64,000 bases of DNA from Candidatus Thorarchaeota archaeon (GTDB taxonomy: Archaea; Asgardarchaeota; Thorarchaeia; Thorarchaeales; Thorarchaeaceae), in assembly GCA_048884785.1 (NCBI GenBank), contig JBHLQM010000009.1, positions 1-64,000 on the forward strand. The letters run 5' to 3'. Positions 1 to 64,000 of the stretch are shown piece by piece. Below the pieces are notes generated by a model. The model was given only the letters and a program-made list of their open reading frames with translations, had not been told where the DNA came from and ran no database searches. Every line of letters begins with the position of its first letter. Position 1 is the stretch's first letter. Made by a program: the position numbers and the translations under genes.

Positions 1-77
1 ACTCGTGGACTCGACAGGGAGAGATCGCCTCCTTGGCATGGAGGAGGTCCTGGGTTCGAATCCCAGCCGGTCCACCA
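1..77 (+). tRNA. tRNA-Ala(GGC), 5' end outside the window; probable D-loop intron
   Basis: Visible elements: GATC (23-26), anticodon arm CCTCC-TTGGCAT-GGAGG (28-44), variable AGGTC, T-arm CTGGG-TTCGAAT-CCCAG (50-66), acceptor 3' strand CCGGTCC, then A-CCA (67-77). Bases 1-22 do not match the expected 5' acceptor strand, so they are intron or flank. Confidence 0.85.
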
Positions 78-134
78 TCTCATTTTCCGCTTCAGTAAAA
101 CTAAAGAGATGCCAGTCTTTTCACACTCTAGATA

Positions 135-1079
135 GTGGTGGGATTGACAGATACAGAAGAGGTAATTTTCGGGACTCTCCTTAAAGCTGACATTTCTGAT
201 ATGGGGTTCGGGACAATAGTAGTTGAACTCGAAGACAGGGAACTCGAATTGATATGGAGCAAGAAAACAGTGGGTGAAATTCCTGCTATTGGTACCAAGG
301 TATATGTTACAGTTGAGATGGCTAAGATTCCAAGAGCCTTGAAACTCTCATTGAATGAGTCTGACAGTGTTGCACAATCATCGTGGGATAAAACTGTGAA
401 AAGGCGTGAAATCGACCAAGCGATGCATGAGGCCCATATAGAATCGCCCGATCTGAGCGACAATATGTTCCTGAATGTACTAAACAATGTACTCTTCCAT
501 GAAATAGTTACCCGGAACCTCACAAGAGCAAGCAAGACACTCTCAACTCGTGCGCAGCAGGAGCTTGAGATTACAATTCCTAGTGGCCCAGGAGTGCAAG
601 ATGCCGTCAATCGGTCAAGACTAAGTGTTTTGGTTTCTAAGAAGATGATACAATTACTGCCATTCTGGATGATTCTGGAAGAGCATTTCAATTCTGATCC
701 GGTCTATCTTGTTGAGCGAGAAATAAAAGATGCAATTCAATATGCTAGGTATCAATTGCAGACCAATAAAGCAAATCAAAAGTCATGGTTGCTACTCGCA
801 TCGTGCCATGCATGGAAAAAGGACTACAAGCAAGCAGAAAAGATGATACTTGAACAAATCAGGGATTTTGGTGAGAATCAGATATCGTTATTCGCGCTTG
901 GCGCATTGGAAATGGGTAAAGATAGGATTGACCAAGCTGTTGAACATCTTGAAACTGCAGACAAAATCGCGGATGAACAAAATTTCGATGAAATGCGAAA
1001 AGTCATTCACGATGCTTGCTTCTTATCCAAACTCATGAAGAAAGCTAGAGGCTCGCCTTTCTTAGAGCCCTTCTTCTAA
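135..1079 (+). CDS. hypothetical protein with C-terminal TPR-like helices (cassette 1)
   Basis: 314-aa ORF. C-terminal SWLLLASCHAWKKDYKQAE and SLFALGALEMGKDRIDQAVEHLETA fit the TPR pattern. Confidence 0.7.
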   Translation: MVGLTDTEEVIFGTLLKADISDMGFGTIVVELEDRELELIWSKKTVGEIPAIGTKVYVTVEMAKIPRALKLSLNESDSVAQSSWDKTVKRREIDQAMHEAHIESPDLSDNMFLNVLNNVLFHEIVTRNLTRASKTLSTRAQQELEITIPSGPGVQDAVNRSRLSVLVSKKMIQLLPFWMILEEHFNSDPVYLVEREIKDAIQYARYQLQTNKANQKSWLLLASCHAWKKDYKQAEKMILEQIRDFGENQISLFALGALEMGKDRIDQAVEHLETADKIADEQNFDEMRKVIHDACFLSKLMKKARGSPFLEPFF

Positions 1080-1166
1080 ACGGATTATCAAAAAATTGAA
1101 GGATATTAGGGCAACGGCGAGCAGATTTTAGTCTTCATAAAGGGGAACTGTCCAAGTAAACCAGAA

Positions 1167-1210
1167 TGGCATGGAGGAGGTCCTGGGTTCGAATCCCAGC
1201 CGGTCCACCA
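1167..1210 (+). repeat. tRNA-Ala 3'-half direct repeat R1 (att-like)
   Basis: 44/44 identical to 34-77, starting inside the anticodon loop (TGGCAT...CCACCA). Confidence 0.97.
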
Positions 1211-1467
1211 TTTCTTTCATGATTAGGTGAACCATATCGAAACTCTTCATCACATGCAATTCTCTTTTCTTGTGGTCCTCGCTCTGTATCTGATATTGAA
1301 TCCATACCAGAGGATGAGAGTCTATCACGCATCCCAATAAAATATGGTCAAGAAGCCATTTCCACATTCAATTCATTATTGACACAAAATGTTATCTCCG
1401 AAATAATGCAGTGTATATGATATTGATATAATGAGCTGCACATCCATTGGGCTAGGAGGACAGTTCC

Positions 1468-3255
1468 ATGAGTCACTTGGCAGATGATTCGTTGCTATCG
1501 AGTGCTGAGCGGCTGGTGCTCGATGAGAGATACAGTGAGGCGCTTCACGAGATTGACAGACTCCGAAGAAACAAGATTGAAAGAGGAACTCAGTTGAGAT
1601 GTGGTATTCTAGAGAGTCGATGCTTCTCGGGTTTGGGGGACTTCGGTAAAGCAATCAAAGCTGCACAAGATGTTGTGGATATGGGAAGCAAATTCCAAGA
1701 ACATAAGATGGATGTCATAGATGGACTACTCGAGATGGCTGATGCATCATGGGGGCTTGGCCTGCCTGACATGATACTTGAAACATGTAGTAAAGCTGAG
1801 AAACTTAGGACGGAGCTGTCGACAGAAGACGAGTCCTTACTCGATTCCATCAAGGCGAATATACTTTTCCACGAGTCTCTTGGCTGGTACATGAAAGACG
1901 ACGTGCACCGGGCCATCGAGTGTGCTTGCCAGAGTCTTTCAATAAGGGAGGGATTGGAGGATGTACAAGGCATCGTATCAAGTCTTCTGCGTGTTGGATA
2001 TCTACATATTGAAGTAGATCTGGATCAAGCCCTAGAATACGTGGAGAGGGGTTTGATGCTAAATAAACAGCTCAGGTGCAATGGTCATGTCATCTTCGGT
2101 TATTCTTGCAAAGCATGTATAGAGTTAATGAGATGTAATTGGGATGAATGCGAACAACTCGCATCTCAGGCATTGACATTGGTCAAGAAACACAATCACC
2201 GGAGATGGATGCTGTGGCCTCTATTTCTATTTTCCAATATGTCCTTGGTGAAAGGAGATTTTAGACGTTCGTTGGAGTATAGCCAAGAATATCTCGCCAA
2301 AAGCGAGAAAGCCAATGCGCAACTACACATCGGTATAGCCTCTGTATATATGGGAGAAATATTCAGAGCTCGCGGAGACTTTGAGAATGCTCTGAAGGCT
2401 TATGAAAGGTCCATGGAGATTAACAGGAAAATGGGCCGTTCCAAAGGATATATTGTATCAATGGCAAATTGCGGCATGGTTGAGATTGCGATGGGACATC
2501 CAGACGAAGCCTTAATGTTACTGGAAGAGAGCCTGATGCTTGCTGAAAAGCAGGAGCAAGCTGGGCTGCTTGGCGGATTCATTAGACCATATAATATTCT
2601 CAACATCGTTTCCATTCTTGTAGATAAAGGACTGGTCAATGAGGCTCAACAGCGAGTGGAGCGTGCACGTCTGATAAGTGAAGAAACGAACGCTTTGTAT
2701 GACACACAAGCCTACAGAATAGCAGCGGCCTTGGTGTTAAAATCGAGTATGCTTCCGAGAAGCAGGAAAATAGCCAAGGAATATCTTATCGACGTAATTG
2801 ACGGAAGCTTCATTGATTATGAGCTCACTGCTATGGCTCTCTTAAATCTCGCTGAAATCCTTGTGAATGAGTTACAGATGACGGGTAATCAAGATATATT
2901 AGATGCCCTCGAAACCCGCTTGGATGCGTTGTCGACGTTGGCAAATAGGCAGGACTCTGGTTTATTGTTAATAGAAACTCTGTTGCTTCAATCTAAGGTC
3001 GCGTTACTTCAACTCGATGCAGCTAGGGTCAATCGACTTCTGGACCAAGCGAAAATTTTCGCACAAGAGAAAGGAATTGACAGAATCTTAGAACGCATAG
3101 CCAACGAACATAGCATATTATTAAATGAGTTAGGTGTCTGGGAGAACCTCGGTGAGAACAGCCCTCCAATGGCGAAACGAGCAGAGAAGGCTCGTATCCA
3201 AGAGCAGATTTATGATATGATAAGACAGGGCACATGGAGAAAGATGCTCTTCTAA
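1468..3255 (+). CDS. tetratricopeptide-repeat protein (cassette 2)
   Basis: 595-aa all-helical ORF with repeated TPR consensus, e.g. YMGEIFRARGDFENALKAYERSMEINRKMG. Confidence 0.85.
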   Translation: MSHLADDSLLSSAERLVLDERYSEALHEIDRLRRNKIERGTQLRCGILESRCFSGLGDFGKAIKAAQDVVDMGSKFQEHKMDVIDGLLEMADASWGLGLPDMILETCSKAEKLRTELSTEDESLLDSIKANILFHESLGWYMKDDVHRAIECACQSLSIREGLEDVQGIVSSLLRVGYLHIEVDLDQALEYVERGLMLNKQLRCNGHVIFGYSCKACIELMRCNWDECEQLASQALTLVKKHNHRRWMLWPLFLFSNMSLVKGDFRRSLEYSQEYLAKSEKANAQLHIGIASVYMGEIFRARGDFENALKAYERSMEINRKMGRSKGYIVSMANCGMVEIAMGHPDEALMLLEESLMLAEKQEQAGLLGGFIRPYNILNIVSILVDKGLVNEAQQRVERARLISEETNALYDTQAYRIAAALVLKSSMLPRSRKIAKEYLIDVIDGSFIDYELTAMALLNLAEILVNELQMTGNQDILDALETRLDALSTLANRQDSGLLLIETLLLQSKVALLQLDAARVNRLLDQAKIFAQEKGIDRILERIANEHSILLNELGVWENLGENSPPMAKRAEKARIQEQIYDMIRQGTWRKMLF

Positions 3256-3294
3256 TGATGACCAATCTACTAGCAAGAGATGGCATTTGCATTT

Positions 3295-4770
3295 CTAAAG
3301 CTCTGCATCGAGTGATTGGATCTTGGAAATAATCCTCCTTCGAAGGCTTTTGACACCTGGCGAATCAGAAACACTCAAAGCATTCTCAAGGGTTTCTCTG
3401 GCTGATTCGGTCTTCCCTTGCAGAATCTGTAACTCAGACTTCATGAGGTCGTGACTCATCATGATTCCTGGAAGGTTATAGTCCTCGGCAAGTTTCCATA
3501 GTTCCGACAGCCACGGACCCGAGGAATACGCATCAATATACGAACTGTCTGTTTTGGCGATAGCCAGCTCCGCTTGCGTCAAAGCTAACGAGCAGTAGAC
3601 TACATAGAGCAGTATGTTTTGTCGTTTGTATATGTCAAGAGCCTGCTTAAGAGTCTCGATGGCGGTCCTAGGATCGCCTCTGGCTATTTCGCAAATACCT
3701 AGAACGTAGTAGTATTGCCCCAAGACAGATTCGTGACCGCTCTTCAAAGACAGCGGCTTAGCTCTGTCGAGGTGGTCTGATGCTTTATCAAGTAATCCAA
3801 GACCTATCAATGAACGCGCCATAGCCAAATGGGACCAGACGATATTACCCGGATCTGCAGATTTCATTGCAGATTCAGCCCATGCAAAGGCCTCCAAATG
3901 GTCATCGAGATTATGATATGCGTGAGAAAGGTTGAGTACAGTGAAATATCCAGGTATCTCTTCACGCTCTTCGGAATGCACGCTGTCTAGGTGACAGTTT
4001 AATGCTAAGTCATACTCTCCGAGTATTGTTGATACGAGACCCATTTCGTTTAGAATCACACTTTCTTCATGTATTGCATCCAGCTCTGTACAGATAGCGT
4101 AGGCATTCTCAAGATGATCTAATGCCAACCTTACATCTGAGTTCTTTGTGAGATTCGCGAGGTCAATCAGTAGCTTCATGATTCTATAGCGATCATCATA
4201 CTTCCGTGCAGTTTCCAGTCCCGCTTCAATCTCTGCAATCGCTTTTTCGGTATTATCATCAATTGCGTGTATCCAGCATCTGATATTATGAAATCCAGCT
4301 TTGAAACACTCCAAATCCGGTTGGCTAGTCAGTATTTCGAGAATAGACTCAACAAACCCTGGGAATTCCGTAGCTAGACCTGGAAAGCCTTCACTTACCT
4401 GAGGGAGTTGAGCCAAGATCCAGTTTTCAGGTTTAGCAGCAATTGCGTTTTCAATAGACTGGCGAATTTCGGAAAGCACCATTCCGGTCTTATCTGGTAT
4501 TCTCTGACAAATGGTCCAAGGTCTGATAATGGCGTATTCAGGATACTTTGCGGCTATGCGTTGTATCATCTCCAGCTCAGTCAACTGCCAGGAGTGGACA
4601 GCAGCAAGATATGCAAGGTGAATAGGGACATCATTATCACAGACTCTGGCCCCTAGAGCTAGTGAAAATTCACGGTAGGTCCGTGAATCATTCATGATAG
4701 ACTTGATTGCATTTCTTGTTTCCGAATCAATGAAGGGGTAGTACATTGTGATTGTGCCGAGTGGTTCCAT
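3295..4770 (-). CDS. tetratricopeptide-repeat protein (cassette 2)
   Basis: 491-aa ORF with TPR units (ILNEMGLVSTILGEYDLALNCHLDS). The N-terminal MEPLGTITMYYPFID motif is recalled from an expanded Thorarchaeia TPR family. Confidence 0.85.
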   Translation of the reverse strand: MEPLGTITMYYPFIDSETRNAIKSIMNDSRTYREFSLALGARVCDNDVPIHLAYLAAVHSWQLTELEMIQRIAAKYPEYAIIRPWTICQRIPDKTGMVLSEIRQSIENAIAAKPENWILAQLPQVSEGFPGLATEFPGFVESILEILTSQPDLECFKAGFHNIRCWIHAIDDNTEKAIAEIEAGLETARKYDDRYRIMKLLIDLANLTKNSDVRLALDHLENAYAICTELDAIHEESVILNEMGLVSTILGEYDLALNCHLDSVHSEEREEIPGYFTVLNLSHAYHNLDDHLEAFAWAESAMKSADPGNIVWSHLAMARSLIGLGLLDKASDHLDRAKPLSLKSGHESVLGQYYYVLGICEIARGDPRTAIETLKQALDIYKRQNILLYVVYCSLALTQAELAIAKTDSSYIDAYSSGPWLSELWKLAEDYNLPGIMMSHDLMKSELQILQGKTESARETLENALSVSDSPGVKSLRRRIISKIQSLDAEL

Positions 4771-4894
4771 ATTCGGTTACCTGTCCACACTAACTTTGGT
4801 TCTTACTTATATTCCGCCTTCCACATACTGACAACTCTCTTTGATTTAGATTTTGTTTAGCCGTGTTCGGATGGCGATTTCAAGACACTACACG

Positions 4895-4945
4895 CTCCTC
4901 CATGTATGGAGGAGGATCGGAGTTCAAATCCCAGCCGGTCCACCA
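4895..4945 (+). repeat. tRNA-Ala 3'-half direct repeat R2, diverged, with palindromic anticodon-arm analogue
   Basis: 4906-4945 matches 38-77 at 35/40. Its left end forms the inverted repeat CTCCTCCAT-GT-ATGGAGGAG (4895-4914). Confidence 0.9.
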
Positions 4946-5031
4946 TTCTATTCCTACTCACAATGTGGGTGTAACTGGAAATCTTGACTAAATGTTGAAA
5001 TATGTTTCAGGTTGAATCATGTTGAACTAAT

Positions 5032-5463
5032 ATGACTTCGATGAGCCAGGAAGCAAATGGCTTTAGAATTGTAAGACTTTTAGCTATTCTTTTTCTTGCC
5101 AATGCGATAATCTTACCTCTTCTTGTCATCATCCTGCCTTTACCTGACCTTCCTCCAGCAACGACACCATCAATTATGTCATTGATCATGATGATACTAA
5201 TGCCTCTGGAATTATTTCTTGTCTACATCCTCTATCAACTTCTAGGAAAGAAAACGAATACCAAGAATATTCCCGGAATTGCAGCTCTACTATTTGTGAC
5301 AGGCACTATTCCCTCGGTTTATGGTTTTGCAATCGGGTTCACTGATCCAAGTTTTCGATTTCTGGGTGCATTCATGGGTCTGGTTTTTGGACTATCAGGA
5401 ATGTTTCTTGCGTGGAAGCTAATTAATCGGGTATGGGACTCGATTAATGCAGACACCCTCTAA
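5032..5463 (+). CDS. small integral membrane protein, ~4 TM (cassette 3)
   Basis: 143-aa ORF with four hydrophobic stretches; fills the space between R2 and R3. Confidence 0.75.
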   Translation: MTSMSQEANGFRIVRLLAILFLANAIILPLLVIILPLPDLPPATTPSIMSLIMMILMPLELFLVYILYQLLGKKTNTKNIPGIAALLFVTGTIPSVYGFAIGFTDPSFRFLGAFMGLVFGLSGMFLAWKLINRVWDSINADTL

Positions 5464-5486
5464 GAAAGAGAGTGATGCAATAACAA

Positions 5487-5530
5487 TGGCATGGAGGAGG
5501 TCCTGGGTTCAAATCCCAGCCGGTCCACCA
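5487..5530 (+). repeat. tRNA-Ala 3'-half direct repeat R3
   Basis: 43/44 identical to 34-77 (TTCAAAT vs TTCGAAT); same left boundary as R1. Confidence 0.97.
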
Positions 5531-5627
5531 CTTCTTACTGCTCCTTACACCCATAGACTCGGATGCGCTGAGAAATCATCTTATTACAAACGAGAGGTAT
5601 GCTATCCCATAAGGGTCTGATAAGTGA

Positions 5628-6320
5628 GTGAAACTCATGAAGCTTCTAGTTTTCAATGGAAGTCCTAGAAAATCTAATGGTACAACCGACATCCTTTTGC
5701 AAGCCTTTATTGAAGGTGCAAAAGAATCAGGGGCTGATGTTGAAAAGCACTATGTAGTCGATTTGAATATTGGCGGATGCCGAGGATGTTTCAACTGCTG
5801 GTGGGTAACACCAGGTAAATGTGTACAACGGGATGATATGGATACGCTCCTACCTGCGATTGCAGAAGCTGATATCATGTTACTTGGTACTCCAATCTAC
5901 GGACGCAATGTTACTCATTACATGCAGCGACTACTGGAACGGACCTTCTCATTCTCTCTTCCCGAGATGATGATTCAAGAAGGTGAAACACGCCATCCTG
6001 GAAGAATACGCAAGTTTCCCCGTGGGGTTTTGGCTGCGACATGCGGTTTTCCTGACACTAGCAACTTCGATATTGTAAAAGCCCTTTTTCCAACAGTACT
6101 TCCAATCTTTCTACCTGCAGCTCATTTATTGCTCTACGAAGAGGGAAAGAAGCAACTTTCGGACTTTCTCCAGGCTGTAAGGGATGCAGGACAGAAGCTT
6201 GCTGCAGGTGAGGAACTCACTCAGGAATCGAAGGATAATCTGATCGTTGAATTCTCAGATGAGATGAAACAGAAAATTGTGGAAATGCACAATAGATATA
6301 GTGAATCACGAAGCCAATAG
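5628..6320 (+). CDS. flavodoxin-fold NAD(P)H-dependent FMN reductase / iron-sulfur flavoprotein family (cassette 4)
   Basis: NGSPRKSNGTT FMN loop, CxxCxxC...C cluster motif (CRGCFNCWWVTPGKC), GTPIY. ATG at 5637 is a likely start. Confidence 0.9.
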   Translation: MKLMKLLVFNGSPRKSNGTTDILLQAFIEGAKESGADVEKHYVVDLNIGGCRGCFNCWWVTPGKCVQRDDMDTLLPAIAEADIMLLGTPIYGRNVTHYMQRLLERTFSFSLPEMMIQEGETRHPGRIRKFPRGVLAATCGFPDTSNFDIVKALFPTVLPIFLPAAHLLLYEEGKKQLSDFLQAVRDAGQKLAAGEELTQESKDNLIVEFSDEMKQKIVEMHNRYSESRSQ

Positions 6321-6414
6321 CACCCTCCTATCCGATCTCTCTTGGTTCAACATCTCTTTCCAGTTTGAAGGAAACGGAACGGATGCCATCATTGTGTATT
6401 TCAACCAAAGCAGG

Positions 6415-6456
6415 GGAGGTCGTGTGTTCGAATCCCAGCCGGTCCACCATCTCATT
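6415..6456 (+). repeat. tRNA-Ala 3' direct repeat R4 including 7 nt of tRNA trailer
   Basis: 6426-6456 is identical to 54-84, including TCTCATT after CCA. GGAGGTC matches 43-49. The T-stem 5' strand is GTGTG instead of CTGGG. Confidence 0.93.
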
Positions 6457-6600
6457 CTAAACTGAATACAAGACAATAGCTGTGGTCATATCCGTGATTC
6501 TGTGGACTATCCCTTCTCACTATCTCCTCCTCCTGGCACTCAAGCACCATTTGCGGGGAAGATTTCCCTTTTATGGTGATTTCATCATCTGCTGTGCACT

Positions 6601-7086
6601 ATGACAAACGTTGAGGCAGAGGAAAGAAAGAAGACAATTCAGACTTTCAAGAACTGCGAGATTCGTCACGCTCGGGATAAGGCAGCTATCCTAGGTGCAC
6701 TAGAGAAGCGATTTGGCTCAGAGGTAAGAGAAATCTTCGCCGAGGAGAGATCAAAGATAATCTGTGAAGCCTGGAGAAAGATTGCTGAAAAGTCTAAAGG
6801 TGAAACACCAGCCGATCTCATTAGGGTGATGTGGGAGCCTGTCAAGGACATATTTCCATACGAGATTGAAAGAGAGGAAGAAGGGGAAATCCAGCTCAGG
6901 GTTTCAGGATGCATATACTACGACGTTGCAAAGGAAGTCGGCATCGAAGGCACTTGGGGTTACGACTTGTTTTGTGGGGATGATCCATACATTGTGGCGG
7001 GATTCAATCCGAAGATGAAGTTCGAACGAACCAAGACGTTGATGGAAGGAGATGGCTATTGTGATCACTGCTACACTTTGAAGTGA
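6601..7086 (+). CDS. L-2-amino-thiazoline-4-carboxylic acid hydrolase (ATC hydrolase) family protein (cassette 5)
   Basis: C.YY...C..D...GFNP..KFERTKTLMEGDGYCDH signature. Confidence 0.85.
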   Translation: MTNVEAEERKKTIQTFKNCEIRHARDKAAILGALEKRFGSEVREIFAEERSKIICEAWRKIAEKSKGETPADLIRVMWEPVKDIFPYEIEREEEGEIQLRVSGCIYYDVAKEVGIEGTWGYDLFCGDDPYIVAGFNPKMKFERTKTLMEGDGYCDHCYTLK

Positions 7087-7190
7087 GCAGAGAAAGAATT
7101 GAGGATTGTAGGGGTTGGAAGACCCTTCGGATACTGTTATTCGCCAACAAACGGATCACTAATCGAGTCTTCTTTCAAGGATTAACTTGA

Positions 7191-7270
7191 CTTCCAAAAT
7201 GGAAGAGGTCGCGTGACTCCGTGCAACTCGTTTTTGTGGGGTACGAATTCGAATCCCAGCCGGTCCACCA
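7191..7270 (+). repeat. chimeric tRNA-fragment repeat R5 with a 32-nt intron-like insert
   Basis: CTTCC-AAAAT-GGAAG-AGGTC-GCGTG, then a 32-nt insert (7216-7247), then 23/23 identity to 55-77. Confidence 0.9.
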
Positions 7271-7274
7271 CCAA

Positions 7275-7712
7275 TTAATACTCCTTTCTGAAGGCGGAAT
7301 CCATTATTTTCCTCCCCTCTTTCAGACAGCAATTCCTGCAATTTGCCCGTTTCGCTGCAACAATCCCATATCCTACATGTGCAGTTCCCTTCGAATCTTG
7401 GTTTATCGAAACCACTCTTCCGCATGAGGTGAGATACAGATCTCGTTCAATTCCCTTACTCCAACCTCTGGCAGAGTGTATTGGCTCATCTTCTTTAGTA
7501 AGAAAGACTTGGGTCAATCGAACCTCTAAACCAAGTCCAAACTTTAAACCAAGTCCAGCCAGAATGAATCCAAGTCCAACCAGAAAGGGGATCGGAGATG
7601 GAATATAGAGGCTTCCGGTCAAAAGGATACGTGCAGAAACAGGAATGAGGAAAAACAGTACGCCTGCGAAAACAAGTAGTCCTCCAATTAGGCTATAGAA
7701 ATTCTCATCCAT
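7275..7712 (-). CDS. 2-TM membrane protein with C-terminal His/Cys putative metal-binding domain; paralogue of 13467-13850
   Basis: Two hydrophobic helices, then EPIHSA..W.KG...C.R.VS...GTAHVGY.IV.A..A.CxxC, shared with the ORF at 13.5 kb. Confidence 0.8.
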   Translation of the reverse strand: MDENFYSLIGGLLVFAGVLFFLIPVSARILLTGSLYIPSPIPFLVGLGFILAGLGLKFGLGLEVRLTQVFLTKEDEPIHSARGWSKGIERDLYLTSCGRVVSINQDSKGTAHVGYGIVAAKRANCRNCCLKEGRKIMDSAFRKEY

Positions 7713-7925
7713 TTATACTTCTCCCCGTCATAATATAGTATCCATCGCACTTCATCTTTTCGCCGTCTGGCATCAGCTTTTTCACAAAGTTGTTTATCCC
7801 GAATCTTCACATCAAGCCTATATACAGGCTCTGACATCATCTTGTAAGCAACCCCCTCATACTCGGGAAAAAGAGCTGACACGCTTAGTTTCGAGTAGTG
7901 GTGTAAAAGATAATGAGACGGTTTT

Positions 7926-9053
7926 ATGGTAGACTGGGAAACTTGGGAAGGCGTTGTGCTTCGGAAACTCGAATTGCCAAATGGAAAGGTAGCATCCAAT
8001 CGGATCATGCGGGCCGCTACTTGGATGGGACAGGCTGATGCAAATGGGATTTGTGGAAACCAGATCATCGACACATATGGAAAGATCAGAGCTGGTATCG
8101 TAGTGACTGACTTTCAGTATGTGATGTATGAGGGACAGTCCATTCGACGGATGATTTCAAACTCAAAGCCTGCTGATGTTGAGGGTCTTAAACGTCTAGC
8201 TGACATTATTCATTCTAAAGGTAATCTAGCAGCGGCTCAATTGGTTCATTGTGGGGCCAAGAGTTATCCAAAATATGCAGGCATTGATGTGGTATTTGGA
8301 CCCAGTGATATGGAAGTCCCACACCCGCGGGGTGAGATTGTTCGTGTGCAGGCAATGACTGTGGAGCATATTGAGAGAGTTACCCAGGCCTATGCAGATG
8401 CAGCGAAACGTGCAGTTGAGGCAGGATTTGATATCATTGAGCTTCATGGAGCTCATCATTATGGGCTCTGGGAATTCTTTGACCCAACATACAATCAGCG
8501 TCCAGAAAGTGATCCTTACACTGGTACTACAATCGAAGGCCGCTGTAAGGCAATGGTTGATGCCGTAAGAGCAGTCAAAAATGCGGTCGACATTCCAATC
8601 CAAGTGAAGGTGGATTCAAGGTCTAAATCAGTCAGTCCTCAGGAAGTTGGTGAATTGACAAAGAAACTGGCTGAAGCAGGAGCATATTGTGTGATTTTCA
8701 GTGGACCCAACCCAAGCCAAGATCCAAAGGACGTAGGTGAGGCATACTTCCTGGACGATGCAATGGCTATCCGTTCCATTGCACATGATACAGGTCTCAT
8801 GTTTGGATTGGTGGGTGGTATCCGGTCTCCAGAAACTGTAGTCAAGCTACTATCAGGAGATGGAAATCCTGCAAATGCGTTCGATGTAATTCAGCTGAGC
8901 CGCCCATTAATTAGTGAGCCTGCACTTCTAGACCGGTGGAAGGAAGAGGCGAAAAAGAACAAACAAGAGCCTGCGCGATGCATATCCTGCAATAATTGTC
9001 TTTGGAATGGCTTTATAGAGCATGTGAGATGCGTTCAGTTTGAAGACGATTAA
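7926..9053 (+). CDS. NADH:flavin oxidoreductase / Old Yellow Enzyme family with C-terminal Fe-S motif
   Basis: NRIMRAAT, AQLVHCG, AGFDIIELHGAHHY, LSRPLISEP, CISCNNC...C. Confidence 0.92.
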   Translation: MVDWETWEGVVLRKLELPNGKVASNRIMRAATWMGQADANGICGNQIIDTYGKIRAGIVVTDFQYVMYEGQSIRRMISNSKPADVEGLKRLADIIHSKGNLAAAQLVHCGAKSYPKYAGIDVVFGPSDMEVPHPRGEIVRVQAMTVEHIERVTQAYADAAKRAVEAGFDIIELHGAHHYGLWEFFDPTYNQRPESDPYTGTTIEGRCKAMVDAVRAVKNAVDIPIQVKVDSRSKSVSPQEVGELTKKLAEAGAYCVIFSGPNPSQDPKDVGEAYFLDDAMAIRSIAHDTGLMFGLVGGIRSPETVVKLLSGDGNPANAFDVIQLSRPLISEPALLDRWKEEAKKNKQEPARCISCNNCLWNGFIEHVRCVQFEDD

Positions 9054-9067
9054 TGTTGAGGATTAAT

Positions 9068-9130
9068 GACCTGACTCTTCGGTCCCTGCAGACCCGAGAA
9101 GCATTTTTCGGATCCCATTAATCCACACCA
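9068..9130 (+). repeat. possible heavily decayed tRNA 3' remnant R6
   Basis: TTCGGATCCCA...CACCA (9107-9130) resembles TTCGAATCCCA...CACCA. It is preceded by a hairpin and by GACCTG (compare GTCCTG) and lies between genes. Confidence 0.4.
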
Positions 9131-9204
9131 TCCATTATGAAGAACTTGTTCTGGGAACGCAAAAGAGATTAACACTCAGAATAAAGTATAGTGGGGGATA
9201 CGTT

Positions 9205-10242
9205 TTGGCAAATCATCTACCGCCAAAAATAGTGAAGAGAAGGATTGCCATGGCTGCCTTCTTGGTTGTAGTGATTATCTCTTCAGGTATTGTAGTATTT
9301 GGCGTTCTCTCAACATTGTATAATGAATCTCATGAAGCTCCGCTTCCGGGAATTCCTATAGAGAATACGGTTTTTGCAGGGCTAGCGAATGCCGCTGGAG
9401 ATCCCGCATTTTTGCCTGCAGGACCGCTGATATCAAACTATGATAGTGTTACAATGAATATAACCGAGGCAATCGACCAACCGATAATCTCTCAAGAGGA
9501 AGCAGAACAGATTGGGGCCAACAGCTTCTCCCAATTTCCATATATGTCAGGTGTTACCTTGGAGCCGGATCATTTCTGGAACGAGCTACGTGATAATCCC
9601 TACTACTCGCTTCGGTATTTCGTTGGGCAGTATGAGTTCTATGCAGGTGTAAACGCCTTGACTGGACGAGTAATCGTAGTTTCACCTCACTGGTCGGTTC
9701 TCATGCAATATAATACCAGTACTGAATCAGAAGTGTTGTCCGTAGAGGAGATCCAGGAGTGCGCATACGAGTTCTTGGAGTGGAATAACTACAGCCTTTC
9801 AAGCACTGCAAGAGTTGAAACTCCTGTCATAGAGAAGGATACAATACTTACCAACTTTCCTGCATATCACTTGAAATTCTACTGTTCAGTCAATGGATGT
9901 CTTATTCCTAGCAACTACCTATCCATGCTTCTCAGTATTAAAACAGGTGTCGTGATGAGATTCATATATCACTGGAGAAATATAACGCACATCCCAGTCG
10001 AAAATGTAGTTCCTGCTTTGAACGCAGAAAATGTGGCCCGGGCGCACCTGAGTCAGAATCTTCAAGCCAGTAATTTCACTATCATCTCCAGTAGTCTTCA
10101 ATTTCGTAAAGTCACTACATGGCCTATTCTGAAGTTGCAATTGTGCTGGCTGATAGATATTCGTCACGAATTATACGGTCCCATTGTAATCAATGCTCTC
10201 AACCTAGAAGTACTTCAAGTCGGTCAAAAGGTGAATTGGTGA
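9205..10242 (+). CDS. membrane-anchored exported protein (PepSY/YcdB-like repeats possible)
   Basis: N-terminal TM helix, repeated ISQEEA / LSVEEI and VNALTGRV / SIKTGVV motifs, many N-x-S/T sequons. Confidence 0.7.
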   Translation: MANHLPPKIVKRRIAMAAFLVVVIISSGIVVFGVLSTLYNESHEAPLPGIPIENTVFAGLANAAGDPAFLPAGPLISNYDSVTMNITEAIDQPIISQEEAEQIGANSFSQFPYMSGVTLEPDHFWNELRDNPYYSLRYFVGQYEFYAGVNALTGRVIVVSPHWSVLMQYNTSTESEVLSVEEIQECAYEFLEWNNYSLSSTARVETPVIEKDTILTNFPAYHLKFYCSVNGCLIPSNYLSMLLSIKTGVVMRFIYHWRNITHIPVENVVPALNAENVARAHLSQNLQASNFTIISSSLQFRKVTTWPILKLQLCWLIDIRHELYGPIVINALNLEVLQVGQKVNW

Positions 10243-10294
10243 ATTACTGGCAGCATCCTCACGAAACTCCCAAAAAAGCAAGTCACGATAATTC

Positions 10295-11584
10295 TTAGAG
10301 TAACTCAGTCACGTGTCCTCGATTTTTGCTTAGAATTGGGTCGTCTGCTTTTAGAAGCACAAAGAAGGCTACGATGAGGATAACAGAAGCCGCTATAAAT
10401 GGGACCATCCCAATAAGGCCTGAATGGGAAGCCCCGGGTACAGGAGTGGCAGTCACATCAGCCAGATAACCAAGTAGTATGGGTCCAACCACAAAACCCG
10501 CATCACTAATTGTGCGATAGAGTCCCATGGATATCTCGAGCTTGTCTTTTGGCGAAAGATCTGTTATGTATGCGGCACTAGGACCGGATAGACCAATCAC
10601 AGCGCCATAGATTGCCATTGTGATTCCCAATGTTGGCATATCTGACGAGAATGGGATTAGTAGAATAATAACGGCAGATAGGACAAGGCACAAGGCAAGG
10701 GGAATCTTCCTTCCGATTCTGTCTGAAATGCTTCCCATAGGCACAATAGTAATTGCAGTTGTTATACCTGCAAATGTGAGAATCAACCCAACAGAACTCG
10801 GGCCAAGACCAAGGTTGTTGGTTGCAAATAGCGGTACCAGTGTAGTTCTCACACCTGTGCGCAAGAAGAATGTCGTGAAGATTGCGAATGTTGCAAGGAG
10901 AAATGAAGGGGCTATCAGAACCTGTTTCATATCATGGAAGATTTCCTTGGGTTTTAGGATGGAAGATGTGTTTCCAGAGTTTGATAGTTTTGGCAAAACC
11001 AGAGTAGGAATGACACCTAATCCAGTGATTATTGCGTACGCAAAGAACGGCGCACGTATATCATAGGCATCTGCAATCACTCCTCCAAATGTGGGTCCAA
11101 AGATGGCTCCAAGAAGTAGCATGCCCATATACATGCTCATGTACTTTCCTCTCTTTTCCTCGCCGGAAATCTGAGCAAGAAAGACTGTAGCTGTGGTCAC
11201 GTAAAGGGCTGAACCTGCACCTTCAATCATCCTGGCAATTATCAAGACGGGATAATTGGGAGCCGCCCCTGCGAGAATAGAAGATGTCGAGATTAGAAGC
11301 AAGCCTGAAACCATTATTCTCTTCTTGTCTACTTTTCTGGAAAGAAGACCGGCTGGTATATCCAGAACCATTCTAGTTACCGCAAATGATGAAACTACGA
11401 ATCCAACAAGGGTGTATGAAACCTGAAAGCTTTCTGCGTATGTAGGTAGAATCGGAGCAACCATGCTCAAACCAAGCAGTACTAGGAAAGTCACTAGGGA
11501 TAGGTTCAGTACTGTTGGAACGTTTCCCTCGTAATCCACATTTGATGGAGTATGACTATCCAGTTCGTGGCTCTCTTCAGACAA
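10295..11584 (-). CDS. MFS transporter (DHA1-like)
   Basis: ~12 TM segments; motif A GSISDRIGRK; IARMIEGAG; GPTFGG. Confidence 0.93.
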   Translation of the reverse strand: MSEESHELDSHTPSNVDYEGNVPTVLNLSLVTFLVLLGLSMVAPILPTYAESFQVSYTLVGFVVSSFAVTRMVLDIPAGLLSRKVDKKRIMVSGLLLISTSSILAGAAPNYPVLIIARMIEGAGSALYVTTATVFLAQISGEEKRGKYMSMYMGMLLLGAIFGPTFGGVIADAYDIRAPFFAYAIITGLGVIPTLVLPKLSNSGNTSSILKPKEIFHDMKQVLIAPSFLLATFAIFTTFFLRTGVRTTLVPLFATNNLGLGPSSVGLILTFAGITTAITIVPMGSISDRIGRKIPLALCLVLSAVIILLIPFSSDMPTLGITMAIYGAVIGLSGPSAAYITDLSPKDKLEISMGLYRTISDAGFVVGPILLGYLADVTATPVPGASHSGLIGMVPFIAASVILIVAFFVLLKADDPILSKNRGHVTELL

Positions 11585-11658
11585 CTACTGACAACCTTCC
11601 AGAATGAAGAGCAATATCCTCCATTTAAATAACTTTGAGTTGCCTATTCCTACCGAAG

Positions 11659-11699
11659 TGGAAGAGGTCGCGTGTTTAAACCACGATCGTTTTACACCA
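11659..11699 (+). repeat. decayed tRNA 3'-half remnant R7 of a second tRNA type
   Basis: TGGAAGAGGTCGCGTG is 16/16 identical to 7200-7215. It is followed by T-loop-like TTTAAAC, the complementary strand CACG, and a terminal ACCA. Confidence 0.7.
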
Positions 11700-11806
11700 T
11701 TTCGTCGAATTGTGGCAAACTTATTTCGCGTGGTACCATCTCGAGAACCTATTGCGCCAAAGTTTTCACTTTTATTCCTCTGCAAGTCAATATGCTTTGT
11801 GATGAT

Positions 11807-12841
11807 ATGGTACTAAGTCGAAGGAATCGGATGTTTGCTGCAATTATACTGACATCTCTTGTGATAGGAATCACATTCACCTTCGTTTATTTCTTGAACT
11901 TCGCAAACCCAGCAGAACTGGAGCCGCCAGGAGAGAATCCCCTTGTTTTAGATTTCAATTTGATCGCAGAAGTTGATACGGGATCTTTTGCATTGAGTGT
12001 ACATGTAGACGGAGATACTGCATTCGTTCTTGATACCGACGAAACTGGCACATTAGGGTTAGTCATTGTGGATATCAGTAATCCCTACCTGCCTGAAATC
12101 TTAGGAACATATCACAATGGAGGGCTTCCTTTCAATTTAGAGTCCAAGGGTGACATAGTATACATCGCAGACCAAGAAGAAGGACTTAGAATTATAGATA
12201 TCTCAAACCCTGCCCAACCTGTAGAACTCGAGGGATACTCAGGCAGCGGAATGGCATTCGATGTGAAAATAGTTGGGAATTATCTGTACTTTGCTGATTA
12301 CGAATATGGAATGGTTGTGTTGGACATCAGTAATCCTAGCACGCCGGTTTATGTCACAAACTATGAGACTGGGTGTGTGCATTTAGAAATTGAGGATGAT
12401 ATTGCATATATTGCAGGTCATGGGAATCTGGTTTTACTCGATGTCAGTGATCCCACCCAGCCCACTTTCATAGGCGGAACTCCAGAAAGTAGCACTACGC
12501 TTTGGGACCCCTCAGTATCTAATAATACAATCTACCTTGCCAATCACAGTGGAGATGATGGCGAGTTGATGATATTTGATGCAAGTGACCCGTCTAATAT
12601 TGAAATGACTGGTGAGTTTGATTCAGAAGGTACATTCCAATCATTCTACGTACAAGATTCTCTGCTGTATGCAGTTGACTTTGTAGCTGGACTGTATCTA
12701 TTGGATGTGCGCAATTCAGCCACTCCTGTTGAGATTACTAGATTCTCGGATGGACAACCTTGGGATGTTACACTAAGTGATGGTTTAGTTTATCTCGTTG
12801 GTTCGGAAGGCCTACAAATCCTTCAGATCGTTTCAGCCTGA
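11807..12841 (+). CDS. LVIVD-repeat beta-propeller protein with N-terminal membrane anchor
   Basis: Repeated YIAD..GLRIIDISNP..P units, including a literal LVIVDISNP. Start moved to ATG 11807 because the longer ORF overlaps R7. Confidence 0.9.
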   Translation: MVLSRRNRMFAAIILTSLVIGITFTFVYFLNFANPAELEPPGENPLVLDFNLIAEVDTGSFALSVHVDGDTAFVLDTDETGTLGLVIVDISNPYLPEILGTYHNGGLPFNLESKGDIVYIADQEEGLRIIDISNPAQPVELEGYSGSGMAFDVKIVGNYLYFADYEYGMVVLDISNPSTPVYVTNYETGCVHLEIEDDIAYIAGHGNLVLLDVSDPTQPTFIGGTPESSTTLWDPSVSNNTIYLANHSGDDGELMIFDASDPSNIEMTGEFDSEGTFQSFYVQDSLLYAVDFVAGLYLLDVRNSATPVEITRFSDGQPWDVTLSDGLVYLVGSEGLQILQIVSA

Positions 12842-12885
12842 TTCCTGGCTTTGAGCCTATGATTTGCTTTCTAGATTCATCGTTT

Positions 12886-13368
12886 CTATTCAAAGACTAG
12901 CTCATACAACTCCATATCTAGGCCCCACAGATGCTTCCTGAGGTGTCCGCATTTCCTAAACCCATATTTCTTGTAGAGTGCTATTGCTTCTTTTAGAAAT
13001 GGAACTGTATCTAGCCAGACTTTGGACGCATTCTTTAATCGAGCATTCTCAATTACTGCTTCAACAAGTGCTCGTCCGATGCCGTGATTTCTCTGTTCTT
13101 TAGCAATAGCTAGATGAGTTAGACAACACGTGCCATGCCTGAAGCTGCATCCAACAACCCCAGTGATTCCATCTGCAACCTCTGTAACAAAATACGTATC
13201 TTCTCTCATCCACTCAACAACCCCTTTCGTTGAAGGGGTCCTAGATTCGAGCAGTTCTGGAGGGAATCTGTCGGCATAATCTTTCCACACACTTCTATAC
13301 AGCTCGGAGATATCTGATGCATCCTTGGTATCCGCGATTCTAATGACAAAGCCTGACATCGGAAACAC
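12886..13368 (-). CDS. GNAT family N-acetyltransferase
   Basis: QRNHGIGRAL acetyl-CoA motif A; AIALYKKYGF. Confidence 0.9.
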   Translation of the reverse strand: MFPMSGFVIRIADTKDASDISELYRSVWKDYADRFPPELLESRTPSTKGVVEWMREDTYFVTEVADGITGVVGCSFRHGTCCLTHLAIAKEQRNHGIGRALVEAVIENARLKNASKVWLDTVPFLKEAIALYKKYGFRKCGHLRKHLWGLDMELYELVFE

Positions 13369-13466
13369 CTCGACGGGTCTGTCGACATCTTCGAATATTA
13401 AGAAGAGTATTCTTAGGACAGAATAAGGCTCCTACAAAACTCAAAATCCTCGCTCAGTTCTAATCC

Positions 13467-13850
13467 TTACACTTCTTCTGCGATCGCCTTTCTTTCTTTT
13501 TCTTTGCATTCATTACATGTGGCGTGCTCAGCTGTAACAATTCTATATCCGACATGTGCAGTGCCAATTGAGAGCGAATCTATGGATACCAACCGTTCAC
13601 ATCTTGTGATGAACAATCCTGGTTCAGGTCCTTTTTTCCAAACGAATGCTGAGTGAATAGGCTCTCCTGCCTTGGTTACAAATAGATGAGGCTCCCTGTG
13701 TCTTCTATAGTTGGCAATTCCTGCAATAGCCACAACGAATCCAAGAAATAGATTCCAATAAACCAGAGGGTAAAAGGGGGTAGCTAGTAGTAATAATATC
13801 CCGATTAAGACTAGTATTTTTCCGAGAGAACGAAGATCAAAATCATCCAT
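13467..13850 (-). CDS. 2-TM membrane protein with His/Cys domain; paralogue of 7275-7712
   Basis: Shares the EPIHSA / GTAHVGY / CxxC pattern. Start placed at ATG 13850 (MDDFDLRSLG) by analogy with the paralogue. Confidence 0.8.
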   Translation of the reverse strand: MDDFDLRSLGKILVLIGILLLLATPFYPLVYWNLFLGFVVAIAGIANYRRHREPHLFVTKAGEPIHSAFVWKKGPEPGLFITRCERLVSIDSLSIGTAHVGYRIVTAEHATCNECKEKERKAIAEEV

Positions 13851-13872
13851 GGATATTCTGTGAAATCTCAAT

Positions 13873-14475
13873 TTATCTCCAGTGCAATCCATAGACTTCA
13901 GAGAAAGCAATCTGCTGTATCATCTTCGTTGAACGAGGAGAAGGTATTTCATCTGCAACTCCAAGAGTGATTAATGCAACTATATCCACGTTATCTGGTA
14001 TTCTTAATGCCGCTTTGACATCAAGGATACTTTCTTTGTGCCGAGAATCAAGCATTGCAACCCAGCATGATCCGTATCCCAATGCGGTTGCTGCTAGAAC
14101 TACATGCTCTGCTGCAATCATTGTATCCTGAACATACCACATCGATGCGTTTCCTGGGCAACATGATGCGCCACGATTAGCTAATGCCATGATGACTGCT
14201 TTTGCATCTGAAATGAATCGCTGTCGACCTGCAACTTCGCTGAGTAATTTGATTGTTTCAGGTTCTTTAATTACAAGGAACTGCCATGGCTGTGTGTTAT
14301 TGGTCGAGGGAGCCAATTGTGCAGCTTCAATCATACGTGTGATATCCTCATCAGGGATTTCAATATCCTTGTATTTCCTGATACTCCTCCTTTTTTGAAC
14401 AACTTCAAAGAAATCGGATGACTTGTTTTGCAAACTCTCTGAAATTTCTGGCACCGTGAATGTTCTCTCGCCCAT
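13873..14475 (-). CDS. nitroreductase family protein
   Basis: RRSIRKY, APSTNNTQPWQF, ATALGYGSCW. Likely start at ATG 14475. Confidence 0.92.
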   Translation of the reverse strand: MGERTFTVPEISESLQNKSSDFFEVVQKRRSIRKYKDIEIPDEDITRMIEAAQLAPSTNNTQPWQFLVIKEPETIKLLSEVAGRQRFISDAKAVIMALANRGASCCPGNASMWYVQDTMIAAEHVVLAATALGYGSCWVAMLDSRHKESILDVKAALRIPDNVDIVALITLGVADEIPSPRSTKMIQQIAFSEVYGLHWR

Positions 14476-14601
14476 AGACACCACCAATATTATCTGACGC
14501 CCAATATATCTGACATCCAATATATAAACGTAAAGAACACAGCAAGTCCAATACTTCCTACGCTGGAAAACTGAAAAAGGGGGTCCGATAATATTGAAGC
14601 T

Positions 14602-16335
14602 TTACAGTTTGTGAGTCTTTTTCCAAGAGCGAATTATATCATGAATTGCCATTTCATCAATGCGTCCATGTGGAGATAGTCTCTCAATCAGACGTCTTGG
14701 TGGTTCAAGTTCTTCGAGATCAAAGCCCTCTTGAATCTTGAAGCGCATTCGAAGATGAAATACATCTTCTCCAATTCGATTGAGTTCTTCAGCAGTCCTT
14801 TCCTCTCCAAGTGCCTTGAGTGAGCTAAGCACTACATCCGGAGTGAACACTGGACGCGCAAACAAGCAGATGATTAGAGAATTAAGAACAGTGCGCCATG
14901 TGTCTTCTTTCGCGATTTCCTTTCCAATTTGCTCGTTTGTCATCGCTCCTGCAAAAGCCTTCTCATCGATACTGTATCCTGCATTATCCAGATGACTATG
15001 ACGTATTCCAACCATCTGTCCCACAATATTGGCAGGACCTGTATGATATCCTGAAGCTTCATTGTTGGAAAAGTGAACTGCAAATTCACTCCCGCCGTAC
15101 CTAGAAGAGAGTGCACTCACTCCCATTCCAGCAAGTCGATAGAATTCGTTAGGTGGTACAGTAATCCTGTCTATCATCTTCAAATATGCTTCAACATTCC
15201 CCCAACGAGGCGAAAGGCCTGCAAGATCTTCTCCTGTTACTAGGCCTTTGTTGTATGCCTCAGTAATCCATCCTAGCACAACGCCTGCACTCATTGCATC
15301 AAGACCACGAAGGTCAGCTCTTTCAATGAGCTGAAGCACATCTGAGGTGGAGCCAATACCAAGATTAGAGCCAAAGGCAAAGATCAGCTCATAATCATAG
15401 GGAACATACACAGTACCATAATCGCGATGTTCAGGATTAAACTGAACTCGTAGTTCTCCTATATGGATACAACCTATAGGACATGGAACACACGAGCTCT
15501 TGCCTACAAGAGTGTCGTCTGCAAATCTCTCGCCCGATATTCCTTCAGCTCCTTCAAATGAGAACGAACTGAAATTCCGAGTCGGAAGTGCCTGAATCTC
15601 GTTGAGATGGAGTACATTCTTTGATGTCCCGAGTATGTCATACTTGTCCATTCGCCCCGTTCGAAGAACCAAATCGTGCACCTTCTTGTACTCCTCACGG
15701 TATTCCTTGATCGATGGCACTTTGTAATTGTGTGTACCTGTAATTACCATCCCTTTCAGTTTCTTTGATCCCATCACACAGCCTAGACCTAGCCTGCCGA
15801 AATGCCGTACTGTGTCAACTACAGCCATGGCATACCTCACTTGGTTTTCGCCAGCAACGCCTATTCTGAGAATAGAACGTCTTCCTTCTCCTGGTGCCTT
15901 TTCCTTGAGTATACGGCCGGTCGCTCTAGTAGATAATCCCCACAGTGCATGGGCATTTCTAAACTCAACACTGTTATCCTGAATCAGCAGATAGTGCGGG
16001 CGGTCAAGCTTTCCAGTTATTAGGATGACATCATGTCCTGCCAATCTCATGGCTATGCTCATCTTGCCACCAGCATAGCTTTCACCCAGGTTGCCAGTTA
16101 GAGGTGACTTGAATAGTGCGACGGTCTTTGCGCAGCATGGGTAGAACATATTCAAAGGTCCAGTGGCAAAGATGATTGGAGCATCCTCATAGGGTGTGTC
16201 GGGAGGACAATTATCCAGTAGAAGTTGAGAAGCAACCCCAACGCCGCCAATATACTTCTCGAAGAGGTCTTTCCGTTCTATTGTTTCAGTGGTCTTTGCA
16301 GATAGATCAATGTGGAGAACCTGTCCTTGTATCAA
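14602..16335 (-). CDS. aor: tungsten-dependent aldehyde ferredoxin oxidoreductase (AOR/WOR family), large subunit
   Basis: KSPLTG, GRLGLGCVMGSKKLK, CxxCPIGC, D..GLD motifs. The TTG start at 16335 overlaps the stop of the upstream ferredoxin, with GGAGGTGG upstream. Confidence 0.9.
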   Translation of the reverse strand: MIQGQVLHIDLSAKTTETIERKDLFEKYIGGVGVASQLLLDNCPPDTPYEDAPIIFATGPLNMFYPCCAKTVALFKSPLTGNLGESYAGGKMSIAMRLAGHDVILITGKLDRPHYLLIQDNSVEFRNAHALWGLSTRATGRILKEKAPGEGRRSILRIGVAGENQVRYAMAVVDTVRHFGRLGLGCVMGSKKLKGMVITGTHNYKVPSIKEYREEYKKVHDLVLRTGRMDKYDILGTSKNVLHLNEIQALPTRNFSSFSFEGAEGISGERFADDTLVGKSSCVPCPIGCIHIGELRVQFNPEHRDYGTVYVPYDYELIFAFGSNLGIGSTSDVLQLIERADLRGLDAMSAGVVLGWITEAYNKGLVTGEDLAGLSPRWGNVEAYLKMIDRITVPPNEFYRLAGMGVSALSSRYGGSEFAVHFSNNEASGYHTGPANIVGQMVGIRHSHLDNAGYSIDEKAFAGAMTNEQIGKEIAKEDTWRTVLNSLIICLFARPVFTPDVVLSSLKALGEERTAEELNRIGEDVFHLRMRFKIQEGFDLEELEPPRRLIERLSPHGRIDEMAIHDIIRSWKKTHKL

Positions 16336-16751
16336 ATCCCCACCTCCTCCTTGATCAAAATGTTGTGAGGACACCACTCTACACACTCCCCGCAATGAAC
16401 ACACACAACTGCTTTTTCACGGGCTGAATCAATGAAGATAGCAGTGAGAGGACAGGCTTCAGCACAATCACCACAGCCAATACATTTGGTCTGGCTGATT
16501 GTAATGCCGCCACCGCGCCTGTGTTTCATGGCATCATACTCGCATGCCTCAAGACATACAGGTTCTTCACATGCGCGGCACATAATAACAACGAAGTTGC
16601 CACCTGAGCCTCCTGCAGTGGGTGGAGGAGTTGACTTTATCCTGAGTGCTGCATGCCCTAGGTCAACGTGCCCCGTTCTTCGACTGCACGCAAAAACACA
16701 GGAAAAGCATGAGATACAGCGTTCCACATTCACAGGTTTCACAATGAACAT
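16332..16751 (-). CDS. 4Fe-4S dicluster protein (AOR small subunit type)
   Basis: Four CxxCxxCxxxC-type motifs. Confidence 0.92.
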   Translation of the reverse strand: MFIVKPVNVERCISCFSCVFACSRRTGHVDLGHAALRIKSTPPPTAGGSGGNFVVIMCRACEEPVCLEACEYDAMKHRRGGGITISQTKCIGCGDCAEACPLTAIFIDSAREKAVVCVHCGECVEWCPHNILIKEEVGI

Positions 16752-16938
16752 CTTTGCAGTCCTCCCTTTCCATTAGTCAAATCATACCTATCAAAGTTAT
16801 GTGAAAAAGTACAGCGCGAAGGTGAACTCACCAACAAGCCTTTGACAACTCTTATGTTCTACAAGTAGTCACAATTGAGGTCCCTAAAATGTGACTCCGA
16901 ATTATAAGCTGTGGTCATCCCGAAAGCCCGAGTGAAAC

Positions 16939-17832
16939 ATGACTAGCGGGATTCGATTTGGAGTTATAGTACTGCAGGATATGCCATGGAGCGAATTGCT
17001 ACAACTCTGGCGGAAATTCGACGAGCTTGGTTTTGACAGTACTTGGGTTGCCGATCACTTTGTGAATTATGCTAATCCAACAAGTCCATGGTTTGAAGGT
17101 TGGACTGCATTGGCTGGTCTTGCAAGTGTAACATCAAATATCCGAATTGGCACTCTGGTGACATCAATTCCCCTACGGAATCCGGCGTTTCTGGCACGTC
17201 AGGCATTGACTGTCGATCACATTTCTGGTGGGCGTCTAGAGCTGGGTATTGGAGCAGGAGCTCCTGGCGAAATCGATCCCACCTATCGTATGACTGGCAT
17301 CGATGATTGGCCACCGGATGAACGCATACGGCGTCTGCGCGAACAGGTTGAAATTATTGACAAACTTCTTACTACTACCACTACAAGCTATAATGGAGAG
17401 TTCTACAGTCTGGAAGAGGCTATCATGAACCCTAGGCCTGTTCAAACGCCTCGACCACCTCTGGCTATCGCAGCCCACGTAAAGGGTTCGTTGAGAATTG
17501 TGGCCGAATTCGCAGACACATGGGTTTCATATGGTGCTAACTTTGGTGCCCCTGTAGACATCGTACTTGAAAAGACCATAAAACGGAGTGAACTACTAGA
17601 GAAGTACTCTGAGGATATAGGTCGCGATCCAGCATCCATACGGCGCTTGTTACTTATCTTTGGGCAAGAGGCCAACACTGCCTTTGCATCTGAGAAACAC
17701 TTTACCGAGATAGTTGAAAGATATACTGCCATTGGAATTACTGACTTGGTGTTTTTCTATCCGTTCTTTGCACCTGAACAGATTCCTATATTTGAAAAAA
17801 TAGCCAGAGATACTATACCATCTCTTAGGTAA
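16939..17832 (+). CDS. LLM-class (luciferase-like) flavin/F420-dependent oxidoreductase
   Basis: GFDSTWVADHF, RIGTLVT, RNPAFLA..A.TVDHISGGRLELGIGAG. Confidence 0.92.
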   Translation: MTSGIRFGVIVLQDMPWSELLQLWRKFDELGFDSTWVADHFVNYANPTSPWFEGWTALAGLASVTSNIRIGTLVTSIPLRNPAFLARQALTVDHISGGRLELGIGAGAPGEIDPTYRMTGIDDWPPDERIRRLREQVEIIDKLLTTTTTSYNGEFYSLEEAIMNPRPVQTPRPPLAIAAHVKGSLRIVAEFADTWVSYGANFGAPVDIVLEKTIKRSELLEKYSEDIGRDPASIRRLLLIFGQEANTAFASEKHFTEIVERYTAIGITDLVFFYPFFAPEQIPIFEKIARDTIPSLR

Positions 17833-17888
17833 AAGTGATCAAATGCAAAAATCAGGTATAAATCACATCAAGCAGTGATGCGCTTTCT

Positions 17889-18083
17889 CTATCCACGAAC
17901 ACGGATACCATGTACCTTTTTGTGTGCCCAAGCATACTGCCTAAGTTTGCTTGAAACCCCAAAACCGCATGCTGCGCATCTCTTGTGTCTTACATGATAT
18001 GACCTTCGGCCACAGCGTCTGCATCTAATGTGATGTGGATTGTTTTTCTTTCCTTTTGATGGAGTTCCTTTTCCCATTGGCAC
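17889..18083 (-). CDS. rpl37e: 50S ribosomal protein eL37
   Basis: GKGTPS.GKK...HIRCRRCG...CAACGFG; lies downstream of lsm, the conserved synteny. Confidence 0.97.
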
Positions 18084-18089
18084 ACACTC

Positions 18090-18362
18090 CTATTTCTTCT
18101 TGGAGGATTTCGGAGGAGGGCTGACAATGACAACATTATCGCCTCTAACTATTATTGTTGCAACAGACTCAACATGTTCCTCGTTCGTTTCAGGATCGAC
18201 ATAGATTTCGTCTGCATCTTCAATAATGAGATTCAGGTGCTGATCGAATCCTCGTAGTCTGCCCTTGATTTTTCTTCGCCCCTTCAGTTCAACGAGTATA
18301 TGTCCTCCAATTGACTTCTGAAGGAGTTCCATGGGTCTACCTGCGTTCACTAACATCACCAA
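18090..18362 (-). CDS. lsm: Sm-like archaeal protein (SmAP1/Lsm)
   Basis: RP...L, G.LRGFDQHLNL (Sm1), IIVRGDNV (Sm2). Confidence 0.96.
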   Translation of the reverse strand: MVMLVNAGRPMELLQKSIGGHILVELKGRRKIKGRLRGFDQHLNLIIEDADEIYVDPETNEEHVESVATIIVRGDNVVIVSPPPKSSKKK

Positions 18363-18368
18363 AGAATC

Positions 18369-18393
18369 TCGTCTAGGGCTCCGGAGCCCACGA
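18369..18393 (-). promoter_or_regulatory. GC-rich stem-loop in the putative lsm-rpl37e 5' leader
   Basis: Minus strand reads TCGT-GGGCT-CCGG-AGCCC-TAG-ACGA. A TATA-like TTTTTAAG lies ~25 nt upstream (18419-18426, minus strand). Confidence 0.45.
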
Positions 18394-18499
18394 CATTCGC
18401 GCTAATTTTCGGCCTCCACTTAAAAAGATGACGATGAAACCTTAAATGAAAAACATCCTTTCGGAGCCTTCAAAAAGCTGAAGATTCATTATTCTATTA

Positions 18500-19006
18500 A
18501 TGCCAAAGATTGAGAAAATAAAGAAGCGTCACTTTCTGAAAAAGAAAGAACAGAAAGCGGAGATTATCCGTATTGAGAATGAACTGGGAACATGCGTCAG
18601 CAAATTGGATGAAAAGGACCAATTCGAAACAGGCATTCTTGATGATGGCACTAAGGTTTTGATGCTCAAAAATGAAATTCTATTTTTTGAAAAAGCTGGG
18701 AAACTGTTTCCATCACTACATGCACTTCTGAAGGAGATTGTCGCCATTCCTAGAATTTCGGTTGATATGGGTGCGATTCGGTTCGTAGTGAATGGTGCGG
18801 ATATTATGCGGCCTGGAGTAGTCAGTATCGACGATGATATCTCAGCAGATTCAGTTGTTGCCATTGTCGATGAGCGTCATGGGAAACCTTTAGCGGTAGG
18901 CCAAGCCCTGATGGATTCGGCTAGCATGAGAAACGCCGAAAAGGGAAAAATTGTGAAGTCAATTCATCATGTTAATGACTACCTATGGGATTTTACTAAG
19001 AGTTGA
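18500..19006 (+). CDS. PUA-domain RNA-binding protein (MCT-1/Tma20-like)
   Basis: VDMGAIRFVVNGADIMRPGV, KPLAVG, HHVND.LW. Confidence 0.93.
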   Translation: MPKIEKIKKRHFLKKKEQKAEIIRIENELGTCVSKLDEKDQFETGILDDGTKVLMLKNEILFFEKAGKLFPSLHALLKEIVAIPRISVDMGAIRFVVNGADIMRPGVVSIDDDISADSVVAIVDERHGKPLAVGQALMDSASMRNAEKGKIVKSIHHVNDYLWDFTKS

Positions 19007-19011
19007 GAATG

Positions 19012-21705
19012 CTACTCAGGCTCTTCCAATCTCGCTCTTACATGTGCCAATGCTGCCTTGTAGACCTCCTTGGCGTAGCTCTGATCTAACCCTGAGTTGC
19101 GAGCAAACCTATCACGAACGAGCCCCTTCTTCTCCGGATCCCTATCCTTTCTTAATATGTCAGAGATTGATTTGTATCCCCGATCAAATAGCGCCCTAGC
19201 CATACCTCTTGATATTGGAATATATTCATTGTCTACTTGAGGTATCTTAAGTTCCAATAAGTCGGATTTGGCTAAATCGGCTCTAACCCCATAGAGAAGC
19301 TGCCTACTAAGAATGTCAAATCTATTCGCAATCGCTTTCTTCTTCAGTTGATTAAAGTACTGACTGAGATCTTCTGCCAGACCTCCACAAATCTTGATGA
19401 GGGAATCAAAATCGCCTTCATCCATATCCAACCCTCCAGCATTTCTTCCATCGATGATAATATTTCTTCCAACCTCATTGGCTGCGACTATGACATCAGT
19501 CGCGTTCAATTCAGATATCCATTTGATAATTGCTTCTTTCTTCACACGATTGCGACCCTTAGTTAGTTCATCATACCAATTACTTGGTTTTTCTAATCCA
19601 GCTGCAGCAAGCTCAATAGAAGTAGGATAAGATGTTCGAGGTCTGACTATCTGAGGTAGACCAAAAGAGAGTATGATGTCTACCAATTCATCATCACTGA
19701 CATCAACCTGCAATCTATCAAGAACATGTTGAATCTCTAGATATCTGATGATATCCAATCCGGCTTTTGTTGCTGCTGAAACTTCCTTGGTCAGTTTGAA
19801 ACCCTCATCAACTGGCTGAAGCGCTCTTTTCTGAACTAGCCACGCGAATAAAGTGGAAAACATCCTTCCAACAAAAACCTGGTAATCATCATGCTGTATG
19901 GATCGGAAGCATTCCTTTGCAAATTGAAATATCGATGTTTCCAACTTCTCCCGTGTGAATTTTCTACCGGATACTATCTCTCTCGTCATTATATTCGCTA
20001 AAATCGATGGAAAAACGGGTCCAGGGCTGATGGGTTCAAGTGGTTTATGAAGGAGGGTTTCTTCAAGTGATACTGCATCTTGAAATCTCCTTGATGGTTC
20101 TTCAAATACAAGATATACACTCCCTCCATGCTCAGCAAGATGATACTCGCCAATCCTACCCGCCACCTGAAGATACCGAGAGCGTGCTGCGAGGTAATCC
20201 ATTATTCGGTCAAAGAGAATAACGACACTATCAAATGGGAAGCTAATTCCAGCTGTTATTCCAGTCGTCGATACTACTGTTCTGATTGCACCAATCTTTA
20301 TTTTCTCCTCCAGGCGTCTTCTAACCTCTGGACTAAGACCTGCATGATGGAAAGCTATGCCCTGTTTTAACAATTGATAGAGTCTGCTTGCAACCGGCAA
20401 ATTTGCATCGGGTCCAACTATGAAATCAGAGAGACTTTCATCAACAGGTCTAGGCCAGTGACGTGAGATAACTCCTGCAAGCCATTCTGCCTGGTTTCTT
20501 GATGATGCAACAAAGAGTATTGATTTCTGATTGTAATTTCCTACATGTTCAATTATAGACTCAAGTAAGTACTCTCTCTTCATGAGCACGTTTTGTGTGC
20601 CGTCGCTGCTATAGATCCTGATTCCCTTTTCATCCTTAATAGCTATGAATTCATCCGGTGTCAGTCGAACGTTGGGTCTGAAGATTTTGGCATCAAGCCA
20701 CAGTGCCACATCTTCAGTATCGCCAAACCTCGATGAGAGTGTAATGATTTGAGACCCCCTCTTCAGCAGAGTAACAAGACAATCAAGTTTTGCACTTCTG
20801 TCAGTTCCCAGATTCCCTGCATCAATCTCCCCTATTGGAGAATCAAGTTCTGATAGTTCGTCTACTACAGTGAGTCCAATCTTTTCAGTCCATGCATCAC
20901 GCTGAAGGATGTCAGAGAGTACGGACTCATATACGCCTACAATAAGGTCAGCAGCTTCCAATGCATCTTGTTTCACGATCTGTGATCCATCATGACGTTG
21001 AATAGAATAGCCCAGTTCTTCAAGGAGTTCTCCATATTCATTGATGACTTGGGTGATGATTGAGAGGTAGGGGCTTAGATACAGACATTTGATACCTTTT
21101 TGGAGTTTCATAAGAACAGCAATCATGGCAAGGAAAGTCTTTCCGGAACCAGGGGGCATTTGTATCAGAATATTGCCATCGAAGTCTCTAACCTCATTTA
21201 GAAACTTCTCTTGAGCGGGTAGTAGTCTTACAAAATTCTTGTGTCGTAGGAGGATCTTGGCTGTTCTGTAGGCCTCAGTGTCTCTGGAAGAAGGCCCCAA
21301 CATGCTCCCCAGAGCTGACAATGCTAGCCTTCCTTCATGGGTTATCATGAATGTTCTCTGTTTCTTTCCCTTAGTTCCTAATGCTTGAACATATCCTGCT
21401 TTGACTAGCTTGTTCATACTTTCATACAATGTTCCGCCAGCAGCGAACTTTTTCTTTCGTTCCTCATATTTGACCAGAACTCCCGATCTTATGCCATTAG
21501 GACTTGCATCTGGTTTAGGAAATCCCATCAGTTCGAGCAGACCTTCAACAATCTCATCCCATCCCACATTCTGAATGATATCGCCCTTTTCCGGATTTAG
21601 TACTTGAAGAATCTCGATTGCATATCGATTCCCAAGCGACCGCAGTCGAGTACGCATCGCATCAAGTTCGCGATCTCTCTGGTCAATCTCTCCCATGAAT
21701 TCCAC
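19012..21705 (-). CDS. Ski2/Hel308-like SF2 helicase with N-terminal winged-helix domain
   Basis: Q motif (LPAQ), Walker A MPPGSGKT, VVDELS, FHHAGL, QVAGRIG. The N-terminal ~135 aa look like an ArsR/PadR wHTH. Confidence 0.85.
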   Translation of the reverse strand: MEFMGEIDQRDRELDAMRTRLRSLGNRYAIEILQVLNPEKGDIIQNVGWDEIVEGLLELMGFPKPDASPNGIRSGVLVKYEERKKKFAAGGTLYESMNKLVKAGYVQALGTKGKKQRTFMITHEGRLALSALGSMLGPSSRDTEAYRTAKILLRHKNFVRLLPAQEKFLNEVRDFDGNILIQMPPGSGKTFLAMIAVLMKLQKGIKCLYLSPYLSIITQVINEYGELLEELGYSIQRHDGSQIVKQDALEAADLIVGVYESVLSDILQRDAWTEKIGLTVVDELSELDSPIGEIDAGNLGTDRSAKLDCLVTLLKRGSQIITLSSRFGDTEDVALWLDAKIFRPNVRLTPDEFIAIKDEKGIRIYSSDGTQNVLMKREYLLESIIEHVGNYNQKSILFVASSRNQAEWLAGVISRHWPRPVDESLSDFIVGPDANLPVASRLYQLLKQGIAFHHAGLSPEVRRRLEEKIKIGAIRTVVSTTGITAGISFPFDSVVILFDRIMDYLAARSRYLQVAGRIGEYHLAEHGGSVYLVFEEPSRRFQDAVSLEETLLHKPLEPISPGPVFPSILANIMTREIVSGRKFTREKLETSIFQFAKECFRSIQHDDYQVFVGRMFSTLFAWLVQKRALQPVDEGFKLTKEVSAATKAGLDIIRYLEIQHVLDRLQVDVSDDELVDIILSFGLPQIVRPRTSYPTSIELAAAGLEKPSNWYDELTKGRNRVKKEAIIKWISELNATDVIVAANEVGRNIIIDGRNAGGLDMDEGDFDSLIKICGGLAEDLSQYFNQLKKKAIANRFDILSRQLLYGVRADLAKSDLLELKIPQVDNEYIPISRGMARALFDRGYKSISDILRKDRDPEKKGLVRDRFARNSGLDQSYAKEVYKAALAHVRARLEEPE

Positions 21706-21810
21706 TCACAATTACCGAGTAATAAGAGCTAAAATCTGTTTCGAGACGCCTTCAAGATAATACTCGCTCTTTTCTTCAAAGAAGTTGGCTACATAATCAA
21801 TTAGAGGTGA

Positions 21811-22215
21811 ATGCCAGTGCGATTCCTGTTCAGACGTCGAGGCGAAGATGACAACAATCCTTTGAAGAATGCTTCAGGTCACTCAAGCCTAGGAATTTTC
21901 TCCCCCATGAGCGAACAGCAGGTACAACCAGATCCTCTTCATGAATGCAAACGGCTCGCTGAACTTGAAGAGATATTCGTCAGGTCTAAGAGTCTTGTTT
22001 CCCTTGATGATGTCCCATTTGTTGTAGATCAGATACGTAATGGCAATATAGTCCTGCTTGATATATCACGGCTAAATGATGGACGTGAACAGACCCATCT
22101 TGAACTAAAGCGCATAATTGAGCGAATTCGAGGAGAAACTCGAGGGTACAGAGCGGACATTGCCCTTGTGAATGAAAGCTGCGTTATCGTCACTCCACAA
22201 TTTGTCAGGTTTTAG
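21811..22215 (+). CDS. sepF: cell division protein SepF (archaeal type)
   Basis: D...VVDQIRNGNIVLLDISRL...ELKRIIERI...DIA......IVTP. Confidence 0.85.
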   Translation: MPVRFLFRRRGEDDNNPLKNASGHSSLGIFSPMSEQQVQPDPLHECKRLAELEEIFVRSKSLVSLDDVPFVVDQIRNGNIVLLDISRLNDGREQTHLELKRIIERIRGETRGYRADIALVNESCVIVTPQFVRF

Positions 22216-22218
22216 GAT

Positions 22219-24129
22219 CTACTTGAGCTTAATTGATTCGGTCACATATAGCGCCTTTGTGTCTATGTTCATCGATTTATGAATTGTTGATGCTAGATTT
22301 ACACACTTTGATGCCTCTCCATGACATGTGAGAATCTTTTCAGGAATTGGACTGACTCGTTTGATGAAGTTGAGAATCTGTTTTCTATCTGAGTGTCCTG
22401 AGAACCCCTCAACAGTTTCCACTTGCAGATTTACTGGAACAACTTGGGTGTTTCCATCCTTGTTTCGCATCTGCACTTCTTTCCATCCTTTCTGAATTCT
22501 TCTACCGAGTGTGCCTTCGCCCTGGTATGAAACAAAAGCGACCATATTCTTCGCATCAGGAGCAAGGTATCTGAAATACTCAACACTAGGACCACCGGCA
22601 AGCATACCTGAAGTTGCCATTATTATGCAGGGCTCACCTTCAACAATCTCCTCCCGCTGCTCATGACTATCAACCTGAACGAAAATCTCATTGAGAAACG
22701 GGTTAATTCCTTGGTGAAATATCATCTCTCTAATCTTCTTGCTTAGGGCTTCGGGATGTGTTGTGTGAATTGCAGTTGCTTGAGCAATCATTCCTTCGAG
22801 ATATACCGGTATTTTTGGTATTCGTCCCTTAGTAACTAGGTCTTCAATGACCAGCATTATCTCTTGAGCTCGTCCCACTGCAAGAACCGGAATCAGTACT
22901 TTGCCACCTCTTTCTATGGTTTTTCGAATGATTGAAGCGAATTTTTTCTCAACATCTTGCCTGGGTGGCATCTTATCTGTGGGGTGACCATAGGTGCTCT
23001 CTACAACAAGTGTTTCTAATCGTGGGAAAGTGAATGTTGCAGGCTCTAGAAGCCTGGTCCTTCCAAACTTGAAATCGCCTGTGTAGGCGAGATTGTATTG
23101 CCCATCTCCTATGTGAAGATGTATTATCGCAGAACCCAGAATATGTCCTGCATTATGCAGAGTCAAACGAACATCGGGTGCAATATCAGTCACTTCACCG
23201 TAGTTCAGAGTTATAGTGTGCAAAATTGTCTCCTTTACATCTCTGTCTCTGTAAGGCCGCAGCTTGCCTTCACGCTCCGCGACATCAAGATAATCAAGTT
23301 GTAGCAATGTTGCTAGATTAAGAGTCGGGGCAGTCATATATACAGGGCCTCTATAGCCATACTTGTACAAGAAGGGAACCATGCCGCAATGATCGAGATG
23401 GGCATGCGAAATAATGACTGCATCAAGTTCTTCGATGTTGAATTCAGGCATATCTAATCTGGGAAACGCCTTACTTGGAGTTCCTACATTTACACCACAA
23501 TCAATGAGAATATTTGATTCAGGTGTTTGTATGAACATAGATTGTCTGCCAACTTCTCTAAACCCTCCCAAAGCAGTCAATCTGATCCAGCTAGTTTCAC
23601 CCAGCGGTGCTCTATGAATTCTCTTACCAATCTCTCTAAATGCCTTATTTCTACGAGAGGCTTCAGATTGGATGATATACCGTATTTGTTTAATTAGCTT
23701 GCTTTCAATTGGAGGAGTTCGCATGACATTTGGTCGCCAGAAGGTTTGGCGAGTTATCTCCCTAAGTGTAGTGCCACTTCGCCCTATTACGAGGCCTGGT
23801 TTTTGTGCCTCAATAATTACCTCCCCTCTTGAATCATCAAAATCAACAGTGCTTATTTCTGCCTCTTCTGGAATGAGTTCACGCACAACTCTTTCTGCCT
23901 CTTCGGGTGGAAGCCGAACCTCTGGGGCTGACCTTACAACAATTCGTTTTCGCATTTTTCTTGCTAGTGCCTTGATTTTGTCTCCGTCATCCAGCAGTAT
24001 CTTCGGTGCCTTAGAATAGATTGCTATCTCAGGGCCTTCATACTCCACTGTGCTTATCGCTGCTGAACGGGGCAAGGCTTTCTTCACTGCCTCGCGAATA
24101 TCAATTATTTCATTCTCATCAGAAGTCAT
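22219..24129 (-). CDS. fttA: aCPSF1 / FttA beta-CASP ribonuclease, transcription termination factor
   Basis: Two KH domains, LGGFREVGR, SHAHLDH, GHILGSA, GFSGHSD; adjacent to psmB. Confidence 0.97.
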   Translation of the reverse strand: MTSDENEIIDIREAVKKALPRSAAISTVEYEGPEIAIYSKAPKILLDDGDKIKALARKMRKRIVVRSAPEVRLPPEEAERVVRELIPEEAEISTVDFDDSRGEVIIEAQKPGLVIGRSGTTLREITRQTFWRPNVMRTPPIESKLIKQIRYIIQSEASRRNKAFREIGKRIHRAPLGETSWIRLTALGGFREVGRQSMFIQTPESNILIDCGVNVGTPSKAFPRLDMPEFNIEELDAVIISHAHLDHCGMVPFLYKYGYRGPVYMTAPTLNLATLLQLDYLDVAEREGKLRPYRDRDVKETILHTITLNYGEVTDIAPDVRLTLHNAGHILGSAIIHLHIGDGQYNLAYTGDFKFGRTRLLEPATFTFPRLETLVVESTYGHPTDKMPPRQDVEKKFASIIRKTIERGGKVLIPVLAVGRAQEIMLVIEDLVTKGRIPKIPVYLEGMIAQATAIHTTHPEALSKKIREMIFHQGINPFLNEIFVQVDSHEQREEIVEGEPCIIMATSGMLAGGPSVEYFRYLAPDAKNMVAFVSYQGEGTLGRRIQKGWKEVQMRNKDGNTQVVPVNLQVETVEGFSGHSDRKQILNFIKRVSPIPEKILTCHGEASKCVNLASTIHKSMNIDTKALYVTESIKLK

Positions 24130-24238
24130 GTATTGTCACTTCTCTTTTACAAACCTATAGCTACGACTAATAGCCCTCTGCCAGCATGAACCACCTCGGT
24201 TCAATCCGAATGAGGTCAAATGACTAACAAATCAGGAA

Positions 24239-24877
24239 TCAATTGCCCTTCCAGATCTTCATGATGGTTTCTTTGTCCACTTCCTGGTAACCATCCTTGT
24301 CAATCACGCTAACAAGAATTGAGTTACCTGAGGCAGCATCTCTTTCAATTGCTGCGGCAACCGATCGCACAGCAAGTTCGATGGCTTTCTTCTTGGGAAG
24401 GTCGTCCTTATAGTCGGCCTCTAGAACACCCAACGCCACCGGAGATCCTGAACCTGTAGCAGTGAACTTGTCAGGCAGTACGGATCCGATGTAATCTGTG
24501 TAGAAAACTTGTGGACCCTCGTCATCAAAGCCTCCCACGAGACACTGTAGTAAATATCCTCCTCGAGCTTGGAACATTATGTTGCTTAGAAGTCTTGTCA
24601 ATGCCTTGACTCGCATCGGTCGCCCCCTCTGTATCTCAAAGAGCTTGGATTCTGCCCTAAGCAGTTCCATCATTGCCTGTGCATCAGCAACTGAACCAGC
24701 GATGGTTGCGCCAATTCTGTCGGTGATTTTGTATATTTTCTGAGCTGTCTTGTTGGCGATTAAAAAGCCCATAGTTGCTCTCTGATCGCTAGCTAGAACA
24801 ACGCAGTCTTTGGCAACTAGTCCTACTGTTGTAGTTCCGGTCTTGAGTTCATCTGGAGCTTGTGTTGTATGTTCCAT
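24239..24877 (-). CDS. psmB: proteasome beta subunit
   Basis: Propeptide followed by KTG/TTTVG; GSVADAQ; TGSGS; RDAASG. Confidence 0.97.
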   Translation of the reverse strand: MEHTTQAPDELKTGTTTVGLVAKDCVVLASDQRATMGFLIANKTAQKIYKITDRIGATIAGSVADAQAMMELLRAESKLFEIQRGRPMRVKALTRLLSNIMFQARGGYLLQCLVGGFDDEGPQVFYTDYIGSVLPDKFTATGSGSPVALGVLEADYKDDLPKKKAIELAVRSVAAAIERDAASGNSILVSVIDKDGYQEVDKETIMKIWKGN

Positions 24878-25002
24878 ATCGAGTAACTCCCATTAAAGAG
24901 ATTGAGTCTCGGAGAACTAGTGACAGCGAGCTGTTTTTAGTGAATTGTATTAAAAGGTTTCCACATGGAACAATTCAGTCCCACGTAGAAACTTCCGCCG
25001 TT

Positions 25003-25857
25003 TTAGGTCTTGTTTTCCTTTGGTGCTTCAGGACGCGGCCAAGTTGTGACCAGCTTTACCTCTGTAGCCTTTTCTACAACCTTGAGCGCATCCGCTGCAA
25101 TTCCAATCTCTGCATATTGTATGTTTTCAATGTATCGTGTTTCTTTAGGGAGCTCAATTGTGATGGTTTTCCCACTAATCGACGCACTAAATTGGTCTCT
25201 TTTGAGTCCTGGTACTCTTCTATTGACGACAGCTAGGAGCTTTTCTACTGGATCTGAAATTATCTCCTTAATTATCACATCAAAGACTAGGGTCTTTCCA
25301 GAAAGTGGAGGATTAAAATCCACTCTTACAGTACGGCCAAGAACTTGCGAGATTACACCCCGTTCCCTACCAAAATTGACCTCTGTTCCCTTTATTGGTC
25401 TAACACCATGTTTGGCGAGTTTTGTTTTGGGAATGGTCTTCACCAGATTGGGATCTCTGAGACCAGCTCCCTTCTCTGGAGGCACCTCCACTACTCTCTT
25501 GTCACCCACCTTCATTCCTACAAGTTGTTCTTCAAGTGCCGCTAGCAGCCAATTCCATCCTATGGCAACAAGCATGGGCTCATATCGTTCATTTTCTTTG
25601 TACAGCTCTTTCTCCTTGGCCACTTCTTCTAGGGTAGTATCAAAGAGCAAACCATCTTCTTTTGTTGTGCCTGTATAGTCAATATAGACAAGGCTCTTCT
25701 CACCAACAACTGTTTCAGTTTTCCCTGGTGCAATTGCTTTCTTTTCTGGTGAAGTCTTGGTTGCTCTCTTGCCTTTGGTCTTTGTAGACTCTTCACCTGT
25801 TTCAGCTTTCTTAGCTGGTTGTTTCTTGGCTTTCTCGGCCGAATCTTTGGTGGACAT
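25003..25857 (-). CDS. long-type FKBP peptidyl-prolyl isomerase (SlyD-like)
   Basis: IDYTG...FDTT, GMKVG, VDFNPPLSGKTLVFDV. Confidence 0.92.
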   Translation of the reverse strand: MSTKDSAEKAKKQPAKKAETGEESTKTKGKRATKTSPEKKAIAPGKTETVVGEKSLVYIDYTGTTKEDGLLFDTTLEEVAKEKELYKENERYEPMLVAIGWNWLLAALEEQLVGMKVGDKRVVEVPPEKGAGLRDPNLVKTIPKTKLAKHGVRPIKGTEVNFGRERGVISQVLGRTVRVDFNPPLSGKTLVFDVIIKEIISDPVEKLLAVVNRRVPGLKRDQFSASISGKTITIELPKETRYIENIQYAEIGIAADALKVVEKATEVKLVTTWPRPEAPKENKT

Positions 25858-25927
25858 ATCTAGCTCCCTCTGGAGAATATTAGCAGTTTCTTGCCGGTCT
25901 GCTCAGCGTTGTTATAAAACGGTTTCC

Positions 25928-26524
25928 TTACGTCCCATTCTGAAGAACACCTCGCAGCACCATCAGCTTTTCATAGAAGAGAATCTTCTCTGCAGCAATC
26001 TCACTCCTGAGATGCTTCTCTTTCATTGCTTCCATAATTACATTTGGATTCCCAAGGCTTGAAACCACCAAGTATATTCTTCCCCTTGGAAGAAGATGTT
26101 CCACTGCCTGATGGATGAATCTCAAAGTAATCTCAGCTCCACTCTCTCCTCCCACCAATGCTTGATCTAATGAAGTATGATTCTCATCCGCTGGCAAGTA
26201 AGGCGGATTGAATATGATTATCGAAAACTTGCTCCTCGAATTGACCGCATCCAGCAAATCGGACTGAATGACATTGCATCTCTTCAGAAGATCGTTTTTT
26301 CTTATGTTCTCCATAGTGTTTTCCACAGCTGAATATGAAACATCGATTCCAACATAGTGCTCGACTCTTCTGCACAAATTAAGACCTATATACCCAGTCC
26401 CGCATCCAATCTCTAAGAGCGAATCATCCGATTTGGTCACGATTGCATCATGCAATAGATAGGTGTCTTCTGATGGAGGATACACATCAGGATTGGTTTC
26501 AATTCGAATTTCAAACCCTTTCAT
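25928..26524 (-). CDS. HemK2/Mtq2 release-factor glutamine methyltransferase
   Basis: VYPPSEDTYLL, LEIGCGTG, FNPPYLP. Confidence 0.93.
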   Translation of the reverse strand: MKGFEIRIETNPDVYPPSEDTYLLHDAIVTKSDDSLLEIGCGTGYIGLNLCRRVEHYVGIDVSYSAVENTMENIRKNDLLKRCNVIQSDLLDAVNSRSKFSIIIFNPPYLPADENHTSLDQALVGGESGAEITLRFIHQAVEHLLPRGRIYLVVSSLGNPNVIMEAMKEKHLRSEIAAEKILFYEKLMVLRGVLQNGT

Positions 26525-26528
26525 TTTC

Positions 26529-27392
26529 CTACCTTCTAGGGTCCAAGAGTATCCCCTTCTCGATAAAATCGAGAAGCAGATCAGACAGAATTACGAGCTC
26601 TTCAAGAGACAAGTCTCTCAAACGAACTGATCCATCCACTGCCCTTTGTCCCTCCAGCAAAGTATCTGTGAGATGAGCTTGACCAATGTTCTTGAGCCAA
26701 ATTCCAAGCGCCTTTCTTAGCTGTTTATTCGGATAGGAGAAGAGTCCGTGAATCATCCAAAAGAAGACTTCATCGCTCCTAGCAAAAGGACCTGTTTTTC
26801 TGTGGACCACTCGAAGAACAGATGAATTGACTTCAGGAGTAGGATAGAAATTCCGAGCATCAACATCCATGATGTGTTCTGCGTTGCCAAGGTATTGAAA
26901 ATCAATTGATAATCGAGAATACTCAGAGCTACCCGGGGTTGCGAGTAACCGTTGAGCAAACTCCTTTTGATACATCAGAATGGCTTCTTCAAATGGTTCT
27001 TTTTGAAGTAGTCTGAATGTGATCGCTGATGCAGCACTGTACGGCAGATTCGAAACAATTTTGTCTGCTTTTGGCCATGAAACTTGTAGAGCATCGCCCT
27101 CAATTATCTCAACGTTATCGTTTGATGCCAGAAGGTCTCTAAGAGCTTTTGCCAATCCTGGCTCAAGTTCGATTACAAACACAATCTTCGCCTTTTGAGC
27201 AAGTAGTGATGTAAGAATCCCCAAACCACCGCCAATCTCTAAAACAGCTTCACCTGATTGGATATTTGCAGCATCGACTATTGTCCGGGCAATAGCTTGG
27301 GATTTTAGAAAGCTCTGGCCTTTCTTCCTTTTTGGGTTCACTGAATACTTGCGCAACAGTTGCGGTATGTTGTTGTCGTACAGGAAGCTCAC
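26529..27392 (-). CDS. rsmA: 16S rRNA adenine dimethyltransferase
   Basis: GQSFL, LEIGGGLGILT, VSNLPY, QKEFAQRL, F.P.P.V.S. Confidence 0.95.
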   Translation of the reverse strand: MSFLYDNNIPQLLRKYSVNPKRKKGQSFLKSQAIARTIVDAANIQSGEAVLEIGGGLGILTSLLAQKAKIVFVIELEPGLAKALRDLLASNDNVEIIEGDALQVSWPKADKIVSNLPYSAASAITFRLLQKEPFEEAILMYQKEFAQRLLATPGSSEYSRLSIDFQYLGNAEHIMDVDARNFYPTPEVNSSVLRVVHRKTGPFARSDEVFFWMIHGLFSYPNKQLRKALGIWLKNIGQAHLTDTLLEGQRAVDGSVRLRDLSLEELVILSDLLLDFIEKGILLDPRR

Positions 27393-27407
27393 CTGTGACT
27401 TCTTGTT

Positions 27408-28013
27408 CTATCTTCGAGGTGGTTTCTCCTTCTCCTCTTCATCACGTTTCGGAGGTCTAACAAAAAGCCATCTCTTGACATCTTCTTGTAGCTCATCAAT
27501 TATTCTAGCAGTGATCACTTTTTTCGGATGCTGAAGTTTGGTTCTGGCTGCAATATCATCAAAACTTTTGAAAGGCTCTTTCTTTCTCTCTTCAAGAATA
27601 GCCCACATCAATGTTTGTCCAATGCCTGGAAGGAGCTGAAGAGAGTGCATTCGCGTTGTGAGCGGATTGGCTTCATTGAAGAATTGCACGAATTTATGTT
27701 CATATTTTGTAACAATAATTTCAATAACTAACGGCAGTTCCGCGGAACTCTCAGGTGCAAGATCCTCATAGAAAATGCGTCGCCTAACGTGATCTATCTT
27801 TCCTTGTGCATTTCTTTGTATTGACACCCTCTCTTGTGGATGCAATGTCACTCCAAGACGTGGTGTAAGCTCAAGGAGCGTAAAATTGGTTTCACCTATT
27901 GCCTGAACAACAGTTTCTCCCCTGGGTCGGTTATCGCGGAGAAAGACCTTCGGTGGTATGACTGCCAGGACATATGCATGGGTCTCGAATGCTCTGTTTT
28001 GAGAACCTTCCAT
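27408..28013 (-). CDS. DUF655 putative RNA/DNA-binding protein
   Basis: QAIGETNFTLLEL, FFNEA.PLTTRMHSLQLLPGIG; conserved position between rpo4 and rsmA. Confidence 0.93.
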   Translation of the reverse strand: MEGSQNRAFETHAYVLAVIPPKVFLRDNRPRGETVVQAIGETNFTLLELTPRLGVTLHPQERVSIQRNAQGKIDHVRRRIFYEDLAPESSAELPLVIEIIVTKYEHKFVQFFNEANPLTTRMHSLQLLPGIGQTLMWAILEERKKEPFKSFDDIAARTKLQHPKKVITARIIDELQEDVKRWLFVRPPKRDEEEKEKPPRR

Positions 28014-28134
28014 TTGATTTTGCTCCTGGTTGTTTCAGACCACATCAATGATGAAATGTATTGCTAGAGATAAAAGTCAATCGGGACAGGCATGTTGTTC
28101 GCGCTTTACTGAAATAATGCATACATGGCGAATT

Positions 28135-28470
28135 TTACGAGCGACTACTTTCAACAATTCCCACAATTTCGGCCAACTGTTCTTCGGTGAGATCTGCAGA
28201 CCTCGCATCAATGATAGTCTTGAGTTCTTCAATACTTATTGGTGCGATATTCACAATTTGAACCGCATGGAATTTTGATAGGTTATAGTTCTTCATCAGT
28301 CTATCAACAAGCTTTGCTGCAACTGCTGGTGCCATCTTGGCAAAGGTTGAAGCATGTTCAAGTGTTATTGACTGCTGAAAGGACAGTTCACTCTCCTTTG
28401 CCCGCTTTGTGAGCAACTTCTTAACTTCTGGGAGTGTGATTTCCTCCTCACCTACAATCTCTTTTGGCAT
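28135..28470 (-). CDS. rpo4: RNA polymerase subunit Rpo4 (F)
   Basis: ITLPEVKKLL, ELSFQQ..TLEHA..F.K, AVQIVNIAP...EEL; synteny. Confidence 0.93.
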   Translation of the reverse strand: MPKEIVGEEEITLPEVKKLLTKRAKESELSFQQSITLEHASTFAKMAPAVAAKLVDRLMKNYNLSKFHAVQIVNIAPISIEELKTIIDARSADLTEEQLAEIVGIVESSRS

Positions 28471-28480
28471 CTAGCTCCCC

Positions 28481-28777
28481 TTACCTTCGACTTGGACGTA
28501 GATGCTCTGGTCTTACAATCAGGGATTTCATTGCTTTACCAAGACTGATATCAATGACGTATGCTCGGCCTCTTTTCGCTCGCACGACTCCAGTTCTGCC
28601 ATGGTATCTCTTATGTGGCATTCCTCTATGCACACTTGGATTAATAACCACATTAACACGGTCACCTTCTTGATAATCGACAAGAACCGTACTAAGTGGG
28701 GTAATTCCTCGCTCTCGCACTCTTTTGCTCATCAGGGCTCTTGTGCGTGCACGGAATCCATGACTTTTCTTGACCAT
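28481..28777 (-). CDS. rpl21e: 50S ribosomal protein eL21
   Basis: KSHGFRARTR, GMPHKRYHGRTG, VRPEHL. Confidence 0.97.
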   Translation of the reverse strand: MVKKSHGFRARTRALMSKRVRERGITPLSTVLVDYQEGDRVNVVINPSVHRGMPHKRYHGRTGVVRAKRGRAYVIDISLGKAMKSLIVRPEHLRPSRR

Positions 28778-28868
28778 AGGGCATCAACTTGTTGTACATT
28801 ACACCTCGTGCATCAGAAAAAAGACATACTGCATGCCCGAGGCTCAGCATCCCCTCCGGAGTATCAAC

Positions 28869-30269
28869 TTAAAGATTATGGTCTGTTTGCAAACTATGGA
28901 TTGCTGTTACATCCAACCTCATACACACACAAGCGATACCAAGAACTTCAGAGAGGGAGGGAGTTGTTCTTCCCTCATCACCTGAAACCAGCTCCTTTAC
29001 ATAGGTCCCTCCCTGAACTTTGAAGAACCCCTCCAGAGTAGTTTTATCTACTTTTATCAATCGTACTTCCAGAACTCTTTTTTTTCTAATCAAATCGCTT
29101 CTTCGGTGGGCTACACGATTTGGTGTTCTTTGTTCGATGATTGTGTTACTGAGCGACTTCACCGCCTCTTCAAGTTCTGCATCCTCGGGCTCCCTTTCAA
29201 CCTGAATAATCGCATGGTATTCCTTCTCGTTCTCAGAGGCTTCATTTTTGAGTACCTGAAAGTGTCTTCGCGTTGTAATCCTCAGGTCTGAAACCTCCAC
29301 CTTCCCTTCTGCGAACTGGTTAATAACTGAAGTCAGGTGTTCCAGGTCTGGATTCCGAGCATTTGGTCTGGATATCTCCACAACAAATGGCCTTCCGGTT
29401 CCCAGCATTAGTACATCGATATCTTCTCTTCCGGCGGCATGGACTTTGAATTTCGTGCCCTGCAATTCCTTTTGAGAGGGGGTTCCAATAAACTCTGAAA
29501 CAGACTCCGGATATTTCCTCCCTGTCCCTCCACAGGCATCACATCCCTTTCCTTTACACTCCGAGCAATCCCACCTGCTCTGAGGGATTCCCCGAACCAG
29601 TTTTCTGTATCTGCCATAGATGAAGACTGGATTTATCCTAATTTGCACTTTGTCCTCAGCCATCTTGTAAAACACTACGATGTCTGGGCGTTGGAAGTCA
29701 ACTTCTTTTTTCAAAGCTTTTTCTATCTGCTTTCCAAGTTCTCTATTGAAATCCGACTTTAGTGCCTCGCCATCCGCTAGGCCCATCTGCCCTCGGAGTT
29801 CATCCTCTCTTTCTGCCAAAACTAGATCAGGTTCAGTGCCTACTAGGAAAGTAGCGAACTCAATATTTTGAGCCCTTTCCTGTACTCTCTGAACAATTGA
29901 GGGAATCTTGTCAAAGACACTCTCCTCTCCTATACCACATAAGTGACATGTTTCATCCTTCTGTACCTCTATACCATATTTTTTACAGACTTTTTTGGCA
30001 GAATCCAACATCCCATTGGTGGCTAGAACCTGCAAGAGCTTAATGCCTTCCTCTTTGGAGCCATGTTTGATTTCTTCTTCAGCCATCATTGTTAGTACAA
30101 GCTTCAATGAGGCGCCTCGTTGTCTGTTTGTTGTATCAGTACTTAACCATGCAACCTGGCGGCCCAAACACTGGTCGCATATGGGATGTTTCTCCAATAA
30201 CCTCTGAGCGGTAGTTATTACTCTGGGCCGTTCCTCTTCCATTTTTGCCACCTCGTTTAGTCGAGTCAA
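28869..30269 (-). CDS. pus10: tRNA pseudouridine(54/55) synthase Pus10
   Basis: CDQCLGR, GRYRKLVRGIPQSRW, AGREDIDV, QRTPNRV, GGTYVKEL. Confidence 0.96.
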   Translation of the reverse strand: MTRLNEVAKMEEERPRVITTAQRLLEKHPICDQCLGRQVAWLSTDTTNRQRGASLKLVLTMMAEEEIKHGSKEEGIKLLQVLATNGMLDSAKKVCKKYGIEVQKDETCHLCGIGEESVFDKIPSIVQRVQERAQNIEFATFLVGTEPDLVLAEREDELRGQMGLADGEALKSDFNRELGKQIEKALKKEVDFQRPDIVVFYKMAEDKVQIRINPVFIYGRYRKLVRGIPQSRWDCSECKGKGCDACGGTGRKYPESVSEFIGTPSQKELQGTKFKVHAAGREDIDVLMLGTGRPFVVEISRPNARNPDLEHLTSVINQFAEGKVEVSDLRITTRRHFQVLKNEASENEKEYHAIIQVEREPEDAELEEAVKSLSNTIIEQRTPNRVAHRRSDLIRKKRVLEVRLIKVDKTTLEGFFKVQGGTYVKELVSGDEGRTTPSLSEVLGIACVCMRLDVTAIHSLQTDHNL

Positions 30270-30300
30270 TGTTAGTAATTGATAAAGATGTAGCTATAAC

Positions 30301-31524
30301 TCAAAGAAATGGATTCAGGAATCGGAGTATGCGAATGCCAAGTGTGACCATTCTTGGATTTGTCAGAATCGCTGAAATGACACTACTCTGCATATCCATA
30401 TCTCCTTCTTTTCTGATAATGTCTACCAGAGATCGCTCCTCAGCTTCTTTGATGAGTATATCTAGGCCCCGATCAGAGATCATGGTAATGGCCTTTTGAG
30501 CAAGATACATCAACCTTAACTCTTTCATTAGATACGAGCGCCATTTATTCTCATAACTTCCTAGTTGAATTGGCGTGTTATCATCGATAAGGGCGCTGGA
30601 TATGACATGGCCTGCTGCATTTGCTGAAATCCCTCCAAAGATGACCCCTCCCCCAGTAGTTGCTTTTACTATTCCTGCAGCATCTCCAACAATAAGAAAG
30701 CCATTGTTCACAGTCTTCCTAATTGGCATGCCTACCAAAACAACGCCCCCGAATCCCCTGTCAATATTGGCCCTATCAAGACGTTTCTTGACAATCGGAT
30801 GGTGTTTCATTATATTTGCGAGTCTTTGCTTTGATCTATCCTTAGATGCAAGGCCCACACGTGCCCGTCTATCACCCAGTGGAATTATCCATGCAAAGAA
30901 ACCGCTTGAGATATTTCGTCCATAGAACATCTCTACCAGATCTTCTTCCAGATCTACATTGGAAACCTCATACTGGTATGCAGGAAGCTTACTGCTCCTT
31001 GGTACTCTCGGTAGCCCGACTTGGTCTGATATCTGACATCTCGAGCCTTCCGCATTGATTATTGCTTTAGTAGACCTCACTTCTGATGGTCTATCAGAAG
31101 TGCGAAAATTGTAGACCCCTTCATCAGTTCTCGAAACATTGATGAATTTGCTCTTTACATCGAGTTTCGCACCAGAATCAATTGCACGTCTAGCAAGCCA
31201 TGAATCAAAGAGACGCCGATTCACAACATATGCCTCCCGTTTTCCTCTTTCTATCCGGAGTGCATATCCACTTGGGGAGTAGATCCTGGCACCGGTCACA
31301 TTATTCTGAACCACCTCATGCGGCAATCTCAGACCAAGCCTCTCAAGCCCTGTGCTACTCAGAAGCCCGGCACAATGATCCGGTTTACCGACCGATTCGT
31401 GTTCTTCTAGAACTAATACATCATATCCCTGCTTAGCAATTCTATGTGCCGCTATCAGCCCTGAAGGTCCTGCACCTATGATGATAGCGTCATGGCTCAA
31501 AGAATTCACCACATTACTATCCAT
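30301..31524 (-). CDS. geranylgeranyl reductase family FAD-dependent oxidoreductase
   Basis: IIGAGPSG, HCAG, FFAWIIP, VGDAAG..KATTGGG. Confidence 0.9.
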   Translation of the reverse strand: MDSNVVNSLSHDAIIIGAGPSGLIAAHRIAKQGYDVLVLEEHESVGKPDHCAGLLSSTGLERLGLRLPHEVVQNNVTGARIYSPSGYALRIERGKREAYVVNRRLFDSWLARRAIDSGAKLDVKSKFINVSRTDEGVYNFRTSDRPSEVRSTKAIINAEGSRCQISDQVGLPRVPRSSKLPAYQYEVSNVDLEEDLVEMFYGRNISSGFFAWIIPLGDRRARVGLASKDRSKQRLANIMKHHPIVKKRLDRANIDRGFGGVVLVGMPIRKTVNNGFLIVGDAAGIVKATTGGGVIFGGISANAAGHVISSALIDDNTPIQLGSYENKWRSYLMKELRLMYLAQKAITMISDRGLDILIKEAEERSLVDIIRKEGDMDMQSSVISAILTNPRMVTLGIRILRFLNPFL

Positions 31525-31573
31525 AGAACATCCTTTTTATCTCTCCCCCAACAGAGATAGGTGAATCTCTGAG

Positions 31574-31954
31574 GTGGCCAAACTCATGTTTCAGAGGAAC
31601 TTCACGTATAAACAGGTAATCGCAGTACGAACAGACCTAGGAATGAGTAAAGGAAAGACTGCAGTACAGGTTGCTCATGGTTCTGTCAGTGCAGCAGAGA
31701 AGGCAAGGATTAGCCATCAAGAGATTTGGCGAGCTTGGCTGAAGGAGGGTCAAAAGAAAGTTGCAGTAAAAGTACAATCAGAAGAAGAACTCCTGCAACT
31801 AATGCGCGAGGCTGTCATTCACAGATTACCATATTCATTGATACGTGATGCTGGTATGACTGAGCTTCCTCCAGGAACCATGACTGTGATTGGAATCGGT
31901 CCCGGGAAGTCTGAAGAAGTCGACAAAATCACTGGTAATCTCAAACTGCTATAA
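31574..31954 (+). CDS. pth2: peptidyl-tRNA hydrolase 2
   Basis: KQVIAVRTDLGMSKGK.AVQVAH, GQKK, DAG.TE..PGT.T.IGIGP. Confidence 0.97.
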   Translation: MAKLMFQRNFTYKQVIAVRTDLGMSKGKTAVQVAHGSVSAAEKARISHQEIWRAWLKEGQKKVAVKVQSEEELLQLMREAVIHRLPYSLIRDAGMTELPPGTMTVIGIGPGKSEEVDKITGNLKLL

Positions 31955-31965
31955 GAGGGATATGT

Positions 31966-33315
31966 TTGGTAAATCCCCCTGCTTTAGAAATTGCATTGGG
32001 AATGGAACGATATAGCACATCATTTCAGGGGATAGGTGGACGACTCAAACGAAGATTCGAGGATTTTATTGTAGAAGAGATTGATTCCTCGGGATTAGTA
32101 TCAAGCGTCAATCTGGATTTAGATAGTCCATTCATGCGCGAGAATCTAGAGGTTTCGGGAGATCGTCGAAAAGCGAGATATCTTCATCTAACTATTCAGA
32201 AAATGGGTCTAACAACAATTGATGCTGCTAGTCTTATATCATCATCCCTGAAAATCTCAAGGCATATGGTTAACTATGCCGGACTTAAGGACAAAAGAGC
32301 TCTAACAGTTCAAAAGATGTCAATACCTGTGACTTCCTTGGAAGCTATTAGAAAAACCTACCTTTCCCGAATTTGGATAAATTGCATGGAATACTCCCGA
32401 AGGCAGCTGCACATAGGTGATTTGTGGGGTAATCGCTTCTCAATAATTGTTCGAAACATAGACGCCTCGTGTGAAGACGCACTCGAGAAAGTCAATGAAT
32501 TGGGACAGAGTGTACTCCTGAACTATTTTGGTGTTCAGCGGTTTGGAATAACGCGACCCATTACCCATCTCATAGGAAGGGCACTCATAAAACGCGACTA
32601 CCAGGAGGCTGTTCGGTTGATGCTATCAGAAACCGATTCATATGACTCGGATGATGTTCGAAATATGCGGCAATCATTGATGGATGGTCCTATTAATGAG
32701 TCAATACTGGACCAAATACCAGAGGGCTTGCGCTACGAGAGAATCGTTATCAAGAGCCTAATTAAGAACCCTGATAATTATGAGCTTGCAGTTTCAAGAA
32801 TTCCTCCCCGTATTCAGACACTTTTTGTTCATTCATATCAATCGTACCTGTTTAACCGTTTTATCAGCCTGCGGGCCAAAGAGGGTCTTGGTTTCTCCGA
32901 ACCAGAAGTTGGAGATTTTATTATGAAGCTCGACATGGCACACACGGGACGAGATGAATGGCTTTTTGTAACAGAGCGAAATGTTGAGGAACGACGTGAA
33001 CTCGTACAATCTGGTAAATATGGATTGGCCGGAGCCATCCCAGGATACGCAAGCAAATTACCGAGTACAAAGCAATCAGAGCAGCTACAGCAAATTCTGA
33101 AGGATGAAGGTATACAGCTTGCTGATTTTAGATTCGAGGGCAATCGCCACTTAGATTCAGCTGGCGGATTTCATCTCATTTCAATCACTTTGCCCGATCT
33201 TGAAGCCAAATGCATAGAAGATGGTATATTGATGAATTTCTCCCTCAGAAAGGGGTCGTATGCAACTGTTGTTGTACGAGAACTCATGAAGAATGATCCT
33301 ATAAATCGTGTTTAG
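31966..33315 (+). CDS. truD: tRNA pseudouridine(13) synthase TruD
   Basis: EDFIVEEI, AGLKDKRA, GNRF, NYFGVQRFG, F.L.KGSYAT. Confidence 0.96.
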   Translation: MVNPPALEIALGMERYSTSFQGIGGRLKRRFEDFIVEEIDSSGLVSSVNLDLDSPFMRENLEVSGDRRKARYLHLTIQKMGLTTIDAASLISSSLKISRHMVNYAGLKDKRALTVQKMSIPVTSLEAIRKTYLSRIWINCMEYSRRQLHIGDLWGNRFSIIVRNIDASCEDALEKVNELGQSVLLNYFGVQRFGITRPITHLIGRALIKRDYQEAVRLMLSETDSYDSDDVRNMRQSLMDGPINESILDQIPEGLRYERIVIKSLIKNPDNYELAVSRIPPRIQTLFVHSYQSYLFNRFISLRAKEGLGFSEPEVGDFIMKLDMAHTGRDEWLFVTERNVEERRELVQSGKYGLAGAIPGYASKLPSTKQSEQLQQILKDEGIQLADFRFEGNRHLDSAGGFHLISITLPDLEAKCIEDGILMNFSLRKGSYATVVVRELMKNDPINRV

Positions 33316-33318
33316 CCT

Positions 33319-33900
33319 TCATCTTCTGCTCCCTGAAAACTCTCTTAATTTATCTCCGAAGTCATCTCCCTCAGTTTGGTCCTCTCTCGCAACTCTTTCG
33401 TCCTGATACTGAAACAGAATTGATTCATTTGCGACTGCAGATGCTATTGCTTTGAGTTGTTCTTTTGAATATTTTATTCTCTCTCTGTCCTGTGGTCTCA
33501 ACATCACAATACTTTCCTTGAACCCATTAGGAAGGTAGAGTGTGTTAACACCTACCTCAATAGCAGGAGCAATTAATTCCCTGACAATCGTCCGCAATTT
33601 GGCAGGTCCCTCGACGATAAGTATCTCTCCATAGATCTCTCTGATTTTGGCCATCAGTTCGTCATCGTCAGTAAGAGCAGTCACGCTCTTTTTCTTCACC
33701 ACGAGTACCAGGAGGTCTTTAAAGCGAAGCGCCCTAAGAAGGTCAATCCTATCCGCATGTACTGAATCCTTGCCATTTGCAAGAAGCCATTTGCTGAATT
33801 CAATATCGAATTCGGATAATTCACCGCTATCAAATCTATCTTGACAACTGGGGCATAGCATATCAGACTCTAAATCGAAGACACAAATAGGGAGTCGCAT
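33319..33900 (-). CDS. NusA-like KH-domain protein (archaeal NusA paralogue with N-terminal Zn motif)
   Basis: M.LPIC......MLCPSCQ N-terminus; P....GVNTLYLPNG. Start placed at ATG 33900. Confidence 0.75.
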   Translation of the reverse strand: MRLPICVFDLESDMLCPSCQDRFDSGELSEFDIEFSKWLLANGKDSVHADRIDLLRALRFKDLLVLVVKKKSVTALTDDDELMAKIREIYGEILIVEGPAKLRTIVRELIAPAIEVGVNTLYLPNGFKESIVMLRPQDRERIKYSKEQLKAIASAVANESILFQYQDERVAREDQTEGDDFGDKLREFSGSRR

Positions 33901-33973
33901 CAATAATTCCTCAAGATATGATATTTCGGTGTCTAACAGCCTCAGTATGAGGAGCATATGAGACTTCCGAAGC

Positions 33974-34300
33974 CTACCTTGATAGAGTAATATCTATAGT
34001 CGACACATTTAGATCGCTACCTTTGTCAGTCTGAACTGTGGTAGTGCCAATCTCGATGTGTTTGACAACAAGATCATTGAGGAATCTATGACGCGTGATT
34101 TCCGCTACATCCACGGCTCTGCTAATCAGTCTGCCCCTAGCTTTAATGACAACTTCTGATGATCCCTTGTTGAACAGAGTGACGCAGGCAAGAACATAGC
34201 TCATCACATTCTTAGAGCCAACTAATATAGTTGAATCTCCGCGAGAATTGCTTTCTTTGGTTTTGCCTTCCTTTTCCTCCGCCACGCGATATCTCTCCAA
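33974..34300 (-). CDS. albA: chromatin protein Alba
   Basis: ILVGSKNVMSYVLA, IKARGR.IS.AVDVAEI, NVSTIDI. Confidence 0.96.
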   Translation of the reverse strand: MERYRVAEEKEGKTKESNSRGDSTILVGSKNVMSYVLACVTLFNKGSSEVVIKARGRLISRAVDVAEITRHRFLNDLVVKHIEIGTTTVQTDKGSDLNVSTIDITLSR

Positions 34301-34486
34301 TTACTAATTGAAACATCTCAGCTGAGAGCCATCATTGGTTTCCAACTGATATAGATTTCGTTTCAGATACTAGTGATGCCTGTATCTCAAAAAACGACTA
34401 TAATAACACAATAGGCACATATCAAACTCCCTTTCACAAGGTTTTTCATCATGCAAATCCGAGTTCGGACTCGGATGTTTGAATAG

Positions 34487-35755
34487 ATGTCACAGCTAAC
34501 TTTTCTGGGATCTTGTCGTGAAATTGGCCGCTCTGGATTCTATTTGGAGCAGAGTAACGAAAGTATGCTAATTGACTATGGCACCAAATTCCTCAATCCA
34601 CCTATATTTCCTGACATGGTACCGACAGATAATCTTCAAGGTCTTGCCATTACCCACGCACACCTAGACCACTCAGGTGGGATTCCCAGAGTTCTCTCTG
34701 AAGATGATCAGCTATCGCTGTTCTGTACTCCCGCAACTCGCGATTTGTGTGTGCCGCTGATTCGTGACATGTATAAAATTTCAGGAGGCAGGTTGCCATT
34801 TGATAATAGGGATATTGTACGAATCAAAAGACAATGCCAAGAGGTCACATATGAAGAAACTACACCTCTTGGTAGGCATTTTGAGATGACGCTTTTCAAT
34901 GCAGGTCATATCCCGGGCAGTGCAATGGTGTCAGTACGATATAATGGGAAGCGAATTCTCTTCACTGGGGATTTCAATTCAATAGAATCTCGTTTGAATG
35001 CGGGTGCTAGAAACAATCTGCCTAAACATGATATTGTTGTCACTGAAAGCACCTATGCACGTAGGATAAATCCCAACCGTGAAGAAATCGAAGAGGCTCT
35101 GGTTCAGACAGTCATAGAGACTGTTGAACGAGGTGGTATCGCTTTGATTCCAGCATTTGCAGTTGGACGAAGTCAGGAAGTCATGTGCATTCTAGAACAG
35201 CATGGTATACCTTCAAAATACCCCATCTATGTTGATGGGATGGCGAGACAGGTGAATGAGGTTGTAGTAAAACATCCAAACTACATAGCTTCTCCACAGT
35301 CGTTTGAGAGAGCAGTAAACCGAGCTCATAGCATCTATGATAGAAAAGACAGAATCAATGCCATGAAGAAGCCGGGTATTATTATCTCTCCGGCCGGCAT
35401 GCTAAAAGGTGGAGCCTCCCATCTCTATTTCAAATCTCTCCATGACGATAGCAGGAATAGTATCATTCTTGTTAGTTTTCAGATTCCTGGAACTCCAGGG
35501 GCGGAGCTTCTTTCAAAGAAGAGAGTAACAATTGGGACTGTGGAATACAATGTTCAAGCAGATGTTCGCTATCACCATCTGAGCAGTCACTCAGATTCTC
35601 GTGGATTGATGGACATGCTTCAGAACATCCCCGGTGATCCGGAATTTTTCCTGGTTCATGGTGAGAGTGATTCGTGCGATGCACTTGCTGCAAAGCTAGA
35701 GAAGAAAGGAAAAAAGGCTCGAATCCCAGAACTGAATGAATCTTTTGAGATATAG
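34487..35755 (+). CDS. MBL-fold beta-CASP ribonuclease lacking KH domains (aCPSF2-like)
   Basis: LGSCREIGRS, THAHLDHSG, AGHIPGS, ESTY, PAFAVGRSQE, SSHSD, LVHGE. Confidence 0.92.
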   Translation: MSQLTFLGSCREIGRSGFYLEQSNESMLIDYGTKFLNPPIFPDMVPTDNLQGLAITHAHLDHSGGIPRVLSEDDQLSLFCTPATRDLCVPLIRDMYKISGGRLPFDNRDIVRIKRQCQEVTYEETTPLGRHFEMTLFNAGHIPGSAMVSVRYNGKRILFTGDFNSIESRLNAGARNNLPKHDIVVTESTYARRINPNREEIEEALVQTVIETVERGGIALIPAFAVGRSQEVMCILEQHGIPSKYPIYVDGMARQVNEVVVKHPNYIASPQSFERAVNRAHSIYDRKDRINAMKKPGIIISPAGMLKGGASHLYFKSLHDDSRNSIILVSFQIPGTPGAELLSKKRVTIGTVEYNVQADVRYHHLSSHSDSRGLMDMLQNIPGDPEFFLVHGESDSCDALAAKLEKKGKKARIPELNESFEI

Positions 35756-35816
35756 ACAAGCTTCGTTCGCACTAATTAGATGCTAAGTGATTGTAGGGGG
35801 GAAAGAGAATCCACAC

Positions 35817-36032
35817 TTATTCAGCTTCAGTAGTTGGACGAGCTTCAACCTTCGGGCAAGTGACCTTGTTATAAACCTCTTCGCCCTTCTGCGGATCAAG
35901 AATAATAGTATAGAGATATTTCGCCGTGCGTAATTTGAGCTTGACATGATCTGGTCCTCTCTTGATACGGCACTCGATAGCATCATTGCTCATCTCAAGG
36001 AATTTCTCCACATCATTAATCTGCTTCGGCAT
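35817..36032 (-). CDS. rpl38e: 50S ribosomal protein eL38
   Basis: MPKQINDVEKFL...CRIKR...VKLKLRT.KYLYT. Confidence 0.92.
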   Translation of the reverse strand: MPKQINDVEKFLEMSNDAIECRIKRGPDHVKLKLRTAKYLYTIILDPQKGEEVYNKVTCPKVEARPTTEAE

Positions 36033-36064
36033 TTATTGAGCCCCTGTCTTCTTTTGGTTTTGAA

Positions 36065-36173
36065 TGGTGGGCCGGGGGAGACTTGAATTCGGGTTCTGTG
36101 TCAATTACGTCCACAGAATCTCCCGACCTTCGCCGTGTGAAGGCGACGTCATAGCCGACTAGACCACCGGCCC
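36065..36173 (-). tRNA. tRNA-Val(CAC) with a 32-nt intron at position 53/54 (36088-36119)
   Basis: GGGCCGG acceptor pairs with CCGGCCC-ACCA; anticodon arm TCGCC-TTCACAC-GGCGA. Removing the intron restores GGGAG-TTCAAGT-CTCCC and a 77-nt tRNA. Splice motif: central helix CGGG/CCCG with AG|A and AA|T junctions. Confidence 0.95.
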
Positions 36174-36201
36174 CTAGCACTCGCCTATAACACATAGTCG
36201 T

Positions 36202-36360
36202 TTAATTCTTCTTCCTTCTCTTCGGCCTAAGGTCCTTGGTTTTGCACCTTCTACACTTCTTCGCCTTTAGAGGGTTTGTTGCCCCGCAAGTTCGACATAC
36301 TGACTTGTAAAGCAAGTAGTGCTGTGCGAGTCTACGTTTCTCAATGTCAGAAACTGGCAT
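36202..36360 (-). CDS. rpl40e: 50S ribosomal protein eL40 (absent from the ORF track)
   Basis: Manual translation gives MPVSDIEKRRLAQHYLLYKSVCRTCGATNPLKAKKCRRCKTKDLRPKRRKKN (52 aa), with CxxCxAxNP...CRRC...LRPK. Confidence 0.95.
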   Translation of the reverse strand: MPVSDIEKRRLAQHYLLYKSVCRTCGATNPLKAKKCRRCKTKDLRPKRRKKN

Positions 36361-36465
36361 TTATAGGACCTCTTTCGTTTAGTATACGGACTCCATCCAG
36401 TCCGCTCAGGCCATCCGAGAGCCTATGAATATAAACCTGTTCCTGTGGCGGAAGAAAGTGAAAGC

Positions 36466-36490
36466 GCTGGAGAACCACTCGGTTTCCAGC
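36466..36490 (-). terminator. stem-loop just downstream of sucD, followed by a pyrimidine-rich tract
   Basis: GCTGGA-G-AACC-ACTC-GGTT-TCCAGC; the minus strand continues GCTTTCACTTTCTTCC. Confidence 0.45.
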
Positions 36491-36498
36491 ATCAGCAT

Positions 36499-37368
36499 CT
36501 ATAGAAGCTCTTTGAGAATTCTTGCCACATCGCTGGGCTTCTCTGCAACCTGAATCCCTGCATTATTCAATGCCTTGATCTTGGCATCCGCAGTTCCAGT
36601 ACTTCCGCTAATAATTGCTCCTGCATGCCCCATTCTTTTACCTGTAGGAGCTGTTCTTCCAGCGATGAACCCTACAACAGGACGATCGAATTCCTTCTCT
36701 ATGTAGACTGCAGCTCTCTCCTCTGCATCCCCTCCTATTTCTCCCACCAGAACAAGAGCTTTTGTATCGTTATCTTGTTTGAATAGCTCAACTCCTTCAA
36801 GAGTAGTGAGTCCAACACAGGGATCTCCTCCAAGACCAATTGCAGTGGATATGCCTATACCAGCATTCGTCATACCTGCAGCTATTTCATAGGTCAATGT
36901 ACCACTCCGTGACATAAGACCCACCTTGCCATCTGAGAAGACATGCCCAGGCATGATACCAAGCTTTTGCTTGGCTCCAGGAGTAATGATGCCTGGTGTA
37001 TTTGGCCCGATAATTGTGATATTCTTCTGCTTGGCAGCATGAATTATTTTGATTTCATCTTGTACTGGGACATGTTCTGTTATTATTACCACTGGATTCA
37101 GATCATTTGCAATAGCTTCGTACGCCGCATCTGCGGCAAATGATGCAGGTATGAAAATGACGGACGCAGTAGCACCCTCAGCCTCTTTCGCTTCGCGCAC
37201 ACTATTGTAGACTGGAACGCCATGTACTCTCTCTCCTGCCTTTCCTGGCGAAGTACCTGCAACAACTTTAGTTCCATACTTCAACATTGCTTCGGTGTGG
37301 AACGTTCCCTGAGAACCAGTGATCCCCTGCACTACTACTCGTGTGTCTTTGTTCACCAGCACTGCCAT
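36499..37368 (-). CDS. sucD: succinate--CoA ligase alpha subunit
   Basis: VQGITG..G.FH, IGPNTPG, SRSGTLTYE, GEIGG, MGHAGA. Confidence 0.97.
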   Translation of the reverse strand: MAVLVNKDTRVVVQGITGSQGTFHTEAMLKYGTKVVAGTSPGKAGERVHGVPVYNSVREAKEAEGATASVIFIPASFAADAAYEAIANDLNPVVIITEHVPVQDEIKIIHAAKQKNITIIGPNTPGIITPGAKQKLGIMPGHVFSDGKVGLMSRSGTLTYEIAAGMTNAGIGISTAIGLGGDPCVGLTTLEGVELFKQDNDTKALVLVGEIGGDAEERAAVYIEKEFDRPVVGFIAGRTAPTGKRMGHAGAIISGSTGTADAKIKALNNAGIQVAEKPSDVARILKELL

Positions 37369-38514
37369 CTAGCCTACCTCCTTAACCAACTCGACTACCC
37401 TTGATGCAGCTTCTTCCATTGTCTTGACGAATGGAATTCCCGCCTTTGTCAGGATTTCCTGCCCTTGCTTCTCGTTTGTGCCGACCATTCTGATAACCAT
37501 CGGGACGTCAATCCCCTTTTCGTCCCTTACCGCCACGATGCCATTTGCCACATCATCACACCTAGTGATGCCTCCCATGATATTGACCAATATCGCTTTC
37601 ACTTTATCATACATCAGTGCGATTTCTATTCCTTTCTGAACGCGTTCTTTATCAGACCCTCCTCCAAGATCCAAGAATGTACTGGCCTTTCCCCCATAAA
37701 GTGAAACTGCATCAAGTGTTGCCATTGTGAGACCTGCGCCATTGCAGATACATGCAATATCCCCATCTAGCTCAACATAAGCCATCCCCTCTGAATTTGC
37801 CATCCTCTCGCGTTCGTTTTGATCTAGAGGTGCTCTTTGTATTTTGGCTATGATATCCTTGTGTCTGTATAAGGCGCTGTCATCAATATTCAGACGGGCA
37901 TCAGCAGCCAAGAAGCGTCCATCCTTTGTCAAAATCAATGGATTAATTTCAGTGAGTTCAACATCGTACTTCTCCACAATATTCCAGAGAGTCATAAAGA
38001 AACTGCCCAATTTACTGATGTCCTTCCCATTGAATCCCATAGCAATTGCCATCTCCCTGGATTCATAGGGTTGAAACCCTAATGCAGGATCAATATAGCG
38101 TTTGATAATCTTCTCTGGACTTGTTTCAGCCAATTCCTCAATTGACATTCCCCCAGCTGCACTTCCAATGATTACATACTTCCGTTCGTTTCGATCCACG
38201 GTGATGCCGGCATAGATTTCTTGTGCAATGTCAAGCTTCTCCTCGACCAATACAGATTCAACCGGAAGTCCGTTTATTCTCATTGCAAGAATTTCTTTAG
38301 CGTGTGCTGCTGCATCCTTTGGTGTATCAGCGAATTTCACACCACCTGCTTTTCCTCGTTTCCCTGCAAGGACTTGTGCCTTTACTACAACTGGTTTTCC
38401 GACTTCCTCAGCACGCTTTCTTGCCTCTTCAGGAGTGTTAGCTACGCCTCCAGGAGGAGTCGGCATACCAAAGGCTCGGAATATCTCCTTAGCTTCATGC
38501 TCGAATAGCTTCAT
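37369..38514 (-). CDS. sucC: succinate--CoA ligase beta subunit
   Basis: MKLFEHEAK, KAQVLAGKRGKAGGV, EINPL, NGAGLTMAT.D, GGITRCD. Confidence 0.97.
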   Translation of the reverse strand: MKLFEHEAKEIFRAFGMPTPPGGVANTPEEARKRAEEVGKPVVVKAQVLAGKRGKAGGVKFADTPKDAAAHAKEILAMRINGLPVESVLVEEKLDIAQEIYAGITVDRNERKYVIIGSAAGGMSIEELAETSPEKIIKRYIDPALGFQPYESREMAIAMGFNGKDISKLGSFFMTLWNIVEKYDVELTEINPLILTKDGRFLAADARLNIDDSALYRHKDIIAKIQRAPLDQNERERMANSEGMAYVELDGDIACICNGAGLTMATLDAVSLYGGKASTFLDLGGGSDKERVQKGIEIALMYDKVKAILVNIMGGITRCDDVANGIVAVRDEKGIDVPMVIRMVGTNEKQGQEILTKAGIPFVKTMEEAASRVVELVKEVG

Positions 38515-38595
38515 GGCTCATTCCCTCTGGTTGATGGGGAGTTGATGATATGACTCCCAAACTCGAAGCGTCACCACGGCACCCACATAAAAAGG

Positions 38596-40809
38596 TTAAC
38601 TGAAGCCGCTAATTAAGAAATCAAGTCGCTGATTCATGTGTTTTATCTCACTAATGAGAGAATGCTGATCCTTTCCAACAAGACCCGAGAGGATGGTGTT
38701 TAGGTATTGAATCTCCTCTAAACAGTTTTCTATCACTCCGGGGCTATCCACGGCACAGTACTCCATATTTTTCACCAATCCTGGGGCCGTTTCGTCTATG
38801 ACCCTTTTCCATACATCACTTGGAATATCCGTCCTTATTGTTACAAGCTCCAAGAGAATATCGCGAAGCTTTGAGTCTTTTTTCGAGAGTGCTTTCTTGA
38901 CTCTCTTTGCATAACTTACAGGTATTCCCAACATTGCTACTGTTTTTCCGGATTCGGTGCAATCAATATCTCTGTTCTCTCTGAACACCAAACCTTCTCG
39001 CTCAAGGTCTTCCAAAATCTCCAAACCACGTAGAGATTGGTCAATTACTGCCACGGCATATTGCGCAATGCCTTCCTTTTGGATTGCAACATTAATGAAT
39101 TTCACAAGATGTTTACATAATCTATGTCTGCGGATTCCCTGAAATTTCCATGATTCACAGGTGCAAGATACACCTTCCTTCGCCCGTAGAATCACATGGT
39201 GCCAGAGGTCCCTCGATGCGCTGTGAATGAGTCCCTCTACTTTCTGAGGAGTGACTGAAACCAATCTGACACTTGAGTCTTCAATCTCTGCTGCTCGAGC
39301 GATTACTGATTTAGTTGCTCGATTTGATATGTACAATCGAGTTGCCGCAATTGGGTCCTTAATGCTTTGGTTATTTGCCAAGCTCTCGTGGCTCTTAGTT
39401 GCTGCCCAATAAGTTCTACTTAGGATAGAAAATGAATCTTCGCCTTTGATATCCGAAACACACAACTGTCCTAGAACAAGGTCTTGAACAGCCTCTGAAT
39501 CATCCATGTTGCTATCAACCTCCCCTAGGCGAGGTATGATACTGCCATCTTGTTCTCTGACAAAGTATTTTAAAATCACTCTCTGTCGTTCGTCTTCATT
39601 TCCAACTACAACAATCCCAAATGCATCACTATCAATTCCACTTCTGCCAGCCGAGTGAAGCACATCACTGAGTTCCCATTCAGAGAGCAAAGTAAGGTTC
39701 TCTTCTGAATCCTCCTCCTGTTTTTTATCTTCCATATACACACCCATCAGAAATACTGATGATGCCTTTAGTCCACTTGAAATTGCAAATCTTGTTGGCA
39801 TAACAATAACTGGAAGTAATCCATCCTCCCATGCATGGGAGATCATTCTTCTTTGTGCCCTTGATACTCCCTCATGAAAGAAAGACACGCCTTTTGGTAG
39901 TACTTTGCCTAGGAGAATGCTTAGCTCACATGTTGGATATTTCATTCTCACCCGCTGTGAAAGTTCTCGAAGTTCATCCTGATGGCCAAGGGTCAGATTG
40001 AGGTTCAGCTTGGTTTTTCCCTCTACTTTAATTCCTGACAGTATCGACGCCAGTTTCTCAGACTCCTTTGCACTGGCGCACAGAATCATGACCTGTCCTC
40101 TCTTTCTATGAACATATTCTGTCAAATCTGAGAGTGATTCATTTACATCTTCAAATGCACGAACCCCATATATCCTTCTAACATCGGCTTTTCTATCTTC
40201 AATAATCTCTGATTTCAACCAAGTCGAGAGCTCTTTGATGTCAGCTACAGGGGGGCAAATCGAAATGTACTGGATATCACTCGACAATCCTTTCAATGCA
40301 ACAAGTATTGATTCCAGAGTTGCTCCAATATCTGGTTGTCCAATAAGATCTAGTCTGTCAATAAGGACGCACTGGAGGCCTTCCAGAATCTCTGGATGTG
40401 TTTGGAGAGATATGCCAAGAGCTCTAATTGTTGCTACAATAACGCGGCCAATTCTCAAGTCAGGATCAGTGGCGAATCGCCTACGGATAATGGAGGTTGT
40501 TTCAACTCCCAAGCGTGTGCCTCCTTGACTTATAGAATGAAATACCTTCTCTGCACGGTGTGGATTTGGACATAATACTAGGACCCTTGCCCGAGAGTCC
40601 GAAGTCACCGTGTTAAGCACTGCAATCTCCGCGATATCGTATGCTTCCTCATAATCGTATGTCATGAGGATTTTACTCATGCGCCTGAGTATCCCTTTAT
40701 TCACCGCCTCAGCTTGAAACTTGCTCAGACTTGCAAAACCTTGTCTACGTAGAAGCTCAAGTAAACGCGGTGATGCCTGTGCTAGTTCCAGTTCTCTGAG
40801 GGTACCCAT
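38596..40809 (-). CDS. degenerate (ATPase-dead) Hel308/Ski2-like helicase with SWIM zinc finger
   Basis: Hel308-collinear sequence (GF..L...QAEAV, GATLE.IL, ELS.WL, GVSFFH.G, SAGR) but no GKT or DExH. SWIM motif CTCESW...LCKHL. Likely start at ATG 40809. Confidence 0.85.
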   Translation of the reverse strand: MGTLRELELAQASPRLLELLRRQGFASLSKFQAEAVNKGILRRMSKILMTYDYEEAYDIAEIAVLNTVTSDSRARVLVLCPNPHRAEKVFHSISQGGTRLGVETTSIIRRRFATDPDLRIGRVIVATIRALGISLQTHPEILEGLQCVLIDRLDLIGQPDIGATLESILVALKGLSSDIQYISICPPVADIKELSTWLKSEIIEDRKADVRRIYGVRAFEDVNESLSDLTEYVHRKRGQVMILCASAKESEKLASILSGIKVEGKTKLNLNLTLGHQDELRELSQRVRMKYPTCELSILLGKVLPKGVSFFHEGVSRAQRRMISHAWEDGLLPVIVMPTRFAISSGLKASSVFLMGVYMEDKKQEEDSEENLTLLSEWELSDVLHSAGRSGIDSDAFGIVVVGNEDERQRVILKYFVREQDGSIIPRLGEVDSNMDDSEAVQDLVLGQLCVSDIKGEDSFSILSRTYWAATKSHESLANNQSIKDPIAATRLYISNRATKSVIARAAEIEDSSVRLVSVTPQKVEGLIHSASRDLWHHVILRAKEGVSCTCESWKFQGIRRHRLCKHLVKFINVAIQKEGIAQYAVAVIDQSLRGLEILEDLEREGLVFRENRDIDCTESGKTVAMLGIPVSYAKRVKKALSKKDSKLRDILLELVTIRTDIPSDVWKRVIDETAPGLVKNMEYCAVDSPGVIENCLEEIQYLNTILSGLVGKDQHSLISEIKHMNQRLDFLISGFS

Positions 40810-41121
40810 CCCTGTGTCGCTCCACTCCAGAATGCGCAATTTCACTTTTAGCGTATTGTATTTCATAATACTGGACTATTTTTGGACAAGCTGATTGATA
40901 ATTAATAGGGCTAGTAAATAAATAGACATGATTATTTGTCACATATAGTAAAGGTCAATTAGAGATAATTAGGCCAGCAAGATGAATCTTGGACGAATGC
41001 TATGCTTTTGAAATAGTACTCTCAGCATTATGTCCATGATACACTGGTACAAAAACGATGGAATGCATCCATCATATGTATAACAGACCTCGGCAGGCAT
41101 CAATTCCCTGTCGCAAGAGGA

Positions 41122-41871
41122 TTGGAAGTAATGGCTTTCGTAGCAACAAAAGATAGCAGTTTCAAGGTAATTCTGAAAGATGGATTCAAGATTAAACCCG
41201 ATTCAGTATTCATATGTGGCTTTCATGGACTGGGTGAGGTTGGCTTCCTCAGCACGGCTCATCTAACCAAGACACTTGAAGCAGAACGAGTTGGATTCAT
41301 CAAGAGTGATATGCTCCCTCTCTTTGTGTCAATGGAGAATGAGCGCTTAATTCTGCCATTTGAGATATACTCATACAGTAAGAAGAATATGATTTTCTTC
41401 GTGCCCAGATTCCAGCCGCACCAGAGTGAACAATGGAGCTTCATTGAACGACTGGCTGCATGGATCAGTGAACAGAAGTTCGGCGAGATTCTTCTTCTTG
41501 GAGGGCTTGATGCGAGTTTCAAAGAGGACGAAGAAGAGATGCGCTGTGTCCCGACTAATGCATACAAAGACAAGCTCGAGAAATGGTCAGTAAAATTACT
41601 GGAGGAAGGTCTGTTCGTTGCAGGCCCATTGGCTCTACTTCTAGCTGAGCTTGAGATTCTCGAAGCACCAGGCATTGGTCTACTAACATACGCCACTAGA
41701 GGTCGACCTGACCCTCGCTCGGCGGCTACAATGCTTGAGAAAATCAACGAGGTGTATGGAGTCACAGCCAATGTTGATCAATTGATTGAAGAAAGCAAAG
41801 AGATTGAGCGCCTTGAGAAGATGAGAAAATCAATTGAGGCTGATACAGATCCTTCTCAGATGTACCTCTAG
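41122..41871 (+). CDS. PAC2 family proteasome assembly chaperone
   Basis: GFHGLGEVG, LLLGGL, AGPLALLL, PDPRSAA, L.EE...IE, and a C-terminal MYL (HbYX-type) tail. Confidence 0.9.
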   Translation: MEVMAFVATKDSSFKVILKDGFKIKPDSVFICGFHGLGEVGFLSTAHLTKTLEAERVGFIKSDMLPLFVSMENERLILPFEIYSYSKKNMIFFVPRFQPHQSEQWSFIERLAAWISEQKFGEILLLGGLDASFKEDEEEMRCVPTNAYKDKLEKWSVKLLEEGLFVAGPLALLLAELEILEAPGIGLLTYATRGRPDPRSAATMLEKINEVYGVTANVDQLIEESKEIERLEKMRKSIEADTDPSQMYL

Positions 41872-41889
41872 AATTGTATGATCTGGTTG

Positions 41890-42432
41890 TCATCCCATAC
41901 GGCGGATATACCATCCAATGTCAATGAGGTTCTTGGCGACCAGCTTCTCTCTTCCTATTCGATTCTTCATGAATCCATCAACAACTAGCATTGCTAATCC
42001 TATTACATTCCCGCGTTCATCCTGTACTATCACTCTCTGCCCTCTCTTAAGAGATGGTTTTAGACTAACAACTCCTTCTTTCAGGATGCTTCTGCCGTAA
42101 GTGAATAATTCAGCACCTTGCTTGCTGACAACTATGATGTTCTCTGTGACTCCCGCCAGTTTGCTGAGAATTGGAAGACTTAGTCTAAGTTTTCCTTTCT
42201 TCAAAGTTCCTACCCACAGACCAACTAGTCGTATATCAAAGTCTTCAAGGTCTTCAGAGATTAATCCGGTCCATTGCGCAGGCATCAGGTAGAAAGATTT
42301 TCCCTCTTTATCCCCGATGGTAATAGGAACCAGATTATCCAGCAGAGATTTGGTTACGCCTGCTCCAAAGTCTCTATCTATATCTGCCTGAATTTCATTC
42401 CATACCATCGGGTCAACAAGTTCCGGCTTCAT
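41890..42432 (-). CDS. NIP7-like PUA-domain ribosome biogenesis protein
   Basis: GLWVG, AELFTYGRSI, V.V.D..G..IG, DIGWYIRR. Confidence 0.82.
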   Translation of the reverse strand: MKPELVDPMVWNEIQADIDRDFGAGVTKSLLDNLVPITIGDKEGKSFYLMPAQWTGLISEDLEDFDIRLVGLWVGTLKKGKLRLSLPILSKLAGVTENIIVVSKQGAELFTYGRSILKEGVVSLKPSLKRGQRVIVQDERGNVIGLAMLVVDGFMKNRIGREKLVAKNLIDIGWYIRRMG

Positions 42433-42478
42433 CGTTGCATACTACCAATAATCTTTGCTTATTAGATGTCCCATTCTT

Positions 42479-44122
42479 CTAGCCTTCTGACCTAGTGAGC
42501 CGTATTGATCCTATGAAGAGGACTACTGGTCCAATAATTAAGACGGGCAGAGCAGCTGTGAGACTTCCTAACAAAAAACTTTCAATGAAGATTCCTGAAC
42601 TGAACTCAATTATGAACCCAACTAGGATTGCAAACATAGAGATTAGCAGTGTTGCTATTGCATTCATATGGAATGCTGAGCTCTTTGTATCTTCATATGC
42701 TGGATTCAGGCATGTAATCCCGATGGCAACAAGTATTGTACTGCTCAGTACAAGATATGCGTGAATCATCATTATTCCTGCCTCAGCAATCTGGAATGAG
42801 AGAATCGTCGAGAGAATCACTACAGGGATTAGTACTATCGGGATGGCAAAGAAAAGGGCACTGATGACTCTGCCAGCCAAGAATTTCGATACGCCTCGAT
42901 ATGAGCTCTTAATAATCCATAGATGGTCCTTTGATTCTAAGAACCCAATGCCCCCAAATGTAAGTCCTCCTAACATCCCCAAAAACATACTGATAAAGAA
43001 TGAAGTGAATACAACAAGATATAGTGCATCCTGAGTATTTCTAAGACTAGAATAGCTAATCATTAGGGGTACTATGATCGATAACACGATTGCATAAACT
43101 ACCTTTGATGTGTTCTGCGCCTTCCTCCCAAAGTCCTTCATCAGCATTACAATCAGAACACCTGCTGAACCAGGTGCAACGCGTCTTATAGCACGAAGGA
43201 AAGCGTTCTCTCTCCCGGTCGTTGTAACTGTTTCTGTTCGAGCTCCAGATTCCAGACTAAAAATCCTGTCCGGCGTCACAAATCCGAGAACCATGACCAC
43301 TACGGCAAATATAGCAACAAGGGCAATATCTGACTCTATACCAAACTCTAGAATCTCCTCAAATATCGTGATGGCTTGAGAAGGAAGATCTATCCCATTA
43401 AAGTAAATGGTTATCCAAGTGACCAGGTCTGCTGCCCATGTCGATGGTAATAACAGAAAAACACTCAATCCTAATATCTGTGCGAATGTTTCAGCGAAAT
43501 ATATCAACCCATAAAGCGGCAGGAGGAATACAAGAACCACAACAAGACCCATAGCCTTTGCTATGTCATTTCCTCGAGCAGAGGTTCCGAGCTTTGCTTG
43601 AATTGCTGTACTAATCACTGTTGAAAGGAGAAGCGTAGCCAATACAAAGACTGCAATTACAACGTAGATAATCATTTGACCTATAATTGAAACTTCATAG
43701 AGAATAAGAAATGGTGAAACTAAAAGTGGTGCCATGAAGAGGACCAGAAGGCTATAGGATGGTATTCTCCCTAAGAACATCCCCAATAGCATATCACGAG
43801 TACTAACATTGTTGCTGAGCATTACCTCCCATTGACCTATCTTTACTTCCTGCAGAGCATATGTTATCGGATAGACCAACACCATTGTCCATAGAATGAG
43901 AATAAGTGACCTCATTACTCCCGGAAACGCCACTTGTAATAACTGTTGGACTTGTAGCGAAAACAAATCTAAAATCCCTATCATTATTGAAGGTGCCAGA
44001 AAGAATGCCCAAAATATCACAAAGAGAACCAGCAATAATGAAACATGATAGCGTCTTCTTCTGAACCTTGAGGTTGTGACAAGAAGCTCTGCTTTTGCAA
44101 TGGCCATCCATGCCCTTGGCAC
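42479..44122 (-). CDS. ABC exporter permease (multi-TM)
   Basis: 547 aa with ~12-13 TM segments; abuts the ABC ATPase gene. Confidence 0.8.
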   Translation of the reverse strand: MPRAWMAIAKAELLVTTSRFRRRRYHVSLLLVLFVIFWAFFLAPSIMIGILDLFSLQVQQLLQVAFPGVMRSLILILWTMVLVYPITYALQEVKIGQWEVMLSNNVSTRDMLLGMFLGRIPSYSLLVLFMAPLLVSPFLILYEVSIIGQMIIYVVIAVFVLATLLLSTVISTAIQAKLGTSARGNDIAKAMGLVVVLVFLLPLYGLIYFAETFAQILGLSVFLLLPSTWAADLVTWITIYFNGIDLPSQAITIFEEILEFGIESDIALVAIFAVVVMVLGFVTPDRIFSLESGARTETVTTTGRENAFLRAIRRVAPGSAGVLIVMLMKDFGRKAQNTSKVVYAIVLSIIVPLMISYSSLRNTQDALYLVVFTSFFISMFLGMLGGLTFGGIGFLESKDHLWIIKSSYRGVSKFLAGRVISALFFAIPIVLIPVVILSTILSFQIAEAGIMMIHAYLVLSSTILVAIGITCLNPAYEDTKSSAFHMNAIATLLISMFAILVGFIIEFSSGIFIESFLLGSLTAALPVLIIGPVVLFIGSIRLTRSEG

Positions 44123-44931
44123 TAATCCTCCCTCCAGCTCAAGAGGGTACTACGATCAACCTTACCACCAACTAGTTTCAGGTATGCGTCTTCTAAGTCT
44201 TTGGCATTGATTTTATTGACAATATCTTGGGGTGTGTCAAGTACAACCAACTTGCCTTCATTAAGGATTCCAATAATCTCGCAGACATCTTCTGCAAAGT
44301 CAATCATATGAGTACAGATGAAGAATGTAGTGTCCACTTCTTCAGCCATAGCTAAGATGAGTTCTTTTACAAGTGCACTTGCGGCTGGATCGAGTCGAGA
44401 GGTTGGCTCATCGAGAAAGACCAGCCGTGGCTCATGGATAAGTGTGGATGCAACCAGTACCTTCTGTTTCATTCCAGAACTGTAGCTCTCTAGAAGATCG
44501 TTTTGTCTTCCCTCGAGCCCCAAGAGTCCGAGGAGTTTGTCAATTCTATTATTCAGGATTTTGCCACTGAGGTCATTCAAAGCTCCGATGAATTCCAGGA
44601 ACTCTACTGCAGATAATTTCGAGTAAAGACCTGGGGTTTCAGGAAGTAATCCTGTCGCAGCTTTGATATCCTCTCTATTAGTATTGATATCATACCCACA
44701 GACTGTGGCGTGTCCAGATGTTTGTTTCAACAGGCCTGAGAGAATACGTACAGTTGTGGTCTTACCAGCACCATTGGGACCTAGATATCCGAATATCGTT
44801 CCTGATGAAACATCAAGATTCAAATCAATTAGGGCATCAATTGATCCAAATCTCTTCGTTAGTCCTTTTGTCCTAATCATTACATCATCTTTAGTCAATC
44901 CTATCCCCCTGGGTCGAACTATGTGAAACAC
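44122..44931 (-). CDS. ABC transporter ATP-binding protein
   Basis: GPNGAGKTT, YSSGMKQK, FLDEPT, H-loop CTH. Confidence 0.96.
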   Translation of the reverse strand: MFHIVRPRGIGLTKDDVMIRTKGLTKRFGSIDALIDLNLDVSSGTIFGYLGPNGAGKTTTVRILSGLLKQTSGHATVCGYDINTNREDIKAATGLLPETPGLYSKLSAVEFLEFIGALNDLSGKILNNRIDKLLGLLGLEGRQNDLLESYSSGMKQKVLVASTLIHEPRLVFLDEPTSRLDPAASALVKELILAMAEEVDTTFFICTHMIDFAEDVCEIIGILNEGKLVVLDTPQDIVNKINAKDLEDAYLKLVGGKVDRSTLLSWRED

Positions 44932-44958
44932 GCTATTCTCGAGTAATATGGTTGGTGG

Positions 44959-45930
44959 TTAATGTATCTTTGACAATTTGCAAATGAAGAATCCTTCAGT
45001 GCCATGTAGATGCGGAAGAAATCGTCTTGATAGAGTGAGTGAATCGTCCAATTCTACGCCATAGGGGGTTGCGTATCCTTCGCTTCCAAATTCCATTTCG
45101 ATAGGTTCAATGACCATATTCGGATGTCTTTTCAAAATGCCATCTACAATGTATTCGTTTTCTTCTGGAGCAATTGAACATGTAGAATACACCAGATGCC
45201 CCCCTGGGGAGAGCTTTCTGACTGCTGCATCAAGTAGTTCATCCTCCCTTGTTGCACAATAATGAATATCTGCCATCGATTTGCTTGTTTTTCGAGTAGG
45301 ATCAAGAGGAATTAGTCCTTCTCCAGAACACGGTGCATCTAGCAGAATTCTATCAGGATTGACACTGATGCTCTCAATCTTTTTTGCATCTCCCCTCAGA
45401 ACAACACAATTCGTGACTCCACACCTCAAGATATTACTCTGCAGACTCTCGATTCGAAGCCGATCCTGTTCAACTGAAATAACCAGTCCTGTGTTCTCCA
45501 TGAGCTGAGATATATGAGTGGTCTTTCCCCCGGGAGCCGAAGCCAAGTCTACTACAGTTTCGTTTCTCTTTGGACCCAGTACCTCAACTACAGTCATTGA
45601 TGGAACCCCTTGAACGTAATAATATCCCATCATGTGTTCCAACAATGCTCCGGGAGAATAATCTTTGAAGTCTGCATAATATCCAGTCTTCAGCCATGGT
45701 ACTTTCTCTAGAGTAACACCTTTTTGTTCCAGAGATTTGATAGTATTAGCTGGCGGATTTCTCAATTCATTCATTCGAATCGAGGTTCGGATAGGCTTTT
45801 CGCACGCCCTGATGAAATCGATGGTCTCCTTCTCTCCCCAAAGAGTGAGATACCGCTCAATCATATATTGAAGATAGCCATATTCAGCTGAAATCTCCTT
45901 GGCTTTCTGTTTCAAATCTCTTCGAGACAT
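44959..45930 (-). CDS. RsmB/NOP2 family RNA m5C methyltransferase
   Basis: DLASAPGGKTT, ILLDAPCSGEG, VYSTCS..PEENE, HGTEGFF. Confidence 0.96.
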   Translation of the reverse strand: MSRRDLKQKAKEISAEYGYLQYMIERYLTLWGEKETIDFIRACEKPIRTSIRMNELRNPPANTIKSLEQKGVTLEKVPWLKTGYYADFKDYSPGALLEHMMGYYYVQGVPSMTVVEVLGPKRNETVVDLASAPGGKTTHISQLMENTGLVISVEQDRLRIESLQSNILRCGVTNCVVLRGDAKKIESISVNPDRILLDAPCSGEGLIPLDPTRKTSKSMADIHYCATREDELLDAAVRKLSPGGHLVYSTCSIAPEENEYIVDGILKRHPNMVIEPIEMEFGSEGYATPYGVELDDSLTLSRRFLPHLHGTEGFFICKLSKIH

Positions 45931-45951
45931 TGCATAACCTCTTTTATCCCA

Positions 45952-46404
45952 TCACTTACCAATGTCCTCATTCCATAGCTCAGGATGCTCCCTGATGAAG
46001 GCAGTCATTAGATTATTGCACTCCTCATTATCAAGGACACTGACATCTGTTCCTCGAACTCTAAGATAGTCCTCAGGCCCTTGAAAAGTCCTGTTCTCTC
46101 CTATAACCAGCTTCGGTATTCCATATAGGAGAATAGCTCCACTACACATATCGCAGGGCGAAAGGGTGGAATAGATTACAGACCTCTTATACTGCTCAGC
46201 TGTAAGTCTTCCTGCATTTTCGATGCAATCCATTTCTGCGTGCAGAATCGCACTTCCTTCCTGCACTCTTTTGTTGTGCCCGCGCCCAATGATTTGCCCA
46301 TCCAAAACCAGGACGGATCCAATAGGAATTCCTCCCTCTAGCAGACCCGCCCTTGCTTCTTCAATTGCTGCCTTCATAAAAGAATCATGTGAATCTCTAC
46401 TCAC
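45952..46404 (-). CDS. cytosine deaminase of the Fcy1-like CDA fold
   Basis: GGIPIG, HAE, TLSPCDMC, C-terminal LWNEDIG. Confidence 0.88.
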   Translation of the reverse strand: MSRDSHDSFMKAAIEEARAGLLEGGIPIGSVLVLDGQIIGRGHNKRVQEGSAILHAEMDCIENAGRLTAEQYKRSVIYSTLSPCDMCSGAILLYGIPKLVIGENRTFQGPEDYLRVRGTDVSVLDNEECNNLMTAFIREHPELWNEDIGK

Positions 46405-47674
46405 TCTCTGGATCCTCCTCTAACGCTGCAATGAGTTCACTGAGTATTGGCGATATGACTGAAACCTTGGATGTCAAACGGTCTGGTGTTGCTAGGTCTT
46501 TGAACCCTGAACCAGTGATGGGCACGACCACATGGTCCGTTTTATCAATAATTCCCGCACCTAATAGCTCCTCTAGGCCTGCCATTGCTGCTACACCGCT
46601 TGGCTCTGCGAATACGCCCTCATGTTTTCCAAGAAGCATCAAGTGTTTCTCAATTGATTCATCCGAAACCGCCACAGCTTTTCCATTTGCAATATCCAAA
46701 TACTTCAGAGCCGCATCACCATCCCATGGGAATGGATCTGCCAATCCCCCTGCGACTGTTTCATTGGATCCCCAAGGTATAATTTCGAGTGGATTCTGTT
46801 TTTCATGGAATGCACGTACAATGGGTGCGCATCCCTCGGGCTGGACAACTACTGGTCGAGGTAGTTCATCAATCAATCCCATCTCCCTAAATTCCCACAG
46901 TCCTTTCATAGTTCCAGCCATGAGTCCGCCACTTCCAGTAGGAAAGAGTATCCAATCTGGAGGATTCCAACTCATTTGCTCTGCAAGTTCGTATCCCAAC
47001 GACTTGGTCCCTTCAAACTGGAACCCATTGAATGGACCAAAGGATGGTGTTGGTGTCCATCCAAGCTCATCACATGCAAGATGAAGAATCGTTGTTGTCG
47101 GGTCAACGCCGGGTTCAAGTTTTTTCACACGGAAGACCTTTGCTCCCAGTGTTCTAAGATGGATTAATTTCCCAGCTGGAGCATTTTCAGGAACAAATAC
47201 AACCGCTCTCAATCCCGCTCTCGCCGCATAAGTAGACATTGCAGCTGCAGCATTCCCTGATGAGGCTGCAGAAACCGTTGTTGCGCCATCTTCTTTTGCT
47301 CGGCTTACACCCACACATATTGGTCGGTCTTTGAAGGAACCTGAGGGATTTGCTGTTTCCAGTTTGAGAAAAAGATTTGAAACACCAATAATGGAAGCTA
47401 GACGCTGGCTCTTAACAAGGGCAGTATTTCCCTCTCCGAGAGTGATTATATTCCTACAATCTCTCAAAGGCATCAGTTCGAAATATTTCCAGATTCCGCC
47501 CCTTCGTTTCTCAAGTAGGTCCCTGGTCAGTATTTCTTTAATGGCTTCCAGATTGTGGATGATATCTATTCTGCCTCCGCATCCATCGTTTGGAGGCACA
47601 TTGTCCTCATCGTATTCCTTTCCACATTTTGCGCATTTGTAGTGTCTCTGTTCCGACACGGTTTCACCAGCCAT
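46397..47674 (-). CDS. thrC: threonine synthase
   Basis: TLGEGNT, NPSGSFKDR (PLP Lys), ASSGNAA, EGTKSL.YE, ITGSGFKD. Confidence 0.9.
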   Translation of the reverse strand: MAGETVSEQRHYKCAKCGKEYDEDNVPPNDGCGGRIDIIHNLEAIKEILTRDLLEKRRGGIWKYFELMPLRDCRNIITLGEGNTALVKSQRLASIIGVSNLFLKLETANPSGSFKDRPICVGVSRAKEDGATTVSAASSGNAAAAMSTYAARAGLRAVVFVPENAPAGKLIHLRTLGAKVFRVKKLEPGVDPTTTILHLACDELGWTPTPSFGPFNGFQFEGTKSLGYELAEQMSWNPPDWILFPTGSGGLMAGTMKGLWEFREMGLIDELPRPVVVQPEGCAPIVRAFHEKQNPLEIIPWGSNETVAGGLADPFPWDGDAALKYLDIANGKAVAVSDESIEKHLMLLGKHEGVFAEPSGVAAMAGLEELLGAGIIDKTDHVVVPITGSGFKDLATPDRLTSKVSVISPILSELIAALEEDPESE

Positions 47675-47781
47675 TTGATAGAAACCCGGTCCAGTTATGT
47701 TCGTTGCGCTCGGACTTCAACACATGGAAACATCTAACACTACCTTGCTATTAGGAGATACAGATTTTATTGACATGATTA

Positions 47782-48381
47782 GTGGATGTGATGAATATGG
47801 GAGGCTATGAAGTCGAGGTCAAAATCCCGCTGGTTAATGTCAAGAATATAGAAACAGCTCTTCTCAAATTAGGTGCAACAAAAACCAATACAGAAACACA
47901 TGTTGATGTGTACTTCAATCATCCATCAAGGAATTTTGGGGAAACTGACGAGGCCTTGAGGATTCGGAATAGGAGTAATATTGTTGTATATACGGACTCT
48001 TCTTCAAACCTAGGTAGTATCTCGGAAATTACGTACAAGGGTCCAAAAGTTGACAAGACCACAAAAACAAGGATTGAGATAGCTTTCGGAATAGACTCCT
48101 ATGAATCCGCCTCTTCGCTTCTCACGTACTTAGGATTTCAGGAAGCGGCCACAGTCACTAAGAATCGTACTTTCTTTCAGTTTGGTAACATCACGCTTAG
48201 CATAGATGACGTTGAGAGTGTCGGTACGTTCTTGGAGCTTGAGCAGATAGTGACCTCAAAGGATTTGATACCTGCAGCACGTGAAGCCATATTTGCCCTC
48301 CTCGAAGACCTTGGCCTTAGAAGAAAAGACTCTATTAGAGAATCATACCTGGAATTGATTCTGAGAAAGAAGCATCATTGA
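47782..48381 (+). CDS. cyaB: CYTH-domain protein (class IV adenylate cyclase-like)
   Basis: YEVEVK, DVYF, ALRIR, TYKGPK, G.FLELE, RESYLEL. Confidence 0.92.
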   Translation: MDVMNMGGYEVEVKIPLVNVKNIETALLKLGATKTNTETHVDVYFNHPSRNFGETDEALRIRNRSNIVVYTDSSSNLGSISEITYKGPKVDKTTKTRIEIAFGIDSYESASSLLTYLGFQEAATVTKNRTFFQFGNITLSIDDVESVGTFLELEQIVTSKDLIPAAREAIFALLEDLGLRRKDSIRESYLELILRKKHH

Positions 48382-48962
48382 ATCTCGTTGAATTCCTTCT
48401 TTAGTTTCTCAACATAATCTGCAAGCAGCGAATGTTTCTCCTCTGCCACCTCTCTCGCCTTTTTGGTATACAACATGTCCTTTAGTTTCAGTAATTTCTC
48501 ATCTGCATGTGTCAAAAAACCAGCAATACCCCTTCCAGATACAGTTGCCTGCGCAATTGCCCGAAAAACACCTATTGCCCCTATTGCATCGATCTTATCT
48601 GCATCACTCAGGATTTTTCCTTCCAATGAATCAGGCTCCAATCCCTCACTGAACCTATGAGTTCTTATTGCCAATATGACCTCCCTGACTTCCGATTCAG
48701 AATAGCCAATCTCTGACAGGAATTTCAGGCTCATTTTTCCTGAAAGTATTGAGTGTGATTCACCAGTCTTCTCTTCTTGAGGTCTTCCAATGTCATGTAG
48801 AAGTGCCGCTGCTCCAAGAACTCGCTGATTTGCGTTTTCCGCGTTTCCGATAGCTGTGGCAATAGCAAAGACGCGTCTTGTATGGTCATATGTATGAGCA
48901 CCATTTCCCTCTTCCTCCAATGCTTTCCTCGCAAATGTATCAATTTCCTTCTCTGGGAACAA
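48375..48962 (-). CDS. HD-domain metal-dependent phosphohydrolase
   Basis: H...HT.RV, ALLHDIGR, H...., DADKIDAIGA.G. Confidence 0.93.
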   Translation of the reverse strand: MFPEKEIDTFARKALEEEGNGAHTYDHTRRVFAIATAIGNAENANQRVLGAAALLHDIGRPQEEKTGESHSILSGKMSLKFLSEIGYSESEVREVILAIRTHRFSEGLEPDSLEGKILSDADKIDAIGAIGVFRAIAQATVSGRGIAGFLTHADEKLLKLKDMLYTKKAREVAEEKHSLLADYVEKLKKEFNEIQ

Positions 48963-49151
48963 AGCTGTCTACCTCCTTTCGCCTATGACGCTCACAAGTC
49001 ATTGTCCATAAATCGTCAAGTCCATGCAAATATGTCTTGTACCTATGCTAGAAACGCTTTAAACACTACAACGCATTTTGTTTTTTGCTATCGAGTTGCA
49101 CGCTCTATTTAACTTGATATGCGCCACAAATGGCAATAAGAGGAATAGCGT

Positions 49152-52100
49152 TTGAGTGCCACTCCAACACCAACAACAGCCAAACGTAAGATTGGTTTTA
49201 TGACACTACTTAGTTCAGTCTTTATTATTGCCATGATCGTCTGGGGCACGTACACCATAATTTTGATACAGGCTGGAGAAGTCAGGCAGCAGACTCCTCA
49301 CACAAATCTCGATGATGTCCCACCTTGGATTTATGATTTGAACTGGAATGGCGGAAGAAGCAATTGGTTTGATAACATCAATTATACAGATCTTCCACTA
49401 GACCAGATGCTTCCGGAAGACCTACTTGCACAGATGAATAACACACTATTTGTGGTTGAACCCGCAGACCCTGCGCAACTGTGGAGAAGTAGCGCATATG
49501 ACTCGTATGATGGATCTGGGTGGAGTAAGACCCTAATTGGAAGTACTCCTCTAGCGGCCACACCCAGAGCTCAAGCGATTAATGAGATATACACAATCAG
49601 CATGAATGTTACAGTCAGTCCAAATATTGAGCCAATCGAACTACCATCGCTCTTTCCCAATATTAGAGTCATAGAGAATTCGTTCCGAACATTTCCTGCA
49701 GGGCGGCTTATTGACTATGAGCTTGAAACAGATCAATACGACACGTTACTCTTCAGTCCATTTCTCTCTGGCTCCCTTGATGAAACCATCCTGATTAGCT
49801 ATGATATCACGTATGATACTCAGGATGTGAATCATATAGAAACGCATGCGCGCTCTGGGGACTTTGCCGATGCCGAGATTCAACGAATCTATGGCGATGT
49901 CGGAGTGACGCTCTCGCAGACAGTCATTGATGAAATCACTCCCTTCGAAACAGTTGGTAATACTGCCTATGAAAAAGCAATGGCTGTTGATGTCTTTTTC
50001 AGGAATAACTATCAGCTTCTAATAGATAGCGAGAATATTACTCAGCGTCCGCAAGGCCAAGAGTTGACGGAATGGTTCATTGAACGAGGTGGGGGCTTAC
50101 CAATGGACTTCGCCACAGCATACTGCGTCTTCATGCGCTATCTGGGGATTCCTGCTCGTATGACTCTAGGATATGCTATAGGTGAACCCGATCCTGACGG
50201 GGGCGATTTTCGTTTAGTTCAAGTAAAACACATGATGTTCTGGGCAGAGGTCTATATCCCTCAGGACGACGGGCCAGGGCAGTGGATTCAGGTGATTCCG
50301 CTACCGTTGCCTCCTGGTTTTGGTGGTGGCGCACTACCCGAAAACTTCGATGAGGCTGATGTGAGTCTCTTGGTGTTTACTCAACCTTGGGTTGAGATAG
50401 GGACGGACTTCAACATCTATGCTATTCTCTACGTGAATGGGGTTCCTGTAAACACCCCGGAGAATATCCGATTCTACGATTTGACCGAAGGTGTAGATAT
50501 TGGAATAGCTACAATAGAGCCCGCTCTCATTCCATTCGCAAATATCACACACCAATTTCCACCAGGTTCGTCAGTGGGAGCACACAATATTTCCGCGATG
50601 TGGGTTTCATCAACATTTCTTATTGCCAACTATACGTCCATTATTGCTGTTGGTCAGTCGAATCCTTTTCAAGCCCCTCCTTCGCAAACTTCTACGAGTT
50701 TTATTCCAAGTGAGATTATTGACATAAACATCAGCCTTGCACTGGATACCTATGTTGCCCATTGGAATGATACTCTACGGGTTCATGGTGTGATGCGCAT
50801 TTCGGGCGTTCCAGCAAATGGAACTGAGCTTGGCTTACTAGGTAACAATCAGATGTGGATTATGTGGGATGGATTGTGGTATGGAAATGCTACCATTGGT
50901 GATGATGGATACTATGAATTAGACATCATTGTGGATGGAACAGACATCATACGAATGACCCTAGAGCAACATAATGTATCTGCATTCTTTGCTGGAATAT
51001 ACGATAAGCAAACAGGTTTTCCTATTGTGTTTCCTGGCCAATCGGCTAATTCGGTAGTGACTCTTCGGGGGTCGCCTGGATTCTATTTGACGGTAGCCCC
51101 TATCAATACCTATGGGGGAGGTAGTATAACATACGAAGGCATTGCGTACCTTTTCAATGGGACTCCATTGGTCGGTGAAACAATTGGAATACTCTTCGAT
51201 GGATCGATAATTGACACCGCTATAACAAATGCCACTGGTGGGTTCAACTATGTATACAATATTCCACTACTTCATCCATCTGGTGTATTTGATGCCGCTG
51301 TTAACTGGACCTCGACATATCCCCAGATTGACGGTGCAACAAGCAGTCCAATAGCAATCACAATTCAAAGTGGAAGCACAACACTGACCATTGACTCCAC
51401 TCCAAAGGATCCCTATCCTGTCCATATCTATGAAACAATTACAATCTTTGGGACACTCACAGTGTCTTCAGACGGAACCCCACTTATTGGAAGAACAATT
51501 GAAATCTGGTGGGATTGGAATAACGGAACGGTACAACTCATCGGTACAAATACAACAATTGCTGGCGGATTTTATGAGTTCTCCTATAATATTCCTGCGG
51601 GATCAGAAGGAACCTCGACATACTGGACCGAATGGGACGCATCTGCTGAACCTAATTATCAAGATGGAATCTCATCTACAATGGATATCGTCGTCAAAAG
51701 GTATGATATTATAGTTATTATTGACACAATACAGAGTTCTGTGGTTGTGGGTGAAGAACTGGACATCCAAGGATTCGTCTATCTTCCTGAAATTCCGGCT
51801 GTACTGGGTGGTGCTCATCTAACTCTTTGGTGGCAAAATGGAACTGGAACTCACAATATCACTGGAGTGTATACCAGTGTTGCAACAGGCATATACACAT
51901 TCAATTATACAGTCCCTGTAACACACGAACTGGCTGGCGTACAACTATGGGCTGAGTATATTTCCGAGTCCCCAATGCTTAGCAGCAACATATCACTCTC
52001 TCTTGGAGTTGTAGTACGAAACTATTACTCCTATATCTCAATTCTATCAAACACATCTATCGTGCACCTAAACGAGTCTGTTTTAATCTATGGGTTTCTT

Positions 52101-55100
52101 CAACATGAAAATGGAACGCCTCTTGCTGGACTTGACGTTGATATACAATGGAACAATGGAACATCCTATTGGTTCCAGGTTGTCACGAATAGCAGTGGCT
52201 GGTATGAATTCTTGTATAACTGTTCCCCATCAACTGATAGTGAAGGAATTGTTACAGTAAGTGCATATCATACTTCTATAGATCCTAGCTATAGTAGTTC
52301 AAGTGCAAGTTTGAGTCCCGCTCTCACCCTACAACTCTATCAGTTGACATTGGATGCAGACGTTGTTTCTAACAATGTTCACTTAGATGAAGTGATACAA
52401 TTCTCTGGAACACTGACACTTGATGTGACAGGCACACCCATTGCTGGCGCTACAATTGTTGTCTATTATCAAAACAGCACTGGCACATACACATTTCCAA
52501 AAGTCACTGATTTTGCTGGAGGTTTCTTTTTCCAGTACAACTGCTCGCTGAATGATGCACTTGGTGCCGTTTATGTCTGGGCTCAATACACGAGTCTTAA
52601 CCCTCTATGGGACAATGCAATCTCATTGAATCGGACTGTCAACCTAATTCTCTACTCTATGACGCTGACAACAAATACTGATAGTGTATCCTATTTCATT
52701 GATGATACAGTATACATCTGGGGCCAATTGACCTATACACACAACTCAACGCCTCTTCCGGGGCAATTAATCCAAATATACTGGTATAATGGGTCAATAA
52801 TCCCTCTGGGTTCATTTTCTACAAATTCGAGTGGCTATTTCGAATATTTCTACACCCTGCAACCAGGAAAGGATTCAGAAGGTTTTGTTACAGTCTGGGC
52901 GACATTCGCAACGTCGGTACCCCTATGGGATGATGCCGATTCAACTCCCGGAACAACATTTTCAGTTAACAAGTATGCAGTGATTATTGACGTTACAGTT
53001 GTCCCGAATCTTCAGTATCTGAACCGAAGCATAACCATACAGGCTCATATTTACTTCAGTCACAACGCAACCAATATTGCTGGTGCATCATTATCTCTCT
53101 GGTGGCAGAATGCTAGCATATACCTGCTTTCAACTGGTTTTAGTGATGGTTCCGGTAATTACCAATTCATATACTCTGGAATGGATGATGACACGTTCTT
53201 GACAGGTATTCAGATTTTTGCCAACTACTCAGGGTCTGCATACCTCCAAAACGCACAGTCATCTCCACAGAGTCTTACACTTCAGCGGTGGCTGACTCTA
53301 ATCACTGGATTTGATACAGGTGGTGTCACTACTTTTCTGCTTACTGACACTCTGGTTGTTACGGGAACCCTGTTCTATGACCTCACAGGGCCAGATGTTC
53401 CATATGGTGGAGCCATTGTTCAAATCCTTGTAGATGGCTCTGTTGTTAATACAACGACCACCGCATCGGATGGTACCTTCATAGGATATTGGGAGATTCC
53501 TGACATAACGCCTGTAGGAAATTATGACATTTCAGTGCGCCACTTATCAAGTGTCAACTGGATTGCTGATTATACCTCCTCACCCATATCAATCTCCATT
53601 CAGGCAATTACTATCATATGGATTTTTGAAGCGAACCCTACTATCGTTTATAGAAGCGAATGGCTGAATATCTCGGGGATTTTGAGTCTTAGTAATGGCA
53701 GTCCATATGCAGGAGCTTCGGTACAACTCTACTGGCTGAACACAATAACAGCAACTGGTCAAATTCTCCTTGACACTGTTTCAACTGATGCAGGTGGAAG
53801 ATTTGAGTATTGGTATCTTCTTAGCGACACTGAAGATCTAGGACCTACGCAGATCTGGGCAGAGTGCTCATCTGGTGTTCCTATAATAGGTGCGGGAATG
53901 TCCTCAGTAGAGCTCATAGATGTCATGCAGATTCCTGTGAACCTGACTGGAGGTGGTAGCCATACTCTAATCTATCTGGGAGATACAATTACCTTTAGTG
54001 GTACACTAACATTTGGTAATGGAACTCCAATGGTTGGCTACGGTGTTGAAGTCATCTGGGATGGTATCACCTTGGTAACCATTACTATCACAGACGGGAT
54101 TTCAGGTTCGTTCTCATATGATTATTATTTGGACTATGATGAGCCCGTGCGAACACTCACATACTACATTCAATTTGCGAAACCTTCAGAAGCCTATTCG
54201 GATGCACAGACTGCAAGTCAAGACCTTGAGATTCGCGACCTTATAACAATCGCAATTGATTCTCAGACAGTATTCTCTATTATTCGAGGTGATACACTTC
54301 AGGTCACTGGCTTAGTAGCAAATTCCGGTGGACCTGATGTTGGGGTTCCACTTGAGCTTTTGCTAAATGGTGGTCAAGCAGGCATCTATGCTATCAGCGA
54401 TACATTTGGTGAGTTTTCTTTTAATTTCCAGATTCGAAGGACTTACTCTCCCGGAATATACAATATCAGTGTGGGAGTGAACTCCCTGAACTATGATGTT
54501 ACTGGATCTTCGGGTTACTGGATTATTCAATTGAATATAACCTCAGAAATTAGTGTTACATTTCTCAATCCATCTGACATCATGCCTGGTGAAACCTTTA
54601 CGATATCGTTTACGATTCTCGACGATGACGGGAACACACCAGTAGGAGAACAAGTATCCATCTATCTATTGGAAGAAAATGCCGGAGGTCCCAGCCCCGT
54701 TCTAATTGCTATTGTTGATATTCTTCCTGCAGGGCAGAATATCCATACGCTGACAATCAGTCTTGGTTCTTGGACAGGGAATGGCCTTTATTTTGCAGAG
54801 GTCAGATATTCAGGAAGCCAATTTGTTGTTGGTTCCTCAGATTCTACTTCACAGAGTATTCATGTTTTTGCAGATGCTGGATTCGTCAACTTAGGGCCCG
54901 GCATTGCTGTTCCGGCTCAACCAATCACTCTGACTGGCAATCTACTGGATTTAGAAGGAATTCCAATAAAGAATAGATCGATAACGCTTACATTGAATGA
55001 TTCGAGTGTTGTTACGCTAACAACCGGAACGGATGGTTCATTTCGTTATGACCTACCAGTAACCTATAGCGGTGAAGCAACATACACATATCGATGCCTA

Positions 55101-55334
55101 TTTCTAAAGGCCGATGGTTCACGCGTAGAGGCAACACATACATTTCCAATAACTTCTGGGTTTGGTCCAGGCTTCAGCACAGCTTTGTTAATTACATGGG
55201 CTGTAATTATAGCAATTGAGGCAATGGCAGCAATGCTAATTGTTGCACGATTTAGATATGGAAAAGGGTTTGGACTAGGTAGACTAGGTTTCCGAGCTCG
55301 CGCAACAGAAATACATGATTCATTAGTAGGGTGA
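49152..55334 (+). CDS. giant surface protein: transglutaminase-like domain plus ~15 Ig-like repeats, TM segments at both ends
   Basis: WRSSAYDSYDG.GW, DFATA...MR.LGIPAR...GY, WAEVY. ~110-aa repeats with G.L....G.P..G..V.I.W...T...G.F.F.Y; many sequons. Confidence 0.88.
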   Translation: MSATPTPTTAKRKIGFMTLLSSVFIIAMIVWGTYTIILIQAGEVRQQTPHTNLDDVPPWIYDLNWNGGRSNWFDNINYTDLPLDQMLPEDLLAQMNNTLFVVEPADPAQLWRSSAYDSYDGSGWSKTLIGSTPLAATPRAQAINEIYTISMNVTVSPNIEPIELPSLFPNIRVIENSFRTFPAGRLIDYELETDQYDTLLFSPFLSGSLDETILISYDITYDTQDVNHIETHARSGDFADAEIQRIYGDVGVTLSQTVIDEITPFETVGNTAYEKAMAVDVFFRNNYQLLIDSENITQRPQGQELTEWFIERGGGLPMDFATAYCVFMRYLGIPARMTLGYAIGEPDPDGGDFRLVQVKHMMFWAEVYIPQDDGPGQWIQVIPLPLPPGFGGGALPENFDEADVSLLVFTQPWVEIGTDFNIYAILYVNGVPVNTPENIRFYDLTEGVDIGIATIEPALIPFANITHQFPPGSSVGAHNISAMWVSSTFLIANYTSIIAVGQSNPFQAPPSQTSTSFIPSEIIDINISLALDTYVAHWNDTLRVHGVMRISGVPANGTELGLLGNNQMWIMWDGLWYGNATIGDDGYYELDIIVDGTDIIRMTLEQHNVSAFFAGIYDKQTGFPIVFPGQSANSVVTLRGSPGFYLTVAPINTYGGGSITYEGIAYLFNGTPLVGETIGILFDGSIIDTAITNATGGFNYVYNIPLLHPSGVFDAAVNWTSTYPQIDGATSSPIAITIQSGSTTLTIDSTPKDPYPVHIYETITIFGTLTVSSDGTPLIGRTIEIWWDWNNGTVQLIGTNTTIAGGFYEFSYNIPAGSEGTSTYWTEWDASAEPNYQDGISSTMDIVVKRYDIIVIIDTIQSSVVVGEELDIQGFVYLPEIPAVLGGAHLTLWWQNGTGTHNITGVYTSVATGIYTFNYTVPVTHELAGVQLWAEYISESPMLSSNISLSLGVVVRNYYSYISILSNTSIVHLNESVLIYGFLQHENGTPLAGLDVDIQWNNGTSYWFQVVTNSSGWYEFLYNCSPSTDSEGIVTVSAYHTSIDPSYSSSSASLSPALTLQLYQLTLDADVVSNNVHLDEVIQFSGTLTLDVTGTPIAGATIVVYYQNSTGTYTFPKVTDFAGGFFFQYNCSLNDALGAVYVWAQYTSLNPLWDNAISLNRTVNLILYSMTLTTNTDSVSYFIDDTVYIWGQLTYTHNSTPLPGQLIQIYWYNGSIIPLGSFSTNSSGYFEYFYTLQPGKDSEGFVTVWATFATSVPLWDDADSTPGTTFSVNKYAVIIDVTVVPNLQYLNRSITIQAHIYFSHNATNIAGASLSLWWQNASIYLLSTGFSDGSGNYQFIYSGMDDDTFLTGIQIFANYSGSAYLQNAQSSPQSLTLQRWLTLITGFDTGGVTTFLLTDTLVVTGTLFYDLTGPDVPYGGAIVQILVDGSVVNTTTTASDGTFIGYWEIPDITPVGNYDISVRHLSSVNWIADYTSSPISISIQAITIIWIFEANPTIVYRSEWLNISGILSLSNGSPYAGASVQLYWLNTITATGQILLDTVSTDAGGRFEYWYLLSDTEDLGPTQIWAECSSGVPIIGAGMSSVELIDVMQIPVNLTGGGSHTLIYLGDTITFSGTLTFGNGTPMVGYGVEVIWDGITLVTITITDGISGSFSYDYYLDYDEPVRTLTYYIQFAKPSEAYSDAQTASQDLEIRDLITIAIDSQTVFSIIRGDTLQVTGLVANSGGPDVGVPLELLLNGGQAGIYAISDTFGEFSFNFQIRRTYSPGIYNISVGVNSLNYDVTGSSGYWIIQLNITSEISVTFLNPSDIMPGETFTISFTILDDDGNTPVGEQVSIYLLEENAGGPSPVLIAIVDILPAGQNIHTLTISLGSWTGNGLYFAEVRYSGSQFVVGSSDSTSQSIHVFADAGFVNLGPGIAVPAQPITLTGNLLDLEGIPIKNRSITLTLNDSSVVTLTTGTDGSFRYDLPVTYSGEATYTYRCLFLKADGSRVEATHTFPITSGFGPGFSTALLITWAVIIAIEAMAAMLIVARFRYGKGFGLGRLGFRARATEIHDSLVG

Positions 55335-55798
55335 TAAGAATGCAGATTGACATCAACATCATAATGCCAATTGTTGCACTCTCAGGTGCTGTGATTGTGG
55401 TACTCCTATACCTCTACTTTGTCAAAGGCATGTTTAAGGGTACAATCAGGACTGTTGCATCTGTAGACATCCCTGGCAAGCTAAGAAACATCAAGAAGCT
55501 TGCAGATGCAGGTAAATATGATGCGGCAATAACATTGGCTTTCCGCACCTTTGAGCAGATGTGCGGGATGAAAATTGGGTCGGAAAGAATGTCCTCTGAA
55601 ACAGCAAGGGAGTACATAGAGAGAGTTCTCAAAGTAATACCTCTTGATGCAGAATCAGTTGAAGAATTCGTCAGAGCCTATGAAGAAGCCAGATTCTCAG
55701 GTCATGATATCTCTCGAGATCGATACGAGCTGGCCATCAAGGTCTTCACTGACATTTATCCGCGCATAGAAGGTGCAACACCAATAAGGGCTGAGTGA
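55331..55798 (+). CDS. DUF4129-like membrane-anchored protein
   Basis: N-terminal TM; SETAREY...YEEARFS.H. Confidence 0.8.
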   Translation: MIRMQIDINIIMPIVALSGAVIVVLLYLYFVKGMFKGTIRTVASVDIPGKLRNIKKLADAGKYDAAITLAFRTFEQMCGMKIGSERMSSETAREYIERVLKVIPLDAESVEEFVRAYEEARFSGHDISRDRYELAIKVFTDIYPRIEGATPIRAE

Positions 55799-57219
55799 AG
55801 AAGGGATACCGAGGAGCGATATCAATGGGATGGAAGGAAGCCTTGCAGATTGGGATTTTTGTTTTAGCATGGCTCCCAATTGGTTTCTTAGCCGGAGTTA
55901 CAGTCTTTGGCAATCCTCCCAATCTCTATGACAATATGGATTTTTCAATCTATAATACCAACTGGAACGGATGCAGTAATTTCAGGATTCAGATCGAGCA
56001 AGATGGATTCAGTACATTATCTATTCAATCAACTATGAGTGTTATCACCCGATACAATGGGAGTGCAGTTCTCTTTATTATGGGCCCTGTAAAAGACTTC
56101 ACTTTTGATATACTTACGATTTTCCAGCATCTCATCGCTGGGGGTACAGTTGTAATAGCAGATGACTTTGGAACTGCAAATAGCTCGCTGTATTTGCTTA
56201 ATTCCTACTTATTTAATCAGACAGGAGCAGCAAGTTTTCTAAGTGCCTTAGGAGTAACTGGATTTCTCTCATTCACAAAGGGTGTGGTCATGGATCTTGA
56301 TTCCTACTACCTAAGCCCAAGGTTGCCAATAATACGTGATTTCCACCCTTATCATCCAATCACTTCTGGCGTTTCTGAGTTGTATCTAAACAATGCATCT
56401 GCGATTACCCCAACATGTGCACTTGGAGCTGCAGGAATAGCTTGGACAACAAATAGGGCGTGGAGTGAAACTGATGTAGATAATGCCACGCCAAGTCCAG
56501 ACCTAAACGAATGGGCTGGAACCTTGCCAATAATAGGAGCTCTCGACTTATCGCTTATTTGGGCTGGCGCAGGAAAGCTAGTGGCAATTTCAGATCCTAG
56601 CATATTCATAAACGATATGTGGGATGAGTTTGATGGCAATCGACGCCTGGGTAGGAATTTAGTCAACTGGATAACTGATGGAAATCCTGAGATTCCGATT
56701 ATCTTTAGTGAGGAAACACTTGCAACGCCTATTATTTCTGGAGAGTTCTTCTTTGGAAGTTTTATGGGACGAATGCTCTGGGCAAGCACGAATGTCTTCC
56801 TAGCCCCAATTTATCCCCTAATGACAGCAGTGGGATTGAAGAAATACCTCCCAGATATGAAGAAGCCTGAGATGAAGAGTGTTTCAGAGGTCTTCATGAG
56901 AAGAGGACAGACCTACTTTAGCGAACGAATGACTTACTATAGAACTGAAGGAAACTATGCACGAGTTGTAAAGATGCTATATCGAAAACTACGTCGATCA
57001 CTCACCAAAAAATACCAGTGGAGTGAGTACAATAAGAAGAAGGTCTGGGACCTAATTCAGTATAGAGATCCTTCAATAAAAGAGGGGGCTTTCTTCAAGA
57101 CAATAGATAGGATTGAAGAAATCTCCTCGAGACAGAATGTTAGAATAAGAGAGAGCGAAATGATGAAGCTCTTCTTTTGGATGAGGAACATCCAAGATAA
57201 ACTAATTGAAGCGAAATGA
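55795..57219 (+). CDS. DUF4350-like membrane protein
   Basis: FSIYNTNWNG.S.F, GGTVVIADDFGTANS, G.GKLVAISDPSIFIN.M. Confidence 0.8.
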   Translation: MKKGYRGAISMGWKEALQIGIFVLAWLPIGFLAGVTVFGNPPNLYDNMDFSIYNTNWNGCSNFRIQIEQDGFSTLSIQSTMSVITRYNGSAVLFIMGPVKDFTFDILTIFQHLIAGGTVVIADDFGTANSSLYLLNSYLFNQTGAASFLSALGVTGFLSFTKGVVMDLDSYYLSPRLPIIRDFHPYHPITSGVSELYLNNASAITPTCALGAAGIAWTTNRAWSETDVDNATPSPDLNEWAGTLPIIGALDLSLIWAGAGKLVAISDPSIFINDMWDEFDGNRRLGRNLVNWITDGNPEIPIIFSEETLATPIISGEFFFGSFMGRMLWASTNVFLAPIYPLMTAVGLKKYLPDMKKPEMKSVSEVFMRRGQTYFSERMTYYRTEGNYARVVKMLYRKLRRSLTKKYQWSEYNKKKVWDLIQYRDPSIKEGAFFKTIDRIEEISSRQNVRIRESEMMKLFFWMRNIQDKLIEAK

Positions 57220-57234
57220 GGTGGAACAGAATAA

Positions 57235-58218
57235 ATGACAGAAGCAACCGGCCCCAATGAAGAAATCCTTGGTCCACCCATGACCATTTCGGAGGTGCAT
57301 GATCTCACATCTGAGATTCTTCGCGAGTGTGGAAGAATAATTGTCGGCAAAATAGACATAATGCGCGACACGCTAATTGCTTTCCTCTCCAATGGTCATG
57401 TGGTTCTTGAGGGTGTGCCAGGTCTTGCGAAGACGTACATGGCTCGTACATTCGCGGCAGTCCTTGGATGCGCTTTCAAGAGGATTCAGCTAACGGTGGA
57501 CACTCTACCTGCTGATCTTTTGGGGAGCAACGTATTCAATCAGAAGACTGGCGAGTTCTGGTTTCGAAAAGGACCTGTGTTTTCCAATCTGGTTTTAGCC
57601 GATGAGATTAACAGATGTCCTCCAAAATCTCAAAGTGCACTGCTCGAAGTTATGGAGGAGCGCCAAGTATCAACCGAAGGTGTGACGCGAAAGCTACCTG
57701 AGCCTTTCCTAATCATCGCAACCCAGAACCCTGTTGAACAAGAGGGCACATATCCTCTACCAGAAGCACAGCTTGATAGATTCATGTTCAGATTGATATT
57801 GGACTATCCAACTGGCTCCGAAGAGGCGGAGGTTGTTCGCAGAAAACATCAAGGTGAAGCCAGTGACCTGCGTGTACTTGCAGATCCTGGAACAATGATG
57901 CGGATGCAAAATACGTGTAGGACTGTATTTGTGGACGAAGATATAATCAACTATATCCGTGATATAATTGTGAAGACTAGAAATGACCCTCAGATACTGC
58001 TAGGCGGCTCGCCCAGAGCATCACTTGTCCTAATGGGCGCTGCAAAGGCGAGAGCGGCAATGCATGGACGGGATTATGTAGTACCGGAAGATGTCCGAAG
58101 ACTTGCCGTGCAAGCTTTGAATCACCGTTTGATACTCAAACCAGAAGCAGAACTCGAAGGCCTTACTGTCGATCGAATTGTCAGTAAGGTTATGGGAGAG
58201 GTAGACTGTCCTCGATAG
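57235..58218 (+). CDS. moxR: MoxR family AAA+ ATPase
   Basis: GHVVLEGVPGLAKT, LADEINR.PPK.QSALLE.M.E, ATQNP.EQEGTYPLPEAQLDRF, SPRA. Confidence 0.97.
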   Translation: MTEATGPNEEILGPPMTISEVHDLTSEILRECGRIIVGKIDIMRDTLIAFLSNGHVVLEGVPGLAKTYMARTFAAVLGCAFKRIQLTVDTLPADLLGSNVFNQKTGEFWFRKGPVFSNLVLADEINRCPPKSQSALLEVMEERQVSTEGVTRKLPEPFLIIATQNPVEQEGTYPLPEAQLDRFMFRLILDYPTGSEEAEVVRRKHQGEASDLRVLADPGTMMRMQNTCRTVFVDEDIINYIRDIIVKTRNDPQILLGGSPRASLVLMGAAKARAAMHGRDYVVPEDVRRLAVQALNHRLILKPEAELEGLTVDRIVSKVMGEVDCPR

Positions 58219-58246
58219 AAGGCGTTCGGCACTGGAGAAGAGCTAG

Positions 58247-59569
58247 ATGATTACGCAGAGAGGGTTTGTGGTTCTGTTTGCTGGAGTCGTCCTACTGACA
58301 AGTGGATTCGCCTTCAACAACTTCTACCTAACTCTGATTGGCGTTTACCTTTGTGTAGGACTTGTTGTAACACTTCCTCTCTTTGCGATGACGGCTAACA
58401 TTTCCGGCATTCTTGTGGAACGCTATATTGACAAAGTAAAGGTATTCTCTGGCGATTTTCTAAGGGTAAAAGTCACAATTCGAAACACCTCACGGAGGCA
58501 TTTTGATTTCATTGAAGTCCATGATCAATATCCTGAGCTCTGGATTCTTGCTATTGGAGCTAACTTCATTGCATCGCGAATTCAACCTGGAGGGAGCATC
58601 ACCTTCTCTTACATCCTCCAAGTGAGAATGCGGGGGAGGTATTATTTGGGCCCAACAGAGGTAATCATGCGAGATAGACTAGGTCTACATTATTACAAGC
58701 GCACACTAAAGGAACAGACCGAAGTCTTGGTCTATCCAACATGGAAGGATGTTAGGAGACTTGAAGCCCTCGGGAAGCAAAGACATCTTGGACGTATGTT
58801 TGGAGCACATAGAACCAAAGTCATAGGAATGGGCACTGATTTCGCAGGGTTTAGAGAATATGTCCCAGGGGATTCTTTTAGGAATATTGACTGGAAAATA
58901 AGCGCGAAACGCGGGGATATGATTGTCAGGCAATATGAGATGGAGAAGAATATTCAGGTTGTTTGTATGGTCGACACAAGTGGATCTATGGGAAATGGAT
59001 ACCCTGAGAACACGAAACTTGAGTATGCTATCAGGGCTGCAGTCCTTCTTTCTCATATGGGCTTGGAACGAAAGGACCTTGTAGGAACATGTGTATTCAG
59101 CGATGTGGTTCACTCTTATGTTCCACCTTCCACTAATCCAAATCACATGTACAATGTCCTTGAATCGCTTGCATTGGCAGAACCAAAAGGTTGGAGTGAC
59201 TATGAAACAGCTATATCATATGTCACTCAACAGACCAAGAAACGATCATTCATTATCTGGCTCACAGACTTGGAGGAATCTCCAGCACCACTCCTAAATG
59301 CTATGAAGTCGGTCATCGCTAATGGACATAAGGCCATGGTCATCAGTCCTTTTGGCCCATGGTTTGAAGCTCCGGTTGGACAGTTTGGCCCTGTCGAGAA
59401 AGTGCTTTCTGAAGCCGTCTCTGAGGAGCTATGGGAGCGCCGGCAAAAAATTACTCGGGCTCTAGCAAGATTCGGAATCAATGTTGTTAACGTCGGTCCA
59501 GAAGATTTCTTGCCGACTATTATCAAGCAGTATGAAACTGCAAAACAGAAGGGGGTTGCGATGTTTTGA
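58247..59569 (+). CDS. DUF58 domain protein with VWA-like MIDAS motif
   Basis: G.DF...REYVPGD..R.IDWK.SA, DTSGSM, TDL. Confidence 0.93.
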   Translation: MITQRGFVVLFAGVVLLTSGFAFNNFYLTLIGVYLCVGLVVTLPLFAMTANISGILVERYIDKVKVFSGDFLRVKVTIRNTSRRHFDFIEVHDQYPELWILAIGANFIASRIQPGGSITFSYILQVRMRGRYYLGPTEVIMRDRLGLHYYKRTLKEQTEVLVYPTWKDVRRLEALGKQRHLGRMFGAHRTKVIGMGTDFAGFREYVPGDSFRNIDWKISAKRGDMIVRQYEMEKNIQVVCMVDTSGSMGNGYPENTKLEYAIRAAVLLSHMGLERKDLVGTCVFSDVVHSYVPPSTNPNHMYNVLESLALAEPKGWSDYETAISYVTQQTKKRSFIIWLTDLEESPAPLLNAMKSVIANGHKAMVISPFGPWFEAPVGQFGPVEKVLSEAVSEELWERRQKITRALARFGINVVNVGPEDFLPTIIKQYETAKQKGVAMF

Positions 59570-60948
59570 GAGCTATCACTTGGGTTTTGCGAATACTTTC
59601 TACTGCTGCCTTCATTGGGATGTGTCTCCTAGTCTACGATGCAATGAGAGGATACTGGGATTGGGACGCTCCATACATATTCATTGTGACAGTTTTCCGT
59701 TTGATATCCATGGTTCTTTTCTTTGTTGGATCACTTGTCATGGTTGGCCTTGTTGCGCCTTTCACAGGAGGAACTCCTAGTGATGCGCTTGTCGGCCTGT
59801 ATAACACGCAACTTCTTAGGATGTGGTACATGCAGCCTTATGGCGTTACTGGACCTTTTACATCAGTGAATCAAGTCTTCAACAGCTTCATTTCTAATAT
59901 TGGAGGGATCTGGAGGATTCTTTCTGAGTACTCATTCACATTTCTGTATTTTTTGGGTGCTGCACTCGGTATCGCCTTCTTTCTCCAATCACTTGTACGA
60001 ATGGAACACAAGTTTGTTGGCGGAGCTTTTCTTGGGATTCAATCTGTTTTGATTGTTGCCGCTTACCGTTTGATAACAATTCCGAATTTTGAGGGCGGCT
60101 TCCCGGCTGATTTCTTCAGTTTTCTATCAAGCGGAGTTCAAATTCTGGCTCTAGTTTCTTTTGCCTATATTGAGATAAGCTATCAGATGATTTATAGTGA
60201 TTCTGTTGGAAAACCTGTTGAAGAGCGTGAAAACACACTCAAGAAACAACTGCTGGCCCTGCGTCAAACGACAAGAAAGCAAGAATCAATAGAACGTGGT
60301 GAAAAGGTTAGTACAACGGCTATGAGTCGGACTTCAGGAGCTACAGCATTCTCCTTCCTAAGAGAAGCAATAGAACGAAGGGTGTTTGGTGGCAAAGAAG
60401 TAGTTGAAAGCCTTGACGCAATTGCAGACGTGCGGCGACTTCAGATTTTTGTGGATGAGCTATTTTCGGCTGATCCAGATGCACGGGATGAGCTCACAGC
60501 AAAAGCTGCTGCTCCATCTTCTGGCTATGTAATATCCTCAACTATCATTGGATCTGCTGTTCGGTTTGTAGGAGTAATAACAATCTCATTTGTTTTTATG
60601 AACCCCGCGTTTTTCACAGTGTTGTTCAATCTTCCACCAGGTGTTGAGAATAGTGTTGAAATACTTCAACCCGAGCTAGTCGTCTTTTTCATGGTTCCTA
60701 TTCTTTTTCTCTTTGTACTGATAGCAATGGTAATCAGCTGGAATACAGCTCGTGAAGTTCCTGAGAAGGCGAAACTGCCTTCAGAAGAAAAGGAGAAGCA
60801 AAAACAGAGAAAGAAAGAGATTGCGATCAAAAGAAAGGCTGCAAGGGAGTCCCGGAAGGAGCGCGAAAGGGCAAGAAGGAAGCGAAAGGAGTCCGGTGAA
60901 GGAAAAGATGAATGGGATAGAGCCCTTGAAGATACATTCAAGAGATGA
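59566..60948 (+). CDS. multi-pass membrane protein with charged C-terminal tail (MoxR operon)
   Basis: ~7 TM segments; K/R/E-rich tail; 4-nt overlap with the upstream gene. Confidence 0.75.
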   Translation: MRAITWVLRILSTAAFIGMCLLVYDAMRGYWDWDAPYIFIVTVFRLISMVLFFVGSLVMVGLVAPFTGGTPSDALVGLYNTQLLRMWYMQPYGVTGPFTSVNQVFNSFISNIGGIWRILSEYSFTFLYFLGAALGIAFFLQSLVRMEHKFVGGAFLGIQSVLIVAAYRLITIPNFEGGFPADFFSFLSSGVQILALVSFAYIEISYQMIYSDSVGKPVEERENTLKKQLLALRQTTRKQESIERGEKVSTTAMSRTSGATAFSFLREAIERRVFGGKEVVESLDAIADVRRLQIFVDELFSADPDARDELTAKAAAPSSGYVISSTIIGSAVRFVGVITISFVFMNPAFFTVLFNLPPGVENSVEILQPELVVFFMVPILFLFVLIAMVISWNTAREVPEKAKLPSEEKEKQKQRKKEIAIKRKAARESRKERERARRKRKESGEGKDEWDRALEDTFKR

Positions 60949-60970
60949 ATCTCTCTAAGGGTGCATAATT

Positions 60971-61942
60971 ATGAAATCTATCGTTCTATCTCATGGAGAT
61001 GCTGATGGAATCACTTCGGGTGCCATATCGATGCTCGCATTTCCAGGGTCCACATTCTACTTTTCCAAACCATCTCAGATTCACAGTGATCTCTATAGAA
61101 TCTCAAAAGACCGCCCGGATTCTGTTTGTATCAGTGATATCGCTGTGAACGAGATGCACATGGATCACATTTTGCGTGCCTTGGACAGATTTCCCGACTC
61201 ATCAAAGATTATTTGGATAGACCATCATCCCATTGGAAAGAAGAATCTCAAGGAACTGGAAGATCGTGGTGAGATAATCCATGAAATTGGTTGCGCCGCT
61301 TCAGAATTGGCGTATAGAAGATTCCAAAACGAAGTCCCTGAATATGCTCTCCGTCTTGCGCTCTATGGTGCTATTGGGGATTATTGTGATGGGACTCCTT
61401 TTGCCCAGCTTCATTTTGAGGACTATGATAAGAGAACACTATACCTGGAAGCCGGCCTTCTAGTGCAAGCATTGCAGGAAATTGACTATAAGAAAGAATC
61501 CAAAGATCTCCTCCATGAACTAACACTGGGTGTTGCACCAAGTGCTATGAACAACATAGTAGAACTAGCAATGAAAGCAACACGAATCGAGCATGAAGTC
61601 TTTCGGTATGTGAAGGCTAATGCACGAAAACTCGGTCGAGTTGGATATATTTTAGACATGCCAATTCAAGGCTATCGCGGCAAATCAGCAAAGTTCGCAG
61701 CATATGTTACTGACTCAAATATCGGTATTAGTGCAAAGTCAACGGAAGACGAGGTAGATATGAGTATCAGAAGGCGTGCCCTAGAAGTGGATTTGAATCA
61801 GGCTCTCAATAAGATACTTCCAGAACTCATTGATGCTCACGGAGGTGGGCACCCCGCTGCTGCAGGCGCCACCATGAACAGAAATGAGTTTCCGATGTTT
61901 GTTCAACGACTGGCTGAATATGTTGAGCAAAATATCAGCTGA
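60971..61942 (+). CDS. DHH/DHHA1 family phosphoesterase
   Basis: HGDADG, SDIA, IDHH, GGGHPAAAG. Confidence 0.93.
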   Translation: MKSIVLSHGDADGITSGAISMLAFPGSTFYFSKPSQIHSDLYRISKDRPDSVCISDIAVNEMHMDHILRALDRFPDSSKIIWIDHHPIGKKNLKELEDRGEIIHEIGCAASELAYRRFQNEVPEYALRLALYGAIGDYCDGTPFAQLHFEDYDKRTLYLEAGLLVQALQEIDYKKESKDLLHELTLGVAPSAMNNIVELAMKATRIEHEVFRYVKANARKLGRVGYILDMPIQGYRGKSAKFAAYVTDSNIGISAKSTEDEVDMSIRRRALEVDLNQALNKILPELIDAHGGGHPAAAGATMNRNEFPMFVQRLAEYVEQNIS

Positions 61943-64000
61943 AGAACAGAATTGCGCTATAGAGCACCCAAATGACTGTAATTATTGCTTCTCCAGCAAT
62001 AATGCCGCTAAGCAATTTCATTACTTTTCGGTATTTCGGCGTTTCAGTTGGATCTTCACCCGATTGAAGCGAATGCTGCTTCTTTAGGCGATAGTCTATG
62101 TACCCACCGAATAGCATGGCGATAGTTGTCGCTGGTGGTATCAAAAGGCCTACCGCAAGACTCATGGGACTTAGTCCACGTTTAGTCAATTCACGTCCGG
62201 CGAGGAATCCTACCACGGCAAATAGTACCAAGTATAAGAAGGCAAGAATAGGATGGACTCCTGTAAATCGATCCAATCCTGGGAGCTGAAAATTACTGAG
62301 CCCTGTTAGACTTACTACTAGAAAGCCGAATAATTGTGCTGCTGGAGCAGGAAATTCGCTACCACCAAAACCGTATGTAATGTATAGCATATAGGTAATA
62401 AGAGACCCAACAAACGTACCAAGAAGCGCCCCCACAAAGACGGATTTCATCACATCACGCCCCCGGACACCTGTCAATGAGCCAAGTTTTAGGTGCACCA
62501 GCAAAGCAATCGCAGCATCTTGAAGAGCACCAAGCATTGACATGAATGTTGTAATTGCCTGGAATGTCGTCCTGAATAGTAGTATTGCTGGTATTGCAAC
62601 CATATCTGATATGTAGCCTGCCAGCATCCCAGTTTCACTAATCGCTCTAGCTGTGAAATATGCTGATAGAAGAGCTACAGGAGCACCAAAGACAAAGAGG
62701 ATCCAAGAAATATCCAAGTTGGCAAATGGCCTGATTATCGAGAATACAATAATCCCAGTAATCATAAAGAGAAGCATTGATACCACTGCCACCCAGGGAG
62801 GAACCTGCCCTTTTCTTGCTGCGAGATATTCCCTAGGATCTGCAATCATCTCCCGGATTTCTTCCTTTACCACCTCAATCGTGAAGAGTTCTTGCTTGAC
62901 CCGCATTAATCGCGCAATGATTGCATCCTGTGACGAAGTTCTCTCAGTTTTTTCTTCAGCTTCTGTTGAAGTTGCCTTTGCAGGATTCTCACCTTTCTTA
63001 CTTGAAAAAACATCTCCGACAATGACAGTCACAAAAATCCCAATTGCCAAGTACAGAATCTCCGGTCGGGTAAGGTGATCACCATAGAGAATAGGTGCAG
63101 CGCCCTCTAATACAATCCAAATGAATAATGATGCCAAACTTCCAGCAAGCATTATGAGTACCCTCTTCCATCCCACGAAGAACCCAATTGCTCCAATAAG
63201 TGGGGAGTTACTCACTCCAATCCAATCTGGAACCATTGGTGCAATGGCATGTGGAAACGATGAGAGGGTAAGACCCTCGTTCATAACCTCTGCAACTTTG
63301 GTGGTACCAACCCACGCAGCAGATACTGATAATCCTGTAAGAACAGTCACTTTAGATGCCTTATCGGCACCCAAGGACTTGATTGTTTCCGCTTGAGGTT
63401 TCACTTGAGGCCAAGATTCATGCTCGAACCTGTCCCGAAATGGTGCCATGAGCAGAAGTCCAAAAACAGCACTGATTCCGGTCACAAATGCAATGAACTG
63501 ATATGTAATTAGACTTGCAGAAATCTCAGCTGGCGCGAATATAGCTATGGCTGGAAAGGTGATAAGCACTCCAATTGAAACCATGGATGCACTATTAGCT
63601 ATGGAAACTACGACTACATTTTCTTGTGGTGTATATTTTCCATTCATACTTAAGAGCAAGAAACCTAATAGCTCAGCCCCGACAAAATAAACGACGCCCA
63701 ATTTGAGAGCAAGATAGATCCCCAGAAATGTCATTATTACTCCAACAACTATTCCTGTACCTATCGCCCGCTTAGTAAGCGGAAATTTCGGTTCACTCAT
63801 TAGGGCTGCATAAATCGCAAGACCACCTGTTGCCATTACAACTATCTCGGAGAAGGATGTGAGGAGCACTGAAAAAGCAATGTAGAGGACTGCGGCTACA
63901 CAAATAAGCCCAAGTCCCTTTTTATCCAGAGGTTTTTGAGTAATTGACCCAATGAGAAGAATAGCCTCAAGTAGGACTGCAACGAATATCCCATAATCCA
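61935..64000 (-). CDS. OPT/YSL family oligopeptide transporter, 5' end beyond the window
   Basis: LT.RAI..G, YLALKLG, TPQEN, FPAPAA, GIIAGEA. The reading frame stays open from 63869 to the window edge. Confidence 0.85.
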   Translation of the reverse strand, partial: DYGIFVAVLLEAILLIGSITQKPLDKKGLGLICVAAVLYIAFSVLLTSFSEIVVMATGGLAIYAALMSEPKFPLTKRAIGTGIVVGVIMTFLGIYLALKLGVVYFVGAELLGFLLLSMNGKYTPQENVVVVSIANSASMVSIGVLITFPAIAIFAPAEISASLITYQFIAFVTGISAVFGLLLMAPFRDRFEHESWPQVKPQAETIKSLGADKASKVTVLTGLSVSAAWVGTTKVAEVMNEGLTLSSFPHAIAPMVPDWIGVSNSPLIGAIGFFVGWKRVLIMLAGSLASLFIWIVLEGAAPILYGDHLTRPEILYLAIGIFVTVIVGDVFSSKKGENPAKATSTEAEEKTERTSSQDAIIARLMRVKQELFTIEVVKEEIREMIADPREYLAARKGQVPPWVAVVSMLLFMITGIIVFSIIRPFANLDISWILFVFGAPVALLSAYFTARAISETGMLAGYISDMVAIPAILLFRTTFQAITTFMSMLGALQDAAIALLVHLKLGSLTGVRGRDVMKSVFVGALLGTFVGSLITYMLYITYGFGGSEFPAPAAQLFGFLVVSLTGLSNFQLPGLDRFTGVHPILAFLYLVLFAVVGFLAGRELTKRGLSPMSLAVGLLIPPATTIAMLFGGYIDYRLKKQHSLQSGEDPTETPKYRKVMKLLSGIIAGEAIITVIWVLYSAILFFS

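Follow-up and report, generated by a model that had tools for sequence, protein, structure and literature searches.

An array of gene cassettes bounded by tRNA 3'-end repeats in Thorarchaeota and its possible growth by 3'-end replacement

Introduction

Several described systems resemble the locus reported here. Integrons, which are also described in archaea (bioRxiv 10.1101/2022.02.06.479319), consist mostly of single-gene units with little spare DNA, which stand in shuffled order and belong to a cross-lineage pool. The Dehalococcoides islands at ssrA show many direct repeats of the 3'-end, a junction in the T-loop and tandem units lacking an integrase, and 16 islands have a six-gene integration module by the left end (PMC3146451). 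The tycheposons of Prochlorococcus encode integrases, and their serial insertion at tRNA genes leaves scattered partial tRNAs, which mark degenerating elements (bioRxiv 10.1101/2020.12.28.424599). Intron-bearing tRNA pieces are known to move with inserted DNA (Sugahara et al. 2012, PMC3293823; PMC8371274), in the former study at a single locus with a predicted recombinase and with a split tRNA beside a spare copy.

The window analysed here, that is, the whole stretch of 64,000 nucleotides, covers positions 1-64,000 of contig JBHLQM010000009.1 of Candidatus Thorarchaeota archaeon (GCA_048884785.1, hereafter G000). A first-pass annotation had noted in it an array of units punctuated by tRNA tails, an observation confirmed here, and its interpretation as a whole is partly supported. 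No description of such tRNA-tail arrays was found in the literature covered, largely that outside subscription journals. The array suggests a concrete route for Asgard archaea to take up accessory genes and change their order with no integron integrase involved, and with intron-bearing 3' halves on cassettes it is a testable natural system for studying the gain and spread of archaeal tRNA introns.

Results

Layout of the array

The anchor tRNA of the first-pass annotation is a tRNA-Ala(GGC) gene (1-77, forward strand), with the qualification that its 5' end lies beyond the contig: the window starts within the 3' portion of a D-loop intron, and the G000 assembly lacks the 5' part of the gene. 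Behind it stand five clear copies of its 3' end and several decayed ones, all on the forward strand, with units of 0.6-3.7 kb in between. The tRNA ends at 77 and the clear repeats at 1210, 4945, 5530, 6449 and 7270, with spacings of 1133, 3735, 585, 919 and 821 bp, just as had been claimed; they score 46-88 in alignment, whereas none of 13,664 background windows reaches 32, and Rfam gave only tRNA-clan matches.

Two of these repeats are of the anticodon-loop type (1167-1210 and 5487-5530, with 44/44 and 43/44 identity to the tRNA 3' half). The repeat at 4906-4945 is chimeric, its decayed left part moving with unit 2 and its T-loop-to-CCA part being host-type, and so is that at 6404-6449, which has an intron end and a foreign 5' T-stem and is host-type from the T-loop onward. 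The copy ending at 7270, which had been taken for a plain 3' half, is indeed present but is an intron-bearing relic of ~98 nt (7173-7270), composed of an anticodon-intron end (to 7199), a T-arm intron of 32 nt (7216-7247) and a host-type core (7248-7270); in its introns it is like complete tRNA genes of relatives, and its left part moves with unit 5. All three chimeric window repeats change allele within the T-loop, and the 23-nt core from T-loop to CCA is host-type in all five intact repeats, with both flanks cassette-specific.

Two decayed copies had been missed: one at 6329-6352, a place at which the repeat is intact in relatives, 33-43 nt past the homologous flavodoxin/FMN reductase gene, and the probable remnant of a deleted repeat at 7799-7806, followed by the leader that precedes the homologous oxidoreductase cassette in relatives. 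The two remnants already reported, ending at 9130 and 11699, are each non-significant alone in a repeat-profile scan. The heavily decayed repeat at 9107-9130 corresponds in position to a repeat that is intact in G063, with which it aligns at equal offset before the homologous gene, and 11650-11699 is the decayed relic of an intron-bearing foreign allele, in which 11650-11674 has 88% identity with 7191-7215. Each CCA is followed by a pyrimidine trailer, which would make a shared array promoter unlikely; a sigma-70 promoter scan, whose model is ill-suited to archaea, stayed at chance level.

Genes of the units

Unit 1 encodes a 314-aa TPR-containing protein, possibly with an N-terminal OB/cold-shock domain (135-1079, forward), for which a search for a close homolog found none. 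Unit 2 holds genes of two TPR proteins (Pfam) of 595 aa (1468-3255, forward) and 491 aa (3295-4770, reverse), a pair with 81.5% identity to one in another array (L274/L275) with different neighbours. The 143-aa membrane protein of unit 3 (5032-5463, forward) represents a family of 540-585 bp single-gene cassettes in six catalogued genomes and many metagenomic arrays. Unit 4 contains a flavodoxin/FMN reductase gene (5628-6320, forward; Pfam), which forms a 921-bp cassette in G052 (80% aa), and unit 5 a gene of the ATC-hydrolase family (6601-7086, forward; Pfam).

The genes that share a unit here may stand alone elsewhere. In unit 6, the gene of a 145-aa membrane/Zn-finger-like protein (7275-7712, reverse) is a single-gene cassette in G002 and G054, and the NADH:flavin oxidoreductase gene (7926-9053, forward; Pfam) is one in G053; in unit 7, the gene of a 345-aa protein (9205-10242, forward) is a single-gene cassette in G063 (64% aa), and the MFS transporter gene (10295-11584, reverse; Pfam) lies in a repeat-bounded unit in G045 (77% aa). 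The earlier statement that the units lack mobility genes holds, with no Pfam mobility match inside any window unit. Beyond the extent given before, 34-11699, genes out to ~16.75 kb sit in repeat-bounded units in relatives. The distal stretch (11831-16751), with no repeat still visible in it, encodes an LVIVD protein, a nitroreductase and aldehyde oxidoreductase pair, a second copy of the unit-6 membrane gene and an acetyltransferase; all of these occur within repeat-bounded units in relatives except the acetyltransferase, which was not seen in such a unit among them.

An assembly artefact could be suspected because contigs often end at repeats, but its probability is negligible. A 21-kb Logan contig contains the whole array in one piece with 99.97% identity, and three further assemblies match it wherever they overlap, part of the array being present in GCA_048883445.1; the repeats are, moreover, not identical in sequence, and arrays recur in 26 genomes.

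Arrays across the family

Arrays are common in this Thorarchaeota family, with 110 units of median 1.1 kb in those 26 genomes. The comparison across relatives bears out the earlier view that the cassettes are discrete, minimal and non-autonomous, and that gain, loss and changes of order take place at the repeats, where the breakpoints fall. Homologous single-gene units (37 pairs) differ in length by a median of 21 bp and orientation is kept in 76 of 82 homologous pairs, while order is not, 18 of 36 family pairs being found both ways round; among conspecific assemblies, unit order is unchanged wherever they overlap. The co-orientation with the tRNA noted for the four single-gene units of the window is correct there but not general, as 45 of 71 single-gene units in the family face the same way and 26 the opposite one. 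Unit 5 has 91-94% DNA identity in L278/L279 and L280, which are distant hosts with different neighbours, and 93-96% aa identity, while the neighbouring genes of those hosts best-match G000 at mostly 30-70%; it retains its intron-bearing relic in three hosts, with the 3' T-stem diverging from the T-loop onward. Recent transfer of units across genera is thereby observed together with the layout, conserved ends, shuffled order and loop junctions, and the comparison makes cassette layout and mobility highly probable.

The left edges of 186 repeats, which mark where repeat similarity begins rather than points of strand exchange, are sharp at the T-loop in 123 cases and lie at the anticodon loop or intron end in 36 and in the variable loop in 27. 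What is left of the T-loop goes with the upstream unit, and what is right of the CCA with the downstream one. Many arrays begin with a repeat whose 3' T-stem is foreign, and non-functional T-loop variants common to the repeats inside one array (G005, L274) point to copying between repeats. Decay increases only weakly with distance from the tRNA (1.9-2.5 mismatches at ranks 1-5 and 4.5 beyond, family-wide). First units reach 10-12 kb in G009 and G024, and a nuclease-gene stub behind an internal repeat of G024 indicates that larger elements undergoing erosion play a part as well.

An anticodon intron is present at about half of 47 tRNA-Ala(GGC) loci; arrays form there regardless, using both intron-bearing and intron-free alleles. 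Some repeats carry foreign tRNA introns; intron-bearing 3' halves stand on cassettes at dozens of loci, with introns at three positions, and G001 has a split tRNA with a spare copy.

Other anchors and LAGLIDADG genes

The duplicated-tail layout is also present in G000 behind 16S rRNA, rpl2, mvhD and ligA and at a further anchor, C67, which a tRNA-specific integrase would not explain. The 16S trailer occurs in 3 copies and the C21 gene tail has 3 spare copies; the displaced piece is 74% identical (aa) at rpl2, with the native neighbour alongside in G005, and 76% at mvhD.

A LAGLIDADG nuclease gene takes the first slot at 9 of the 47 tRNA-Ala(GGC) loci, 2 of them retrieved because of the nuclease itself. 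Both catalytic motifs are largely retained in these genes, and the predicted protein fold matches I-Tsp061I, PI-SceI and I-DmoI. An anchor-like repeat and its copy bracket 8 of 38 LAGLIDADG genes versus 2 of 23 integrases. The other 30 are not bracketed and the family was not found in the window, G000 or G005, so that the gene may be mere cargo. A hidden integrase was suspected in a small gene often found downstream of it, but this small gene matched no recombinase family and the idea was dropped. An HNH gene present in one unit of G024 lacks homologs in G000 and at the other loci checked.

Search for a recombinase

The trans-acting recombinase postulated in the first-pass annotation did not appear in G000, where PF00589, PF16795, PF00239, PF07508, PF01867, PF00078, PF02371 and PF01797, and a profile from 28 integrases of relatives, gave no match above cut-off. 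No tyrosine recombinase was thus found there, nor any serine recombinase, Cas1, reverse transcriptase, IS110 or IS200 enzyme. Tyrosine recombinases, XerA-like or other (PF00589), were undetected in 57 of 86 family genomes by a search that missed one G001 match of an earlier search, and the survey rests on incomplete metagenome bins, which lose mobile elements. There was no integrase at the 47 tRNA-Ala(GGC) loci or in any array retrieved, large units of the G009 and G024 type included, and what lies upstream of the tRNA in relatives is a varied set of genes with no integrase among them. Conversely, none of 22 integrase loci of the family has a complete tRNA end in the stretch retrieved (up to 20 kb); upstream of one G008 integrase, at ~0.9 kb, there is a partial match resembling a T-arm. 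Viral contigs, scanned twice for the tRNA-Ala(GGC) site, gave no match. Weak 'integrase' matches within arrays turned out to be zinc ribbons.

Discussion

Proposed mechanism of array growth

We propose that the array is an integrase-free cassette array made by 3'-end replacement. Donor DNA from related Thorarchaeota would bring one or two genes flanked by two tRNA 3'-end pieces and recombine either with the tRNA in place or with one of the spare copies, in most cases in the T-loop and sometimes in the anticodon loop; the tRNA would be restored, and the displaced piece would land behind the new genes and then serve as the next landing and excision site. The exchange would use general homology-directed recombination or break repair, acting at rRNA trailers and protein-gene tails too, and putative free-standing LAGLIDADG nucleases travelling in the first slot may at times supply the breaks. 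As to the enzymology, such homology-directed capture, possibly nuclease-primed, is the best reading, to which we give an even chance. It is favoured by discrete units, both orders, allele partition at T-loop and CCA, the unit 5 relic, the lack of a detected recombinase in G000, unrelated anchors with the same layout, repeat-to-repeat copying and the LAGLIDADG data. Nuclease priming is weakened by the failure to find the family in G000 and G005 and by the unbracketed majority, and a repeat of 23 bp is short for RadA-type recombination; if it suffices for exchange, the responsible enzyme would be interesting in itself. What also counts against 3'-end replacement is that repeat edges fall at the T-loop (123/186) and at the anticodon loop or intron end (36), these being the pair of symmetric sites employed by tyrosine integrases (PMC8371274). 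Against it, too, no circle, empty site or cleavage was seen, and the conspecific assemblies share one unit order wherever they overlap.

This gathering of left edges at the known crossover loops also speaks for a rather unlikely alternative, that mobile elements passing through supply tyrosine integrases, which work in trans on tRNA x fragment sites of an anticodon-loop and a T-loop class, and that the units are cis- or trans-mobilisable minimal islands. The allele change within the T-loop in the three chimeric repeats agrees with it, as do the integrase-less tandem islands at ssrA (PMC3146451) and the T-arm-like match near the G008 integrase; the loss of mobile elements from bins and the imperfect PF00589 search could have hidden the enzyme. 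Yet no tRNA-Ala(GGC) locus or array retrieved shows an integrase, no viral contig scanned has the site, 0 of 22 integrase loci lie near a complete tRNA end, intron-bearing and intron-free alleles are both in use, and the rpl2, mvhD, ligA and 16S anchors would be left unexplained. It is improbable that a host enzyme of unrecognised kind, working like Cas1 or a casposase, makes a staggered cut at tRNA ends and inserts DNA there, so that the core from T-loop to CCA is duplicated: the host-type 23-nt core between cassette-specific flanks would suit it, but many first repeats have a foreign 3' T-stem, G000 has no detected Cas1, the units are without terminal inverted repeats, and repeats of 44-98 nt and gene-tail anchors do not suit it. 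Largely refuted, and more improbable still, is the idea that each repeat is the far end of a separate large integrase-carrying island, later eroded, with the units as vertically inherited fossils. The G024 stub, the lost repeats and fused leaders in the window and the 10-12 kb first units would agree, but independent erosion would neither make unit ends agree to within ~20 bp between genera nor produce both orders in half of the family pairs, unit 5 is far more similar between hosts than their neighbouring genes, and the large units show no integrase.

Beyond this locus, 3'-end replacement could possibly be, though we advance this only tentatively, a general integrase-free gene capture in Thorarchaeota, by which the end of any strongly conserved gene, be it a tRNA, an rRNA trailer or a protein tail, can become a cassette array, seeded by free-standing LAGLIDADG nucleases and kept up by short-homology recombination, and the same traffic may exchange tRNA T-arms and introns between lineages.

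Comparison with known systems

Casposon-like duplication would involve Cas1, which was not found in G000, and terminal inverted repeats, of which the units showed none. A nuclease gene by a conserved anchor, with the displaced tail behind and no integrase, as appears at some loci of relatives, is also the arrangement of those fungal mitochondrial inserts that encode an endonuclease and bring a replacement 3' end. It is shared by HeimM2 in Heimdallarchaeum (PMC8813620) and phage SegB amplification near tRNA genes (PMC13096335); the descriptions of these three mention no seeding of an exchangeable array of cassettes with many genes, and the Thorarchaeota LAGLIDADG protein is a putative nuclease. 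The intron-bearing pieces and the split tRNA of G001 parallel the case of Sugahara et al. (2012), with dozens of Thorarchaeota loci in place of one. Scattered partial tRNAs are common to tycheposons and the present arrays, whose units are, in contrast, stable minimal cassettes. The features listed above for the ssrA islands recur as well, and like cis-mobilisable elements the units lie between direct repeats of the tRNA 3' end and contain no integrase, but no six-gene integration module was found in Thorarchaeota, the units are of ~1 kb with ends conserved across genera, and the anchors include genes other than tRNAs.

Integrons share with the arrays the traits named at the outset, including discrete cassettes reordered at their boundaries. 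To liken the tRNA to attI and its fragments to attC, as had been done, holds as a functional analogy only; the arrays differ from integrons and integrase-less attC clusters in having tRNA pieces as repeats, without IntI or attC boxes. A simple motif scan found no R''+R' pair near the five clear window repeats, no tyrosine recombinase was found in G000 to play IntI beside attI, and the cassettes are not co-oriented with an array promoter, 26 of 71 single-gene units facing the opposite way. Without IntI, without attC boxes and with mixed orientation, the array is not an integron; since its units are reordered at the repeat copies and no integrase was found, it has the look of a site that collects genes in the style of an integron but with different machinery.

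Array behind tRNA-Ala(GGC) in the window

The window opens contig C9 of a 3.6-Mb bin (completeness 91%, contamination 5.4%), and the tRNA-end repeats, spacings and gene content described there by the first-pass annotation were all reproduced. The array is recovered in a single Logan contig at 99.97% identity, and other conspecific assemblies are concordant with it wherever they overlap. The repeats with ends at 1210 and 5530 correspond to the tRNA from its anticodon loop onward (44/44 and 43/44), and those ending at 4945, 6449 and 7270 are of host type, that is, like the resident tRNA, from T-loop to CCA only, with foreign sequence leftward. The repeat ending at 7270 is a relic that retains the end of an anticodon intron together with a T-arm intron of 32 nt, as seen in complete tRNA genes of relatives. 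The decayed remnants reported at 9130 and 11699 failed a profile test when taken alone, and draw their support from position and likeness to other copies; two more, at 6352 and ~7800, had been overlooked. Genes of the window out to 16.75 kb are found within repeat-bounded units elsewhere. Two copies of one small membrane-protein cassette gene, 46-51% identical, occur in this single array (7354-7388 and 13531-13565).

Units across the family

Arrays also occur in relatives, at tRNA-Ala(GGC) and at other tRNAs. After removal of 4 of 114 repeat-to-repeat intervals, which spanned different tRNA genes, 110 units in 26 genomes were catalogued, mostly at tRNA-Ala(GGC), with a median length of ~1.1 kb, a single gene in 71 and a median of 146 bp of spare DNA; detection is keyed to the T-loop-to-CCA core, so that shorter or more decayed repeats escape it, and the pattern gave no match in 200 kb of background. 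Some genomes, e.g. G014, G016 and G021, have no array behind tRNA-Ala(GGC). The source genome, G000, has another tRNA-Ala(GGC) on contig C99 (L083, 1-6099), which lacks an intron, differs in its T-arm and heads a separate array with four repeats. It could be either a further locus of the genome or contaminating sequence from a related genus; C138 carries an oxidoreductase 85% identical to one of that group. Around one- or two-gene units, ends of other tRNAs are repeated in G000 on C14 (47627-49839 and 37-1204), C29 (23274-24813), C138 and C119. In G054, a tandem pair of identical 849-bp units at tRNA-Ala(TGC) is bounded by near full-length tRNA copies (L088:2357-4055).

Each unit is a separate, mobile entity. 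Between genomes, the lengths of homologous single-gene units differ by a median of 21 bp (37 pairs), while their proteins are often only 35-90% identical, and orientation is kept in 76 of 82 pairs. Order is not conserved, since half of the family pairs present in at least two arrays (18/36) occur both ways. Among 20 metagenomic loci retrieved with the family of unit 3, a membrane-protein gene, 12 have a repeat 42-48 nt past the match, and the neighbours differ widely. G098 lacks the first two units preceding the same 625-bp cassette in G009, their tRNA genes being near-identical. Unit 5 of the window, an ATC-hydrolase-family gene, shares 91-94% DNA identity with units at L278/L279 and L280, in hosts where the genes next to it are much less similar to those of G000; unit 2, with two TPR-protein genes, is present in another array at 81.5% identity.

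Junctions, T-arms and introns

In homologous pairs, the sequence left of the T-loop goes with the upstream unit and that right of CCA with the downstream one, and a pyrimidine-rich trailer follows every CCA. The start of the 186 fragments lies at the T-loop in 123 (among them a few decayed or T-intron copies), at an intron end or the anticodon loop in 36 and in the variable loop in 27. In three hosts unit 5 carries one and the same intron-bearing relic with a different 3' T-stem in each, host-type in the window. The T-arm and the intron content of the resident tRNA differ even between members of one genus, as would be expected if insertion swaps 3' halves.

The tRNA-Ala(GGC) genes at L204, L206, L154 and L155 have a T-arm intron, some with an anticodon intron in addition, and others have a D-loop intron. 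Complete copies facing away from the array were seen at L034, L086, L193, L202, L154, L155, L206 and L279. Several repeats of one array share a probably non-functional T-loop change absent from the tRNA, in L031 (735, 1986, 7087, 8159) and likewise in L274 (2911, 4859), which suggests copying among repeats.

LAGLIDADG gene at the array loci

The sole recurrent DNA-cutting gene at the array loci encodes a LAGLIDADG-fold protein. Its stop codon lies directly at the tRNA-Ala(GGC) end in 9 of 47 loci (2 of the 9 being selected through that gene), and a HerA/VirB4-like ATPase frequently accompanies it. Behind an internal repeat in G024 a stub of the LAGLIDADG gene persists. G001 has a split tRNA, beside which lie the LAGLIDADG gene and a spare tRNA in inverted orientation; the 5' piece of the original tRNA gene is found beyond the nuclease gene. 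The family is present in 48 of 86 genomes and was not found in G000, and only 8 of 38 copies are located between repeats; the protein may act as a primer or be cargo. A module of the ATPase, a large protein with HTH and LAGLIDADG parts and a small unassigned protein is multi-copy in about half of the family genomes (L093:14426-15715, L043:3189-8456, L172-L191), and one subgroup of it adjoins tRNA ends.

Anchors other than tRNA genes

In G000, spare copies of the 16S rRNA 3' trailer stand behind inserted genes, the trailer recurring at least three times with cargo in between (L248, C72 98-4906). Spare protein-gene tails likewise stand behind inserted genes, with three copies at a C21 gene and others at mvhD, ligA and a C67 gene. 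Repeat arrays or single duplications made of such tails are seen at L249 (C21 24-4579), L250 (C116 259-5087), L263 (C65), L253 (C67) and L251 (C79). At rpl2 (L255, C63 12583-16215), the one such anchor whose cargo was compared with relatives, three extra genes and, after them, a displaced piece of the gene (residues 120-176, 74% identical) part rpl2 from the neighbour that adjoins it in G005. The non-tRNA repeats measure 40-230 bp at 51-95% identity and have no sequence in common. A tRNA-specific integrase fails to account for them, whereas homology-directed insertion with 3'-end replacement does.

Proposed mechanism of unit formation

The array layout, the conserved ends of units, their shuffled order, their transfer between lineages and the junctions in the tRNA loops are all observed. 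We consider it about an even chance that units arise by such homology-directed replacement. After a break in the T-loop or anticodon loop of a recipient tRNA, a gene from downstream of a donor tRNA would be copied in, and the old 3' part of the recipient would stay behind the new gene. Recombination between the two flanking repeats could then excise, insert or convert the unit, and older units would lose their repeats and become fixed distally.

A trans-acting tyrosine integrase is rather unlikely: a complete tRNA end occurs at none of 22 integrase loci in relatives (within the fetched stretches, some reaching a contig edge), the only hint of such an end being a partial T-arm match near one integrase in G008, and the anchors at the 16S trailer, rpl2, mvhD and ligA speak against a tRNA-specific enzyme. 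XerA is present in most archaea; an imperfect PF00589 search matched 29 of 86 family genomes and detected no XerA-like or other tyrosine recombinase in the other 57. Among the families tested, G000 showed no recombinase, reverse transcriptase, transposase or Cas1, the last counting against a host enzyme that duplicates the core in Cas1 style, which we regard as improbable. Erosion of former islands seems slightly less probable still.

Comparison with known systems

Tandem integration and tRNA-intron transfer are already known in archaea (PMC8371274, PMC3293823), and keyword searching turned up no arrays like these in three papers on Asgard mobile elements (PMC8813620, PMC11529989, 10.64898/2026.08.12.739948). 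That the enzymology makes the array system categorically new is possible, if somewhat doubtful. Flanking repeats and integrase-less units are features it has in common with tandem islands and cis-mobilisable elements, among them those at ssrA in Dehalococcoides (PMC3146451) and the tycheposon islands (10.1101/2020.12.28.424599); those have cognate integration modules, and none was found for the Thorarchaeota array. Having no IntI, no attC boxes and mixed orientation, it is rejected as a member of the integrons, although it works like an integron array.

Follow-up and report, generated by a model that had tools for sequence, protein, structure and literature searches.

How does a tRNA fragment at a cassette junction come to carry what looks like an intron, from which gene was it taken, and is the intron still alive? 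The locus that raises these questions lies in a Candidatus Thorarchaeota MAG (genome G000; 3.6 Mb, 158 contigs, 43.7% GC, completeness 91%, contamination 5.4%), in the 64 kb at the start of contig C9 that we analyzed as a whole and refer to as the window. It was compared with the 86 species genomes of the GTDB family and the 87 genomes of the class.

Results

A variable cassette array follows the tRNA-Ala(GGC) gene

The 23-mer running from the T-loop of tRNA-Ala(GGC) to its CCA end occurs in six co-oriented copies in the window, where zero are expected by chance.

1-77, plus strand: working tRNA-Ala(GGC) gene, comprising the tail of a D-loop intron followed by a body free of introns; the 5' exon is outside the contig, before its start
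Starts 55, 1188, 4923, 5508, 6427 and 7248, same orientation: copies of the 23-mer core, the sixth belonging to the fragment R5

The core of R5 (7248-7270) is identical to the copies at 55, 1188 and 6427 and has one mismatch to those at 4923 and 5508. As a tRNA 3' end that reaches to CCA and lies downstream of, and co-oriented with, the tRNA gene, R5 fits a displaced fragment of the att type. Cassettes of 0.6-3.7 kb, each with one or two genes, separate the copies, and the array DNA is variable, unit number and order differing among relatives at the same tRNA. A Pfam scan of the cassette genes recognized only TPR, PIN-like, FMN reductase and ATC hydrolase proteins and no recombinase; a profile search of the whole 91%-complete MAG with PF00589 (Phage_integrase) gave no match, with all control genomes matching, and a XerA-type gene was likewise not seen in this 91%-complete assembly.

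The working gene has neither a 37/38 nor a 53/54 intron. An earlier note on this DNA had described the resident tRNA-Ala as free of an intron at 53/54, which stands, with the correction that the gene does have an intron in the D-loop, cut by the contig start. The tail of this D-loop intron and the D-stem strand, just before the anticodon stem, match the genes of G061, G069 and G042, and the truncation of the intron accounts for the weak Rfam score (33 bits) and the odd ARAGORN model. Since the tRNA-Ala at the contig start was the sole and weak call of ARAGORN and Rfam on the window, and a tRNA-Val(CAC) gene was missed, gene structures were read by hand.

The left part of R5 is a copy of a two-intron tRNA-Ala(GGC) segment

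Read in this way, R5 falls into four parts.

7175-7199, plus strand: final 25 nt of a 29-nt 37/38 (anticodon-loop) intron of a tRNA-Ala(GGC) gene
7200-7215, plus strand: exon 2, tRNA positions 38-53, with the anticodon-stem 3' strand, the variable loop and the T-stem 5' strand GCGTG
7216-7247, plus strand: insert, a decayed 32-nt bulge-helix-bulge (BHB) intron at 53/54
7248-7270, plus strand: core, with the T-loop, the T-stem 3' strand CCCAG, the acceptor 3' strand and CCA; not the partner of exon 2

Homology ends on the 5' side at about 7172-7175: nothing upstream of about 7172 is significant, and resemblance to the anticodon stem or D-arm there is not above shuffles. Direct reading and alignment to the intron-free tRNA-Ala(GGC) genes of relatives, in which R5 opens a single clean 32-column gap, place the insert exactly at 53/54, as had been claimed. 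Its layout is 1+7+11+7+4+2 (A, 7 nt, 11 nt, 7 nt, TACG and AA), the 7-bp stem consisting of 3 Watson-Crick and 4 G-U pairs and the central helix CGCG/TACG of 2 Watson-Crick pairs, 1 G-U pair and 1 C-A mismatch, so that the earlier count of stem pairs and of one helix mismatch was confirmed on reading.

A BLAST search of the family with 7180-7275 returned full-length matches spanning the insert at 74-84% identity. Eight of these are complete tRNA-Ala(GGC) genes with a 53/54 intron (G028, G037, G038, G041, G042, G051, G061 and G069) and three are fragments (G035, G039 and G054); a covariance-model search, in which R5 scores 79 bits, adds tRNA-Ala(GGC) cases with a 53/54 intron in G045 and G053. 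The insert aligns with the introns of this set without gaps, at an ungapped identity of 18-25/32 (21-25 if G042 is excluded) that none of 20,000 permutations reaches, including 25/32 to the G035 fragment and 21-22/32 to the G028, G037 and G051 genes. The homologues show the 3-nt bulges, 4-bp helix and stable inner helix of the BHB motif, with 93.4% of cells paired against 23-60% when partners are slid, and at four of their pairs both partners have changed, the central helix (CGCG/CGCG versus CGTG/CACG) among them. Judged by sequence, the insert's true relatives are thus the 53/54 introns of tRNA-Ala(GGC) genes.

The sequence in front of the insert has the same relatives. Block 7180-7215 (36 nt) matches tRNA-Ala(GGC) at 94% in G054, 92% in the same-genus G018 and 86-89% in G072 and G073. 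In these genes the block covers exon 2 and the 3' portion of a 37/38 intron, and a GCGTG/CACGC T-stem occurs without a 53/54 intron. The earlier note had derived the fragment from an unspliced, intron-bearing tRNA gene of another isoacceptor or lineage; its intron-bearing origin is borne out by the homology to tRNA-Ala(GGC) 53/54 introns, and the other isoacceptor is contradicted by the match of intron tail and exon 2 to tRNA-Ala(GGC).

Searching the class (87 genomes, 2 mismatches) with the exon-intron junction pattern gave R5 and the G035 fragment, the other 16 matches being unrelated DNA. The G035 fragment, from another genus, has the derived TACG in common with R5. Viral contigs, when scanned, contained neither the junction nor the block of intron tail and exon, circular or viral copies of the R5 arm were likewise not found, and a scan of the genome collection with a 16-nt pattern, which is too short, gave chance matches. 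A metagenome contig scan yielded a sole further exon-junction match, on contig Ga0180437_10273936 (L102). This contig carries, in order, a D-stem strand, the anticodon arm (GGC), a 29-nt 37/38 intron, an exon 2 identical to that of R5, a 32-nt 53/54 intron, the T-loop, CACGC, the acceptor strand and CCA, and the gene appears intact, its 5' exon being unseen because the contig starts within the D-arm. Its 53/54 intron forms a perfect BHB motif (11/11 pairs, -15.0 kcal/mol). Over 97 nt, L102 and window positions 7175-7271 are 89.7% identical with zero gaps: the intron tail (7175-7199) has one mismatch in 25 nt, exon 2 is identical at 16/16 positions, as it is to the genes of G018 and G054 (all three with a GCGTG/CACGC T-stem), and the insert is identical at 26/32. 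The L102 gene body is thus a tRNA gene with R5's exon, ending in GCGTG, followed by a homologous 53/54 intron, of the kind the earlier note had proposed to look for. Together with the Ala(GGC)-type flanks, this match makes R5 the same isoacceptor as the working gene, in a version with two more introns. The left part of R5 (7175-7247) is a copy of a segment of a two-intron tRNA-Ala(GGC) gene, beginning slightly within the 37/38 intron and reaching, across exon 2, to the end of the 53/54 intron.

Directly downstream of the tRNA body, L102 encodes a 381-aa ORF (126-1271, minus strand) with an HTH region and matches to HNH-endonuclease PHROGs (best E 1.7e-12), possibly a homing-type nuclease beside the tRNA; this HNH-like ORF has no homologue in G000. 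Introns of 31-32 nt at 53/54 occur also in tRNA-Ala(CGC)/(TGC) genes of relatives (G018:C14, G074:C9, G075:C19, G007:C25 and G044:C8), where they form another sequence family, starting ACCTTGTG or ACTTCGC; G000's own tRNA-Ala(CGC) and tRNA-Ala(TGC) have no 53/54 intron.

R5 is a decayed hybrid of two gene versions

The BHB motif of R5 is impaired, with a mismatch in the central helix, four G-U pairs among the seven of the inner stem and an unstable fold. Forced into the BHB fold it has an energy of +0.7 kcal/mol, and the G035 fragment +2.1, compared with -8.7 to -15.0 for the intact homologues, which agrees with the earlier description of the insert as decaying; the MFE structure of R5 is without the BHB motif (z-score +1.0). 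The two T-stem strands of R5, GCGTG and CCCAG, cannot pair, the source-type gene having CACGC in the second place, and no tRNA 5' half lies upstream of R5. With no 5' half and an unpaired T-stem, the insert is a fossil and not a live intron, a passenger whose foldable splicing motif has been lost. As the earlier note had remarked, the intron was no bar to the sequence ending up at a cassette junction.

The differences between R5 and L102 are unevenly placed. Two of the ten lie in the first 60 nt and eight within 7235-7259, and the last 12 nt are identical; from L102 to R5, the changes in 7235-7259 are CAC to TGT, CG to TA and CACGC to CCCAG. Those at 7235-7243 are inside the intron, so the joint may precede the T-loop. 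The left part of R5 and its 23-nt core belong to different gene versions (T-stem strands GCGTG and CCCAG), joined at or just before the T-loop. R5 as a whole is very likely a scar of recombination, without function, derived from a tRNA-Ala(GGC) gene.

Other repeats and a proposed two-site model of recombination

The repeats of the array begin at two places in the tRNA. In R1 and R3 the match opens in the anticodon loop and extends as far as CCA; in R2, R4 and R5 it is confined to the stretch from the T-loop onward and preceded by divergent tRNA-like sequence, which in R5 itself starts beside the anticodon loop. Two further fragments were used for comparison.

6404-6449, plus strand: R4, a hybrid of a 37/38-intron tail, an exon 2 ending in GTGTG and the 23-nt core, without a 53/54 intron
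11650-11699, plus strand: R7, a decayed older 3' part of a tRNA-Ala(GGC) gene of R5's type, without a 53/54 intron

R7 has its own T-arm (GCGTG, a 7-nt loop, CACG), and its 16-nt exon-2 block is perfect while its T-loop and acceptor end are heavily decayed, the opposite of the pattern in R5. The similarity of R6 (9107-9130) to the gene is marginal, being reached by 33 of 2000 shuffles, and R6 was excluded as evidence; the region 9050-9130 reads as a decayed CCCAG-type core preceded by a stretch marginally like the 37/38 intron. The order of insertion within the array is assumed.

We infer that DNA inserting at tRNA-Ala(GGC) recombines at two places, the anticodon loop and the T-loop. Mobile DNA that entered at the anticodon loop and left at the T-loop would take with it the intervening host segment with its introns and fuse this segment to its own T-loop-to-CCA end, which would give exactly the structure of R5; the captured segment of the tRNA gene, with its introns, could then be set down elsewhere. 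A parallel case supports such replacement of gene parts: in G054, a working gene without a 53/54 intron is followed, about 335 bp downstream (start to start), by an intron-bearing fragment of the gene type that works in the same-genus G061 and G069.

Displaced fragments are also seen at other tRNA-Ala genes of G000. A second tRNA-Ala(GGC) gene (C99:1-77), intron-free and with a different T-stem, has a displaced 3' fragment at about 840-873, about 800 bp downstream, and the tRNA-Ala(CGC) gene at C29:24813-24889 has one at about 23274-23300, about 1.5 kb downstream, so that several tRNA-Ala genes carry such scars. The two versions of tRNA-Ala(GGC) may reflect strain mixing in the MAG. On contig C38 of G038 (L055), at about 2950 on the plus strand, a short displaced 3' fragment of tRNA-Ala opens with GCGCGAA, the final 7 nt of a 53/54 intron, and continues into the T-loop, indicating that some repeat boundaries in relatives lie inside this intron.

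Imported segment or displaced resident

On balance, we lean towards import: a related population with an L102-like resident gene would have supplied the two-intron segment, carried in on mobile DNA. That cassette traffic brought the intron in from another lineage is plausible in view of the sister fragment with the derived TACG in another genus (G035) and of the outer relic R7, which is free of the intron; the lack of a 53/54 intron in the working genes so far seen in the genus also counts for import. The protein of cassette gene 6601-7086 (ATC-hydrolase family) is 88% identical to a homologue in G009, from another genus (C1:2539672-2540154; DNA identity 80%, over the gene only), and at most 44% identical to proteins elsewhere in the family, a pattern that fits recent horizontal transfer. 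The arm of R5 was not seen travelling with this cassette, as the G009 homologue has no tRNA fragment within 1.5 kb, and the finding of no recombinase and no circular or viral copy of the arm counts against this explanation.

The segment could instead be the displaced 3' part of the resident gene, a less than probable but serious alternative, in which the genome's own two-intron gene was replaced by a cassette with an intron-free 3' part and the 23-nt core was swapped in later at the T-loop, for example through cassette loss. The left part of R5 is of the type that normally works in the genus (G018, at 92%, and, by BLAST layout, G014 and G019), which makes a displaced resident version possible, and the intron-bearing fragment of G054 equals the genus-typical resident gene beside a working gene of another type. 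R5 moreover adjoins a gene at 7275-7712 and a flavin oxidoreductase gene (7926-9053), both of which also lie downstream of tRNA-Ala(GGC) in G051, G028, G039 and G035; against this, flanking genes are shuffled among the arrays of relatives and their order varies. The same-genus working genes seen so far are without the 53/54 intron, however, as is R7, further out and more decayed, and one extra recombination is needed to bring in CCCAG. Import and displacement alike imply that recombination at tRNA-Ala(GGC) changed the intron set of the working gene.

Functional piece, copied intron or chance

A functional role for R5, whether as the 3' half of a trans-spliced split tRNA or as a processed RNA signal serving the cassette transcript, is highly improbable. 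Its intron tail could in principle pair with a partner transcript and its 23-nt core is perfectly kept, but the unpairable T-stem and the unstable splicing motif argue against function, no matching 5' half was found near contig ends or elsewhere in the genome, and the sister fragment of G035 has decayed at different places. A split-tRNA half is rejected on the mismatched T-stem and the lack of a partner 5' half in the genome.

A further alternative is a copy made by intron transposition from another isoacceptor or from another tRNA gene of G000, such as one 29 kb away.

36065-36173, minus strand: tRNA-Val(CAC) gene with a 32-nt 53/54 intron at 36088-36119; covariance-model score 63.2 bits

As the earlier note had claimed, and as direct reading confirmed, this intron has the identical 1+7+11+7+4+2 layout. 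The same 32-nt layout recurs in G000 in tRNA-Thr(GGT) on C77, tRNA-Leu(CAA) on C29 and one gene on C107, hence in at least four tRNA genes, and, by the covariance model, in many tRNA genes of the family, so the resemblance to tRNA-Val reflects the intron class and not a specific link. The R5 insert is identical to the tRNA-Val(CAC) intron at 15/32 positions and to the Val, Thr and Leu introns of G000 at 14-17/32, as against 21-26/32 for tRNA-Ala(GGC) introns; both the exon beside the insert and the 37/38 intron belong to the Ala(GGC) type, and the Ala(CGC) and Ala(TGC) 53/54 introns of the family start differently. A special link to the tRNA-Val intron is accordingly not supported, the lineage-wide layout being all that the two have in common; copying from that intron is rejected on the low identity and the Ala(GGC)-type flanks, and copying from any of these genes is very unlikely. 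A second tRNA-Val(CAC)-like gene of G000 (C119, from 1432 onward, plus strand) has a 37/38 intron and an insert late in the T-loop, intron positions that differ from those of the gene in the window.

Chance resemblance, with the 32 nt an ordinary spacer mimicking an intron, might be read from the G-U-rich stem, imperfect central helix and unstable fold (z-score +1.0), but it is refuted by the homology to tRNA-Ala(GGC) introns (26/32 identity to L102, an identical exon flank, the matching 37/38-intron tail and the 79 bits of the covariance model) and has a negligible probability. As a control for chance, the 127,912 32-mers on the two strands of the window were examined: a 7-pair stem in this register, with G-U pairs allowed, is formed by 0.12% of them, and the fraction that also has the initial A and final AA is 5.5e-5.

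Discussion

The closest precedent is the tRNA-Thr(GGU) gene of Caldiarchaeum subterraneum, where an attP carrying an intron is proposed to be able to add it to the tRNA gene (Sugahara et al., 2012, PLoS One, PMC3293823). There as here, inserted DNA lies between a tRNA gene and a partial direct repeat of it, one copy has a whole intron that the other lacks, and recombination is proposed to alter intron content, so that R5 fits this model as a further example. At the Caldiarchaeum locus the fragment comes from the 5' side, the intron lies at 24/25, a single insertion encodes a recombinase, and the variants belong to one population. R5, by contrast, is a 3' fragment with two introns (the 37/38 tail and 53/54) in a multi-cassette array in which no recombinase was found, is a hybrid of two gene versions, and was compared across genera plus one metagenome contig. 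Archaeal integrative elements (SSV1, pNOB8-type plasmids) also leave tRNA 3' fragments as attL/attR direct repeats, including tandem arrays (PMC3293823), and these resemble R5 as 3'-end repeats to CCA, downstream and co-oriented, with junctions in the anticodon loop or T-loop. Williams is said to have reported in 2002 that integration prefers these two sublocations within tRNA genes. The array differs from them in having no integrase found, units of 0.6-3.7 kb with one or two genes, and an arm made of tRNA-gene sequence with introns. What is new relative to these systems is two introns in one relic, the hybrid nature of the relic, an array in which no integrase was found, and a source-type gene, apparently intact, in a metagenome.

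Introns have also been suggested to protect tRNA genes from integration, an idea cited by Sugahara et al. (2012; PMC3293823); in the present case they gave no such protection. At a single position, R5 and its relatives form a clean presence/absence series, with neither intron in the working gene, both in R5, both in L102 and no 53/54 intron in the near-identical versions that work in sister genomes. Relics of this kind are dated snapshots of earlier gene versions beside the working gene, and so bear on how archaeal, and notably Asgard, tRNA introns at odd positions are gained and lost. A 2026 preprint on Asgard tRNA introns finds repeated gains, no general route of arrival and no link to recognizable mobile elements; its test for mobile elements is based on hallmark genes, and it does not name Thorarchaeota. 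If true, capture at two sites would be a datable route of Asgard intron gain and loss that hallmark-gene screens miss. It is conceivable, if rather unlikely, that integrase-free cassettes of Thorarchaeota in general recombine at the anticodon loop or T-loop, transplant tRNA segments with their introns between populations and so form a general route of intron gain and loss. We consider the value of the case moderate, as the underlying model was put forward in 2012 and the segment may be either imported or resident, with a lean to import.

Introns of the R5 type resemble the T-arm introns treated in the preprint in being removed through a BHB motif that is half exon. R5 itself differs from such live introns as a dated relic in an integrase-free array, which a hallmark-gene test would not flag. 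G000 has two EndA-domain (PF01974) genes, on C35 and C56, which is consistent with a predicted two-subunit EndA of broad specificity.
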